A program made the translations under genes and the position numbers. This document shows positions 1-64,000 of a stretch of 64,000 nucleotides of DNA, one piece after another. The stretch comes from Tubulanus polymorphus. Its lineage: Eukaryota > Animalia > Nemertea. The stretch lies in the NCBI RefSeq assembly GCF_964204645.1, contig NC_134029.1:24174950-24238949 (forward strand). Direction: 5' to 3'. Each line of letters starts with the position of its first letter. The stretch's first letter is position 1. Below the pieces are notes generated by a model, which saw only the letters and a list, made by a program, of their open reading frames with translations, was not told the DNA's origin and made no database searches.

Positions 1-898
1 GGAGAACAGATTCCATGATTCTGGAATCAACAGCGATATTCAATTCTAATAACCATATATCAGAAAGAGAAGCGAATGCTTCCACCTCGACTGGAGTTGT
101 TTTAAGTATATGAATCTGAAGCCTATTTATTGTCTCTCAAAAGGGGAAATGAGTTTGGGGAAGCCCAATTTGTAATCAAGGCATTTATGATTGGTTGACG
201 TGATAGTTCATACATCCCTGTGAGTCATCTGATCGTGATTTCCAGACTTTTGTTCATTTAGAAAGCAATTCAAATTGTCCCAGTTTTACGAGTATTGTAC
301 AAGTATTTCCAGAATTTAGTGAACAGGTAAAACAGCAAAATGCTTATTTTCGCTGAGTTTTTATTATCATAAGTCGATCGAAGTCTGTAGTTAGGGTTTT
401 CATCAAACCTGTTTAAACAATAATAGAATATCTAGGTTATGACGATATACGATTAGTCAATATTGCGAGCAATTTAGAGCAAATTTTTAACCATCATGTG
501 AAAAGTTTTGGATCGTATTCAAGATAATGGCGCGTGACAGTTATGGGAATCCCGATGACCTTTCACTATCGAGATAACCAGGGAGATTAAACATTGATAC
601 TGACTGGGTTTTTATAGCGACAAAGGTTACTATAGACTTGTCAATGAACTGTGACAATAATAACTTCACCTTTCATAGCTAATATGAGTTTGTAGGTCTT
701 ATTATAAACAGCAAGAACATGTGAGGTTTATAGAATAGATCATTTTAAAAACAAACAACAACAACAATTCATTATCTAGTGAATATCAAAGTTTGAAAAT
801 GAATAACTTATGTTATTTATATTCAACTCAGTGTACAGGGGTCACAGCAAACCAATTTACATGTACCAGTGATTGATTGTCAGTTTTTCAAAGTTGAT

Positions 899-1020
899 AA
901 GCGAAACCCACAGTAAAAACTGTTGATTATTTCAACGTTTTGAGGTTTTAACTAAACCTGTCCGGTGAAAATATTAGAATCTCGAAACTGTTAGAATCAT
1001 CAACCTGTGGGTTTTCGCTT
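899..1020. mobile_element. Short fold-back (MITE-like) element
   Basis: Imperfect inverted repeats aagcgaaacccacag...ctgtgggttttcgctt with further internal complementarity. Confidence 0.5.
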
Positions 1021-1100
1021 AAGTACCAAAATCAAATCCTACATTTTAATGCGTCGTCTATCAAGGTGGCTAAAGTCTAATTATATATAACTGATGAGTT

Positions 1101-3836
1101 CTATTTTGCATCACTTGTTTTGGAACGGCATATGACTTTTGAACAAAGTGACTCTGCATCCTTTTTTTTCGCCGGATAGTACCATATTGTAGCATCGTCC
1201 TTTGTTTTCAGTCGGTACATGGCTTCAATTCGCATAACTACGTCTTTCAACACGCTCAAATCTACGCGGAAAAATCCGCTGAACGGCGAATCAAAGTCGG
1301 ACACAACGTAACAGAGTAGTGAGATACTGAACACAGTGATGACGCACATCACCAGTTCTAGAATGTATGATTTTGTGGTCAGCAACAAAACTCCGAAAAA
1401 ACTGAAGAAGCCAAGAGTTTCCAGAAACATCCACCTATGAAAAGAGATCAGAGGTAAACATTGCATAAGACCGTAGAGTCAAATTTTTGGGGAAGGGTGG
1501 CATTGTCCCAAGAAATTGAGTTAGCCCCAGGGGCTGGTTTTATAGACCAGTATCAACCTAAGGGAAGGTTAGTGTGGTACAGTTTGGCTCAGGTTACTAC
1601 CAGTCTGTAAAACCATAGAGCTGGTTCTTGGAGTTTCCAGTTAGAATTTGACTGTACATGTAAAAAATACATTAGGAATTGATATATCAAACTCAAGACT
1701 TAAAATTAACCGTAGATTACAGTTGAGCCGGGTCCTGAACTGAGAACTGGAACTCAGTACGTACTTTAATGGGTGGATTCTGGTATGCCAGGCTCCCATT
1801 CTATCTGAACAAATGCTGTTCAACTCCATGATGTGTTCAATGATTTCTTCAACAAGAACCCTATTAACGACTCCATCGAACTCATCAACCGCACGGGGCG
1901 TCAACTTCTTTAGATCATCCAAAATCGTCCAGATTTGTACTGAAAATACACAGTTTCAATAAGATCATAATATGTGCGTGGAATTACCATTCTGAACATA
2001 AAATCTGTGAAATTGAGCTTTGTGGTCTGATGGACCAAATGAAGACATCGATATCCACTGACTTGAATAATACTAATAGGACACTATTCTAGATTCCTCC
2101 TGGGTAAAATCTAAAATAAACACTCCAACGGTTTTTTTTACCTTTCACATTTTTGTCGTCTTTATTGTAATGTTCAAAATCATCCGGCTCAGCATCGCTG
2201 ATCTGTAGCGCCATGAAGATCGCTTCACATTTCACCGCTCTTAGAATATCTAAAGCCACCTGTTTATTCGGAAACGTCAGTTTCGTGGTGAAAGTAACAA
2301 TTTGATCGATTTGCGACAATTCGTAAGTGATTCTGCCGTAGATTTCGTTCTGTTTGCTCAATGCCGATTGGAACGCGTACCCGAACGCCATTGCGTAAAC
2401 CAAACCGGCCGGTGCCAAGAAACATGCGATGGCATCATTGATATTTGGAGGTTTTGGGTATAGATGAACTGGCCAGAAAATCTTCGCCAACGGATCGAAT
2501 AGATAAAGAGCAAATGGGCAAAGTAACAACGATACAAGCCCGGGTAAAGCGATGTGAAATAGCTCTGAGGGTTTGTTGTAAAAATGGTCCAAATAGGTGA
2601 TCACTTCGCGGTCGAAATCAGTAAGGATTTCAACGTCTTCATCGGTGAACTCCGAAATCATGGATTCGTTAATATCAACGCTGCTGGTTAACATTTCTAT
2701 GTCTGAAATGATATGTTAAAGACATTTGTATTGAGTTAAATACATCAGGAGCAATTTTGCTATGTTCAAACCATCAAAACTGACGCACCCGTGTCCTGAC
2801 TGCTGGGATGTTCATTGTGTTTTTCCAAAATGCAGTTATTGCAAAATAATAGAAAATCAAACATCAGGCTCATCGTGACAGGACCGAGCAAAGTAACCCC
2901 AAGTAAACCCCAAGCCCTTAACCCTAACCCTAGACAGGACTCGAACCTACAATCTCTAGTACGCCAGCTGGGCACACTAACCACTAGACCACAGAACCGT
3001 AATGATTAAGGAGTTAGTAAGTTTGCCTGGTCATTGTGTGGTGTGACCAGTCAGGTGTGGTATATCCACTAACAATACCCGCTATCATTCCCTGTTTTCA
3101 AATTCTTTTCAAATTCTTATAGTGCGAAACAAGTTGAATGAACTCCAGTCAATAAATAAAGGAAAAAGTGTTCCACTTACCGGTCGAACGGGCTTTGGAT
3201 TTTTTAATGGCTAAATTATTTGAACGGGTTAGTGGATGTATCTTGTGACGGTAGCATGGCAGTGCTTTCACGCAACTTCTTTGGTTGTAAACAGACAACG
3301 TGATAAGTCCTGGAAATAATTAGTGACACGAGTCAGCGTCATGTGATGGGCAGTATTTGGGAAGTGGTAATCCTCTCAATGATCAGATACATACCACCAA
3401 TTATAATAAAAACCAACGCAAGAGGTGGAAGAAGTATTTGCATGTTGGTGAGCTCATCATCATCATCACTTTCAACTTGTCGCATCTGTATTGATGAGTT
3501 ATTCTCTGATGTGGCGGAATGCTCCGGTTCAGTTGTCCTCGTTACATGATTACCTTCCGGTTGTGATGGAATTTCTGCTGAAGAAACTTCTGGTTCAGCG
3601 CTGGTGGCCTCACTTTCTGGTTCTGATCCAGTGGCCTCACTTTCTGGCTCCGCTATAATGGCTCGTTTGGAAACGCGTTTTGTTGTCCCGACTTTAACTC
3701 TAGCAGCAGTTGCACCTCCATCACCACTTCCTGTGGACTCAGCTGCACCTCCACCGCCTTTTCCTGTGGACTCAGCTGCACAACAAGCATGTTGCAAAAT
3801 GAATAGTCCAAGAAATAATGCTCGAATCAACATCAT
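1101..3836 (-). CDS. Multi-pass membrane protein with DUF4239/bestrophin-like domain, N-terminal signal peptide and acidic Ser/Glu/Pro linker; 5 exons
   Basis: Exons 3836-3395, 3309-3181, 2702-2142, 1939-1765, 1434-1101 join in frame at GT-AG sites. Motifs 'AGLVYAMAFGYAF...ITYELSQI' and C-terminal 'DFDSPFSGFFRVD' resemble DUF4239 proteins (recognised from memory, not searched). Confidence 0.7.
1530..1616. mobile_element. MITE-like palindrome, related copy at 14651-14763
   Basis: ctggttttatagaccagtat...taccagtctgtaaaacca; similar termini gggcctggttttattgactggtatt...aataccagtctataaaaactgggccc at 14651-14763. Confidence 0.5.
2905..2993 (-). mobile_element. tRNA-derived SINE head or tRNA pseudogene
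   Basis: Minus strand reads TGTGGTCTAGTGGTTAG (A box) ... GGTTCGAGTCC (B box) at tRNA-like spacing, then (GGGTTA)n-like tract; no convincing acceptor stem. Confidence 0.55.
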
Positions 3837-5655
3837 TTACGAGATGAAGTAAGAAACCTGGCAGTTCGTGTCGAGTAATCTGAGGATTCTGTTGGAAATT
3901 CAGAAGTTGATGTTGCTCCACGGCAGCATCTGCTAATTGTTTCCAGGAACAAAAGCGACTGGCAGAAACAACAAAAGTCGATTTAGAGTCTTATACATAG
4001 ATCTTAATTAAGTTATCCACTCGCTCATCAAAGATGTTTTGTATCAGCTCCGACTCTGCAGTAGGCTAATTGTCAAGTGGCAGAATAGATACCGACTTCT
4101 TAACAATCAATCGGATTGGATTGATGGAATGTCTATGTGGTTTAGCATCAGCCCTAAGCGTCATACCTCTTTACACACGTCTGTCACCGCTACAGGTAGC
4201 AATCACGATTTGTGACAAATTAATTGAAGATTTAGGAGCAAAGTATGATATGCTATGAGTGTAATTATTCTAATGAACGCTCTGCCCGTGAATTAAGTTC
4301 GCAAGGTAGAGGTTTAAGCCTCTCATCAAATCATCATTCTTTCTGATTATATTGATTTTTGCCCCAGTCAAGGAATCTCTGATTTTGTAACGCATTCCCC
4401 TACCAGGTTGTAACTAAAAAACGATCCTCAGACTCTACCGTCGAGACCGAGTCAAGATGAGAAGAGTTGTTTGGATGCCAGCTACAGAAATGATCTGTAA
4501 ATGTAGAAATCCAACATGCCGACTAAAGTCGATCGACTTGGGGGAGGGGAGGGGAGGGGGACTTCTGGCTTTATTCAGAAGATTCCGAGATGCTTGGATT
4601 GGAAGTCTGCAGACAGTGTCAGTCGAGCATAAATAACGGAGATGTGATACCATTGTTTTAAATTAAGCATAAATGCACTGATTTATTCGACTACTTTGAT
4701 TAAAACATAGTAACAGATCTTGAAATTAATACAAATATAGTTGTGGGGAATCTATACACAATACCCCAAATAACTCAGTATCATAGAATAAAAATCTAAG
4801 TTTTCTTACTAAATCAAACAAAATATAACACCACACAACGAAAGTACATGTCATGGAAACTGTAAGCCATATATATATTTCAAAAGGTCCAGTGAAATTC
4901 AACACAAAAAGGATAAGAATGTTATTGCTGTCTCAAAGAGATGAGAGAATATAGAGATGGTATATATAAGTAGATACTGCCTACACTCTTAACAGGAGTT
5001 GAATCAGAGAAAGGTTCTTACAAGTAGATCTGAGTAAACGAGGGAGTCGACACCAACAGGAAATTGAAGATGTACTTACTATTGAACACAGTAAAACAGA
5101 TTTCAAAATGAATTTGTAGAAATACAAAAAGTATTTTAAATAAGTTTAAAGCTGTCACATTGTCTTACAATGATTACCCACAGTAGAGAATTTAACAATC
5201 TTAACACTGAAAACAATACAAAGGCTAATTTAACAATAAAAAGAAAACGATGAACAAAACCTAAAGCTGTGACATGATGACGTTTTGAAACGAGCAAGAT
5301 TTTCCATTGGTAAAGCTTGACCATACATGTAGTTTTAAGTACAGAGGACCTTTACGAGTACTTGGTACCAGGAATACTGACGAATATGAGAGTATGTTTA
5401 TTACAGAACAATATAAAACAACTCCAGTAAATATATGATTATAAAGCCATAAAACAATAGAAATCATCTCATTACACGTTTTCAGATCTTTTAAATATCT
5501 GCATCTACAGATCCTTCCTCCCAATCCTGCCTTCCTATTCACCCCATTGTGCAAGATTCTTTCAATGATTGACAACGCTGAGCAAAATAAGACATTGGTC
5601 ACATTTAAACAGTAGGAGAGGAAGATTGAGGTTAAAGTTATCATCACACCTCAGT

Positions 5656-8600
5656 TTAAGGTTGAGGTAGATCAATAACGGGTTTTGTTGCTTCCTCTTG
5701 AACTTCAAACTGTGGCGTTTTATTCTTCCTAGAGTCTCTGCATATCTTCAAGTAGATCATGAACAAACAGACGGATGACAGCAGCGCGCAGCATCCTCCC
5801 AGGATGAACGCATAAACATAACTACCAGTCTTATCTTTGATATAACCTGAAAGGAATAAATAATAATCTTACGAAACAATGAAAAATTGGCATCCCGAAC
5901 TATCCTGATTCTATTGGTCTAGTGGTGGATGGCGTCTGGATCAGTATCATAGGTACAAATCCCGGACGATCAAAAAGTTATGTGTACCCAGACTTAAACG
6001 GGTATCAAACGCTGCTCGGACCAACCCCCTCAGAGATCACTATTCTTCCAATATTTGATCGTTCACTTCACGTGTTTAGCACTTCAAATGAGACAATTTT
6101 GATTGAAATGAACTTCAAACACCAGAAAAAAAAACATTTTATCAGCACACATTCTTACTACAATGTCTGAAGGGGTGGTTACAGATTGAAGATGGGTCAA
6201 GGCACAAATTGATACCTGCAAAATTTCGACTAAGGAAACTATATCAGAGAAGGCATTTAAGATATTGTCCAGAAATATGCTAAGAGATTATGAATATGAT
6301 GTCTGGAAAGTGCCTCAACTAACACTTTGAGAAACTCCAGAAACCTTAAAGTGGAGATGTAGCATCTCTCGATGGCTGGTTTCATCATCTGTTGCTTTCC
6401 CAACACACGCTTTGACGCAATAAATCAATCATTCATTTCCATATGTATGTAATGAACAAACGACTATGATAGCGAAATCTTCCAAATGACTTGAAAATTC
6501 GATAGTAATTATTGCTTCAGGTATCATGGCTGGGACGATCATTATGTTGATAACTTTAAGAAAAGACAGAGTTGCAAACATAGAAGAAGGTTGGGGATGA
6601 ATCATGGTTAATCTAACATACCGGTTAAAACTGGTCCTGCTAGTGTACTGACCATATCAGTAACGTGGATATAGCTGAAAGCATGGCCCATACGCTCTAT
6701 CCCAAATAAATCAGTACAAATCAACGGAATAAACACGACTATAGCACCTTGAAGCCAGCCCTGGCAAGCGATGTATATAGCTATGAATACATAGCTCTTC
6801 GATAAGAAACAAGTACCGACAACGAGACTCATAATCAATACTAAAGTCGCCATACAAAATATATGATTGACGTTCTTCTGAGCGATGTAACCGGTAATAA
6901 GTCTGGCTGGTATCAAAGTCGATCCCATGATTAAAACGAGCTGAGAAGCTTTTTCTTTCGAATGACCGAGATTTCTAGTATAATCAGGTATGTTATATAC
7001 ATATATAAACACAGCCATCGTCCAGCAAATCTCAGCAAAACTGAGTGTATAAAAAGTCCATTCTTTAAACAGCGAAGCCTCGGCTAAACTTTGAAAGTCG
7101 ACTTTCTTATTGGATTTCGGTTTGACGATATTCAATGGTCGATACAGCGCTCCAACGATACACATATTAAACCACAAACCAGAGATAATGAATAAAGTGC
7201 CCTGCCAACTGTAGATTTGTACGAGATACTCGATCAACATCGGGTAAGAGATCATACCGACACCAGCACCGGATAGCGCCACGCCAAACGCTATACCACG
7301 TCTTTTACTGAAATATCTTCCCAAACCGATTAAAGCAGCAGTCCACGCTATACCAACACCACAACCTTTAAAAACAAACAAAAAACAATATACATTTTTA
7401 CTTTAAATTTGATATCACTGCTGTACTCTCTAGAAGAACAGAAAATCATTTTAGTTTTTGGTTTTAGATTCTGGATTCAGTTCTAAAATAAACAATGTAT
7501 ACGCTAATATTGATATTGATATGTTAACTTATATATATATATATATATATGTTTATATATAAGTATGTATTTTGTTTAAAGCCATCTTATTACTATAACA
7601 ATAAACTAAAATCAATATATTGAAATATCTGTGCTTATTGATTTATTAATCACCTATATTGATTGAAATATACTGAATATTGTAAGCAGATTTATACACA
7701 GTGGTTGCCCACACAATTGGTACTAACAACCATATTCAGAAAATCTTAAAGCTTTAGGTCCAACCTTTTTGCTTTAACGATCTAAAATTGGAACTTACGT
7801 TGAAAACCTCTTCTAATTGGCAGAAGCACAAATAATATACAAATACTACAATAAGCATTTGAAATAAGAATTTAAATCAAATGGTTTTTTTAACGAGAAA
7901 AACTAGAAATCTGTATTTGACCTGTAATAATTCCGTAGGTGAAATATAGCTGATAAACAGTGCTACAAAATCCGGCTGATAAAAATCCAACAGTCGCTAT
8001 CAAACTGCCACCAATGATTGTCCATCGATGTCCAAATTTATTCGTCAGAATTGCCGTAAAAAACCCTAAAATTGAAAAAAGAAGAAATATATTCTATTAT
8101 TCAACAACTTATGAAAAGAGTCAAACTCACCAGCCATCGCAGTTTTAACGGTCATTAATTATGTCAAGCACTTAACCAAATGATGACTTAGTAAATAGAA
8201 TTAGAAATACAAATTGGGACTCAAACATAGAGATCACTTCAGAAATCTGACAAATTTATCCAAGTTTGACTGTTCTTATCTCTGTGGAATAGAATCTCAG
8301 CGAATTGAGGCAAAATTCTCTATATTTTCAAATTTCTCACCTGTGAAACTAAAGCAAGTAACATTCAATGAACCGATCCAAGCAGTTGTAGCGTGACTTT
8401 CACGAAAATAATCCAATAGTTCCATATATAAAACTCCAAAACACATAGCATTAGAGGCGGCCATAATCTGCATGAAAAACATCCCTATCATAACGACCCA
8501 ACCCCAACCGCCGTCAGGGGGTGAATATTCCACCGCGATAGGTTTCTCCGGGGGCAGGTCTAGCGTCGTAGCTGAACCAAAATATCCAATTGATTTACGC

Positions 8601-8683
8601 GGGTGATAGTGCAGTCTCGGGGAACCAGGGGGCGTTACATGCAGTCGATCCATTTCATCCTTCACTTGATGTTCGTCCTTCAT
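5656..8683 (-). CDS. Monocarboxylate transporter family (SLC16/MCT) MFS transporter; 4 coding exons
   Basis: Exons 8683-8341, 8065-7922, 7365-6622, 5846-5656. SLC16 signatures PPDGGWGWVV, YFSKRRGIAFGVALSGAGVG, GALYRP, DLFGIERM. First ATG at 8683 (the ORF-track start at 8710 is TTG). Confidence 0.92.
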
Positions 8684-9547
8684 CTTGTATTCAATAGCCT
8701 TGCGTTCCAATTACTCTGTGAAAATATCAAATTTGTGGAAACATGGCTAGTTAGGCTTCTTACAGTTTAAGGTGATAAACCCCTTCACCCAGTCCTGAAA
8801 GCGGCCATTCATGGCATACTACAGAGAGTAATTAAGAGCTCCACCATGGCGCGCGCGCCCGTGCTAGAGGTTTCAGTGAAGGGTGATAAGACACGCTTCA
8901 GTCAGTCATATATTCAATTAAAATCGATGGCTAACAAACCTGAAAGTCGCAGCTTCAATTTGAATTCTCTACTGAAATTCAAATACTTTAAACTCGCCAT
9001 TCACAGTAAAAGATGGATCAAATTACTCAGTATTGCCATTATTGGGTTCTTTCTGAGGTGATATATCACGCCAGTTTGCCGTCAATGTCTGATTAGGACG
9101 AACTGTAAGTACATTCACTAATACAGTCACGCGAAAACAGCTGGCTCATGATAAATGGGTTTTCAGGTTTTTGCGCTTTTGACAGTTCATCATTAATTTG
9201 TTACGACTTCGCTGTAACAATTACTATATTTCGTTAATTTGTCCCGAAATCGCTGTATTAATTTCTTAATTAATTTGTGACGCACTCGCTCTAACATTTT
9301 ATTTTTAATGCCGATTCCCTTACGGTTGTCTTTATCTATCATTTTCTATCGTTTTCATTGTAGATTTCAGAAGAATCCATACTTTACCATTCAAAATGTA
9401 ATTCAAATCAATTATATTTGAATTAAATAAATGTGAATTGAATTGAATAGTTTAATCAACGTTGCGCATTTTCCATCTTCCTTGTCAACATTCACCGTTT
9501 ATTTTTTCACGTTTTTCGTCAAATTTTAACGATTAAAACTGAATGTC

Positions 9548-12500
9548 ATGTCGGCTGATATATCTGAATATGTCCATCGAACGGAGCGAGCGGTAATTAA
9601 TTTTAGATTATTTGAATTGAATGAGCTATGCGTATAAAAGCTGAAAAGTACCGGTCACTATAGAAATTACCGGCGCATTGGGTTCGAATCCCGGTAATCA
9701 TTCGCAGAAGAATCCGCATTGCATCACCTGTTTAATAGATATAAATCCTAATAAATAATTATGAGATAAAATGAATGAATTCAAGGTCAATTCGAGAAGC
9801 TTCGATCCCCAACAGACCTGTCTTGATCCAAATCCACGCTCATTCACACAATCAGTCTTGCATTTACGATACACGATAATGAAAGTGCAAGTCACTGACT
9901 GACTGTGATGATTATTAAGTTCAAGTTCAAATTTATTTCACAGAAAGCATGACAGGCTATGTACACAGGTTGAGAGAAAACAAACAATAAAATTTACAAT
10001 TTTTTTAAACAAAGCACAATTATAAAAAGAGAGAGAGAACAGTAGCTTTCAGTGTGGGCCAAGCAAAGCCTTTAGGCCGCTGTCGCAAGCACCCAGGGAA
10101 TAAAAACGAAAGGGAAATGAAGAAACAAAGGGGAAGGAAATGAGAGTTGATGATTTTTGATAATTTCAGGAGAGTTTATATGAGTAAGCTAGAGGGTTCA
10201 GGAGAGTGAGCAATTGTAACAATTAGGGTTATTACATTGATGGATATCATTGTAGGTGGAGGTGAGATATGGTCTGAGTTTACGTTTTAAATTTTGTTTG
10301 CTTGTTTGTAGGATATCATTGGAAAAAGGTAGTTTTTGCCAGATGTTTGAAAGAATGTTAGAGACCTGTCCCTGGGCCCATATCTGAACTAATGAATCTG
10401 GGGGCTTTATCTTACATGTCACTGGCCCCCAAGTTACAATGAGCCCCGTGACCTAGATGGGGAGACAGTGTACCGCCCCCCCCCCGCCAAAAGCAATATC
10501 AATGGTATAAATAATAATGATACAAAAACAAAGCTTTGGACTATGTTTTGTGAACAATTATTGGACTGTAATGAGACAATTGAGGTACTGTGCACACACC
10601 AGCACCACCAGCACATGTCTATATGTCTTGTTTCTAGATTTAACTGTTATTCAGAAGCCAAAATTTATAGTGTTTTATTTGATGTTTTACAGGAAGCTGA
10701 AATAAAGAGTTTAGAAGCTGAAATACAAGCGATACGCGATGGGGCGCCAGTTACTGAATCAACTCCTAAACTCGACCAACTTCGAACGGAAAACTCTAAA
10801 CTGAAATATCGTTTGAATCAACTGAAAAGGGTAAAACTACGAGGTCTGGGGAAATAGAAAAAACTTACTACATTTCTGATCCTCAGCTTTAACACTGATC
10901 TTCAAACACAGAAAAAAATTGATTTATATGTATTTAAAGAGGTTACATATTCAAACAATAAATTGTCACACAGTGTCACATCTGTGAGATTATCCCCAAA
11001 CTGTCATCGCATTACAAACCTGCTGGCTTAACATAGATATTATTTTGAATATGAATTATTCATGTCATGATGTTGTCCTTCTGTAGATCTGATTCGAATT
11101 TGATAGTTCACTGTTGTATTGGTTGCTGTACAGGTATTCAGTAGGAGACCTACACAACTAATAGGAATCGATTTAGATAAAAAGTACTATACTTGATGGT
11201 GTATAGTTTGTAGCCTAGTGGGGTGATCATTGAAACAGATAATGCGTCTTAAGGGTTAAAAATTGAAAGAAATCAGCATTAAAAATTGAAGAAGATTTTT
11301 AATATTGCTTGCATTTACATTTTATGTGGATATCTGTATATTATCTGAAAGTACAAATAATTAATTTTACTGTAAGCCTCAATTAATGAATGATACCTAT
11401 ATTTGTCTAATTGTAGAGTATTGAAATGGAGCAACAGAAAGCAGACTGTCACATGCCGAGTATTTGCGACATGGTGATCAGTATCTTCAACTTTTCCATT
11501 AAAACTAGTTTTCCTGATGTAAAAAATGCTCCGATTCTGATCACGCCGAGCACTCAACCGAAATACGGTGATTATCAATGTAACAGCGCGATGAGTATCT
11601 CACAGGTAAGACAGGCACAAGCATTATATAAATATCCCACTTAAGAATAAAAATTCTGAAAAGTTTCCTCGAGGAGCTAGTGTTTCAACTATAACACAGG
11701 CTCAGAGTGTTTTATCAATGGTGTTTTAATTTCTACGGAGATGTTTCATTGTATTCTGTATATATTTTATTGCTAGATGCTTAAAACAGAAGGAAAAAAG
11801 TCGAATCCTAGAGATGTGGCTAAACTTATTATTGAAAATCTGCCTGAAAATGAAGTATTTGAAAAGGTAAATAAGATTTTATCAACGATGTTTCAAACAT
11901 ATTCAGTTTGTTGGTTAAACTAGTTAGTAACCTATAAAAGTACTATTCATATAGGTTTATTTGATTTACACCAGGTTACACCAGGTCCTCCATACAAATC
12001 TTAGATGAAATCCATGTTTTCGATGATGTTCTAAAGTTTAACCTGTTTTCTAAATATATCCTATCGAAAACTGATGTTGTTTCACAGGTTGAAATCGCTG
12101 GACCGGGTTTTATCAATGTTCACTTACGAAGAGACACGGTTTGTTCGATGGTCAGAGATATTCTAACTAAAGGTGTTTTTCCTCCGAATGTCGGTAAAAG
12201 AAAACGTGTAGTCGTAGATTTCTCGTCACCAAATATCGCTAAAGAGATGCATGTAGGACATCTGAGGTACGTTAGACAATATCTTATCGTTTCTCAGCCT
12301 CCAGTTCAACGGTTTTCAGTTGAGATTTGACTTGAATTTGATAATAAACTGATTTGAAACTCAAGAATTAACTCTTAACTCACAAACGTTGATCCTGTTT
12401 AAACTGCAGTAAAGAACTATGGAACTGAACTCAGCTCTTCAGTTCTGACTCATTGAAAATGAACTAATTTTATCTCAGAATTTACTTGAGATCAGCATTG

Positions 12501-15500
12501 TGAGGAACTCAGTAAAGAACTATGGAATTGAGTTAAGATATGAGTTAATTCATTGTAAATGAACTGATTTTGACTCAGAGTTGACTCTAATTCATTCAAA
12601 ACTGTTCCAACTAGTTTCCAGTTTCACTGTCGTCTCTGAAGGTTATAAAATTACTGTAGTTTATGTTTCAATGTTTCTGCTGATGAGTGAAATTAACAAC
12701 GTTACATATTGATGCTGATCGATGATTTTACAGATCAACAATTATCGGTGATAGTATCTGTCGACTGTGTGAATTCGTAGGTCACGATGTCGTGCGGTTG
12801 AATCATGTCGGTGATTGGGGAACTCAGTTCGGAATGTTGATCGCTCATTTACAAGATAAATTCCCTAATTATAAAACTGAATCTCCGCCTATCGGTGACC
12901 TTCAGGCGTTCTATAAGGTACGTACAATCAACAGAACATCATGATTCAGTTCTCGTCTAGAATAAATCACATGTGAATCTTAGTTACAATGTGAATTGTT
13001 TGAAACATATAAACGTTTTAAACGCCTCTGCGGCCCATATCCCCTCCCCTGCCTCTGGAACTGTCAGATCCCCCTCCCCTGCCTCTGGAACTGTCAGATC
13101 CCCCTCCCCTGCCTCTGGAACTGTCAGATCCCCCTCCCCTGCCTCTTGAACCACCAGATCCCCCTCCCTTGCCTCTGGAACCACTAGATCCCCCTCCCCT
13201 GCCTCTGGAACTGTCAGATCTCCCTCCCCTGCCTCTTGAACCACCAGATCCCCCTCCCTTGCCTCTGGAACCACTAGATCCCCCTCCCCTGCCTCTGGAA
13301 CTTAAACAATCACTCCCCCTATCAATCAATGATTTCAGAAAAGTTCAGGACACATTCTAAACACGCCCTATTCAGACAATAGATTAACTAGAGGAGCCTA
13401 TTTAAAATATCTCACACTGCCCAGACCGCGATAACAAATTGAATTTTGACTTCGTAGTTTCCTAAGAGTTTGATATATGTTTTTTTTTAAAGGAATCGAA
13501 GAAGAGATTCGATGATGATGAATCGTTTAAAAAACGAGCTTACGATTCCGTTGTTAAACTACAGAATTACGATCCTGAATATATGAAAGCCTGGAATCTC
13601 ATTTGTGACGTCTCCAGAAAAGGTAATTATTACTAATCCTACTGAAATTTGCAGTACCTGAGAAGCTTGGGGGCGTTGTTAGTTTAGTATGAAATAGTTA
13701 TTCATAACTCATATTTTGAAGTTAGTGAGTACATACAATCTTAAACCTATTTATTTTGTTCTTCACTGATGTAAAAATCGACTATGATTTTGTCTCTGGA
13801 TTTAATCGTAGAATTCCAGAGAATTTACGAAAGACTCGATGTGAATTTGATTGAAAGAGGAGAATCATTTTATCAGGATCTGATGGGTGAAGTGGTGAAA
13901 TCATTAACTGATGCTGGTATGTATGTTACATCGTTTTCCTACTGTTCATTCTCAAATCACAGCTCATTCAACGAGTTTCAAAAATTGTGTTCAGGGTAAT
14001 TCTGGTGATTTGAATATCAATAATTAAACTCATTTGAACTGAGGAATGGGGTGCCTGGCCTAGGGTTCCCACTGTGGAGTGTTCGGCCCAACTGGGGGTT
14101 TTCACTGAAGAGTGCCCAGCCAGCCCGGGGTTTGATCAGGCCGGGGGTTTGAGAGTTGGAAGTATCTTGAAAAATTTGCCCGGTTTTCACAATTTTCTTC
14201 CCGTGTTTTAGGGTTACTGGAAGAAGATGACGGGCGAAAGATAATGTGGGCACCGGATGTAAAGATACCCCTGACTGTAGTGAAATCCGACGGTGGCTAC
14301 ACGTATGATACGTCAGATTTAGCCGCAGTTAGACATCGAATCCAAGAGGAGAAAGGCGATTGGTTGATTTATGTTGTAGATGGCGGTCAGGTATGAATCA
14401 AATCTCTTTCTAATCGAATCTATTTTGTTTTCAGTTGAAAATTAAGCATTAATTATACTTATACTTATTTTACCGAAAGACATGGAAAAATCAGGGAAAT
14501 TAATATGTTATTGACCACATGTTTTAATCAATACGCGACTTATGAAAAATGAATGGATTATTACATTTTAAACCATGCAATTTCTTCAAATTACTCGGGG
14601 GGGGGGAGGGGGGGATCTTGTGTTATAAGGTTAAAAAGCAGGGAAAAACTCGGGCCTGGTTTTATTGACTGGTATTAACTTTAACCTGGGGGCTAACTTA
14701 ATTCATTTTCAGTGTAGTTATCCCAAATGTTAAAGGTAATACCAGTCTATAAAAACTGGGCCCAGGGAATTTGTAAATGGGCGTAAAGTTGAAAACCTGT
14801 AGAACATCGATCGAAGAAGTAAATGTATGAATTGTCGTTTGTTTTAGGGAACTCATTTCCAAGCTATATTTGGTGCTGCTAAACGAGCTGGTTGGATTGA
14901 TCCTATTAAACACAGAGTTGAACATGTTGGTTTCGGGGTAGTTCTCGGTGAAGATAAGTAAGTTTTTACTTCGTTTATTTATATAAGAATAGATATTCAT
15001 CGTATATCATTGTGCATGAGTCTGGTTAATCGAACTTAGCTCAATAATTGACGAGTGATACATGCACGCAGCACCCTCGACCTAGCCTGGACCCTGCAAC
15101 TCTTCACTCTGTACCCCTGTGCTCCATTCAGCCTTGAATCTGAATCCGGCAACCTTCAGTTATTCAATATTTACCATTCCAATTTTTCATCGTCGATAAT
15201 TTGCATGTGTTCAGGACTTCATACCTGTGCTATTTTTAATTGAGAAGATTAATTACAAACACCAGGCATTCACTTTTTTATCGTATAGATTTTTGAAAGT
15301 GTGCTGATAAAATGAGTGAAGTGCAGTTTTTGAAACAAACCATCCACACTTCACACATTAATAGAGGATAATCTGTCACCGGTTTATAACCCGCCATATG
15401 AATTATATTCAGGCTATTTTCACCCTTTGAAAGGAGTTGAATTTCCAAGCTCGATGTTCACGATTAATTACCTAATATATATAACTGACAGGTTTCATTA

Positions 15501-18500
15501 CTGCTGTGTAGTATAATCTCTCTCAGGGCGTGGTTGTCTTCTTTAGAGTGAAAAATAGATTGGTTTGACATACAGGTTCCGTTTGACAAGTCTTTATTTT
15601 ATTCTTACATAATTACGATGTTTTATTCTCTAAATTTACAGAGGAAATACGATAACCGATGATTATTACGTGACATAAAAACCATGATTCATCAGAATCA
15701 GTAACATAAATATAACTGATTTTAACGATGTTTTTGAAATAAGGAGATATTTATAAAAGATAAATGAATTTATGACCTGTGTTTGGAGCTAGTTTGAATC
15801 TAAGCAGTCGACGAATACCACGATTAAAGTGGTTTTACTATACACAACTGCCTCGACCTAGTTCCACCTGCTGTGAGTTACATTTGTATTATATGTGCAA
15901 TGTTTCAACTCTATTGTGTCAAATCTTAACAACTGTGAAACTTGAACCTAAAAAAAGCACTAATTACTCTTAATTGAAGTATAGAGATGTTGCTCTTGAC
16001 ATCATTATCTGTTTGTCAACCAGTGCTGCACACTTGCAGTACATAACAACAACAAATGATTATCAGGAGGAGGGGAAGATTATCATCTAAGTCACTTGCT
16101 GGTCGTACACTGCGTTTGAATATGGCATAGTCAAATCAAAGAGCACATACTGCATAAACTCTTGTATCACTTTAGCCCAGGACTCAGAAAAAGTGAAACT
16201 CAAATATTGGATTGGCAAGATATTAAACTTAATTGTAAAACAACTACTTTCGCCATATTCCTGCAAAATGAGCTTATTTTTGACCGGCAGGCGGGGGATC
16301 GACCAGTTAACCAATGGGCAGGGGAGTCGACTAGTTGACCAGCGGGAAGGGGGGTCAAACAGTTGGCTGATGGGCAGAGGAGTTGACTAGTTGATCAGCG
16401 GACAGCGGTCCACCAGTTGATCGATGACCAGGAGCTTTGACTAGTTGACTGAAGGGCGGTCGACCAATTGACTGATATTTTGACCAATTATCCCCTCGCC
16501 GATTGATTGTGAACCGTGGAATTAGAACAGAATTTAAATTTTTTATATTCTCCGCGGATTTCGACGTCGACGAAAAGAATGAAAATGGGCAAAATAACGA
16601 CGTTTAAACTGGAGAACGCCGTGAAAAACATCGCGGCGTTCAAATAATACAACACGCTGATATAATTCTGTAAAACCGCCACAACCAACGTCGGAAAAAT
16701 CAAACCAAGATTTACGGAAATCATAATCAGGTAATATTTCAATTGTTGAATATTCTCTACTGCGGTTTCCATGGTAATCGATGTTGTCCGATCCGATTGT
16801 TTTATGTTGGTCGATTCGATGGTGTTGATCGTTTCGAGGTACTCGGTAGCGCCCCCTGTAGTATTAGACTCGTGGTACGGGTAAACTCCTCCATGTACCC
16901 GAGGGTTACACAGTTGATACTGTAACGCCGTTACATCCACCGACCACTGCTGCACGTATCTATAACTAGACGTGTTGACGTACCGATATTGAGTCGACTC
17001 CGCGGTGGCTCCCTCTATATTCGTATCGTTGCTACCGGCGACGGTTTGAACGTCGCGTTCTTGGACGTAGATAATCGACACCGGAGAGCAGTGTCTGCGC
17101 GTACCGGTAGCTCCACCTCCTACCTCCGCTCTCGAGTCTGATGATCCCGCGACGTCGGTTTCCGGGACAACTCTTTGTTGTCGTTTGAATTTGAATTCGT
17201 TGGTCGACGTCATGTACGTGACGAGTTTAGACTTCACTTTAATACCGATCTGAGCGCTAGTAACCGTAGCGACCGTACTGATAACGCTTAAACACAGAAT
17301 CAATATTCCCTCGGCCGTGAAACTTTGAGTTTTAACGTTTAAATCTCGCGCGCACATTTTAACGAGCGGTAATAAAGTGTGTAATACGATATTACGCGGT
17401 ATTCCGTAGAGAACGGCCGTTATCCAGATCACGACGATCACTAGTCTATGAGCGAACAGTTTTGATTTCGACCGTTCCGCGTCTGCGGACGTTTCATCAT
17501 TTTTCTCGAATATCTTCACGAATGTCATCGCTAATAGCGACGCGAACGCCGATATATTTAGCGTTTGTCGGAGGCAGTATTCGGCGTTGTTAAAGAACGG
17601 AGTGGTGTCCGTTTCGCAGTCCGTTCTCCGTAGAATTAGTCCGATCTGTAACGGCGTACACAGGAACGTCTTCGCGATATTAGTGATGAAGTAATTCACG
17701 TGATACACGTAACGAATATCGCGACACAATCGACCGCGACTGCACAATAGAATCAACAGAAATATATTCACAAAGATCCCGAAAGTCGTTGAAATAATCA
17801 GCGATAATGCGGAAAATCCCAGATTCACCGAATTATAGGTGACAGTGCCACCTAGTGATGAGTTAGAGAACTTGAAAACCATTTTGTTCGCCTATCCTCC
17901 TCCTACAAAAGCAGAATAAGTTCTGTTATATTGAAGACATTTCAGCAGAATGTCCTCTTTCCCTGTATGAGAGACTCTTATTGAAGTGATAATTGGAAAG
18001 TAATGATCTCATGTAGGTGATTCCTCTGTTATGTTACAGTAACACTTACTGAAACGTGTTGTGATCCCTGCTGTGATCCCGGTTGTGATCTCGGTTGTGA
18101 TCCCGGTTGTGATCCAGGTTGTGATCCCTGCTGTGATCCCAGTTGTGATCCCGGTTGTGATCCCGGTTGTGTTCCTGCTCTAGAAATATAAGATATAATC
18201 TGGAAAGATTAATCACTTGAAACCAGACTGATCTAAAGTCTTTGAGCTGCCATTGACTCCAGGGTATTCATATAAACTGGGCTGGAATATAGGTAGGGAA
18301 CGAACTAGTTTTTTGTCCTGGTTTTATTGTGGTTCTACGCGGGCCGTGTTGACCATGTTTTTTTTCCTGATGTCGCAAGGACAATGATACAGCTGAGCTG
18401 CTTAAAAGCATCGATGATAGAAAACGGATGCAACAGGCTCCGTTCAACAACCTGTCATATCAAATACAAACATAGTCCGTTCCTCCTCAACAGTCAATGA

Positions 18501-21500
18501 ATGCTAATTAATCAATCAGCCTTGTGTATTACAGTTCATTATACACAAATCAGTGTCATGTTACAAAAAAGAAATCTATGTCTTGAAAGAGAATTTAATT
18601 AGTTACATACTGTTATTGATATATGTATCAATACTGTGGTAGGATCTATTGAAAATGTCTCCTAAACGGCTGAGTGTCCTTCAACTGTCGCTGAGTAGTT
18701 TAAAGTGTCTCTCAAACTGCTGAGTATCCCTCAACTGTCGCTGAGTAGTTTAAAGTGTCTCTCAAACTGCTGAGTATCCCTCAACTATCGCTGGGCTAGT
18801 TTAAAATGTCTCTCAAACTGCTGAGTATCCCTCAACTATCGCTGGGCTAGTTTAAAATGTCTCTCAAACGGCTGAGTGTCCTTCAACTATCGCTGGGCTA
18901 GTTGAAAGTGTCTCTCAAACTGCTGAGTATCCCTCAACTATCGCTGGGCTAGTTGAAAGTGTCTCTCAAACTGCTGAGTATCCCTCAACTATCGCTGGGC
19001 TAGTTTAAAGTGTCTCTCAAACTGCTGACTTTCCCTCTGTTGCTGCTGGGCTAGTTTAAGATGTCTCTCAAACATGATGTCTCTATGGTAAAATAGTAGT
19101 ACAGATACCACCAGTTGTATGAATACCTAGGTGAATATGTCATTCTTATCAAACTGTGTTTACACATCAATTACCCTCGCAATTCATTAATACTGAATCT
19201 CCACAATAAATCTACACTCACAATGTAGCAGAAATACACTGTACAAACAACGTGACTTCTTTTCCGAAATTCCGGAAATCATCGTTTTTAAGTTTATGAA
19301 ACCTGGAATTCAAGTTGCGATCGCCTGTGAAGTTTTAAATTGTAGTCTTATTCGGCATATGCATGAATTATTTAATGTTCTTGCACCCACTAACCCCCCT
19401 GCCCCCCTGCTTGATCAATCAAACATTAGTTAAAAAGTCTGGATCTAGTTTCATCATTGAGAGTACAACTCATGCGTTTTAACCATAGAGTCTAATTTAA
19501 TCAATCACTATTGAACTGTCTATGATTATATTACATCATTATACATGAATTCTAATTAGTTCAGCAATATTTTACTTACTTACTGAATAAAAGAACTGTG
19601 AACGACGAGCAGCTGATGTTAATAACTGACTGAACGTTCTGTGTTCATCACTAGCACGTTACTGAACGTTCTGTGTTCATCACAAGCACGTTGTTACCGT
19701 GACATTCACTGATGATTGATGTGTTATAAACAATTACGTCTATTGAGCCAAAGAAGATGTGTCTGCAGTCTTGTGGATGTGTCTGCAGTCCTGTGGATGT
19801 GTCTGCAGGTCTTGTGGATGTGTCTGCAGTCTTGTGGATGTGTCTGCAGGTCTTGTGGATGTGTCTGCAGGTCTTGTGGATGTGTCTGCAGTCTTGTGGA
19901 TGTGTCTGCAGTCTTGTGGATGTGTCTGCAGGTCTTGTGGATGTGTCTGCAGTCTTGTGGATGTGTCTGCAGTCTTGTGGATGTGTCTGCAGTCTTGTGG
20001 ATGTGTCTGCAGGTCTTGTGGATGTGTCTGCAGGTCTTGTGGATGTGTCTGCAGTCTTGTGGATGTGTCTGCAGTCTTGTGGATGTGTCTGCAGTCTTGT
20101 GGATGTGTCTGCAGTCTTGTGGATGTGTCTGCAGTCTTGTGGATGTGTCTGCAGGTCTTGTGGATGTGTCTGCAGTCTTGTGGATGTGTCTGCAGTCTTG
20201 TGGATGTGTCTGCAGTCTTGTGGATGTGTCTGCAGTCTTGTGGATGTGTCTGCAGGTCTTGTGGATGTGTCTGCAGTCTTGTGTCTGTGTCTGCAGTCCT
20301 GTGGATGTCTGCAGCATCATTGCCATTGCTTTCAATATTTCTGACAAATTCCAAGCTAATTCAAGTTTTGTATACCCATGTACAGGCAAATTGTGATTTT
20401 CAAGTCACCAAGCCCCAATTTGTATTTCTAAAAATCACCCGAAAATTCCAATTCCTGTGAGGTTTCACTGCGTTTTAAACATTCATGAAAATCAATGGGA
20501 TTTTTGAAGTTCCTTCCTTTGTTATGAAGTGTCAAGTCAATTATGACCGAAGATTCATTTTGCGAGGAACAGCCTTCATCAACCTTTTTTATTTATGCTT
20601 TTGCAGGAAAAAATTCAAGACTCGCTCAGGCGATACCGTTAGACTAGTCGACTTGTTAGATGAAGGCGTCAACAGAGCTGATGCTAAACTCAAAGACAGA
20701 GAAAGACATTTGGTTAGTAATTGTTTGCATAAAACTAATAAGTTTGGATATTTTTGGACTGAGGAAATGTCTGAAGACTTGCGAGTGATATCCGAGCTGG
20801 GTGTTTGGTACGTCGGTCCGGAAATTGTAGGATCTGATTTGAGAGAAGTCGAATGTATTTATATTTCGTAAATCATCAGGGATTCGTCATCATATATTAT
20901 TACTGTCAGTGTTAAACTGCTTGAACTCCCAGTGAGTAACAGTAGTTGCAAATCAAACGCATTTGCAATTTCCCTTCTGTTTTACATAGTATTATTAATT
21001 GACGGTTTTATAAGCATCAAATCAATTGAAACATGGAAGAGGCAACATAGTGGTCATATACTGATGGGAGGGGTTACACGTTGATAGGTGTTAGGTGTGT
21101 GAAACTATCAGATAATCTGTCGAATGAAAGGCACCCGTCTGCCTGTGAACTAACTTGTTGTCTCTTAAAGATTTCATCCGTGTCCATGGATACGTCTTAC
21201 AATAATTACTCGTTCTAAAAGTAGCCTAATAGTAAAATAATAGCTGTTTTCTAGTTTTTAATGGTTCTATAAATAGCCTAAAATATTTCTAAAAGGTTAC
21301 GCAAATAGTAGGATAAAAACCCACTATCTACAAATTACAAGAATTTAACAACAAGAAATTTATTTATTCGAACAATTTGAAATATATAAAATACACAACG
21401 TCATTTCGATGTCACCCTAGAGATCATCGTCAGGTGTTTGAGTGTGGTTATCGTTCTGTTACACTATATAGGTTTCAAAAATAAAAATTCTTAGATTTTG

Positions 21501-23792
21501 GACTTAGCTACCAGTATTTCAAAGTCCGTTTTAGTCAGTCTGTCCACTGATTAACTCGTATTGAACCCCCAACGATGAAAACTTGATCTACATAGTTCAT
21601 TTTGTCATGCGATAATCTGAGGCAATCAGCTCTGCTTAATAACAGAGTGGTCGACTGTAATAAGTCTTGTATTGAGCCATGGTTAAACCTGAGTCTCAAT
21701 GCAATATACGAATAATGCTGTCATTATTTCCATTTATTCAAATTGATGAAATGTAAGAAATGAAATGAATCAATATTTTGCAGGTGTTATCTGAAGATGA
21801 ACTGAAAGCTGCTCGAGATGCTGTAGTTTATGGATGCATTAAATACGCTGATTTATCTCATAAAAGAACTCTCGATTATGTTTTCTCATTTGACAAGGTA
21901 AAGTAAATAAAATCTAATCTTTTTTGGCTGTCAGGGAAGGAGGTTCGTAAAGAGCCTGTGTTGCGTATTCTACGTACCTAGCCTTACCTACCTAGTTTCT
22001 CAAATAAGTTAACATGATTTCCACAATACAGGATGAATTGGGACAAACTTGGGCATTCCAAAATGATACTTATCGGTTTGGGGTCATTCATTTATCTTCG
22101 GCATTTTTTTTTCGAAATCATCAATCACCACTAATACGTTGATGACCCCGTTTAAGGGTTGTATCTCCACTTAAACTCAGGCCCCATTTCCATTTGAGAA
22201 AATTGAAAAATCACTCATGAAATAAATGAAAAATTTAATTCATGTAATTGTAGGAACAATAAGTGTTCGGTAAGATCGTGCGTCAGTTCCTCCCTCCGTT
22301 TGGAACTTTACTCAATGAATGTATAATCTGTACTAAAACTTGATGATGTTTATAATATTACAGATGTTGGATGATCGCGGTAACACTGCTGCATATTTAT
22401 TATATGCTTATACCAGAATTAGGTAAGAACTAATGGATTGAACATTCCCTTCACTGAAACATGCTATAGTTGACTCTGCTCATTACCAATTCTGGGAATT
22501 TTACTCAAAATATATTTGGAAACGCTTTCTGAACTCTGTGAAACTTTAACAACAATCGCTACTGAGTTCTCTGATTCTTAACGTGATGAAATATTTATAA
22601 ACATATAAAACATTCTCAACTTAAAACTAAATAAGGTAGAGTTAACCGTATCATGCATTACTAGTACATCAGAAATATTATATATATTTTTTTCCTGCGT
22701 ATTTGTAGTTGAAATATTCATCTTATTCAGGTCGATCGCAAGAAACGCCAACTTCACCTCGCAACAGTTAACGAAAGCTGCATTGACGACAGATCTGAGC
22801 CTCAACCACGAGAAAGAATGGAAACTCGGAAAATGTTTACTGAAATTCCCAGAAATTGTCACGAAAATGTTAGAAGAGCTTTATTTACATGTGTTGTGTG
22901 AATATTTATATGAATTATCGACAACATTCACCGAGTTTTATGATTGTTGTTACTGCATCGAGAAAGATAAGCAAACAGGTAAGAGCAGCACCCCGGCCCT
23001 CTGCTTCAATTGAGAATCTAAATCTATATCAAAGATTACAGTTTCTGAGCGCTATATGATACATTTTTTGGTATAATTCTATAGGAAAGGTTGCTATTGA
23101 AGGTATCCATCCATTCTTACTTCGAGAGTGTGCCCTTTAAAACATGCATTGTTTGCTTCAGACCTGCGTTTTGCAAATGTCTTGAAATTAGCATTATGAA
23201 TTACGTGTGAATGCTCTTCTAGTCAGATATTTCACGAGTTGCATGTTGAGCTGATTCCAACTAAAAAGCTAATGATTGGAAACCAGTTCCACAGTTTAAC
23301 TAGGGCCTAAAGAGATTAGTTTAATATTTCCAATTTTGAACTCTGGCCCCCTTCTGATGATTTAACTCTAGGGTCAAATCTGGACCGCCAACTGTGGAAC
23401 TGAGTTGGTAATTACAGTAGACTCCGCCCAAGTCTGATCTGATCAACTCAGATGATATTTGAAATATATTTTGTGATACTATATATTAATACATAAAATC
23501 CAACTGGGATATCATTTTATGGTCACAAAAGATCCGACTCTACTGTAGTTAGACTGAAAGATATGTTTAAGAAATCTGCCATTCTGAAGTTGTGTATTGA
23601 AACGTTCAGTTCTGAAGTTTGATGCTTCTCAGGTTATCTTTTCATCTTTCTGATTTTCTGATGTTTGTTTTCTTATTTTTAGGTGAAGTGAAAACAGTTC
23701 ATATGCATCGTTTATTACTATGTGAAGCAACTGCTAATATCATGGCGACTGGATTTAAAATACTTGGATTAAGAACTATCAGTAGAATGTAA
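9548..23792 (+). CDS. RARS1: Cytoplasmic arginyl-tRNA synthetase; 15 coding exons
   Basis: Exons 9548-9592, 10693-10830, 11417-11605, 11777-11866, 12088-12266, 12734-12917, 13493-13622, 13812-13916, 14212-14390, 14848-14957, 20607-20712, 21784-21897, 22364-22422, 22731-22978, 23683-23792. Motifs [68 protein letters not shown], terminal RM*. Confidence 0.97.
9916..10430 (-). mobile_element. 5'-truncated LINE 3' end in RARS1 intron 1
   Basis: Minus ORF 10198-10422 (NIWQKLP...[12 protein letters not shown]...CNNPNCYNC) resembles a LINE ORF2 C-terminus; element ends in AATAAA plus a short (TTGAAC)n tail on the minus strand. Confidence 0.6.
13038..13300. repeat. 30-bp minisatellite (~9 copies) in RARS1 intron 6
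   Basis: Unit atccccctcccctgcctctggaactgtcag with variants. Confidence 0.95.
16488..17882 (-). CDS. Intronless, highly divergent rhodopsin-class GPCR-like protein (464 aa), nested antisense in RARS1 intron 10
   Basis: Seven hydrophobic segments, N-terminal NSS sequon, TM1 GIFVN, Cys at top of TM3, TM4 W and P, long loop between TM5 and TM6, TM6 Pro, TM7 followed by helix-8-like EIRGEYKK. Confidence 0.75.
   Translation of the reverse strand: MVFKFSNSSLGGTVTYNSVNLGFSALSLIISTTFGIFVNIFLLILLCSRGRLCRDIRYVYHVNYFITNIAKTFLCTPLQIGLILRRTDCETDTTPFFNNAEYCLRQTLNISAFASLLAMTFVKIFEKNDETSADAERSKSKLFAHRLVIVVIWITAVLYGIPRNIVLHTLLPLVKMCARDLNVKTQSFTAEGILILCLSVISTVATVTSAQIGIKVKSKLVTYMTSTNEFKFKRQQRVVPETDVAGSSDSRAEVGGGATGTRRHCSPVSIIYVQERDVQTVAGSNDTNIEGATAESTQYRYVNTSSYRYVQQWSVDVTALQYQLCNPRVHGGVYPYHESNTTGGATEYLETINTIESTNIKQSDRTTSITMETAVENIQQLKYYLIMISVNLGLIFPTLVVAVLQNYISVLYYLNAAMFFTAFSSLNVVILPIFILFVDVEIRGEYKKFKFCSNSTVHNQSARG
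18057..18175. repeat. 12-bp tandem repeat
   Basis: (tgtgatcccggt)n, about 9-10 copies. Confidence 0.9.
18652..19072. repeat. ~50-bp minisatellite (~8 copies)
   Basis: Unit aaagtgtctctcaaactgctgagtatccctcaactatcgctgggctagttt. Confidence 0.92.
19756..20314. repeat. 20/21-bp minisatellite (~27 copies)
   Basis: Unit gatgtgtctgcag(g)tcttgtg, nearly invariant. Confidence 0.97.
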
Positions 23793-24095
23793 ATTAATAC
23801 TGTGGAAATTGAATACAAATAAAATATTTAAATAAAATATTATTCCGGAAATAAAACAGCTGTTATTGTTGTCGTAAATTATAGCACATTTATTTGTGGG
23901 ATAAAATAGGATCTCGCTTGGCCGGCTGTTGTACAGTGATTTCAAACCCATTTGGTCTTAGCTTTTCAACAATCCCTGGTGGAACTAGAAACAACTATAA
24001 CGTTGCTATCTAGCAGGGATTTAGAACGAAAAGTATCTGAAGGAAACGACTAAGAGACTGCGTTCGATGATCCCATTAAAATGTCTTAATAGAGC

Positions 24096-24160
24096 ACTCC
24101 CTGACGGGATTCGAACCGACCGATGAGCCTCCATGAGTTGAGAACTAACCGCCAGCCAAG
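24096..24160 (-). mobile_element. tRNA-derived SINE-like head or degenerate tRNA
   Basis: Minus strand TGGCTGGCGGTTAG (A-box-like) ... GGTTCGAATCCCG (B box). Confidence 0.45.
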
Positions 24161-24263
24161 TGACGTCATGAGGGTTATCCTTGCATGACGTCAATAGCTA
24201 GGGTTATGGTCATTCCAACATGACGTCATTGCTAGGGTTAGGGTCTATCCTTGGATGACGTCA
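24161..24263. promoter_or_regulatory. Cluster of four full CRE palindromes upstream of the SLC7 gene
   Basis: TGACGTCA at 24161, 24186, 24221, 24256. Confidence 0.6.
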
Positions 24264-24619
24264 TGAGCTCGGGTGTTACGCTGGATATGAACTAACCTCA
24301 CCCACGTATGTACAACACAGGTGACATCTGGCGGAAGATCTTGTAATCAGTGAGTAGGTGATATTTACACTTTACACGTGAAGCTGGTGCCGCCGGTCTG
24401 CGAACTGAATTCAATTACACTCGATAGTTTTACAGGTAATTACTGTCTCTCTATCAATCAGTCTGTGAGTTCATTATTAATCAATGTCCTCACACTTATT
24501 TCTATTATCACTTTAAAAGTTATTTCGTTGTTTCTATCGTCACTTAAAAAAAATTAAAATCCATCCTATTTACCGCCAGAGTCCGTTAGAACCCGCCGAC
24601 TGGCCGGCGTAATCAGGTT

Positions 24620-24941
24620 ATTGCGTCATTGATCACTTGAGACTGCACCTAAAATTAATCAAAGAGAGATATCGAATATCACCTGTCTCGTTGTAGAGAT
24701 TGTTTATTTTTGTAATTTATGGCATTGCATTTTTTGGTGGTTGTCTGTCAGCAGAGAGTTATAGTGTCTGCTGTGTGTAGACTGAAGGTGATGCAATAAT
24801 AATCATCAGGTTTTTATTATTCAGTCGGTCAGTTGCTCAAAAATTGTTAAGGGTTAACCAGTGGATAGTGGAGATAGTGACAATTGAAGTCAAATTGCTT
24901 TATCCGTTGGTTATCTTTGAGCATCCCAGGTTTGATGTAAT
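24620..24941 (+). promoter_or_regulatory. C/EBP-ATF (amino acid response element)-like sites in probable first intron of the SLC7 gene
   Basis: ATTGCGTCA 24620, TGATGCAAT 24789, TGATGTAAT 24933; probable 5'UTR donor at ~24436 and acceptor at ~25456. Confidence 0.5.
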
Positions 24942-25483
24942 TGGGTTTTTGATTATTTGCGCCTGTTGAGTAGGATACAACAATATCGGTGTATTTATAT
25001 CGGTGCCTGGTCTCAGCTCAGAGTTGGTTTTGGAATATTCAACTCTGAATGACTTTTAAAAATAGATTTCTAGTAATTCTAGTGAAGTGTTTGTTCTATG
25101 ATTAGATTCATAACGTATTGTGAAGTGTTATTAGTAGATTACAACTATTCTGTTATTGATTTATTACTTAATCAGTCAAGGGTTAGAATTAGTGTATGGC
25201 ATCCATATTATTAATTTTTGAACAATTGGTGGGTGAGGAATAGAAGTTTCCGATATTTGACCCCCCTTCATAGATGTGTCCTATACTTCATGACTGCCAT
25301 AATCCAGCTGCCTAAGACTCAGACCCCTAGAAGTATTCTGAACACTTGAGCACATTTTCTAAACTGGACTTAAATCCCATAAAAAGATAATTCTTGAATG
25401 GTAAAATACTTGATTTCTGTTAGTAATCAACAGGAAATGATCTTATGATTTTCCAGGTCTGAAAGTTAATCGAAAAGGACGCG

Positions 25484-28400
25484 ATGGGTCTCTGTAAGAA
25501 GAAGTCGGGTGAAATGGAAGTAACCGATAAGAAAGATGACGCTGTTCGATTGAAGAAAGAAATCGGTTTAATCCACGGAATCAGTATTATAATTGGAGTA
25601 ATCGTCGGATCAGGAATCTTTGTTTCTCCGGTCGGAGTTTTAAAGAACACCGGATCGGTTGGAGTAGCGATGGTTTTATGGGTCGTATGCGGTTTATTTA
25701 GCGTTTTAGGAGCTGTTTGTTACGCGGAACTCGGGACGACGATCCCACGTTCAGGCGGCGAGTATATCTACATCCTGAAGGCGTTCGGGCCGCTGCCCGC
25801 ATTTTTATGTTTATGGATTAATTTTATTTGTATCGGCGCCGTCAGTAACGCCGCTAATTCTCTCATATTCGCGACGTACGTTTTAAAACCGATGTTTCCG
25901 ATGTGCGAACCTCCCGAAATCGCTTTACAACTCATCGGAGCTGTTGCCATCAGTAAGTTCAACTTACCAGTATCTTTTTATCTTCAGTTTTGTCAGAATT
26001 AAGTTTCCTATAATCAATATTAGATAGACAAAATGTATTCAGCTACGAGAAGGATCGTTGTCAATTTTACTGGTCGATATGAAATTGTTTTTAATTGATG
26101 GTGCACAGGATTTTTCTCGAGAGCATGCAGTACAATGACATTCTACGATCAATCTAGAATTTGCGACTGATAAGTCGTCACATTACTGAAGTCATCTCTG
26201 TTTGAGTCCCAATTTTATCAATATGGACTTAGTATGCTTAAATGAATTGATTTAGTTTATGTTAGTGTTTAGTAACCGGATTGTTTATCGTTATTATTTT
26301 CAGCGTTTTTGACCGCAGTCAATTGTTTCAATGTGAAATGGGCTGCAAAAGTCGCAGTACAATGACATTCTACGATCAATCTAGAATTTGCGACTGATAA
26401 GTCGTCACATTACTGAAGTCATCTCTGTTTGAGTCCCAATTTTATCAATATGGACTTAGTATGCTTAAATGAATTGATTTAGTTTATGTTAGTGTTTAGT
26501 AACCGGATTGTTTATCGTTATTATTTTCAGCGTTTTTGACCGCAGTCAATTGTTTCAATGTGAAATGGGCTGCAAAAGTCGCAGTAGTTTTCACGGCATC
26601 GAAACTCATAGCTTTATTTACTGTAATCATCACCGGATTCGTGTATTTAGCTAAAGGTATCTATTGAAGCATCTTCCTCGGCAATTTGTAATGTATTTAT
26701 CTATGTGTGAGAACGTGTTAGCAGAGATAACTGATAACCACGATAACATGGATAATGCATACCCGTCGTTTTTGCAGGTAACACGGAATACTTACAAAAT
26801 ACATTTGAAGGCAGTTCATCCTCGGTTGGTGCTTACGCACTTGCATTTTATTCCGGATTTTGGGCTTTCGCCGGCTGGTAGGTTTCTCTAAAGACCCGGC
26901 TTCGAAGTTGTCGGTTTAATTTGAAATAAATTCATCTTTGATCTTAATGTAGATCTTTTGGCTTTGGATTCTTACAATATTTTAGTCGATAAACTATTAA
27001 GAGCCCTTGAAAATTATCGGTACTCGTTTCCTATCAGTTTGAACTTGATAAGTATGTTTTTGTTTCTTTTCAGGAACTACTTGAATTTTCTCGTAGATGA
27101 ACTGATAAACCCGAGGAAGTATGTATTATGTTTATATCATTGTATTCATTCTCTAAATAGAATGTTTATTGACCTAAGAAAGTGTTGAATTACCCTTTGT
27201 TAATAGTCTCCCAGCAAGAGAAGGAGAAAGAGAGGGTGAACTATTAGAAATTAAACGCAGTTGTTCCTGGCCAAATTTAGCTTGGTCAAAAATGCTTGTG
27301 TGATTGCGGCAATAGTTATTAGACCTCTCTCTCTCTCTCTCCCATCACGCTACTGTATAAACCGGTAAAACACAGACACGACTTATAAATGGCTATTTTA
27401 CGTGCTCAGTAGTCTATAGTCTGTAACTCGGGTGCCAGGTGGTGGTGACAGATTTTTTCCCATTCATTTAATGGTTTCGGTCGTTTATCGGAGCACTCAG
27501 TAACGACACAGGCACACATTCAGTCAACGCTGTCTGGTATTTTATTGATCAGTTCATCGCCTCACTGACCCTGAAATTAATCTACGTATTCCACGGGTGT
27601 TCACTACTCTCTCTCCATGGGGAAAATTGACATCAATTACTTGATGAACTTTGATATCAGGATTAATTCAGTCTGTGCTATTCAACAGTTTATCTACACT
27701 GACAATTCGGTAGTCTGCACTTGCAAATGAGCTAGATTATCACGTGTTCCACATGACAACATTTCTAAACATGTTTAAACATCTATATAACATTATGACG
27801 GCTGCGCTCTCCAACTGTCCCTGAATTTACCTCGTGCTGCCTTGCGGGGAAAATCCTGTTTCATAAATATCACATTGTAGTTATCTATTTAATGGTGATT
27901 TCCATAGCTTTGTAAACATAATGAATCAGTTGTTTATTTACTCATCAATTCACTTTTATTAATTATAGTTTGATAAGTGAAAGTGTCTTATTTATAACGT
28001 TTTGTTCATCTTGATGAACTCCTCTTTTGAGCTCTGAAAATAGTAAATTTATATTATTTGGAATGAAATAACGGGAAATGTTATGATCCAATAAAGATAT
28101 TTCATGGTTGTCATAAATGGTTTTATTGCGTAAATACTTAACTCGCTATTCTGATAGTCCGCGCTTTCAAAGAATATTTTAGGGTTCATTTCGGTGTGAA
28201 ATAAACTTAAGTACGTGTGATCAAACGTGTTACCAGTCGCCACAAAAGTAACCAATAGCAAGTTAATCGAACATTTGAGTTACAAAAAATACATGAAACT
28301 GCCCCCAGTAATAAGACAAATCTATGAAGGTACCGTAAATTGAATATTGAATGCATTGTTTCGAGTGTATTTGTAGCAATCTATCATTAACTACGTATAA

Positions 28401-31400
28401 TCATCAGAAACCAAAATAACCAGTAAACCAAAAATATTTGAGTTACTTTTTCATAAAACTCGAACCCAGTCAAAGAACTGTATCATAGAAAGTTAATTCA
28501 ATATTGTTTTGTGTGTTCTTTTTGTAGGAATCTACCATTAGCTATAATCATCTCATTAGCTATTGTAACGGTCACGTATATATTGGCGAACATTTGTTAT
28601 TTAACCGTTTTATCACCGGATGAGATGTTAGAATCAAGCGCCGTAGCAGTCGTAAGTAAAACATTGAAACATCCTTTAACATCCCCTTCACGATCATACA
28701 CGACTCATCTGAAGAGTAGCTACCGGTACTTATTCTTACTCAATACTGGCCACTTCGGTTGTACCTACTGCTCAAGTGGTGAAGAATGTAATTCAATTTT
28801 ATTTGGAAAAGCCTTCTATTTTCCTGAAACATATCGTATCATTCTTGCAATCTTCATACAAAGTTGCCTGATTGTTCTGCTTTGTGCTAGATATTGCCAA
28901 CCGAAGCAATATCTCAAAGTCTGGTAATATTACGTAGCGTTGGTTGAGCTAAGCAACTCTTAGGCTCGTGATATTGTTTGTCGAGATGAAGTCATATTTA
29001 ATAGAGTTTAAATTGTTTTCTAGTTATTTGCCGATCGTACTCTAGGTGTGATGGCGTGGATTATGCCGTTGTTCGTCGCTGCGTCTGTTTTCGGAACAAT
29101 GAACAGCGAAATGCTGTCAATGTCAAGGTTAGTTTAATGTCTCACTCCTGCAAGCTTTGAAAAAACTGAGAACTCTTTGTTCAGTAGTAGAATTAGTACA
29201 ACTTTGTGGCTTTAATTGATAAACTATTTGTGATTATTTTATAGAGTATTCTTCACCGGTGCAGAAGAAGGACATCTTCCAGTATTTCTGGCTATGATCA
29301 ACTACAAATGGCTGACACCGGCTCCCTCTATTATTGTTTTGGTGAGTACGTTCGCTCGGCGGTCCGAAATTCCTTCGCTTTAATGATGATGAAAATTGTT
29401 TAAAGATATGAAATGTATTTTAGAAGTTTCCCGGTAAAGAGAGGAATCCTGGGTCTCAGAGGGGTGGTGCAGGGGGCGAAGATTTGTTTATGCGGTTCAG
29501 TTAATTGTTTATATTGATTTGATGCTTTGTGTTACAGATGGCTATGACTCTATGTTTTCTAGCGAGTAATGATATATTTTATCTGATTGAGATGTCAGGC
29601 TTCGCGTTTGCGATATTGATGTGCGCGGCTATCGGTGTATTGCTGTTCTTACGATACAAACAGCCAAACATGCCTCGACCGATCAGGGTAAAACCAATCA
29701 CATCCTCGTTTAGCAGCGATCGTCTGAATATTCTTTATCAATCGTCGACTTCAAAACATTTGAAATATTTTGAAGTCAGATGATTCGGGTTAACCAAGTT
29801 AATTGGTAGTGCGACATTGGTTGAAGTCATTCCATTAATTGATTCTGATTGATTATTAGGTATATACAACTCCCCTGCAGTAAGACATTGATAAATTTGT
29901 CTGAGTGATATCAGAGTTTGATGTATTCTATTGAGTTAAACAGTTATCTCTGATTTAAATAGTTATCTCTGAGTTAAACAGTTATCTCTACATTAAAAGG
30001 TTATCTCTGAGTTAAACGGTTATCTCTGAGTTGATTAGATCCTACTGTTTTACCTCTGATTGTTCCCTGTAATGACTGGTGAATCAGTTTTGTGAATGTT
30101 TTTAAGCCAATGTTGCCACTTAGTGGTGGTTCTTCAATCATTTATTTCATGTATCGGTAATTGAAAATCTTTGCTTGCGGTAACAATGAATGTATTTCGG
30201 TTAAAGGTAATATTCACTATTTCAATTGAAACTCCAGTAGAAGATGTCCTCGGATCATTCCAAACTTAGCTGTCAATGATACCTCCTCAAAACTATCAAT
30301 AATTCATAAACCGCACTATTCAATGGGAACTCATTCTATTGAGGTGATGATGATTATGGTTTATACTGTGGTTTGTGCTTTGTAGAAATTTCCTAGTTGA
30401 AATTGAGTGGTAAGTGCTGGAAGTGGCTTCTCCAGTCAGCTAATCAACGGTGTCACCTTCCTCTCGAGACTAGCCTCCTGTCCAGTGACCACCCCAGACG
30501 GGTTTCCTGCCCCGTGGCCTCCCATTATAAACATATTTCTTAAACCCTTTTCTGTCACTTCTCTCTCATTTCAGATGATTTTCACTATTGCATTTATGAT
30601 GTCAAAGGATATTTTCTACCTAATAGAATTGACTGGTTTTACATACGCTATCCTCATCTGTTCATCAGTAGCAGTTTTAATATATCTTAGATACAAACAA
30701 CCCGAACTTACACGTCCTATTAAGGTAGTTTGAGACGCTCTGAGTTGAGAACTCAGGCATTGTGTGCTGTGTGACTTGAGTGTCGTTCATTCATAAGCTT
30801 CTTAACTAACCAACATTAAACAATGCATTAATTTCCGTTTCACTAAAAGTTTGTAATATATATTTTTGTCATTTAGTTTGTCTTTTGTTCCACTAATAAC
30901 TCAGTTGTCATTCCACTAATAAGTCTGTTTTAAACGAAATAGGTATTATTAACCTCCATCAAAATATATATCTCGCTGACCAGTGATACCACAGGACTCA
31001 GTTCAACAAGTTTTTCTCGTTTGAATTATGAGATCATCATGCATTACCAGTGCCTGGTAACAGTCATAGTTAACTACAGAACTGTTGAACAGGGTGCTGT
31101 CACCTAAAACGCTGTTACTTGTAACCTTGTTACATCTGTCATTAATTCAGAATTATCCCATTAATAATTATCTTTTTATCTTCTATAGACAAAAGATAAT
31201 GATGACTAGAGCCAGTTATCAATCTGTATTACCAGAACTACTGAGGTCAACACATATCTATATAGCCATTCATATTACACACAGTTCTACATATTAGGTA
31301 GAAGATAATCTTCTGATTCACATCAGATTCTGTCAGTTCTATTTTTTGTCAGGCGACATAGTGGTATTAGAACACTTTGATGAGATGTAACAGCTTGTGT

Positions 31401-32814
31401 AGTCTATACTGAGTATAGTAGTACTATGATAATATACAATGAACTTATGAACTCGGACGCATCTGTTCTCATCTACTTTTCACCGAGATGTCTGTTTCTA
31501 TCTGTCTGTTTCTATCTGTCTAGAATAGACCACCACAATCTAGAAATGACAGAAATTTAAGAAATCATTCCAACCTTCACAAAAGGCTATCAGTAGTTCA
31601 TTTACATTTATCTTAAGAGATTCCAAAGAACTAATAACTAGACTAAGTCATCGTGTAAATAGACTGGTTATAATTTATCAAACTTCTTGCACTTTTGTCT
31701 CCTCCTTATTTTTAATTCACGCATGCTTTTTGTTATTTAATCTTTTTCTATCCCGTAGTGAGTTATTTCAGTGAGACTTTTATTATTCATTGATACAGGT
31801 TGAATTTACTGTTCTTTTCCCTATTTATTACTACACTCTAAACATATTATCTTATTATCATTTATTTGATGATTTAAACTCGATCTAATATTTATCTTGA
31901 AATTGTAATAAGATGAATTTGTATCAGTAAGTATTGTGTTTACAAATCAGGAGCTAGTTCCATTCTGTGAGTTCAAATTTGTTCATTTTCTTCACCACCT
32001 TGCTGAGTCCCAATCACTCAGAACTGTGGAACTGGAATCCTGTGCTGTTGTTAATTTATAACCTCGAATTTGATTAATAAACTATTGTGAATCATTTGTT
32101 GAATTTTCAACCATTGGTTAATGAATAGTAGTTTGATAGTGTTCTGATTTTGTATTTTAGCTGCCAATTGGTATTCCGATATTTCTGTTCTTCTGGACGT
32201 TGTTTATCGTGGTATTGACGATCTACCAGCAACCGATGGAGTCTCTCATATCGATCTGTATATTCCTATCTGGAATACCAGTCTACTGGTTCGGTGTTAG
32301 CTGGGAAAAGAAACCTAAGGCTTTTCAAAACTTTATAGGTAAATTGAATGTTTTTGACACATTGCTTGTGATGTGATAAGTAGAGTCTTTGATTATCACT
32401 GTGGGCCAGTTGCACAGTCGTGACTTAAGTCCAAAAGTGGTCTTAAATGTTGAGACTGGTCTTAAGTTGTTAGATTGACTATATAACTAAGTTAGTCTTA
32501 GATTGGTCTTAAGTCTAAGTCATGACTATGCAACCGGCCCCTGGTGATAAAATTCAAGAAATCTTCCTACTTAATTCATGCAATGATGACCCATTGCCTC
32601 GCTCTGATTGCACCAGAATTTGATAGCCGCTTTTGCAGAATATGTTTTTGGTCTCTATGAGATCAGAGGCAAGTGAAGATTCTACTGAGTGGAAATTTTA
32701 TTAACTTTTGTTTCTACAGATTGTTGGACACAGCGCCTACAAAAACTGTTTATGGTCATACCGCAGGAACCAGCGTCAATCACGGAATCTAACCCCGAGC
32801 CACTGCTCGAGTGA
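25484..32814 (+). CDS. SLC7 L-type amino acid transporter light chain (LAT/y+LAT/xCT-like) with alternative exon 8a/8b
   Basis: Exons 25484-25952, 26531-26656, 26778-26877, 27074-27118, 28528-28651, 29024-29127, 29245-29341, [29538-29687 or 30575-30724], 32161-32338, 32720-32814. Motifs IVGSGIFVSP, CYAELGTTIPRSGGEY, FPMCEPP (heavy-chain Cys), FAGWNYLNF, NPRKNLP, RPIK. Confidence 0.95.
26127..26586 (+). repeat. 227-bp tandem duplication spanning the SLC7 intron/coding-exon-2 junction
   Basis: 26127-26353 repeated at 26354-26580; GCAGTA at 26127, 26354 and 26581. Confidence 0.93.
32403..32540. mobile_element. MITE-like palindrome
   Basis: gggccagttgcacagtcgtgacttaag...cttaagtctaagtcatgactatgcaaccggccc. 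Confidence 0.65.
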
Positions 32815-34582
32815 ATACTCAACAAGTAGAATTCTGACCCCTAGAATACCGAGGGGTTGGATTTAAGACACTTTGAGCGAGTACGCGTGAGAATACCGCA
32901 TTGTTGAACAGCATGAGTTTCGATAACATAAAATATTATTCAGACGTCTCATTTCAATAATTCAAATATTTGGATAATTCTGATTAAAATTATTAATTAT
33001 TCATGATGTTTAGATATGAAATATTCGAATATCATGTTAATTCGTGAAGTTAATCTTAATAATTCAATGATATTCAACAATTTGAATATTTGAAATCAAG
33101 ATGGATAACATGTGTTAAGGTTTATACCTCTTTTTATGTTTATTGTAGTGATTTAACATATAGCAGCTCATGAATATTTCTGGCAAACCGTGCAGATTTA
33201 TGGTAACCGCCATTTTGCTTTAAATATACACGATATCTTAAAGAATGTGAATTATCTGTGAATATTTTAGCGGTTGTTAAGTTTGAATCAGTAAAACTGC
33301 CTTGAACTCACTATTTCTTTAGTACATTACGTACAGTTTTGTTTACAAAATGTAATATTCTTATACCTACAATGCAGAGTTTGATTTCTGCTTTGAGGTT
33401 CAATTGGTTGCGGCTCATTAAACAATCATTTTACAAAATGACTATTTAACTACGGGAAATAGAAGAATTTTATTTAGAGACAGTGTTTTTGAAATGTTTT
33501 GGGAATCGGAATATGATTAAGGTGTTTGTTATTTCCTTTTCTGCTTGCTCATCTACAGTGTACAGTTGTACATTGTATTTAACATTGGCTTGAATAATAC
33601 CTTTGTATAATATAGTATAAACAGTATTTTATATAAATTTCATCCAGTAATAATCAGGTTTTGTCGCTAATCTGTTGTTTGGAAAATGTGCAAAGCTTTA
33701 TTTTTTCATAAAAATCCCAATTCGGTTATAAACCACTGTACAGTTCAAATCAGGCATAATTATCTCTGCTCGGCAAAAGAATTAGTAACTCAAATTACAT
33801 GTTTGTACATTAGTATACATATGAATATCCTAATGAATAACCTTAGTTTCTCGTTAAACAAATACTGAAAAAGGTTCACAAAAGCGAAGGCATAAATGAC
33901 AAATGTATCGTACATTGCAATCAGTATTCTGTAAGTTATATTTATGTATTATGTACCGGTAACTATTTCACATATTTACGTTAAAAGAGCCTCGAAAAGA
34001 CACTTATCTGTACTTTGATTGATTGTCAAACTTGCTTAAGTCTTCACATTATTTTTTAGACCCGATTTGTATTTTTCAATTCTATTTACTCAGTGTAATT
34101 CATTGACGTAATGATCACGTATGATATATGATGACTTGATCGTGTTTGACAGTGTGCCAATTTCTGAGAGGTTGTTTACTATCATAAATGATGTACAACC
34201 CATAAAATGATTTTGTAATGTTTGGATGTTTCTATTAAGGGATGTGTTAGAATGCGGTGAATTGGAAATTTGAATGAAAAGAACTCGAATGGTTTTCGTT
34301 TAACTCTTTGCTTTCAAGTTGAATTCCACGAAACTCGGACACAAATGTAGAAAACATTGCAACTCTCGAATTATCACCCATAAAATTTGAACAATAATAA
34401 TTGATCCCAATTGAGTTATTAGGAGTCTCTTTTAACCCTTGATCCCGATAAGAAAGTTATTACATATAAAATTTTTGATTTGATTTGTTTTGTTTTGGTT
34501 TGTTTTAGTGTTAATCCATGTGTTGTATAGATTGGCAGCATATCAGTTGCCTTCCCAACTGACCAACATCGAGGTATATATC

Positions 34583-34585
<3 letters not shown>

Positions 34586-34624
<39 letters not shown>
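34586..34624. repeat. (TA)n microsatellite
   Basis: About 19 TA units; a shorter one lies at ~7530-7550. Confidence 0.95.
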
Positions 34625-34627
<3 letters not shown>

Positions 34628-36067
34628 GTAAAGGTTTCTTTAATGATTTGTACATTTAACGAAATATGTTTTAGTGTGTTGTGAGATAACAAACAAGTTT
34701 GACTTGATCTGGAGTGTAGTATAGTATATATTGTACATGTATTAAAAGTACAGGCATTGTAAATTTTTAGGCATATTTTCTGTATTTCAGTGAATATTGC
34801 AGTCGATTGTAATGAAAAGTTGCCCTGTCAGAATCATGTTATTCTGTAGAATACCGAGAATGATTAAAAGTATTTTAAGATACGCATTTGCTACATTGAC
34901 TACTTTTCAGAAATCGGTTTATTTTCTCAAATGTCTTACACGAATTTTCTTTCAATTTTAAAACTATGTATATTATATGAATTTGAAAAATAAATTGGGA
35001 AATAATTTTCTTAGGTTTTTGTGGTCTTTAGATTTTTCATCTTACCAGTGATTTTTGATTTGCAGCATGTACGGTGTTTGTTAGAATAACACTGTTCATG
35101 TGTGAGATTTTTGACTTACCCCAACATTGAGCTATTCATCTCACAAAAACGCCTACAGACTCTACCAAAATTGTTTTCGCACAGATTTGCGCAATGAGAG
35201 TGTTCCAATTTCCAGTAGGAATAAAATTTATGACACCGGCTCGATCGGAATTTCCAGTGATTAACTGTTTCAGTCCGAGTAGTCGTCCACTTTTAAATCC
35301 TTGTTTTTACTTGCAGTGAGTCGTCCATAATTTAGAACAAAATTTCAATTGAATTTGGATTTCGGTAAATAGTGTTATTTTACTCACTTGCCGCATAGAT
35401 TCGGAGTCGTGTTGACAACGCTTTGAAAGCAACAAGAAGAGAGAAAATGATGACAATAACGACGATTAACTAAACTCAAATTGTGTGAGGATATTTTGTG
35501 AGTAGTAGTTTAGGTGTTTGAATCGTTCAACTTACAATGAAACATTCAAAACTCTTATTAACAATCTCCTGAAACTGACAGTTGACGGTTTGGGTGAGAG
35601 GGAGGGAGGACGTGAGGGGTGCTGCATGCAAACATTCCATCCGCCTCAGTTCTGGCCGTATTCTTTTAATCAAATTATTCAACAACCGTATCTTGGGTTG
35701 ATTCTGTAAGCTGCTTTGTGGTAATCACAATATGGAGTCCTGGGGCCAGGTTGGGATTGTGGAGGTGGTGTTCTCGCATGGACTGAAAAAAAATTTAGAA
35801 TCAGCCGGCATTCTTTCTTTATATCTCGGACATGGTGGATGCACTCACTACTTTATTATTATTGTTTTAGTAACCCCCAATTCAGTAAAATTCCTTTTGA
35901 GTGAGTGTATAATTATCATCCGTTAATCAAGCCTTAAAGTAACTGGCACTGGGTAACCCTGTAAGAGCAGACCGACCACAGACCACGGCTCTATCTCGAT
36001 ATCCCGCTATATTTCAGGTGATATTGTATAATTGTAACTATGAAGCTGATGAGATGATGAAAGTGGA

Positions 36068-39000
36068 ATGAATAAATATCAGGTTTTAGGAATAGTTGGA
36101 GAGGGTGAGTGGTTTGTCTGGTATTATCTGTCTGTCTATCTGTCTGACCCGTATTTAAAACAATTTGTTTTATTTTAGGGGCCTATGGTGTTGTATTGAG
36201 ATGTCGATTAAAGGTAAGCATTAGATACCACAGGGGCTTGTATCAGAGTTGTAGGTAATGTAAAAACAATAGGTAATCTGTTTATCCAATGTCTATATAG
36301 AATAACATATAGACATTGGATTAACAGATAACCTATTGTTTTTACATTACCTACAACTCTGATACAAGCCCCTGTGTCAAATACCGGACAATCTACGCTA
36401 GAAATTGTTTATTCAAGTAGGTCGTGCTAGGCCAACATTGTCACCTATTTAGCCTAGGCTTGTTGGATCTTATGTAAAATGGTTGTTAAATATTATTTCA
36501 GGAAAGTGGAGCTATGGTCGCTATAAAGAAATTTAAAGATAGTGAAGGTCAGTTTGTGGTTTAGTAAACAAACTATTCAACTATTCAAACATTGTCTATT
36601 TCGAAATGTCAATATTTACAAGTATGTAATATATTGAAACTGAGCACAATTGAATAAACAATAGTTTTACATGAAAGGCTTTTGATAGACACAGACATCA
36701 CACCTGCCTATAAGCTGTCTGATTCATGCTTATAGGCTGTCTGATTCCTGCCTAAAGGCTGTCTGATTCATGCCAATCAGCTCTCTGATTCCTGCCTATA
36801 AGCTCTGATTCCTTCCTATCAGCTGTCTGATTCCTTCTTATAAGCTCTCTGATTCCTGCCTATCAGCTGTCTGATTCCAGCATATAAGCTGTCTCTGTCT
36901 GATTCCTGCATAAAAGCACTCTGATTCCTTCTTATAGGCTGTCTGATTGCTGCCTATCAGCTCTCTCATTGCTGTCTATCAGCAGCTGTCTGATTTACTG
37001 TAGTTAGACGTGATGTATGTGGTTTGTTGTTTGTAGAGAACGATGATGTGCGTCGTACAACTTTACGCGAGTTAAAAATGTTACGTTCGTTGAAACAAGA
37101 AAATATCGTAGAATTGAAAGAAGCATTTCGTCGTAGAGGAAAACTCTATTTAGTCTTCGAATATATCGAAAAGGTAAATGAGAAAATCACCGTTTAAAAG
37201 CTACCTTGAAAAGAGCAGCGAAGAATTCACAAGACCCGTTTCCACGCTTCTGAGTTTAAGTTTTACTCAGAGTTAACTCTAACTCTAACTCACAATTGTA
37301 GAACTCGGTCCTGGAGATTTAACTCAAAATAAAGATAACTTGATTAGTTCACAGACAATTAATTAATTACTCCGTCGAGTCAAATCTAAACTCACAGCTG
37401 TGGAACTGGATCCTGAGTTCAGAGTTAACTCTAACCTCACAACTGTGGAACTGGAACCTGAGTTCACAGTTAACTCTAACTCACAACTGTGAAACTGGAC
37501 CCTGAGTTCACAGTTAACTCTAAATGACAACTGTGAAACTGGATCATGAGTTCACAGTTAACTCTAACTCACAATTGTGGAACTGGATCATGAGTTCACA
37601 GTTAACTCTAACTCACAACTGTGGAACTGGATCCTGAGTTCACAGTTAACTCTAAATGACAACTGTGAAACTGGATCATGAGTTCACAGTTAACTCTAAC
37701 TCACAATTGTGGAACTGGATCCTGAGTTCAGAGTTAACTCTAAATGACAACTGTGGAACTGGATCCTGAGTTCAGAGTTAACTCTAAATGACAACTGTGG
37801 ATTTGGATCCTGAGTTCAGAGTTAACTCTAAATGACAACTGTGGAACTGGATCCTGAGTTCAGAGTTAACTCTGACAACTGTGGAACTGGATCCTGAGTT
37901 CAAAGTTAACTCTAAATGAAAACTGTGGAACTGGATGTTTACACGTATTAAAGCTGTATTGTTTGATATGTATAGAATATGTTAGAAGTATTGGAAGAAG
38001 CTCCTAATGGTGTCGCTGTAGATACAGTACGTAGTTATATTTATCAACTATGCAACGCTATTCACTGGTGTCACAGTAATGAAATTATTCACAGAGGTAA
38101 TTATTATTACTCATATTCTAACTCGAATCTTTCATTAAAAACTGTCTCTCATTATTTTGTGTGTTTCTATCTTTAGATATCAAACCTGAAAATCTACTCA
38201 TCAGTAAAGAAGGAGTTTTGAAACTATGCGATTTTGGTAAGTGTGACACGGTATTTCGTCACTATCACTGCGCACTGCTGCATGATTCATACAAATGAAT
38301 TTATTTTGAACAGGTTTTGCTCGGAATTTAACGACTCCAGGAAGTGCTAATTACACTGATTATGTCGCAACGCGGTGGTACAGAGCTCCGGAATTATTGT
38401 TAGGGTAAGTGTTCAAATGGATACAAGTGTAGTAATCCTTACCTAACTCAGACAAACTGAGACAATTAAGATTGGTCTGAGGTATGCAAAGTCAGTGTCT
38501 GTTTCTCTGAGTTTAAGAAAGAAATCATAAAAATGATTCATTGTTGTCTGTGTTGGCTGTGTCTTGAGTAGGGCAAAGTTTACTGTACAAACTGTGTTAA
38601 GATATTTAGTTATATTAAACTCATTATATATTGATAATAGAGCTCGTTACGGGAAAGCAGTGGATGTCTGGTCTATAGGATGTATCCTAGGTGAATTAAG
38701 TGACGGTCAACCTTTGTTTCCCGGAGAGAGTGAAATAGATCAGTTGTACATCATTCAGAAGATTATCGGTCCCCTTCCTTCTCGCCAGATGGAGCTGTTT
38801 TACAATAATCCGCGATTCTCTGGACTTCGAGTGAGTAACAAACAAATCAATCTTATTTGAATATTTTCAATATTTGAAAATATTGCCACAGTTGAACATT
38901 AGTCATGGCTTTTAACTCAGATACATGTTGGTTAAAAATAACCAGCGGATAAATGTAACCATACTAACAATCACATTTTAATTGCCAACTATCCAATGGT

Positions 39001-42000
39001 TAACTCTTACAAACTTTTGAACAACTACCGCCTGAACCCTGACTCTGATGTTATCTATGGATGAAATCAAGCGAACGTTGTTTTATTGAACTTCTGAGCT
39101 TGTTGTTATTTTCAGTTTCCGACCGTATCTCACCCTGAAACTCTACAGAAACACTACCACACGGTGCTCAATACAACGTTCATTAGTTTCCTACGTAACA
39201 CGTTACACCTCGAGCCGTGCGAACGATTGAGTATCGAACAGTGTTTGAATCATCCGTTGTTTCAAACGCCCGAATATCAACAACATCAACGTAAAACTGT
39301 CAACGAGATCCCGATTAAAATGATCGACTCGCACAGCATGCCTCAGCAGCAGCACAGAGACAAGAAATTATCACAGATAAATAAAACAGTGAAAAATAGA
39401 GAAACGTAAGTTTTGAAATTTCGACGCAGATTGGAAAATATCTAAACCTAGCAGTTTATTAACAGGAAACGCTGAATATCATCACGTGAAGTGAATTCAT
39501 CAAAATGAAAGACTTCGCCCTGAAATTAATCTCTGATTGAGAGGAACATTATTTGACTCAACCTTGCTGCAGGTTGAATCCCTGTAGTTACCAGGGTTTT
39601 AACAGATAGGCACAATCGGCAAATTCTGATTTTCTTCTCTAAAATAAGGGGATTTGAATTTTTGGTCTCTTGTTGTTCTTGCTGATGACGAGTGGCACAA
39701 TGGTTTGGGGAATTCGAGAGAAATTTGGATTCTCTGATCTGTACGAACTATGTTAGTGATACAATGGCTTTCAGTTTGTGTTGATGTTGTAATTATTTGA
39801 TTTTTCAGCGTTGATTCATGTAGAACTCCGTGCCCTCCGGTTGAATCAGATCAACAGATGAATCGTGCTACATTTGACGCCCAATCGGACGATCCAGTCA
39901 TAGCGTCATATCAATCGGGGTTACCTTCACATACTGCTGATAATAACACTGAATCAACTAACTGTGTAAATATAAACAAACTCGCTAAAACTAACACAGA
40001 TACAGACAGCTCAACTATAATTCAGGGAAATATCACTAATCACCATCTACAACAGACGTCTCCGAGAATGAGCGCGACGTCTAATAAACTCATCAAGGGA
40101 CAACAGCATTATCCTCTACAGAAAGGTCTAGCAGCATCCGGACTATCTTCAATTCCGGCCATTAACAATCGCTTGACCGACGGTCAGCAGCAGCAGCAGC
40201 AGCAGAAACCGATCAGTGGACGAGGCGCGAAAGAGAACAATACAAAAAATTCTCACTACGAGAAATTTACCGATCCGAGTTCTTCGAACTATAAAAAACC
40301 GGCGGCAGCTGTAGGGGGAGCCACTGGAGAAACTAAAACTAACGCGGTTAACAAAAAATTCGTCAAGACTGACGTAAGTTATTCAAAACTTCAGGATCTC
40401 GCGTCCATGAATAAATTACTCATCTCTGGCTCGGAGAGGAATAAAGTAGTCGCCGCGGGCGCAGAGATTATTCATAAAACTGATTCAAAAATCAAAAAGT
40501 TTCCGGGAATCGAAACTGCTGCGAAAAAAGACAAAGACAGTGATAATAATCAAGATAATAAAAATGCTAGTGACGGTGAGAATGTGATGAATAATAATAG
40601 CAAAAAGTCTCTGATGAAGTTGACTTCCAATCATACAGATTGGAGGCAGAAAGATCTTCGCAGTCATCTGAATAAAGTTACCGAAAATCCGGATTTAAAA
40701 GTCTTAGAAACAGCGGCGAATAGTGAAATCAGCGCGAGTAGTAATAATAAATACAATCGATTCCTGAAATCACATCATTTAACACCAGAGGGCACTGATA
40801 CCACCGCGCCGGACCACGGCTCATCCGTGAAAAACAACGAATCGGAATCAAAAGCGAAGAAGAAATTTCTGAAAAGTTGCGAATCGGAAGATTCGCTTGA
40901 AACTAAAACTAGTCAAACTAACAACGCAGTCCGAATTCACGAAAATAACTTACCAGCAAACGCATTCCGTACTCACGAAAATAACTTATCATCGAATAAT
41001 CCGGCTAGTAGATTACGTAGTTATACGTCGATGGATCATCATTTTCCCGTTTATAGTAAGAAAGACGGTAAAAAACACCACCAGGGTGGCGTTAAATACA
41101 ACATGTTTAAAGACTCGCCGATAATCAGTCCGCGTGTGAATTCGCCGGACTGGATTCCGGCAGACGCTGCCGGCAAATTCATGAAGAAATATACGAATAA
41201 CGCAGCAGGTAAACTGAAATCAGTTTCCACGGGGAGAGACGACACTGAATCTAATAACAACGGCACGTATTCAATCAGTTTCTCTATGAAACATCAAACT
41301 GATGATTGGAGAACTAAGGTAAATAGTAATACATCCGTAATACATTACAGTAATACCTGGGGGTTTTACTAGTAATACAGAGGAAGGGGTTCTGCTGCTA
41401 ATCACCATCACAGTCCTCTGTACATCAATTCTAATGAATGATCTATGTTTCATGTTCCAGCCATTACCTGTCACAAAGAAAGATTCCAAAATCTTAGCCA
41501 AACATAATTTAGGTAAGTTTCAATATCTATTGAAAGATGAATACATACCTGAAAAGAAATTAGTGGTGCCATTTTGAAGTAGGTCGTCGTTTAACAAGTT
41601 GAGACGTGTTTTGTTTACAGATGTCGGACCTTTGTATAATGAAAACAATTCGGCTAGAATTGTGATTGGTGCAGATCGTAGGCGTGGTCCGGAGACTGGT
41701 GGTGATTGGATGATTGCGGGTAAACGCAAGAAAAAACAAAAACAGGTAAGAACTGTTTAAACACAGGATTCTGTGTGTGAGATGAATTTAAACAGAAGGA
41801 AAAGTTTTTCACTGATTTATTCGTTTCATTTCCTAGAAAGCCTCGGATAATGGCAGTAACAGTAGCAGTAATCAACTGGTTCCTCTGCGTAGTATCACGC
41901 CAGCTCCTACTGATCTTCAAGATGATAACCCAGCATCACGAGCTGCTGCTGCTGCTGCTGCTACTGCTGATACTATACAACATGATAGAACTGAACCTTC

Positions 42001-43218
42001 TGTTGGTGCCTTACCCAAAAAACAGATTGATAAGGTATGGTTCCATGTGGGTAGAAATTGACCGATACTGTGTATAGCTGTCAGTTATTGTGAATCAACT
42101 CGACTTCATGATCCGGTTCAACAGTTCTCTTGGAATTCAGACATCGACTCATTTTAACTCTAGGGGTCAAATTCAACTCAGAACTGTGGAACTTGATTCT
42201 AATTACTATTCACTGTATGGGACCCTGAAGTGTCGGAGTAACCCCCAGGTGAGGGGGTGGCTGATATGTATTTCTAATCTAATTGTAGTCTCTGTCTGTC
42301 TGTCTCGTATAGTCTGTGAGACCAGTGTTCAGTAGTAGTCAGCAGGTCTCTTCTCTGTTTCTCTTTAACCTCTAGTCTTTCTCTCTATCTCTCTAAATAT
42401 TAAAAAAAACAATTAAACTCTTGTTCTATAGGCCGTGTATATGTTAGATATTTTGCCGTAGTGAGTGTTTGGGGCTGTTTTATGAAATACAACTTGTATT
42501 TAACTATATAGCATTCTAAACATAGGATAACCAATTTCACCTTAAAATCAAATAGTTATAACCCTGCATGTATTTAAATGAGCACCGTATTCTAGAAATA
42601 CCTCACCGTTCCCTAGTAATGCATGCTTTTCTCATATATCTAGCTTTCAGGAATTATAACAATTCATTATTTAATGAAATCACTATAAAAACTGTGATGG
42701 TGAGTGACAACTGACTGTGAAAATGTTGAGTGTGGGTTTTTGCTATCTGTTCTCGGCATCATTTCAAGTTTCAGCACAAATAGTTCGAATTCCTGGATTT
42801 GTCGATTAATTATTTGACCCTTATAACAGTAAGAATCAGTTAAATTTCAATATTTGAATCTTAAGAGTCAAATATGTATCGAGGGCTGAGTTGAACACAA
42901 CTGGATGATGTGTATGTGTATTGACTTGTAGAACATTCACATCTCCTCAGATCAATCACTGACTGCGATGATGCACTCTGTTTGTTTTCGTTATTTTTTT
43001 TTGGTTTTTGATTGATTTTTTACTTCACGAATTGCAGCTTGTCTAAAATAATGAGTGAAAATGCTTTAACGTACAATAGTTTGGCTTTACAGGGAACACG
43101 GCTTCACTTACTGCCTAAACCGTCATTACTTCACACTGTACACGCAACAGCGGCGCCACCTACCACAGCAGATGGCTACCACAGCAGATCGGATAAATCT
43201 ACGAAAACTGGTCTTTGA
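36068..43218 (+). CDS. CDKL5: Cyclin-dependent kinase-like 5 homolog with long low-complexity C-terminal tail
   Basis: Exons 36068-36104, 36179-36213, 36502-36547, 37037-37173, 37976-38096, 38177-38236, 38314-38404, 38641-38830, 39116-39405, 39809-41318, 41461-41512, 41621-41745, 41837-42034, (42313-42345?), 43093-43218. Kinase motifs [94 protein letters not shown]. Tail exons are less certain. Confidence 0.9.
36229..36376. mobile_element. Near-perfect 148-bp hairpin (MITE-like) in CDKL5 intron
   Basis: cacaggggcttgtatcagagttgtaggtaatg...cattacctacaactctgatacaagcccctgtg; ~70-bp arms with few mismatches. Confidence 0.8.
36703..36994. repeat. Degenerate ~21-bp minisatellite
   Basis: Unit cctgcctataagctgtctgatt-like. 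Confidence 0.85.
37378..37935. repeat. ~43-44-bp satellite (~13 copies) related to a dispersed MITE end
   Basis: Unit ctgagttcacagttaactctaactcacaactgtggaactggatc; same ACTGTGGAACTGG end is dispersed in the window. Confidence 0.9.
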
Positions 43219-43911
43219 CATTATAATAATCAGTGACTGAACCTCACTTGCCACTGTCTGTCTCTCATTCACTCGCTAAGCTGTTGAGAGTGATTTCACA
43301 GTCTTCAGCATTTTCTATTTAAGTCTGATGTAACCGGGTCATTGATGAAGTACATATGGTGGGATGGGGGCGCTAGGTGTGGGATGGGGGCGCTAGGGGT
43401 GGGATGGGGGCGCTAGGGGTGGGTTGGGTAGCAAACTGGCCATTTGTGCATAATGCTTAGAATTAATACTTAATGAACTTCCCTACTGGTACCGGTATAT
43501 ACCAGTTCATGCCGGTATGAACTGGAGTGCTAGGGCAACTATTCATACCAGTTCTTGCCAGTATATACGCGTTTTTACCAGTATATACAAGTCCATGCTG
43601 GTATATACCGGATCGTACCGGTTTGCACCGGTATATGCCAGTCCACGCTGGTCGTTTATACCAGTATATTGGTTGTGATGTGTTCTGCCCTGATATCCTC
43701 ACAGTCAGTTCTACAGTTCACTTATGTAAGAAACTAAAGCGAATTAACAGAACTGTGGAACTGGCTCCAGGATTACATTTATACGCATTATATGTAGAAT
43801 TCTTGTATATGTTAAATGAATTGTTAGTAACTTTAAGTTTTAGTTCTTCAAACTTTGAGATTCTGTTATATTTACGAATATGAAATGAATTGAAAAATAC
43901 TCAATAATTTA

Positions 43912-44080
43912 ACCCCTGTGAAGCTGGCTAACGGTTCCCAGTTCCTTATTCGGCTCCCGGTTCAAAAGCATTTTGAATCGGGAGCCGGTTCCCGGTTCCC
44001 GATTCGGCTCCCGATTCAAAATGTTTTTGAATCGGGAGCCGAATAAGGAACCGGGAACCGGGAGCCAGCTTCACAGGGGT
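43912..44080. mobile_element. GC-rich fold-back element with nested internal palindromes
   Basis: acccctgtgaagctggct...agccagcttcacaggggt, internal ggctcccgattcaaaa/ttttgaatcgggagcc repeats. Confidence 0.75.
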
Positions 44081-45004
44081 AATAATTTAACGATACATGA
44101 CATCAGAATTAGGGAAGTTCTGTTTATACATGTGTACCTATTAGATTAAATGAATCACTTCAAAGTGTCGAATTCAACTGATGATTTCGTCTACACAACA
44201 TATACCATAAATATCCAAAGGAAAAACAATTTGCTATTTCAAAATGATTTTGTTTACTAATTCTATGCAATTCAGCTATAAAACGGTTGAGGGCCGGTCC
44301 ACTTGTCTTCTGTCTTTAGGTTGTAAGATTTGCTAATTCAACCATGGACTCAACGTTTTAAAGTTCACGATTATAAACTAAGATGATCTAGGACGGGTTC
44401 TAAATCTAAGTCTTGAGGGTGTACTGGGGCAAAGATTTGGGCTATTCATGTCAATCTATAAGTCAAGGGGTAGATTTCCTCGCTAGTCTCCAGGGCCAGG
44501 GGGTTAATTATAGTTGTTTAGATGTTATATATATGACTGTAAAATTCCGTCCCTATTTGAATGATGATATATTTAATATTTGTTACGTAGTATGTTGTTG
44601 TTTTTAATCAGTATTCTCTTACAAATAGGACGATTCAAAATATTGCCAAAATATTGCGGCGAGGGTTAGAATAGAGTAGATCCGTTAATTCATTCTGTAT
44701 ATGACACCTGTTGAAACTTTGTACCTAATTTGTTGTATGTTTCAGGGCAAATCCTTTTAAGTATTGTCAAATTTTATACATACATATTATATTGTATATG
44801 ATCACTGATATTTTGTCACCCAAACTCATTTTTATTTGTTTTGGGAATTATATATTCAGATATAAACTGCATATAATGAATTATTATATATTGATTGAGA
44901 AATTACTATCTCTATTAAAGGGTTATAAATTCATATTGAATTCTGTTGAAATTGTTATTTTCTGTTCATCCTCAGCTTCGGCGTTGATCAATTGCTCTCT
45001 GAAT

Positions 45005-48000
45005 TTCAGTGAACTAATCGATACAGCACCCCCTAGAGGAATATCATTGAACTACGCTATCAATACAGCACCCCCTACAGGAATATCAGTGAACTACACC
45101 ATCAGTACAGCGGCCCCCTACAGGAATATCAATATCCTACAACTTAAATACAGCACCCCCTAGAGGAATATCAGTGAAACCCTATCGATAGCACCCCCTA
45201 GACGTATTTCAGTGAACTACACTATCAATACAGCACCCCCTAGAGGAATATCATTAAACTACACTATCAATACAGCACCCCCTAGAGGTATTTCAGTGAA
45301 CTACACCATCAGTACATCACCCCCTAGAGGAATATCAGTGAACTACACTATCAATACAACACCCCCTAGAGGTATTTCAGTGAACTACACTATCAATACA
45401 ACACCCCCTAGAGGTATTTCATTGAACTACACTATCAATACAGCACCCCCTAGAGGAATATCATTGAACTACACTATCAATACAGCACCCCCTAGAGGTA
45501 TTTCAGTGAACTACACCATCAGTACATCACCCCCTAGAGGAATATCAGTGAACTACACTATCAATACAGAACCACCTAGAGGAATATCAGTGAACTACAC
45601 AATCAATACAGCACCCCCTAGAGGTATTTCAGTGAACTACACTATCAATACAACACCCCCTAGAGGTATTTCAGTGAACTACACTATCAATACAGCACCC
45701 CCTAGAGGTATTTCAGTGAACTACACTATCAATACAACACCACCTAGAGGAATATCAGTGAAACACTATCGATAGCACCCCCTAGAGGTATTTCGGTGAA
45801 CTACACTATCAATACAGCACCCCCTAGAGGAATATCAGTGAACTACACTATCAATACAGCACCCCCTAGAGGTATTTCAGTGAATGACACTATCATACAG
45901 CACCCCCTAGAGGAATATCAGTGAACTACACTATCAATACAGAACCACCTAGAGGAATATCAGTGAACTACACTATCAATACAGCACCCCCTAGAGGTAT
46001 TTCAGTGAATGACAATATCATACAGCATCCCCTAGAGGAATATCAGTGTACTACACTATCAATACAGCACCCCCTAGAGGTATTTCAGTGAACTACACTA
46101 TCAATACAGCACCCCCTAGAGGTATTTCGGTGAACTACACCATCAATACAGCACCCCCTAGAGGAATATCAGTGAACTAAACTATCAATACAGCACCCCC
46201 TAGAGGTATTTCGGTGAACTACACCATCAGTACACCACCCCCTAGAGGAATATCAGTGAACTACACTATCAATACAGCACCCCCTAGAGGTATTTCAGTG
46301 ATTTACACCATCAGTACATCACCCCCTAGAGGAATATCAGTGAACTACACTATCAATACAGAACCACCTAGAGGAATATCAGTGAACTACACAATCAATA
46401 CAGCACCCCCTAGAGGTATTTCAGTGAACTACACTATCAATACAATACCCCCTAGAGGTATTTCAGTGAACTACACTATCAATACAGCACCCCCTAGATG
46501 AATATCAGTGAACTACACTATCAATACAACACCCCCTAGAGGTATTTCAGTGAACTACACTATCAATACAACACCCCCTAGAGGTATTTCAGTGAACTAC
46601 ACTATCAATACAGCACCCCCTAGAGGAATATCAGTGAACTACACTATCAATACAGAACCACCTAGAGGAATATCAGTGAACTACACTATTAATGCAGCAC
46701 CCCCTAGAGGAATATCATTGAACTACACTATCAATACAGAACCCCCTAGAGGAATATCAGTGAAACACTATCAATGGCACCCCCTAGAGGTATTTCAGTG
46801 AACTACACCATCAATACAGCACCCCCTAGAGGAATATCAGTGAACTACACAATCAATACAGCACCCCCTAGAGGTATTTCAGTGAACTACACTATCAATA
46901 CAACACCCCCTAGAGGTATTTCAGTGAACTACACCATTAATACAGCACCCCCTAGAGGAATATCAGTGAACTACACAATCAATACAGCACCCCCTAGAGG
47001 TATTTCAGTGAACTACACCATCAGTACATCACCCCCTAGAGGAATATCAGTGAACTACACTATCAACACAGAACCACCTAGAGGAATATCAGTGAACTAC
47101 ACAATCAATACAGCACCCCCTAGAGGTATTTCAGTGAACTACACTATCAATACAACACCCCCTAGAGGTATTTCAGTGAACTACACTATCAATACAGCAC
47201 CCCCTAGATGAATATCAGTGAACTACACTATCAATACAACACCCCCTAGAGGTATTTCAGTGAACTACACTATCGACACATCCCCTAGAGGAATATCAGT
47301 GAACTACACTATCAATACAGCACCCCCTAGAGGTATTTCAGTGAACTACACTATCAATACAACACCCCCTAGAGGTATTTCAGTGAACTACACTATCAAT
47401 ACAGCACCCCCTAGAGGAATATCATTGAACTACACTATCAATACAGAACCACCTAGAGGAATATCAGTGAAACACTATCAATGGCACCCCCTAGAGGTAT
47501 TTCAGTGAACTACACCATTAATACAGCACCCCCTAGAGGAATATCAGTGAACTACACTATCAATACAGAACCACCTAGAGGAATATCAGTGAAACACTAT
47601 CGATAGCACCCCCTAGAGGTATTTCGGTGAACTACACTATCAATACAGCACCCCCTAGAGGAATATCAGTTAACTACACTATCAATACAGCACCCCCTAG
47701 AGGAATATCAGTGAAACACTATCGATAGCACCCCCTAGAGGTATTTCGGTGAACTACACCATCAATACAGCACCCCCTAGAGGAATATCAGTGAACTACA
47801 CTATCAATTGAGAACCACCTAGAGGAATATCAGTGAACTACACTATCAATACAGAACCACCTAGAGGAATATCAATGAACTACACTATCAACACAGCACC
47901 CCCTAGAGGAATATCAGTGAACTACACTATCAATACAGAACCACCTAGAGGAATATCAGTGAACTACACTATCAACACAGCACCCCCTAGAGGAATATCA

Positions 48001-48608
48001 GTGAACTATACTATCGATAGCACCCCCTAGAGGTATTTCGGTGAAACACTATCAATGGCACCCCCTAGAGGTATTTCAGTGAACTACGTACCATCAATAC
48101 AGCACCCCCTAGAGGAATATCAGTGAACTAAACTATCAATATAGCACCCCCTAGAGGAATATCATTGAACTACACTATCAATACAGCAACTCCTAGAGGA
48201 ATATCGGTGAACTACACCATCAATACAGCACCCCCTAGAGGAATATCACTGAACTACACTATCAATACAGAACCACCTAGAGGAATATCAGTGAAACACT
48301 ATCGATAGCACCCCCTAGAGGTATTTCAGTGAACTACGTACCATCAATACAGCACCCCGTAGAGGAATATCAGTGAACTACACTATCAATACAGAACCAC
48401 CTAGAGGAATATCAGTGAACTACACCATCAACACAGCACCCCCTAGAGGAATATCAGTGAACTTCACTATTAATGCAGCACCCCCTAGAAGAATATCAGT
48501 GAACTTAGAGGAATATCAGTGAATTACGTTATCAATACAGCACCCCCTAGAGGTATTTCAGTGAACTACACTATCGACACATCCCCTAGAGGAATTTCAG
48601 TGAACTAT
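45005..48608. repeat. 42-bp satellite (~85 copies), each unit with a CTCF-like motif on the minus strand
   Basis: Unit tcagtgaactacactatcaatacagcaccccctagaggaata; reverse complement contains TGTAGTTCA-N8-CCTCTAGGGGGTGCTG. Confidence 0.95.
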
Positions 48609-48734
48609 ACACAGAAATGAGTGTTATCGATTCATTCCTGGTGATGTGGATACGAACAGGTCCTAGGTTCAAATCCACAGATACTGATGTTTGGTGATTG
48701 CTAAAAAGGGGTTCTGTTTTTAAGATCTATCCAT

Positions 48735-48946
48735 TTCGAATTGTCCAAAACTTGGTTTAAATGAGCAACGTAATTATTTATCTAACGTTATTGAAATTAA
48801 ATAGAAACGACTGTAGTTATTGACACCGGTTTCTGATGGAATTGTGTACCTTGAAATTCTGGGCTAAACAGTCGTTTCTAAATAAGTTCAAAAACGTTAG
48901 ACGAATAATTACGTTGCCTAATTAACGAGTTTAAAAGTAATTTGAA
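48735..48946. repeat. Imperfect ~210-bp inverted repeat
   Basis: gcaacgtaattatttatctaacgtt...tagaaacgactgt paired with acagtcgtttcta...aacgttagacgaataattacgttgc. Confidence 0.7.
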
Positions 48947-49304
48947 TATTTTTTGAATTCATAGATATACCTAGGATACTAAATATTTTTATTTCGGGAG
49001 GTTTTTGTATCTCTAATTGGGGTCCAAAGGGTTTTTTGATAATTGACTCCCATCTATTGGATTTTCAGTGAACTATAATCTCAATAGATGCTTTGTTAAG
49101 AATCCGTATAGATTTTCATGAATGGCAGATAGGAATGTTACTCTGGCAGTCGAGGGATCTTGCGATAATCTAATCGTTGTGTAGTTAGATAAATTATAGA
49201 TATTTCATTAAAACAGTCAATGGTTTAGTGTTTCTACTGACATGAATGATTTTCGAATGAAAAATTAAACCGTGTTCTTTTAAAACCACGTAAAAAGAGA
49301 CACA

Positions 49305-50125
49305 GTATCAGTAATTACTGGATTCGAACCCTGGACACCCCTGTACATCCTCTATTCAGCATCAAGGCCATTCTGAATCAGCGACAGTAATAACTGTGTT
49401 CGAACCCTGGACACCCCTGTTCATCCTTTATTCAGCATCAAGGCCATTCTGAATCAGTGTCAGTAATTACTGGGTTCAAACCCGGGAAACCCCTGTACAT
49501 CCTCTATTCAGCTTTGATTTGGAGATGCTGAATACGCATTGTACAGTGGTGTCCCGGGTTCGAACCCAGATACTGATTCAGAGTGCGGGTCCTGAATAGA
49601 GGTACTGGGGTTCCGACCGTACGTTGCTGCCGCTATGCTCATCGTTAGTGGGATTTTCATACACTAACGCAAGTTAACTCTGGCATGCTAGGGATAATGG
49701 CAACAACTCGATTGCCAGAGTTGACTTACATTAGTGTATGAAAATCCCGCTAACGATGAGCATAGCGGCAGCACCATACGGTCGGGACCCCAGTACCTCT
49801 ATTCAGGACCCGCACTCTGAATCAGTATCTGGGTTCGAACCCGGGACACCACTGTACAATGCCTATTCAGCGTCTCCAAATCAGTGTCAGTTAAGACAGG
49901 GTTCGAACCCGGGACACCCCCTGTACATTGTCAATTCAGACTCTGAATTCGTACCCTGGACACCCTAGTACATCCTCTACTCAGCATCAGGACCACTCTG
50001 AATCAGTGTCAGTAATTACTGGGTTCGAACTCTGGACATCCCTGTACATCCTCTATTCAACATCAGGACCACTCTGTGAATCAGTGTCAGTAATTACAGG
50101 ATTCGAACTCTGGACATCCGCTCAG
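49305..50125. repeat. 76-bp B-box-containing tandem units with an embedded ~370-bp hairpin (49515-49883)
   Basis: Unit ctgtacatcctctattcagcatcaggaccactctgaatcagtgtcagtaattactgggttcgaaccctggacaccc; arms 49515-~49686 and ~49712-49883 are reverse complements. Confidence 0.85.
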
Positions 50126-50131
50126 TTTAGG

Positions 50132-50610
50132 ATAAGATAAGATAAGATAAGATAAGATATTTATTTCACTCCAACCATAAGAATGGTACGTGGAGGCAAG
50201 ATTGAATACAAAATATGAAATATAAAAATTTACAAAACATGAACAGAATTATATACATACATACAGACAAAACAAAATAGGAATTAACAAAATTTAAAAT
50301 CTAATTTTTCAGTAAAACTATTTACAGACAAAGCATGTACAGAGATTGAATTATATACAGCAAGATATATCACACGTATATAAACAATTCATTGGAGGGA
50401 TTTGTATAAACTTATACCTAACTGGATGAATTTAGCTATTCGTGGGGTATGATTCCTTAATATTTCTAGGTTTCTGGACATACTTAAATGGATGGAATTA
50501 TCACGCAGATCGCTTAGCAAAGTGCAGTCATAAATGAAGTGAAGCTCATCGCCTACGGTTAATAATGAAAAATGGAAAAAATGATCTTCAACCTTGTAAT
50601 ATAGCAATTT
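50132..50610 (-). mobile_element. 5'-truncated LINE 3' end inserted in the repeat block
   Basis: Minus ORF with GDELHFIYDC...LR, typical of the C-terminal CCHC region of LINE ORF2; ends with AATAAA and (TCTTA)n tail at 50132-50165. Confidence 0.7.
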
Positions 50611-50942
50611 CCAAAATCTTGATGTATTAAATTAGGCAGCCAGAAATATTCACTCAATCAGTCGCTTGCTGGTTCAGACTGAATGGAAGATTGTTTGAAT
50701 GAACCGGAACCAAATTTCCAATTATGTACTTCGATTTAAAAAAGAAAATTCTGTAAATTAGACCGCCGATCACACAACTATATCTGTACTTCGATTTCCG
50801 ATTTCAAACCCCCTGTTTCGCTCCCGGCAGGTGTGGTGGGTCTGTAAGGGACACTCAATCAAAAAATCCAACGAAATCTACAAACCAAATAAACAACAGG
50901 GACAATCCCTATTTTAAGATCCAAAAAAAAAATAAAAAAAAT

Positions 50943-53900
50943 AATGATGCTATGATCGCCATCTATTGGATTTTGGCAGAACCGACTAGAAAGCTCTTAC
51001 TTGTCTCATCGACTCTTCTTCAGTGCGTTAAAATGACATCTGTATTCAGCATCAGGACACTGTGAATCAGTATCAGTAATTACAGGATTCGAACCCTGGA
51101 CACCCCTGTACATCCTCTATTCAGCATCAGGACCACTCTGAATCAGTGTCAGTAATTACTGGGTTCGAACCCTGGACGCCCCTGTACATCCTCTATTCAG
51201 CATCAGGACCACTCTGAATCAGTGTCAGTAATTACTGGGTTCGAAACCGGGACATCCGCTTAGTTTGATAATGCTATGATCGCCATCTATTGGATTTTGG
51301 CAGAACCGACTAGATACCTCTTACTTGTCTCACCGACTTTTCATCAGTGCGTTGAAATCACACTTGCCATCTGGTGGATTTCTATGACACTACAGTCTAA
51401 TGATGGTTATATCCACCAGATGGCGAGAGTAATTTTAAAGGATTAAAGAAGAGTCTTTGAGACAAGTAAGAGCTGTCTAGTCAGTTCAGGCAAATTCCAA
51501 TAGATGGCGATAACGTTAGAAAACCTTGATATCCCTCCCGTCGGGTACTTGTACATCCTCTATTCAGCATCAGGACCACTCTGAATCAGTGTCAGTAATT
51601 ACTGGGTTCGAAACCGGGACATCCGCTTAGTTTGATAATGCTATGATCGCCATCTATTGGATTTTGGCAGAACCGACTAGATAGCTCTTACTTGTCTCAC
51701 CGACTCTTCTTCAGTGCATTGAAATCACACTTGCCATCTGGTGGATTTCTATGACACTACAGTCTAATGATGGTTATATCCACCAGATGGCGAGAGTAAT
51801 TTTAAAGGATTAAAGAAGAGTCTTTGAGACAAGTAAGAGCTGTCTAGTCAGTTCAGGCAAATTCCACTAGATGGCGATAACGGTAGAAAACCTTGATATC
51901 CCTCCCGTCGGGCACCCCTGTACATCCTCTATTCAGCATCAGTACCACTCTGCATCAGTATCAGTGATTACTGGTTTCGAACCCGGGACATCCGCTTAGT
52001 TTAATTATGATGCTATGATCGCCATCTATTGGATTTTGGCAGAACCGACTAGATAGCTCTTACTTGTCTCACCGACTCTTCTTCGGTGCGTTGAAATCAC
52101 ACTTGCCATCTGGTGGATTTCTATGACACTACAGTCTAATGATGGTTATATCCACCAGATGGCGAAAATCATTTTAAAGGATTAAAGAAGAGTCGGTGAG
52201 ACAAGTAAGAGCTGTCTAGTCAGTTCAGGCAAATTCCAATAGATGGCGAAAACGTTAGAAAATCTTGATATCCCTCCCGTCGGGCACCCCTGTACATCCT
52301 CTATTCAGCATCAGGACCACTCTGCATCAGTATCAGTGATTACTGGGTTCGAACCCTGGACACCCCTGTACATCCTCTATTCAGCATCAGGTCCACTCTG
52401 AATCAGTGTCAGTAATTACTGGGTTCGAAACCGGGACATCTGCTTAGTTTGATAATGCTATGATCGCCATCTATTGGATTTTGGCAGAACCGACTAGATA
52501 GCTCTTACTTGTCTCACCGACTCTTCTTCAGTGCGTTGAAATCACACTTGCCATCTGGTGGATTTCTATGACACTACAGTCTAATGATGGTTATATCCAC
52601 CAGATGGCGAGAGTGATTTTAACGGATTAAAGAAGAGTCAGTGAGACCACTAAGAGCTGTCAAGTCAGTTCAGGCAAATTCCAATAGATGGCGATAACGG
52701 TAGAAAACCTTGATATTCCTCCCGTCGGGTACCCCTGTACATCCTCTATTCAGCATCAGTACCACTCTGCATCAGTATCAGTGATTACTGGTTTCGAACC
52801 CTGGACATCCGCTTAGTTTAATTATGATGCTATGATCGCCATCTATTGGATTTTGGCAGAACCGACTAGATAGCTCTTACTTGTCTCACCGACTCTTCTT
52901 CGGTGCGTTGAAATCACACTTGCCATCTGGTGGATTTCTATGACACTACAGTCTAATGATGGTTATATCCACCAGATGGCGAAAATCATTTTAAAGGATT
53001 AAAGAAGAGTCGGTGAGACAAGTAAGAGCTGTCTAGTCAGTTCAGGCAAATTCCAATAGATGGCGATAACGTTAGAAAATCTTGATATCCCTCCCGTCGG
53101 GCACCCCTGCACATCCTCTATTCAGCATCAGGACCACTCTGCATCAGTATCAGTGATTACTGGGTTCGAACCCTGGACACCCCTGTACATCCTCTATTCA
53201 GCATCAGGACCACTCTGAATCAGTGTCAGTAATTACTGGGTTCGAAACCGGGACATCTGCTTAGTTTGATAATGCTATGATCGCCATCTATTGGATTTTG
53301 GATGAACTGACTAGATGCTCTCATTTGTCTCACCGACTCTTCTTCGGTGCGTTGAAATCACACTCGCCATCTGGTGGATTTCTATGACACTACAGTCTAA
53401 TGATGGTTATATCCACCAGATGGCGAAAATCATTTTAAAGGATTAAAGAAGAGTCGGTGAGACAAGTAAGAGCTGTCTAGTCAGTTCAGGCAAATTCCAA
53501 TAGATGGCGATAACGTTGGAAAATCTTGATATCCCTCCCGTCGGGCACCCCTGTACATCCTCTATTCAGCATCAGGACCACTCTGCATCAGTATCAGTGA
53601 TTACTGGGTTCGAACCCTGGACACCCCTGTACATCCTCTATTCAGCATCAGGACCACTCTGAATCAGTGTCAGTAATTACTGGGTTCGAAACCGGGACAT
53701 CCGCTTAGTTTGATAATGCTATGATCGCCATCTATTGGATTTTGGCAGAACCGACTAGATAGCTCTTACTTGTCTCACCGACTCTTCTTCAGTGCGTTGA
53801 AATCACACTTGCCATCAGGTGGATTTCTATGACACTACAGTCTAATGATGGTTATATCCACCAGATGGCGAGAGTGATTTTAACGGATTAAAGAAGAGTC

Positions 53901-56900
53901 AGTGAGACCACTAAGAGCTGTCAAGTCAGTTCAGGCAAATTCCAATAGATGGCGATAACGGTAGAAAACCTTGATATTCCTCCCGTCGGGTACCCCTGTA
54001 CATCCTCTATTCAGCATCAGTACCACTCTGCATCAGTATCAGTGATTACTGGTTTCGAACCCTGGACATCCGCTTAGTTTAATTATGATGCTATGATCGC
54101 CATCTATTGGATTTTGGCAGAACCGACTAGATAGCTCTTACTTGTCTCACCGACTCTTCTTCGGTGCGTTGAAATCACACTTGCCATCTGGTGGATTTCT
54201 ATGACACTACAGTCTAATGATGGTTATATCCACCAGATTGCGAAAATCATTTTAAAGGATTAAAGAAGAGTCGGTGAGACAAGTAAGAGCTGTCTAGTCA
54301 GTTCAGGCAAATTCCAATAGATGGCGATAACGTTAGAAAATCTTGATATCCCTCCCGTCGGGCACCCCTGCACATCCAGCATCAGGACCACTCTGCATCA
54401 GTATCAGTGATTACTGGGTTCGCACCCTGGACACCCCTGTACATCCTCTATTCAGCATCAGGACCACTCTGAATCAGTGTCAGTAATTACTGGGTTCGAA
54501 ACCGGGACATCTGCTTAGTTTGATAATGCTATGATCGCCATCTATTGGATTTTGGATGAACTGACTAGATGCTCTCATTTGTCTCACCGACTCTTCTTCG
54601 GTGCGTTGAAATCACACTCGCCATCTGGTGGATTTCTATGACACTACAGTCTAATGATGGTTATATCCACCAGATGGCGAAAATCATTTTAAAGGATTAA
54701 AGAAGAGTCGGTGAGACAAGTAAGAGCTGTCTAGTCAGTTCAGGCAAATTCCAATAGATGGCGATAACGTTAGAAAATCTTGATATCCCTCCCGTCGGGC
54801 ACCCCTGCACATCCTCTATTCAGCATCAGGACCACTCTGCATCAGTATCAGTGATTACTGGGTTCGAACCCTGGACACCCCTGTACATCCTCTATTCAGC
54901 ATCAGGACCACTCTGAATCAGTGTCAGTAATTACTGGGTTCGAAACCGGGACATCCGCTTAGTTTGATAATGCTATGATCGCCATCTATTGGATTTTGGC
55001 AGAACCGACTAGATAGCTCTTACTTGTCTCACCGACTCTTCTTCAGTGCGTTGAAATCACACTTGCCATCTGGTGGATTTCTATGACACTACAGTCTAAT
55101 GATGGTTATATCCACCAGATGGCGAGAGTGATTTTAACGGATTAAAGAAGAGTCAGTGAGACCACTAAGAGCTTTCAAGTCAGTTCAGGCAAATTCCAAT
55201 AGATGGCGATAACGGTAGAAAACCTTGATATTCCTCCCGTCGGGTACCCCTGTACATCCTCTATTCAGCATCAGTACCACTCTGCATCAGTATCAGTGAT
55301 TACTGGTTTCGAACCCTGGACATCCGCTTAGTTTAATTATGATGCTATGATCGCCATCTATTGGATTTTGGCAGAACCGACTAGATAGCTCTTACTTGTC
55401 TCACCGACTCTTCTTCGGTGCGTTGAAATCACACTTGCCATCTGGTGGATTTCTATGACACTACAGTCTAATGATGGTTATATCCACCAGATGGCGAAAA
55501 TCATTTTAAAGGATTAAAGAAGAGTCGGTGAGACAAGTAAGAGCTGTCTAGTCAGTTCAGGCAAATTCCAATAGATGGCGATAACGTTAGAAAATCTTGA
55601 TATCCCTCCCGTCGGGCACCCCTGCACATCCTCTATTCAGCATCAGGACCACTCTGCATCAGTATCAGTGATTACTGGGTTCGAACCCTGGACACCCCTG
55701 TACATCCTCTATTCAGCATCAGGACCACTCTGAATCAGTGTCAGTAATTACTGGGTTCGAAACCGGGACATCTGCTTAGTTTGATAATGCTATGATCGCC
55801 ATCTATTGGATTTTGGATGAACTGACTAGATGCTCTCATTTGTCTCACCGACTCTTCTTCGGTGCGTTGAAATCACACTCGCCATCTGGTGGATTTCTAT
55901 GACACTACAGTCTAATGATGGTTATATCCACCAGATGGCGAAAATCATTTTAAAGGATTAAAGAAGAGTCGGTGAGACAAGTAAGAGCTGTCTAGTCAGT
56001 TCAGGCAAATTCCAATAGATGGCGATAACGTTAGAAAATCTTGATATCCCTCCCGTCGGGCACCCCTGCACATCCTCTATTCAGCATCAGGACCACTCTG
56101 CATCAGTATCAGTGATTACTGGGTTCGAACCCTGGACACCCCTGTACATCCTCTATTCAGCATCAGGACCACTCTGAATCAGTGTCAGTAATTACTGGGT
56201 TCGAAACCGGGACATCCGCTTAGTTTGATAATGCTATGATCGCCATCTATTGGATTTTGGCAGAACCGACTAGATAGCTCTTACTTGTCTCACCGACTCT
56301 TCTTCAGTGCGTTGAAATCACACTTGCCATCTGGTGGATTTCTATGACACTACAGTCTAATGATGGTTATATCCACCAGATGGCGAGAGTGATTTTAACG
56401 GATTAAAGAAGAGTCAGTGAGACCACTAAGAGCTGTCAAGTCAGTTCAGACAAATTCCAATAGATGGCGATAACGGTAGAAAACCTTGATATCCCTCCCG
56501 TCGGGTACCCTGTACATCCTCTATTCAGCATCAGTACCACTCTGCATCAGTATCAGTGATTACTGGTTTCGAACCCGGGACATCCGCTTAGTTGAATTAT
56601 GATGCTATGATCGCCATCTATTGGATTTTGGCAGAACCGACTAGATAGCTCTTACTTGTCTCACCGACTCTTCTTCGGTGCGTTGAAATCACACTTGCCA
56701 TCTGGTGGATTTCTATGACACTACAGTCTAATGATGGTTATATCCACCAGATGGCGAAAATCATTTTAAAGGATTAAAGAAGAGTCGGTGAGACAAGTAA
56801 GAGCTGTCTAGTCAGTTCAGGCAAATTCCAATAGATGGCGATAACGTTAGAAAATCTTGATATCCCTCCCGTCGGGCACCCCTGCACATCCTCTATTCAG

Positions 56901-57422
56901 CATCAGGACCACTCTGCATCAGTATCAGTGATTACTGGGTTCGAACCCTGGACACCCCTGTACATCCTCTATTCAGCATCAGGACCACTCTGAATCAGTG
57001 TCAGTAATTACTGGGTTCGAAACCGGGACATCCGCTTAGTTTGATAATGCTATGATCGCCATCTATTGGATTTTGGCAGAACCGACTAGATAGCTCTTAC
57101 TTGTCTCACCGACTCTTCTTCAGTGCGTTGAAATCACACTTGCCATCAGGTGGATTTCTATGACACTACAGTCTAATGATGGTTATATCCACCAGATGGC
57201 GAGAGTGATTTTAACGGATTAAAGAAGAGTCAGTGAGACCACTAAGAGCTGTCAAGTCAGTTCAGACAAATTCCAATAGATGGCGATAACGGTAGAAAAT
57301 ATTGATATCCCTCCCGTCGGGCACCCTGTACATCCTCTATTCAGCATCAGGACCACTCTGCATCAGTGTCAATATTTATTGGGTTCGAACCTGGGACATC
57401 TGTACATCCTCTATTCAGCATC
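50943..57422. repeat. Composite macrosatellite: ~230-bp fold-back unit plus 1-2 copies of the 76-bp B-box unit; 15 full and 1 partial monomers of ~371 or ~445 bp
   Basis: gatcgccatctattgg recurs at ~50953, 51278, 51646, 52017, 52463, 52834, 53279, 53723, 54095, 54533, 54977, 55349, 55794, 56238, 56609, 57054; each full unit closes with ccaatagatggcg-like sequence. Confidence 0.96.
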
Positions 57423-58395
57423 AATCTGAATGGCTTGTTTTCCAGTTGATTTCCGTGATATCTTATTCAGTTCAGGTTTCATACCATAAAACATGTCCAC
57501 ATGCTTTTGCCGTCCATATTAGAGCGACCTCGGGTCCAGTTTCAAGAAGATATTATTTGAATTCTTAACGGATTTAGTTTCTTCATTAACCCAGTTTGTT
57601 TTATCGAGTCTATAATCGTTTTTCGAGTGTCTATTGGGTGAATCCTTGTGGACAACGGTTGAATGATTCTGAAAAATGCATGATTTTAATTTAGGTTTTG
57701 GTCTCGTGTTTGATCGGGGGAGACTGGGGTGCTTCCTCGGTAATCTTATGAAATCTGATGTCCGGAAGCGATTTGAGCGCTCTCAGATACTTAAAGTTAT
57801 TGAATAAAACATTTAGCGACTTTTCACATCAGTTTCGTCGATCGCGAGGTCATCGTCAAACTTCGACAGTCGGATTCGACAAGGTCAAGTGCGCCACAGG
57901 CTTCTCATTTCCAATCTACTGCGACAAATAAGAATTCCCCGACATTTTGTCAGATTTATTAATTTAATTTTTTTAATTTCGCTTGATGAGATTGTCACGT
58001 GTGTAGTTTCAGTGCAGTTTACAACGTTTGTGTAATATTTCTCAGAATCCGGCGCGCGATCGGAGTAGTCGGTACTTTTCACCACATAGTTTGACCGTGA
58101 GCTAACCCTGGCAAGTGAGTCGATAATTAGTTCACGTATTTACCGCTATCGTTATATCTAGGGGCAGCACCAGACGGTTTAAAATCTGCCATCCGCTATT
58201 CCTACTGTGGCATGCGAATTAAAGAGTTTGTTTTGGATAGGTAATTCCACAATGCTGAGGCTTTATTATTGAAGAAACTACTTTCAATAAAGAGTTTAAA
58301 GCCCTTTTCTCAGAAACTATTCTTAATTTTCGTATTTATTTTCATTAAACTAGCGGTCTCGTCCGTGTTTTACTGTTACCCTTGACCTCGGCAAC

Positions 58396-58405
58396 CCGGA
58401 AGTTA
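58396..58405 (+). promoter_or_regulatory. ETS/GABP-type site near probable UQCRQ start
   Basis: CCGGAAGT at ~58397, just upstream of the probable non-coding first exon. Confidence 0.35.
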
Positions 58406-58603
58406 CTGAAGTGTTAAATAAGATTTTATTTGTGACGAAATCTATCTAACAACCACCAGGGTAAGTGTGAATTAAATGTGATCTGATTTTTCCTGAATTT
58501 GAAATGAATGTCGCTGTATTTATTCGGGGGTTTAGGGTTCATCTTACTTCAATCGCGACGATGTCTGAATATTTCAATCTAATTCAAATCAACTAAATTC
58601 CAG

Positions 58604-59121
58604 ATGGGTCGAACTTTTGGAAATCTTGGAATAAAAGTGTACGGTATCGTGCAGTACAGTCTGTCACCGTTTGAGCAGAGAGCGTTCGCTGGTATCCTGA
58701 AAAACGGAATTCCCAACACGTTTAGACGTGTGAAGGGTCAAATATTTCGATTTATGCCGCGTAAGTATCTAATATCAGTCAATTTTCAGGACCATCCGGC
58801 ATCTATTTTTACTATGAGCTTCGTAAAGACTTTATTACACGATGATATTCTGTTTGCGGAACCACGTGCACGGATGTTGGTTAAGATCTTATATCGCCTC
58901 GGGAGTTTAATCAGACATTAGACCAGTGGAACTGGTTCCATAAATATCTACTAAACTTAACTCATGATTTTACAGATTTAATAGAATTGTATTGTGTATT
59001 GTGTTTAGTTTATTGTGTATTTTCAGCTCTGGTCGTTGCGTATTTAGTTTATGATTGGGGAACGAAAGAGAACGCCCGATTCAGCCGTAAAGATCCGGCT
59101 GAATTCGCTAATGACTCGTGA
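58604..59121 (+). CDS. UQCRQ: Cytochrome b-c1 complex subunit 8 (QCR8); 2 coding exons
   Basis: Exons 58604-58760 and 59027-59121: MGRTFGNLG...YSLSPFEQRAF...GIPNTFRR...YLVYDWG...RKDPAEFANDS*. Upstream UTR donor at ~58461, AATAAA at ~59248. Confidence 0.96.
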
Positions 59122-61299
59122 TTCACAGATCTAGGAATTAAATAATCATCATTTTGAAAGAAACATCGCAACAATACAATATGAGATAGAAACAACTAAT
59201 CAATCAGTTTGAGTGTTTAGCGTGTGTGTAAATAGTTACAGCCATTTCAATAAACTAATTTTCTGTTGATGAAATTGTGGATTGTTGTTCTTACTGAAAA
59301 TTTCTCTCAAAATATTCAGGCCTGATTCACTCTCTGCTCTAGTGCAGTATCTATGATGAAAAGGCTTGTGTTTAGGATACTTGGGAGAGGATGAAAACAC
59401 CGAAGCTACTGTAGCTTTAATCAGTCGGGGAAGGACTGGATTGTTGATTATTTCTATGCCTGAGATTTTCTAAATGTCTGAAAACAGAGACCCAGTGTTT
59501 TTATTTTGAAATTGGATGATTTTCCCAAGTATTTGGGGACCCAGTTCCACAGTTGTGAGTTAAGATTCCACTCAAATGTTAACTTAAGATTTTAATAAAA
59601 ATAGTTTTAACTCTCGTCTTTGGAACTGAATCCAGAATATCCGCGGATCAAATTAATTGACTGTCCCTATAGGACACGGTTCTGAATCATTGAAAATTAA
59701 CTTACCTTAACTCAAGAATTAACTCTAATTCATAACTGAGGAAATGGATTCAGAGCAGATCCGCAGATCAAAGAGCTAAAGCTGTTCGAAAGTGTGGAAT
59801 TGGATTGTTTTAAACTTACTGATTTGTAATGATCATTATGTTGATGACTCGCCCACAGGATGACTTTAACCACTGTAAATCGAATTGCCAATTAAAACAG
59901 GTTAGAAAATTGTAAATTTGAAATACAGTTGGTTAGTTTATTATTAGATAAATACATGATATGCATAGTATACAATCGCAGGCAGAAAAAGGAGTCAATA
60001 GATTATAATACAACAGATAAAAACAAATGTACAACATTATTCTATCAGAATTCTTCAACTTATCAACCTCAAATTCAATATATATCACTAAATATCTTGC
60101 TATCAAAAACCTGTCTATTCGAAATGTCTCTAGTCTTCATCAACTATCAATAAGATTTTCAGCATGAAGTGCTGCCATCTGTAATTTCTAGAGGAAACTA
60201 TTCCGTGTAAGACGCTCGGCTAACTGTGAATTCCTTCAGCGAAATAGAATTAACGAAAAGATGACAAGGATGAAGTCCGATTAGACTTCCGGTCCTTGTA
60301 AAAACCTACACTCTCGCAGGGCAATCATTGATTTGTGAAGGAAATTCAAACCCTGCATTTTACAAGGTCATTAGCCGAGCGTTCCTGATGTAAACAGGGG
60401 CAGGTACTGACAAAATCATGAGAAATGTTGCTCCCTAGTGGCCGTATTGAATTCAATAAACGATCATAAACAAAAACCCAAAATAATTTTCTAAACATTG
60501 AAGCTGGCGCAACTGTCACCGGAAGATATAACTTATAAACCATAGCGAAAAGCTTGACGTGGAAAATACTAAAATATGATACTGGGTTTGAGTATAGATA
60601 TGTAGCAATAAAACATTAATCACACATCTATACAGTAATACATGTAATACAATAACAGTGTAATACACAGCGTATTACAGCGTGAAACATTTTACAAGAG
60701 TTGGATGGAAATGTTTTCTTTTAAAAATGACACGTACACAATATTTATACAACTATTTATACAATAATCTGAGGCGACACAAATTACTTTCAATGTTTCA
60801 TTAATTTCTAGTTATTTCAAGTTGTGTTATACTCAATACTGGAGGAACTACAGTTATCTAAATTTCTTCATCTAATACACGACTGAGACTGCTGCTGCTG
60901 CTGCAGCTGCTTACAAAAAAGCACCATTTTCAGTATATTGAAACAGCTTATTAAAGGTATACAATTTTTTCGAATGGATATTATACACATTCTCTACTTA
61001 ATCTGTTGTTAAAATTATGTATCAGTTAAAATCAATTTAGAATTTTAGCCGAAATAGGAAAATTTCATACCGGATACAACGAACTAACGAACATTCAGTT
61101 ATCAATTATAGCGAACAGATTTCCTCGTTGTCGTATTCAAGTTTTTAATGATACGATAAAACATCGAAAAACTCTTGAGATTCATGATTTTGTTTGTTTC
61201 TAGAATTGATGAATACACAGATAGATTAAACTGAAGTGTTCTATTTAAACGATGATGATTTCGTCAAACAGTCGAGCTGAATGATGATAGGTTTAAACA

Positions 61300-64000
61300 T
61301 CAGGATTGTTGAAGCGTCGATGATATTTGATCGTGGAATTCGTAAAGTTCCGTTAATTTATTTCCGACTTGTTGTTGAAGCTGAAGTAATTCCTGTCGTT
61401 CTCGCGACTTCGAAGATCTCTGAGATTCTAATTCCGATTTAGTTTTCGTCACCGTCGATTTCAATGATTCTCTCTCTTGTTCTAAAGCCTAAAATTTAAT
61501 CAAAAACCGACATCAGTTTTAAATTCTAAACCGATTCGATTAGATGAGGGACCATTCTGCTATCTCAGCCGACAAGTACAATGACTTTCTACTGTATTTT
61601 GTCTCGGATTTCACAAGACCAGTAATTTACTCAGCAAGGCATTGAATTCAGGGGATGTCTTAGCGTAAGAGCATTTTAAACCTCGATGTGCTCTGTGGCT
61701 TGTGGTGTATGCCGTTACGAGTGGAGAGGGTTAATTAATCCATTAACAAACCTCCCTCTAGTCTCTCTTTCTCAATAAGCTGCTCATTTAAAAATACTTT
61801 TCCCATTAATGAAAGATTAATCCTTATTAAAGGAAATCTATATTCAATTACTGCACATTCGATATTAATCATTGAATGTTTGCCTGCGTTGCACATAAAT
61901 GTGAGGGATAAAGGAAACCCTCACTAAAACCATGGAGTAATTATTTGTCATCCTCTGTCAGATTGTTGTGTAATGTACCTGAATTCGATCCAATAACTTT
62001 TTATTCTGACTTTCATATGGTAATAATTCATCGACTTTAGTCTTGAGATTTTTCACTTCCTGAAATGAAGAAATCATTCAATGTTTTAGTTTAATGTGAA
62101 ATGACACTGTAATCTTTAAAAATCCCGGGATCCAGGTCAACAGGTCTGGGTTGAATTCGTCTTTAAACATTGAAAATGTACAAATCTTAAGACTCTTAAC
62201 TCACAACTGAGTAACTGGGTCCAGCTCATACATCTTAGTAAAACCCTGGCTCACTCTCTAGATCTCAATAAAACCCCAAGATCTCTAGATCTCAGTAAAC
62301 CCCCCCCCCCCCACTCTAGATCTCAGTAAATCCACAGATCTCTAAATCTTAGTAAAACCACTAATGAAGTTAGTCTGTGACACTTGCTCTCAATAGTGTC
62401 GCGCTGTAGACAGTTATTAATAGTTCAGTTCAAATATCCCACATCAATTAACAATTTCATGTCAAATATAAATCACAAAATTGCGAACATTACGCAATAG
62501 TTTAATAGTTTATGCGAGATAAAGCGATTTGAAGATCAGAGATAAAATCAATTTATGGTAAATGGAAGTTTAAATGTTGAAATGAGTCACGTAAAAAATA
62601 AATCTACTTTTAGAAAAACTCATTTAAACCCCTGCAACAAGACAAATAGCTGCGTCTGTAGTTCTCAGTGGGATTACGAGTGATGCTTTACTATCAGTGC
62701 TTAGTGACAAGCGGATTCGAGTCCTGCTGTCTGTTTACATTGTGCAAGCTATACTTCAAAGGGTGTGGTCCTATGGTGAGGTTGAACGGACGATTCAATA
62801 GGGCTAGAGTCTTGGGAAACCAAGATTCAAATGATGTAAACCATGACAAACTTGATAATTTTGAAATTGAGTGGGTCTAATTTTCTGTTTATTCACTTAC
62901 AATCTCTTTATCTTTAGTTTCTAGATTCACAGCTGTTAGACGATCGGTCAGATCTGCTACTGTACTCTGTAATTGATGGTTTCTAACCTCCTCAGCATTA
63001 GCCTGTCCTTGTTCTAAATCAGCTACCTATAAATCAACAAACAAACATAACTTTACTTCATACATTCATGATAAACATAAATCTATCTCGCCGAAACCGA
63101 AGTACAATAGGCTGCAGTTTAGTTTCTTATAATCAGATATTAGTTTAAGTCCACTCAGATGACTAACTGCAGTACAAAGTTGAAATGATTTACGATTTAT
63201 TCTTGAACAATTGAACTGAATAAAATAAAACAGTAAATCAACTACGTACCTTGCGTCTTAATCGCGCGCATTCATCTTTATAAGACGCCAGCTGTTTCTT
63301 CCATTCTTCCACGTTTGAATTGCTCTCCTGTAAAGCCGTAGTTAATCGTGCGTTGTTGTTTTTCAGGGTTTGAAGTTCTATTTCCCATTTCTTCGCGTTC
63401 ATTGAGCTATTGAAAAAAATACAACCACATCAGTAAAACATTGGTAGGTACCGGGTCAGTACCGACATATCAGCGGGTCAGTACCGACATCAGTCAGTTC
63501 CAGGTCAGTACCGACATCGGTCAGTACCCGGTCAGTACCGTCATCAGTCAGTACCGGGTCAGTACCGACAGATCAGTGGGTCAGTACCGTCATCGGTAAG
63601 TACCCGGTCAGTACCGTCATCGGTCAGTACCCGGTCAGTACCGTCATCAGTCAGTACCGGGTCAGTACCGACAGATCAGTGGGTCAGTACCGACATCAGT
63701 CAGTTCCGGGTCAGTACTGACATCGGTCAGTACCGGGTCAGTACCAACAGATCACTGGGTCAGTACTGACATCAGTCAGTTCCGGGTCAGTACCGTCATC
63801 GGTCAGTACCCGGTCAGTACCGACACATCAGTGGGTCAGTGTGTAATACAAACCTCTGAGCTAGAGCCAGTTTCAGCCGATCATTTTCGTATTTTAATTG
63901 CCCGTCTGATGTATTTTCTGGAAGACCTGGTTTGTTACCCTTGTTTTTACGATCAGTCATCGAAGGTGAATTCTCTTTCAAGTTTTCTTCCAACTCTTTA
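61300..64000 (-). CDS. HOMER: Homer scaffold protein, C-terminal coiled-coil exons (5' part outside window)
   Basis: Exons 64000-63854 (partial), 63406-63250, 63026-62901, 62059-61979, 61488-61300. [54 protein letters not shown] matches the Homer coiled coil. Confidence 0.92.
63447..63840. repeat. Minisatellite built on GTCAGTACC filling a Homer intron
   Basis: Recurrent ggtcagtaccg/acatcagtcagt subunits. Confidence 0.9.

What the first reader, a model, noticed from the sequence alone, without database searches (positions are those of the whole stretch)
45005..57422. Candidate repeat-built insulator: ~12.5 kb with roughly 140 CTCF-like sites contributed by two different satellites
Seen: two repeat families with different unit size and architecture sit side by side between CDKL5 and UQCRQ and share one motif. 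The 42-bp unit reads (minus) TGTAGTTCA-N8-CCTCTAGGGGGTGCTG; the fold-back unit carries TGTAGTGTC-N8-CCACCAGATGGC, CCACCAGATGGCG and CCAATAGATGGCG. Established: the CTCF core is CCASYAGRKGGCRS, and zinc fingers 9-11 read an upstream TGCAGT/TGCAAT-type module at about this spacing; CTCF is present across most bilaterians, and CTCF-dense macrosatellites (DXZ4, FIRRE) organise mammalian chromatin. Inference: this block could be a massive CTCF/cohesin barrier or loop hub in an invertebrate; I know of no description of such a block here. Site count is a manual estimate (~85 plus ~60).
Basis: partly seen in the sequence, partly recalled or inferred. Interest (0 to 1): 0.88.

Follow-up and report, generated by a model that had tools for sequence, protein, structure and literature searches.

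The report
CTCF-motif repeat arrays in ribbon worm
In a ribbon-worm genome, two likely related tandem repeats pack 124 to 140 matches to the binding motif of the genome-folding protein CTCF into 12 kb, most likely because a motif-carrying mobile element was copied locally, and whether CTCF binds there or the block insulates anything is untested.

Summary
A 42-bp minisatellite (~85 units, 45017-48600) and a 15-unit array of a 233-bp fold-back plus 76-bp repeat (51262-57423) carry 124 CTCF-matrix hits at p<1e-4 (140 with a GC-matched background; matrix recalled), ordered <<<… then (<<>>)×15, with a 2.4-kb site-free gap. Shuffles and permuted matrices rarely match (≤0.1% reach the 42-mer's score); 0 of 17 other window repeats hit. 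All five site classes have T at -12, where human ZF10 contacts DNA. UQCRQ is identical to a Tubulanus polymorphus (Nemertea) protein. Corrections: the hits reduce to 3 independent site types; a hybrid copy at 49035-49086 links the two families, so they are likely kin; the fold-back looks like a dispersed MITE-type element; scores are moderate. Spiralian CTCFs keep the core fingers and the cohesin-binding YDF motif, but no nemertean ortholog, binding or Hi-C was shown, and echinoderm and fly data argue against assuming vertebrate-style insulation. Best reading: transposon-borne CTCF sites, recently amplified in tandem; binding likely, selected insulator unproven. Mammalian counterparts are known (DXPas34, ICCE, DXZ4); the scan noted a similar repeat in a shark.

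The parts
45017..48600 (-). 42-bp minisatellite, ~85 head-to-tail units; each unit is about one extended CTCF-like site (upstream module, 9-bp spacer, core), all co-oriented on the minus strand
49035..49086 (-). Hybrid, degenerate site: core end identical to the outer fold-back site over 16 nt, upstream part 23 of 28 identical to the 42-mer; matrix score 5.8 bits (below threshold)
49303..50119 (.). Older copies of the 76-bp unit (49303-49512, 49947-50119) around a second fold-back with 171-nt arms (49515-49883); no CTCF-like hits
50131..50940 (-). Dispersed repeat(s) inserted at the 76-mer/fold-back junction, with a GATAA microsatellite end; LINE 3' fragment by recalled resemblance only
   Evidence: no Pfam hit
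50944..51038 (-). Truncated fold-back (outer left arm only), one CTCF-like site at 50954
51036..51254 (.). Three tandem copies of the 76-bp high-copy unit with a palindromic B-box-like motif
51262..57423 (.). Tandem array of 15 composite units (233-bp fold-back with 101-nt arms, 82-84% complementary, 31-nt loop, plus linker and one or two 76-bp units), in a 3-unit higher-order repeat of ~1.26 kb; four CTCF-like sites per unit, order << >>
37039..37173 (+). CDKL5 kinase exon (gene ends at an inferred stop near 43218, ~1.8 kb left of the block)
58604..59121 (+). UQCRQ, start codon ~1.2 kb right of the block; exon 1 identical to the T. polymorphus protein

Best explanation
The block is two tandem arrays, a 42-bp minisatellite and a fold-back/76-bp composite, that likely descend from one family of mobile-element-borne CTCF-type sites and were likely amplified here recently by ordinary unequal exchange or slippage. 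The fold-back behaves like a dispersed MITE-type element whose two arms each carry two sites, so every copy brings a << >> set; the 42-mer is one extended site repeated. CTCF is predicted to bind at least part of the sites when they are accessible (ZF3-7 on the core, ZF9-10 on the upstream module), and the motif was probably kept earlier in the element's history because something reads it. Any insulation at this locus would be a by-product of copy number, not a maintained host function.
For: Shown: motif beyond chance per family (21 and 12 of 20000 unit shuffles reach the 42-mer score; site plus upstream module 1-2 of 20000; two sites in one arm 2 of 5000; permuted matrices hit both families 2 of 5000, two sites per arm 0 of 5000); 0 of 17 other window repeats hit. 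Kinship: hybrid copy, 0 of 2000 shuffles reach its alignment score to the 42-mer. Constraint in the past: random change at the 7-10 of 19 positions separating the 42-mer site from the fold-back sites keeps a p<1e-4 hit in only 0.1-2% of trials, outer vs inner sites 3-15%; all 6 site versions have T at -12 and purines at -14, and 5 of 6 a purine at -13, the T:A pair contacted by ZF10 Gln536 in the human structure (PMC10484683). Dispersed element: contigs with 15-29 differences and foreign flanks end exactly at the arm tip 51511; summed depth 26-98 times single-copy level against 15 local copies (depth is only a rough guide). Youth: four fold-backs are identical, three others identical, in a 3-unit higher-order repeat. 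Protein side: Lingula, annelid and mollusc CTCFs keep ZF3-7, the ZF10 RQKQ contact and, in most, the YDF motif.
Against: No binding data. The matrix is vertebrate and recalled. The 42-mer core departs from consensus at positions 3 and 12 and has no hit at p<1e-6. Sites were picked because they match, so some agreement among classes is built in. Direct 42-mer vs fold-back alignment is weak (score 21): kinship rests on the one hybrid copy, which could be a chimera. No target-site duplication or transposase was identified. ZF11 Arg566 is His in all 12 invertebrate proteins aligned and the upstream motif is not enriched in Drosophila (PMC12885311). No nemertean CTCF was seen by name.
Confidence: 0.55

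Rival explanations
1. Selected, repeat-built boundary or loop hub: CTCF loads densely, stalls cohesin from both sides (reverse sites facing CDKL5, forward sites facing UQCRQ) and separates a regulated kinase gene from a housekeeping promoter.
For: Overall divergent order of 124 sites; intergenic position; two arrays of the same motif at one locus; the 42-bp unit is about one full CTCF footprint; upstream-motif sites are the ones tied to insulation in human (PMC12885311); co-oriented Dxz4 sites set contact direction and ICCE units hold two sites per strand; spiralian CTCF keeps YDF; B-box-like motifs are interleaved.
Against: A palindrome gives a divergent or convergent order by construction. 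Motif positions in the 42-mer are not less often variable (6 of 14 vs 12 of 28 positions, P=1.0; variant bases 16/700 vs 100/1400 but copies are not independent). Arm mismatches in cores 2 of 30 vs 14 of 71 elsewhere, P=0.14. 42-mer depth is ~6x in one sample vs ~43x in the other, a weak hint of large length variation. Echinoderm boundaries show no orientation pattern (PMC13317027); even DXZ4/FIRRE deletions have little phenotype.
Confidence: 0.17
2. The motif is not used by CTCF here: it is an end-recognition or other site of the element itself (transposase, YY1-like or ZNF143-like reader), or the arrays are packaged as silent chromatin so that the sites are empty.
For: The outer site lies at the very tip of each inverted arm, where transposase sites usually lie (general knowledge); the 3' half of the fold-back core resembles the YY1 motif and the upstream module resembles the ZNF143 accessory motif (both recalled, not tested); CpG observed/expected is 0.16 in the 42-mer vs 0.85 in the flank, compatible with past methylation.
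Against: Differences among site classes fall at positions CTCF tolerates (8 and 9) and the six invariant core positions are the matrix's six most informative (partly circular); the upstream T is in register in all classes; T at position 12 mimics 5mC, which human CTCF tolerates through Glu362, a residue kept in spiralians.
Confidence: 0.2
3. Copy number is inflated or the array is mis-assembled, so the real block is much smaller.
For: No listed contig piece spans the stretch; many fold-back copies are identical.
Against: Units carry distinct, patterned variants and a regular higher-order repeat; run X1 depth of ~43x on the last three 42-mer units and a single-copy contig crossing the array's right edge (48546-48830) fit a real local array.
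Confidence: 0.04
4. If the block insulates, it does so without CTCF: through TFIIIC on the B-box-like motifs of the 76-bp unit, or through DNA mechanics of a 42-bp (four helical turns) period.
For: 28 plus-strand and 31 minus-strand B-box-like matches in the window, all but 3 inside 49300-57430; Helitron minisatellites reported as mechanical insulators in C. elegans (10.64898/2026.08.08.743475, abstract).
Against: The 76-mer shows no tRNA gene, Rfam tRNA hit or stable fold; the B-box-like motif is a simple palindrome present in a family with ~800-2400x depth genome-wide; curvature was not computed.
Confidence: 0.04

Closest known systems
DXPas34 minisatellite (mouse Tsix; PMC3149622, passages)
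   Same: Short monomer (34 bp vs 42 bp) with one CTCF site per monomer, near a promoter, possibly of mobile-element origin, site number variable between taxa.
   Different: DXPas34 is CpG-rich, has binding and genetic data and is rodent X-linked; the 42-mer is CpG-poor, has an upstream module in each unit and no functional data.
ICCE and DXZ4/FIRRE tandem repeats (PMC6125249, PMC6985041, passages)
   Same: Tandem units with CTCF motifs; ICCE has up to four per unit, two per strand, like the fold-back; Dxz4 sites are co-oriented like the 42-mer.
   Different: Units are kilobases long, ChIP-verified, conserved across mammals and tied to the inactive X; here units are 42 and 372-445 bp, look young, and nothing is verified.
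Transposon-borne CTCF sites in mammals (PMC6979391, PMC9902604: search listing only) and clustered CTCF sites at TAD borders (PMC6945661, abstract)
   Same: A mobile element carries CTCF motifs and seeds clusters.
   Different: Here an inverted-repeat element with four sites in a nemertean, amplified in tandem rather than only dispersed.
TE-derived satellite-like arrays of bivalves (Cg_HINE, Pearl) and the Tetris foldback (PMC7492417, passages)
   Same: Short satellite-like arrays made from all or part of a non-autonomous element, sometimes two arrays side by side, in a spiralian.
   Different: HINE substructures (subTIR, 5' microsatellite, 3' palindrome flanking the array) were not identified here; no CTCF motif is mentioned in the passages read.

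Membership tests
CTCF-bound tandem-repeat boundary (DXZ4/ICCE/DXPas34 kind) | Tandem array with a CTCF motif in most units | tested here: met
   65-81 of ~85 units; 58 of 60 possible sites in 15 fold-backs
CTCF-bound tandem-repeat boundary (DXZ4/ICCE/DXPas34 kind) | Kilobase-size monomer (macrosatellite) | tested here: not met
   42 bp and 367-445 bp; DXPas34-scale, not DXZ4-scale
CTCF-bound tandem-repeat boundary (DXZ4/ICCE/DXPas34 kind) | Host has a CTCF ortholog with intact fingers | tested here: inconclusive
   Brachiopod, annelid, mollusc orthologs found; no nemertean named among 120 of 456 listed hits
CTCF-bound tandem-repeat boundary (DXZ4/ICCE/DXPas34 kind) | CTCF/cohesin occupancy in vivo | not testable with these tools
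   Only assembled contigs of 4 runs of unrecorded library type were offered
CTCF-bound tandem-repeat boundary (DXZ4/ICCE/DXPas34 kind) | Boundary, stripe or loop in Hi-C | not testable with these tools
   No contact data accessible
CTCF-bound tandem-repeat boundary (DXZ4/ICCE/DXPas34 kind) | Motif conserved at the syntenic locus across species / under constraint | tested here: inconclusive
   No congener available; within-array tests not significant; between-class retention unlikely under random change
MITE-type non-autonomous DNA transposon (fold-back unit) | Short, non-coding, terminal inverted arms | tested here: met
   233 bp, 101-nt arms, 82-84% complementary; no ORF of 90 aa in the array body
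MITE-type non-autonomous DNA transposon (fold-back unit) | Dispersed copies sharing a discrete end | tested here: inconclusive
   Two listed X1 contigs with other flanks end at 51511; depth above the local copy number; only 32 of 8456 pieces were shown
MITE-type non-autonomous DNA transposon (fold-back unit) | Target-site duplication and a matching autonomous partner | not testable with these tools
   No genome held; tandem context hides insertion sites
tRNA-derived SINE (76-bp unit) | tRNA-related head with A and B boxes | tested here: inconclusive
   B-box-like consensus present; ARAGORN 0 genes, no Rfam tRNA match to E 5, fold z 0.3-0.5
HINE / non-autonomous Helentron | subTIR, inverted repeat and microsatellite left of the array, subTIR and palindrome right of it | not tested
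   Not searched systematically; not evident on reading the flanks

The most novel reading that the evidence does not exclude
A nemertean has built a 12-kb divergent CTCF super-boundary out of a mobile inverted-repeat element that carries four extended CTCF sites and a minisatellite that is one CTCF footprint repeated ~85 times; it blocks cohesin in an orientation-dependent way and varies in length between individuals, giving a natural test of vertebrate-style loop extrusion in Spiralia.
Probability: 0.17. Interest if true: 0.82.

Novelty: new member of a known kind. Interest (0 to 1): 0.46.

Why it matters
Whether CTCF makes orientation-dependent boundaries outside vertebrates is open: reviews call spiralian evidence fragmentary and echinoderms show no orientation rule. 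A locus with 124-140 oriented sites is the extreme case: if even this gives no boundary or stripe in Hi-C, vertebrate-style insulation is unlikely in this lineage; if it does, it is a strong positive. The repeat also suggests that spiralian CTCF may read the upstream ZF9-10 module, thought absent in flies, and that a non-mammalian transposon spreads CTCF sites. Until binding is shown it is a sequence-level candidate of a kind known in mammals.

Tried and rejected
No whole genome is held, so the genome-wide satellite comparison could not be run; the 17 other tandem repeats of the window served instead. The look-up of sequencing runs listed 4 runs, one study, no RNA holder listed: no evidence on expression. 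The first homology search with a CDKL5 exon gave unnamed fragments and no taxon. Rfam hits on the fold-back are plant miRNA precursor models far below gathering score (69.5 vs 144 bits at best), i.e. generic long hairpins: rejected. tRNA gene in the 76-mer: rejected. A coding reading of the 42-mer (14-codon frame, open up to 203 aa): rejected, since 38-, 41-, 43- and 44-nt units and stops break the frame. A gene on the minus strand at 57423-58190 that would put the arrays in an intron: no Pfam hit, one weak phmmer hit (E 5e-6, 41 aa, 33%) among 1.8 billion proteins: not established. Purifying-selection tests within arrays were not significant. The arm comparison failed on an indexing slip and was redone. 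The CTCF search did not list a nemertean. Earlier-findings look-ups by sequence and by place were empty. Supplements were not read; the CTCF alignment figure of PMC13317027 could not be seen.
Full report
Host and setting. UQCRQ exon 1 (58604-58759) is 100% identical to an NCBI protein labelled Tubulanus polymorphus, a nemertean; the next of 14 hits is 63%. The gene to the left is CDKL5. The block lies between the inferred CDKL5 stop (~43218) and the UQCRQ start, both on the plus strand.

Anatomy. (a) 45017-48600: ~85 units of 42 bp with occasional 38-44-bp variants. (b) 48600-51260: a mosaic of other repeats: a 58-nt inverted repeat, copies of a 76-bp unit, a fold-back with 171-nt arms, an insertion ending in a GATAA microsatellite, and a truncated copy of the main fold-back. 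Contigs of four coded runs pile up on most of this spacer at hundreds to thousands of times the single-copy level, so it is ordinary dispersed repeat DNA. (c) 51262-57423: 15 units, each a 233-bp fold-back (101-nt arms, 31-nt loop; DNA fold -82 kcal/mol), a linker and one or two 76-bp units, arranged as a 3-unit higher-order repeat; within each of the three types copies differ by 0-3 bases, between types by 7-18, which points to recent amplification.

Motif check. I used a vertebrate CTCF matrix recalled from memory (MA0139.1-like; column sums were consistent, but it was not fetched). At p<1e-4 it finds 65 + 1 + 58 = 124 sites with a uniform background and 140 with a window-GC background, against 10 and 22 in the remaining 51.6 kb. 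The order is 65 reverse sites, a 2.4-kb gap, then one reverse site and << >> per unit. Scores are moderate: 13-15 bits for the common 42-mer, 11-17 for the fold-back, maximum 26. Because copies are not independent I tested single units: 21 and 12 of 20000 dinucleotide shuffles of two 42-mer variants reach the observed score, 1-2 of 20000 give a site with an upstream module, 2 of 5000 arm shuffles give two sites, and none of 3000 unit shuffles more than two. Column-permuted matrices hit both families in 2 of 5000 trials. None of 17 other tandem repeats in the window has a hit. The match is therefore not chance, though it was noticed among many windows.

Upstream module. In the human ZF3-11 structure the specific upstream contacts are T:A at -12 and C:G at -10 (PMC10484683, passages and section 13). 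All five site classes and the hybrid have T at -12; C at -10 is present in the 42-mer, both outer sites and the hybrid, not in the inner sites. Of 65 42-mer sites, 55 have RR-T-x-C in register; of 59 fold-back sites all have RR and T, 31 also C. Of the 10 hits outside the block, 4 have RR and T, more than the ~1 expected, a post hoc hint only. T at core position 12 of the 42-mer is spatially like 5mC, which human CTCF accepts; T at position 3 is a real departure.

One family or two. At 49035-49086 a single degenerate copy shares 16 identical bases with the outer fold-back site and 23 of 28 upstream bases with the 42-mer, including spacer and flank (0 of 2000 shuffles). The simplest reading is common descent, which removes the 'two independent satellites' argument. 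It raises another: the 42-mer site differs from fold-back sites at 7-10 of 19 matrix positions, and random change of that size would keep a hit only 0.1-2% of the time (outer vs inner: 3-15%). So either homology with constraint or convergence; both say that something has read this motif during the repeat's history. This does not say that the present arrays are selected: variable positions in the 42-mer are as common in the motif as outside (6 of 14 vs 12 of 28), and arm mismatches are only non-significantly rarer in cores.

Mobile origin. In one search, summed depth over the fold-back is 36-98x (X1), 34-69x (X2) and 26-33x (X3) the single-copy level, above 15 local copies in most bins even allowing for both arms mapping; listed single-copy contigs with 15-29 differences stop at the arm tip 51511 and continue in other sequence; a variant fold-back/76-mer junction not present in the window is seen in three runs. 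This fits a dispersed MITE-type element often paired with the 76-mer (800-2400x). The 42-mer is at 43x in X1, consistent with this locus alone, and ~6x in X2 and X3 (another sample), a weak hint of length polymorphism. The tool warns that depth is not copy number, and only 32 of 8456 pieces were shown.

The reader protein. A motif scan of metagenome contigs gave 79 loci, many with 11-finger CTCFs. Searching with one gave 456 hits, 120 listed, including named CTCFs of Lingula, Paralvinella, bivalves, limpets and octopus, but no named nemertean. Lingula CTCF aligns to human CTCF (E 1e-108) with near-identical ZF3-6, the N-terminal YDF motif (its cohesin-binding role is recalled), Glu362, Asp451 and the ZF10 QKQ; ZF9 Arg508 is kept; ZF11 Arg566 is His. 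An ortholog in Tubulanus is likely but not shown; flatworms lack one (PMC10658182, passages).

Function. Nothing here measures binding or insulation. For: divergent order, density of 9-18 sites per kb, upstream modules, which mark insulating sites in human (PMC12885311, passages and section 10). Against: the palindrome forces a symmetric order; the upstream motif is not enriched in Drosophila; echinoderm boundaries are CTCF-enriched without orientation (PMC13317027, passages); spiralian evidence is limited to motif enrichment in cephalopods (PMC10658181, PMC13652810, passages); satellite arrays may be silenced, and the 42-mer is CpG-depleted. I put CTCF binding to some units at about 0.6 and a selected boundary at about 0.17.

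Known counterparts and novelty. DXPas34, ICCE and DXZ4/FIRRE cover both architectures in mammals; TE-derived satellite-like arrays are common in bivalves. Eight full-text searches listed no CTCF-motif tandem array or CTCF-bearing MITE in a spiralian; I judged most listings by title and abstract start, and the library lacks most subscription papers. PMC7535936 (passages) gave no nemertean-specific CTCF statement. An earlier scan note on a shark minisatellite supplied the DXPas34 lead, which I checked. Verdict: real, beyond chance, a new member of a known kind, worth a Hi-C look and an EMSA; interest 0.46.

Noticed in passing
window 49515-49883: A second fold-back with 171-nt arms, 95% complementary, 27-nt loop; its arm ends resemble the 76-bp unit (~74%) and its centre is very high-copy (depth ~40,000 in X1).
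   Followed up: partly
window 50131-50940: Insertion splitting an older 76-mer/fold-back junction: GATAA microsatellite, a stretch resembling a LINE 3' end (recalled resemblance, no Pfam hit) and a very high-copy segment at 50650-50915 (depth up to 146,000 in X1).
   Followed up: partly
window 48757-48925: 58-nt inverted repeat (84%) whose right part is dispersed in the genome and leads into the hybrid CTCF-like site at 49035-49086.
   Followed up: partly
window 51036-57423 (76-bp unit): High-copy 76-bp repeat with a palindromic B-box-like motif; neither tRNA nor Rfam match.
   Followed up: partly
window 57423-58190, minus strand: Patchy coding-looking frames facing away from UQCRQ and ending at the array edge; no Pfam hit, one weak protein hit. 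Possibly a decayed gene or a first exon.
   Followed up: partly
window 17843, 40779, 60426: Three single CTCF-like sites scoring 15.5-18.6 bits, as strong as or stronger than those in the arrays.
   Followed up: no
window 13041-63840: Many other minisatellites (units 12-54 bp, a perfect 227-bp duplication at 26127-26586); none carries the motif. The genome is minisatellite-rich, which lowers surprise at the array as such.
   Followed up: partly
window 61300-64000, minus strand: Coiled-coil exons resembling Homer (recalled resemblance; Pfam gave only generic coiled-coil hits below cut-off). Left part of the window holds exons resembling an MFS transporter, arginyl-tRNA synthetase, a GPCR and an SLC7 transporter (by eye).
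   Followed up: no
window 45017-48600: 42 bp equals four helical turns at 10.5 bp, so all sites would lie on one face of the helix; curvature not computed.
   Followed up: no
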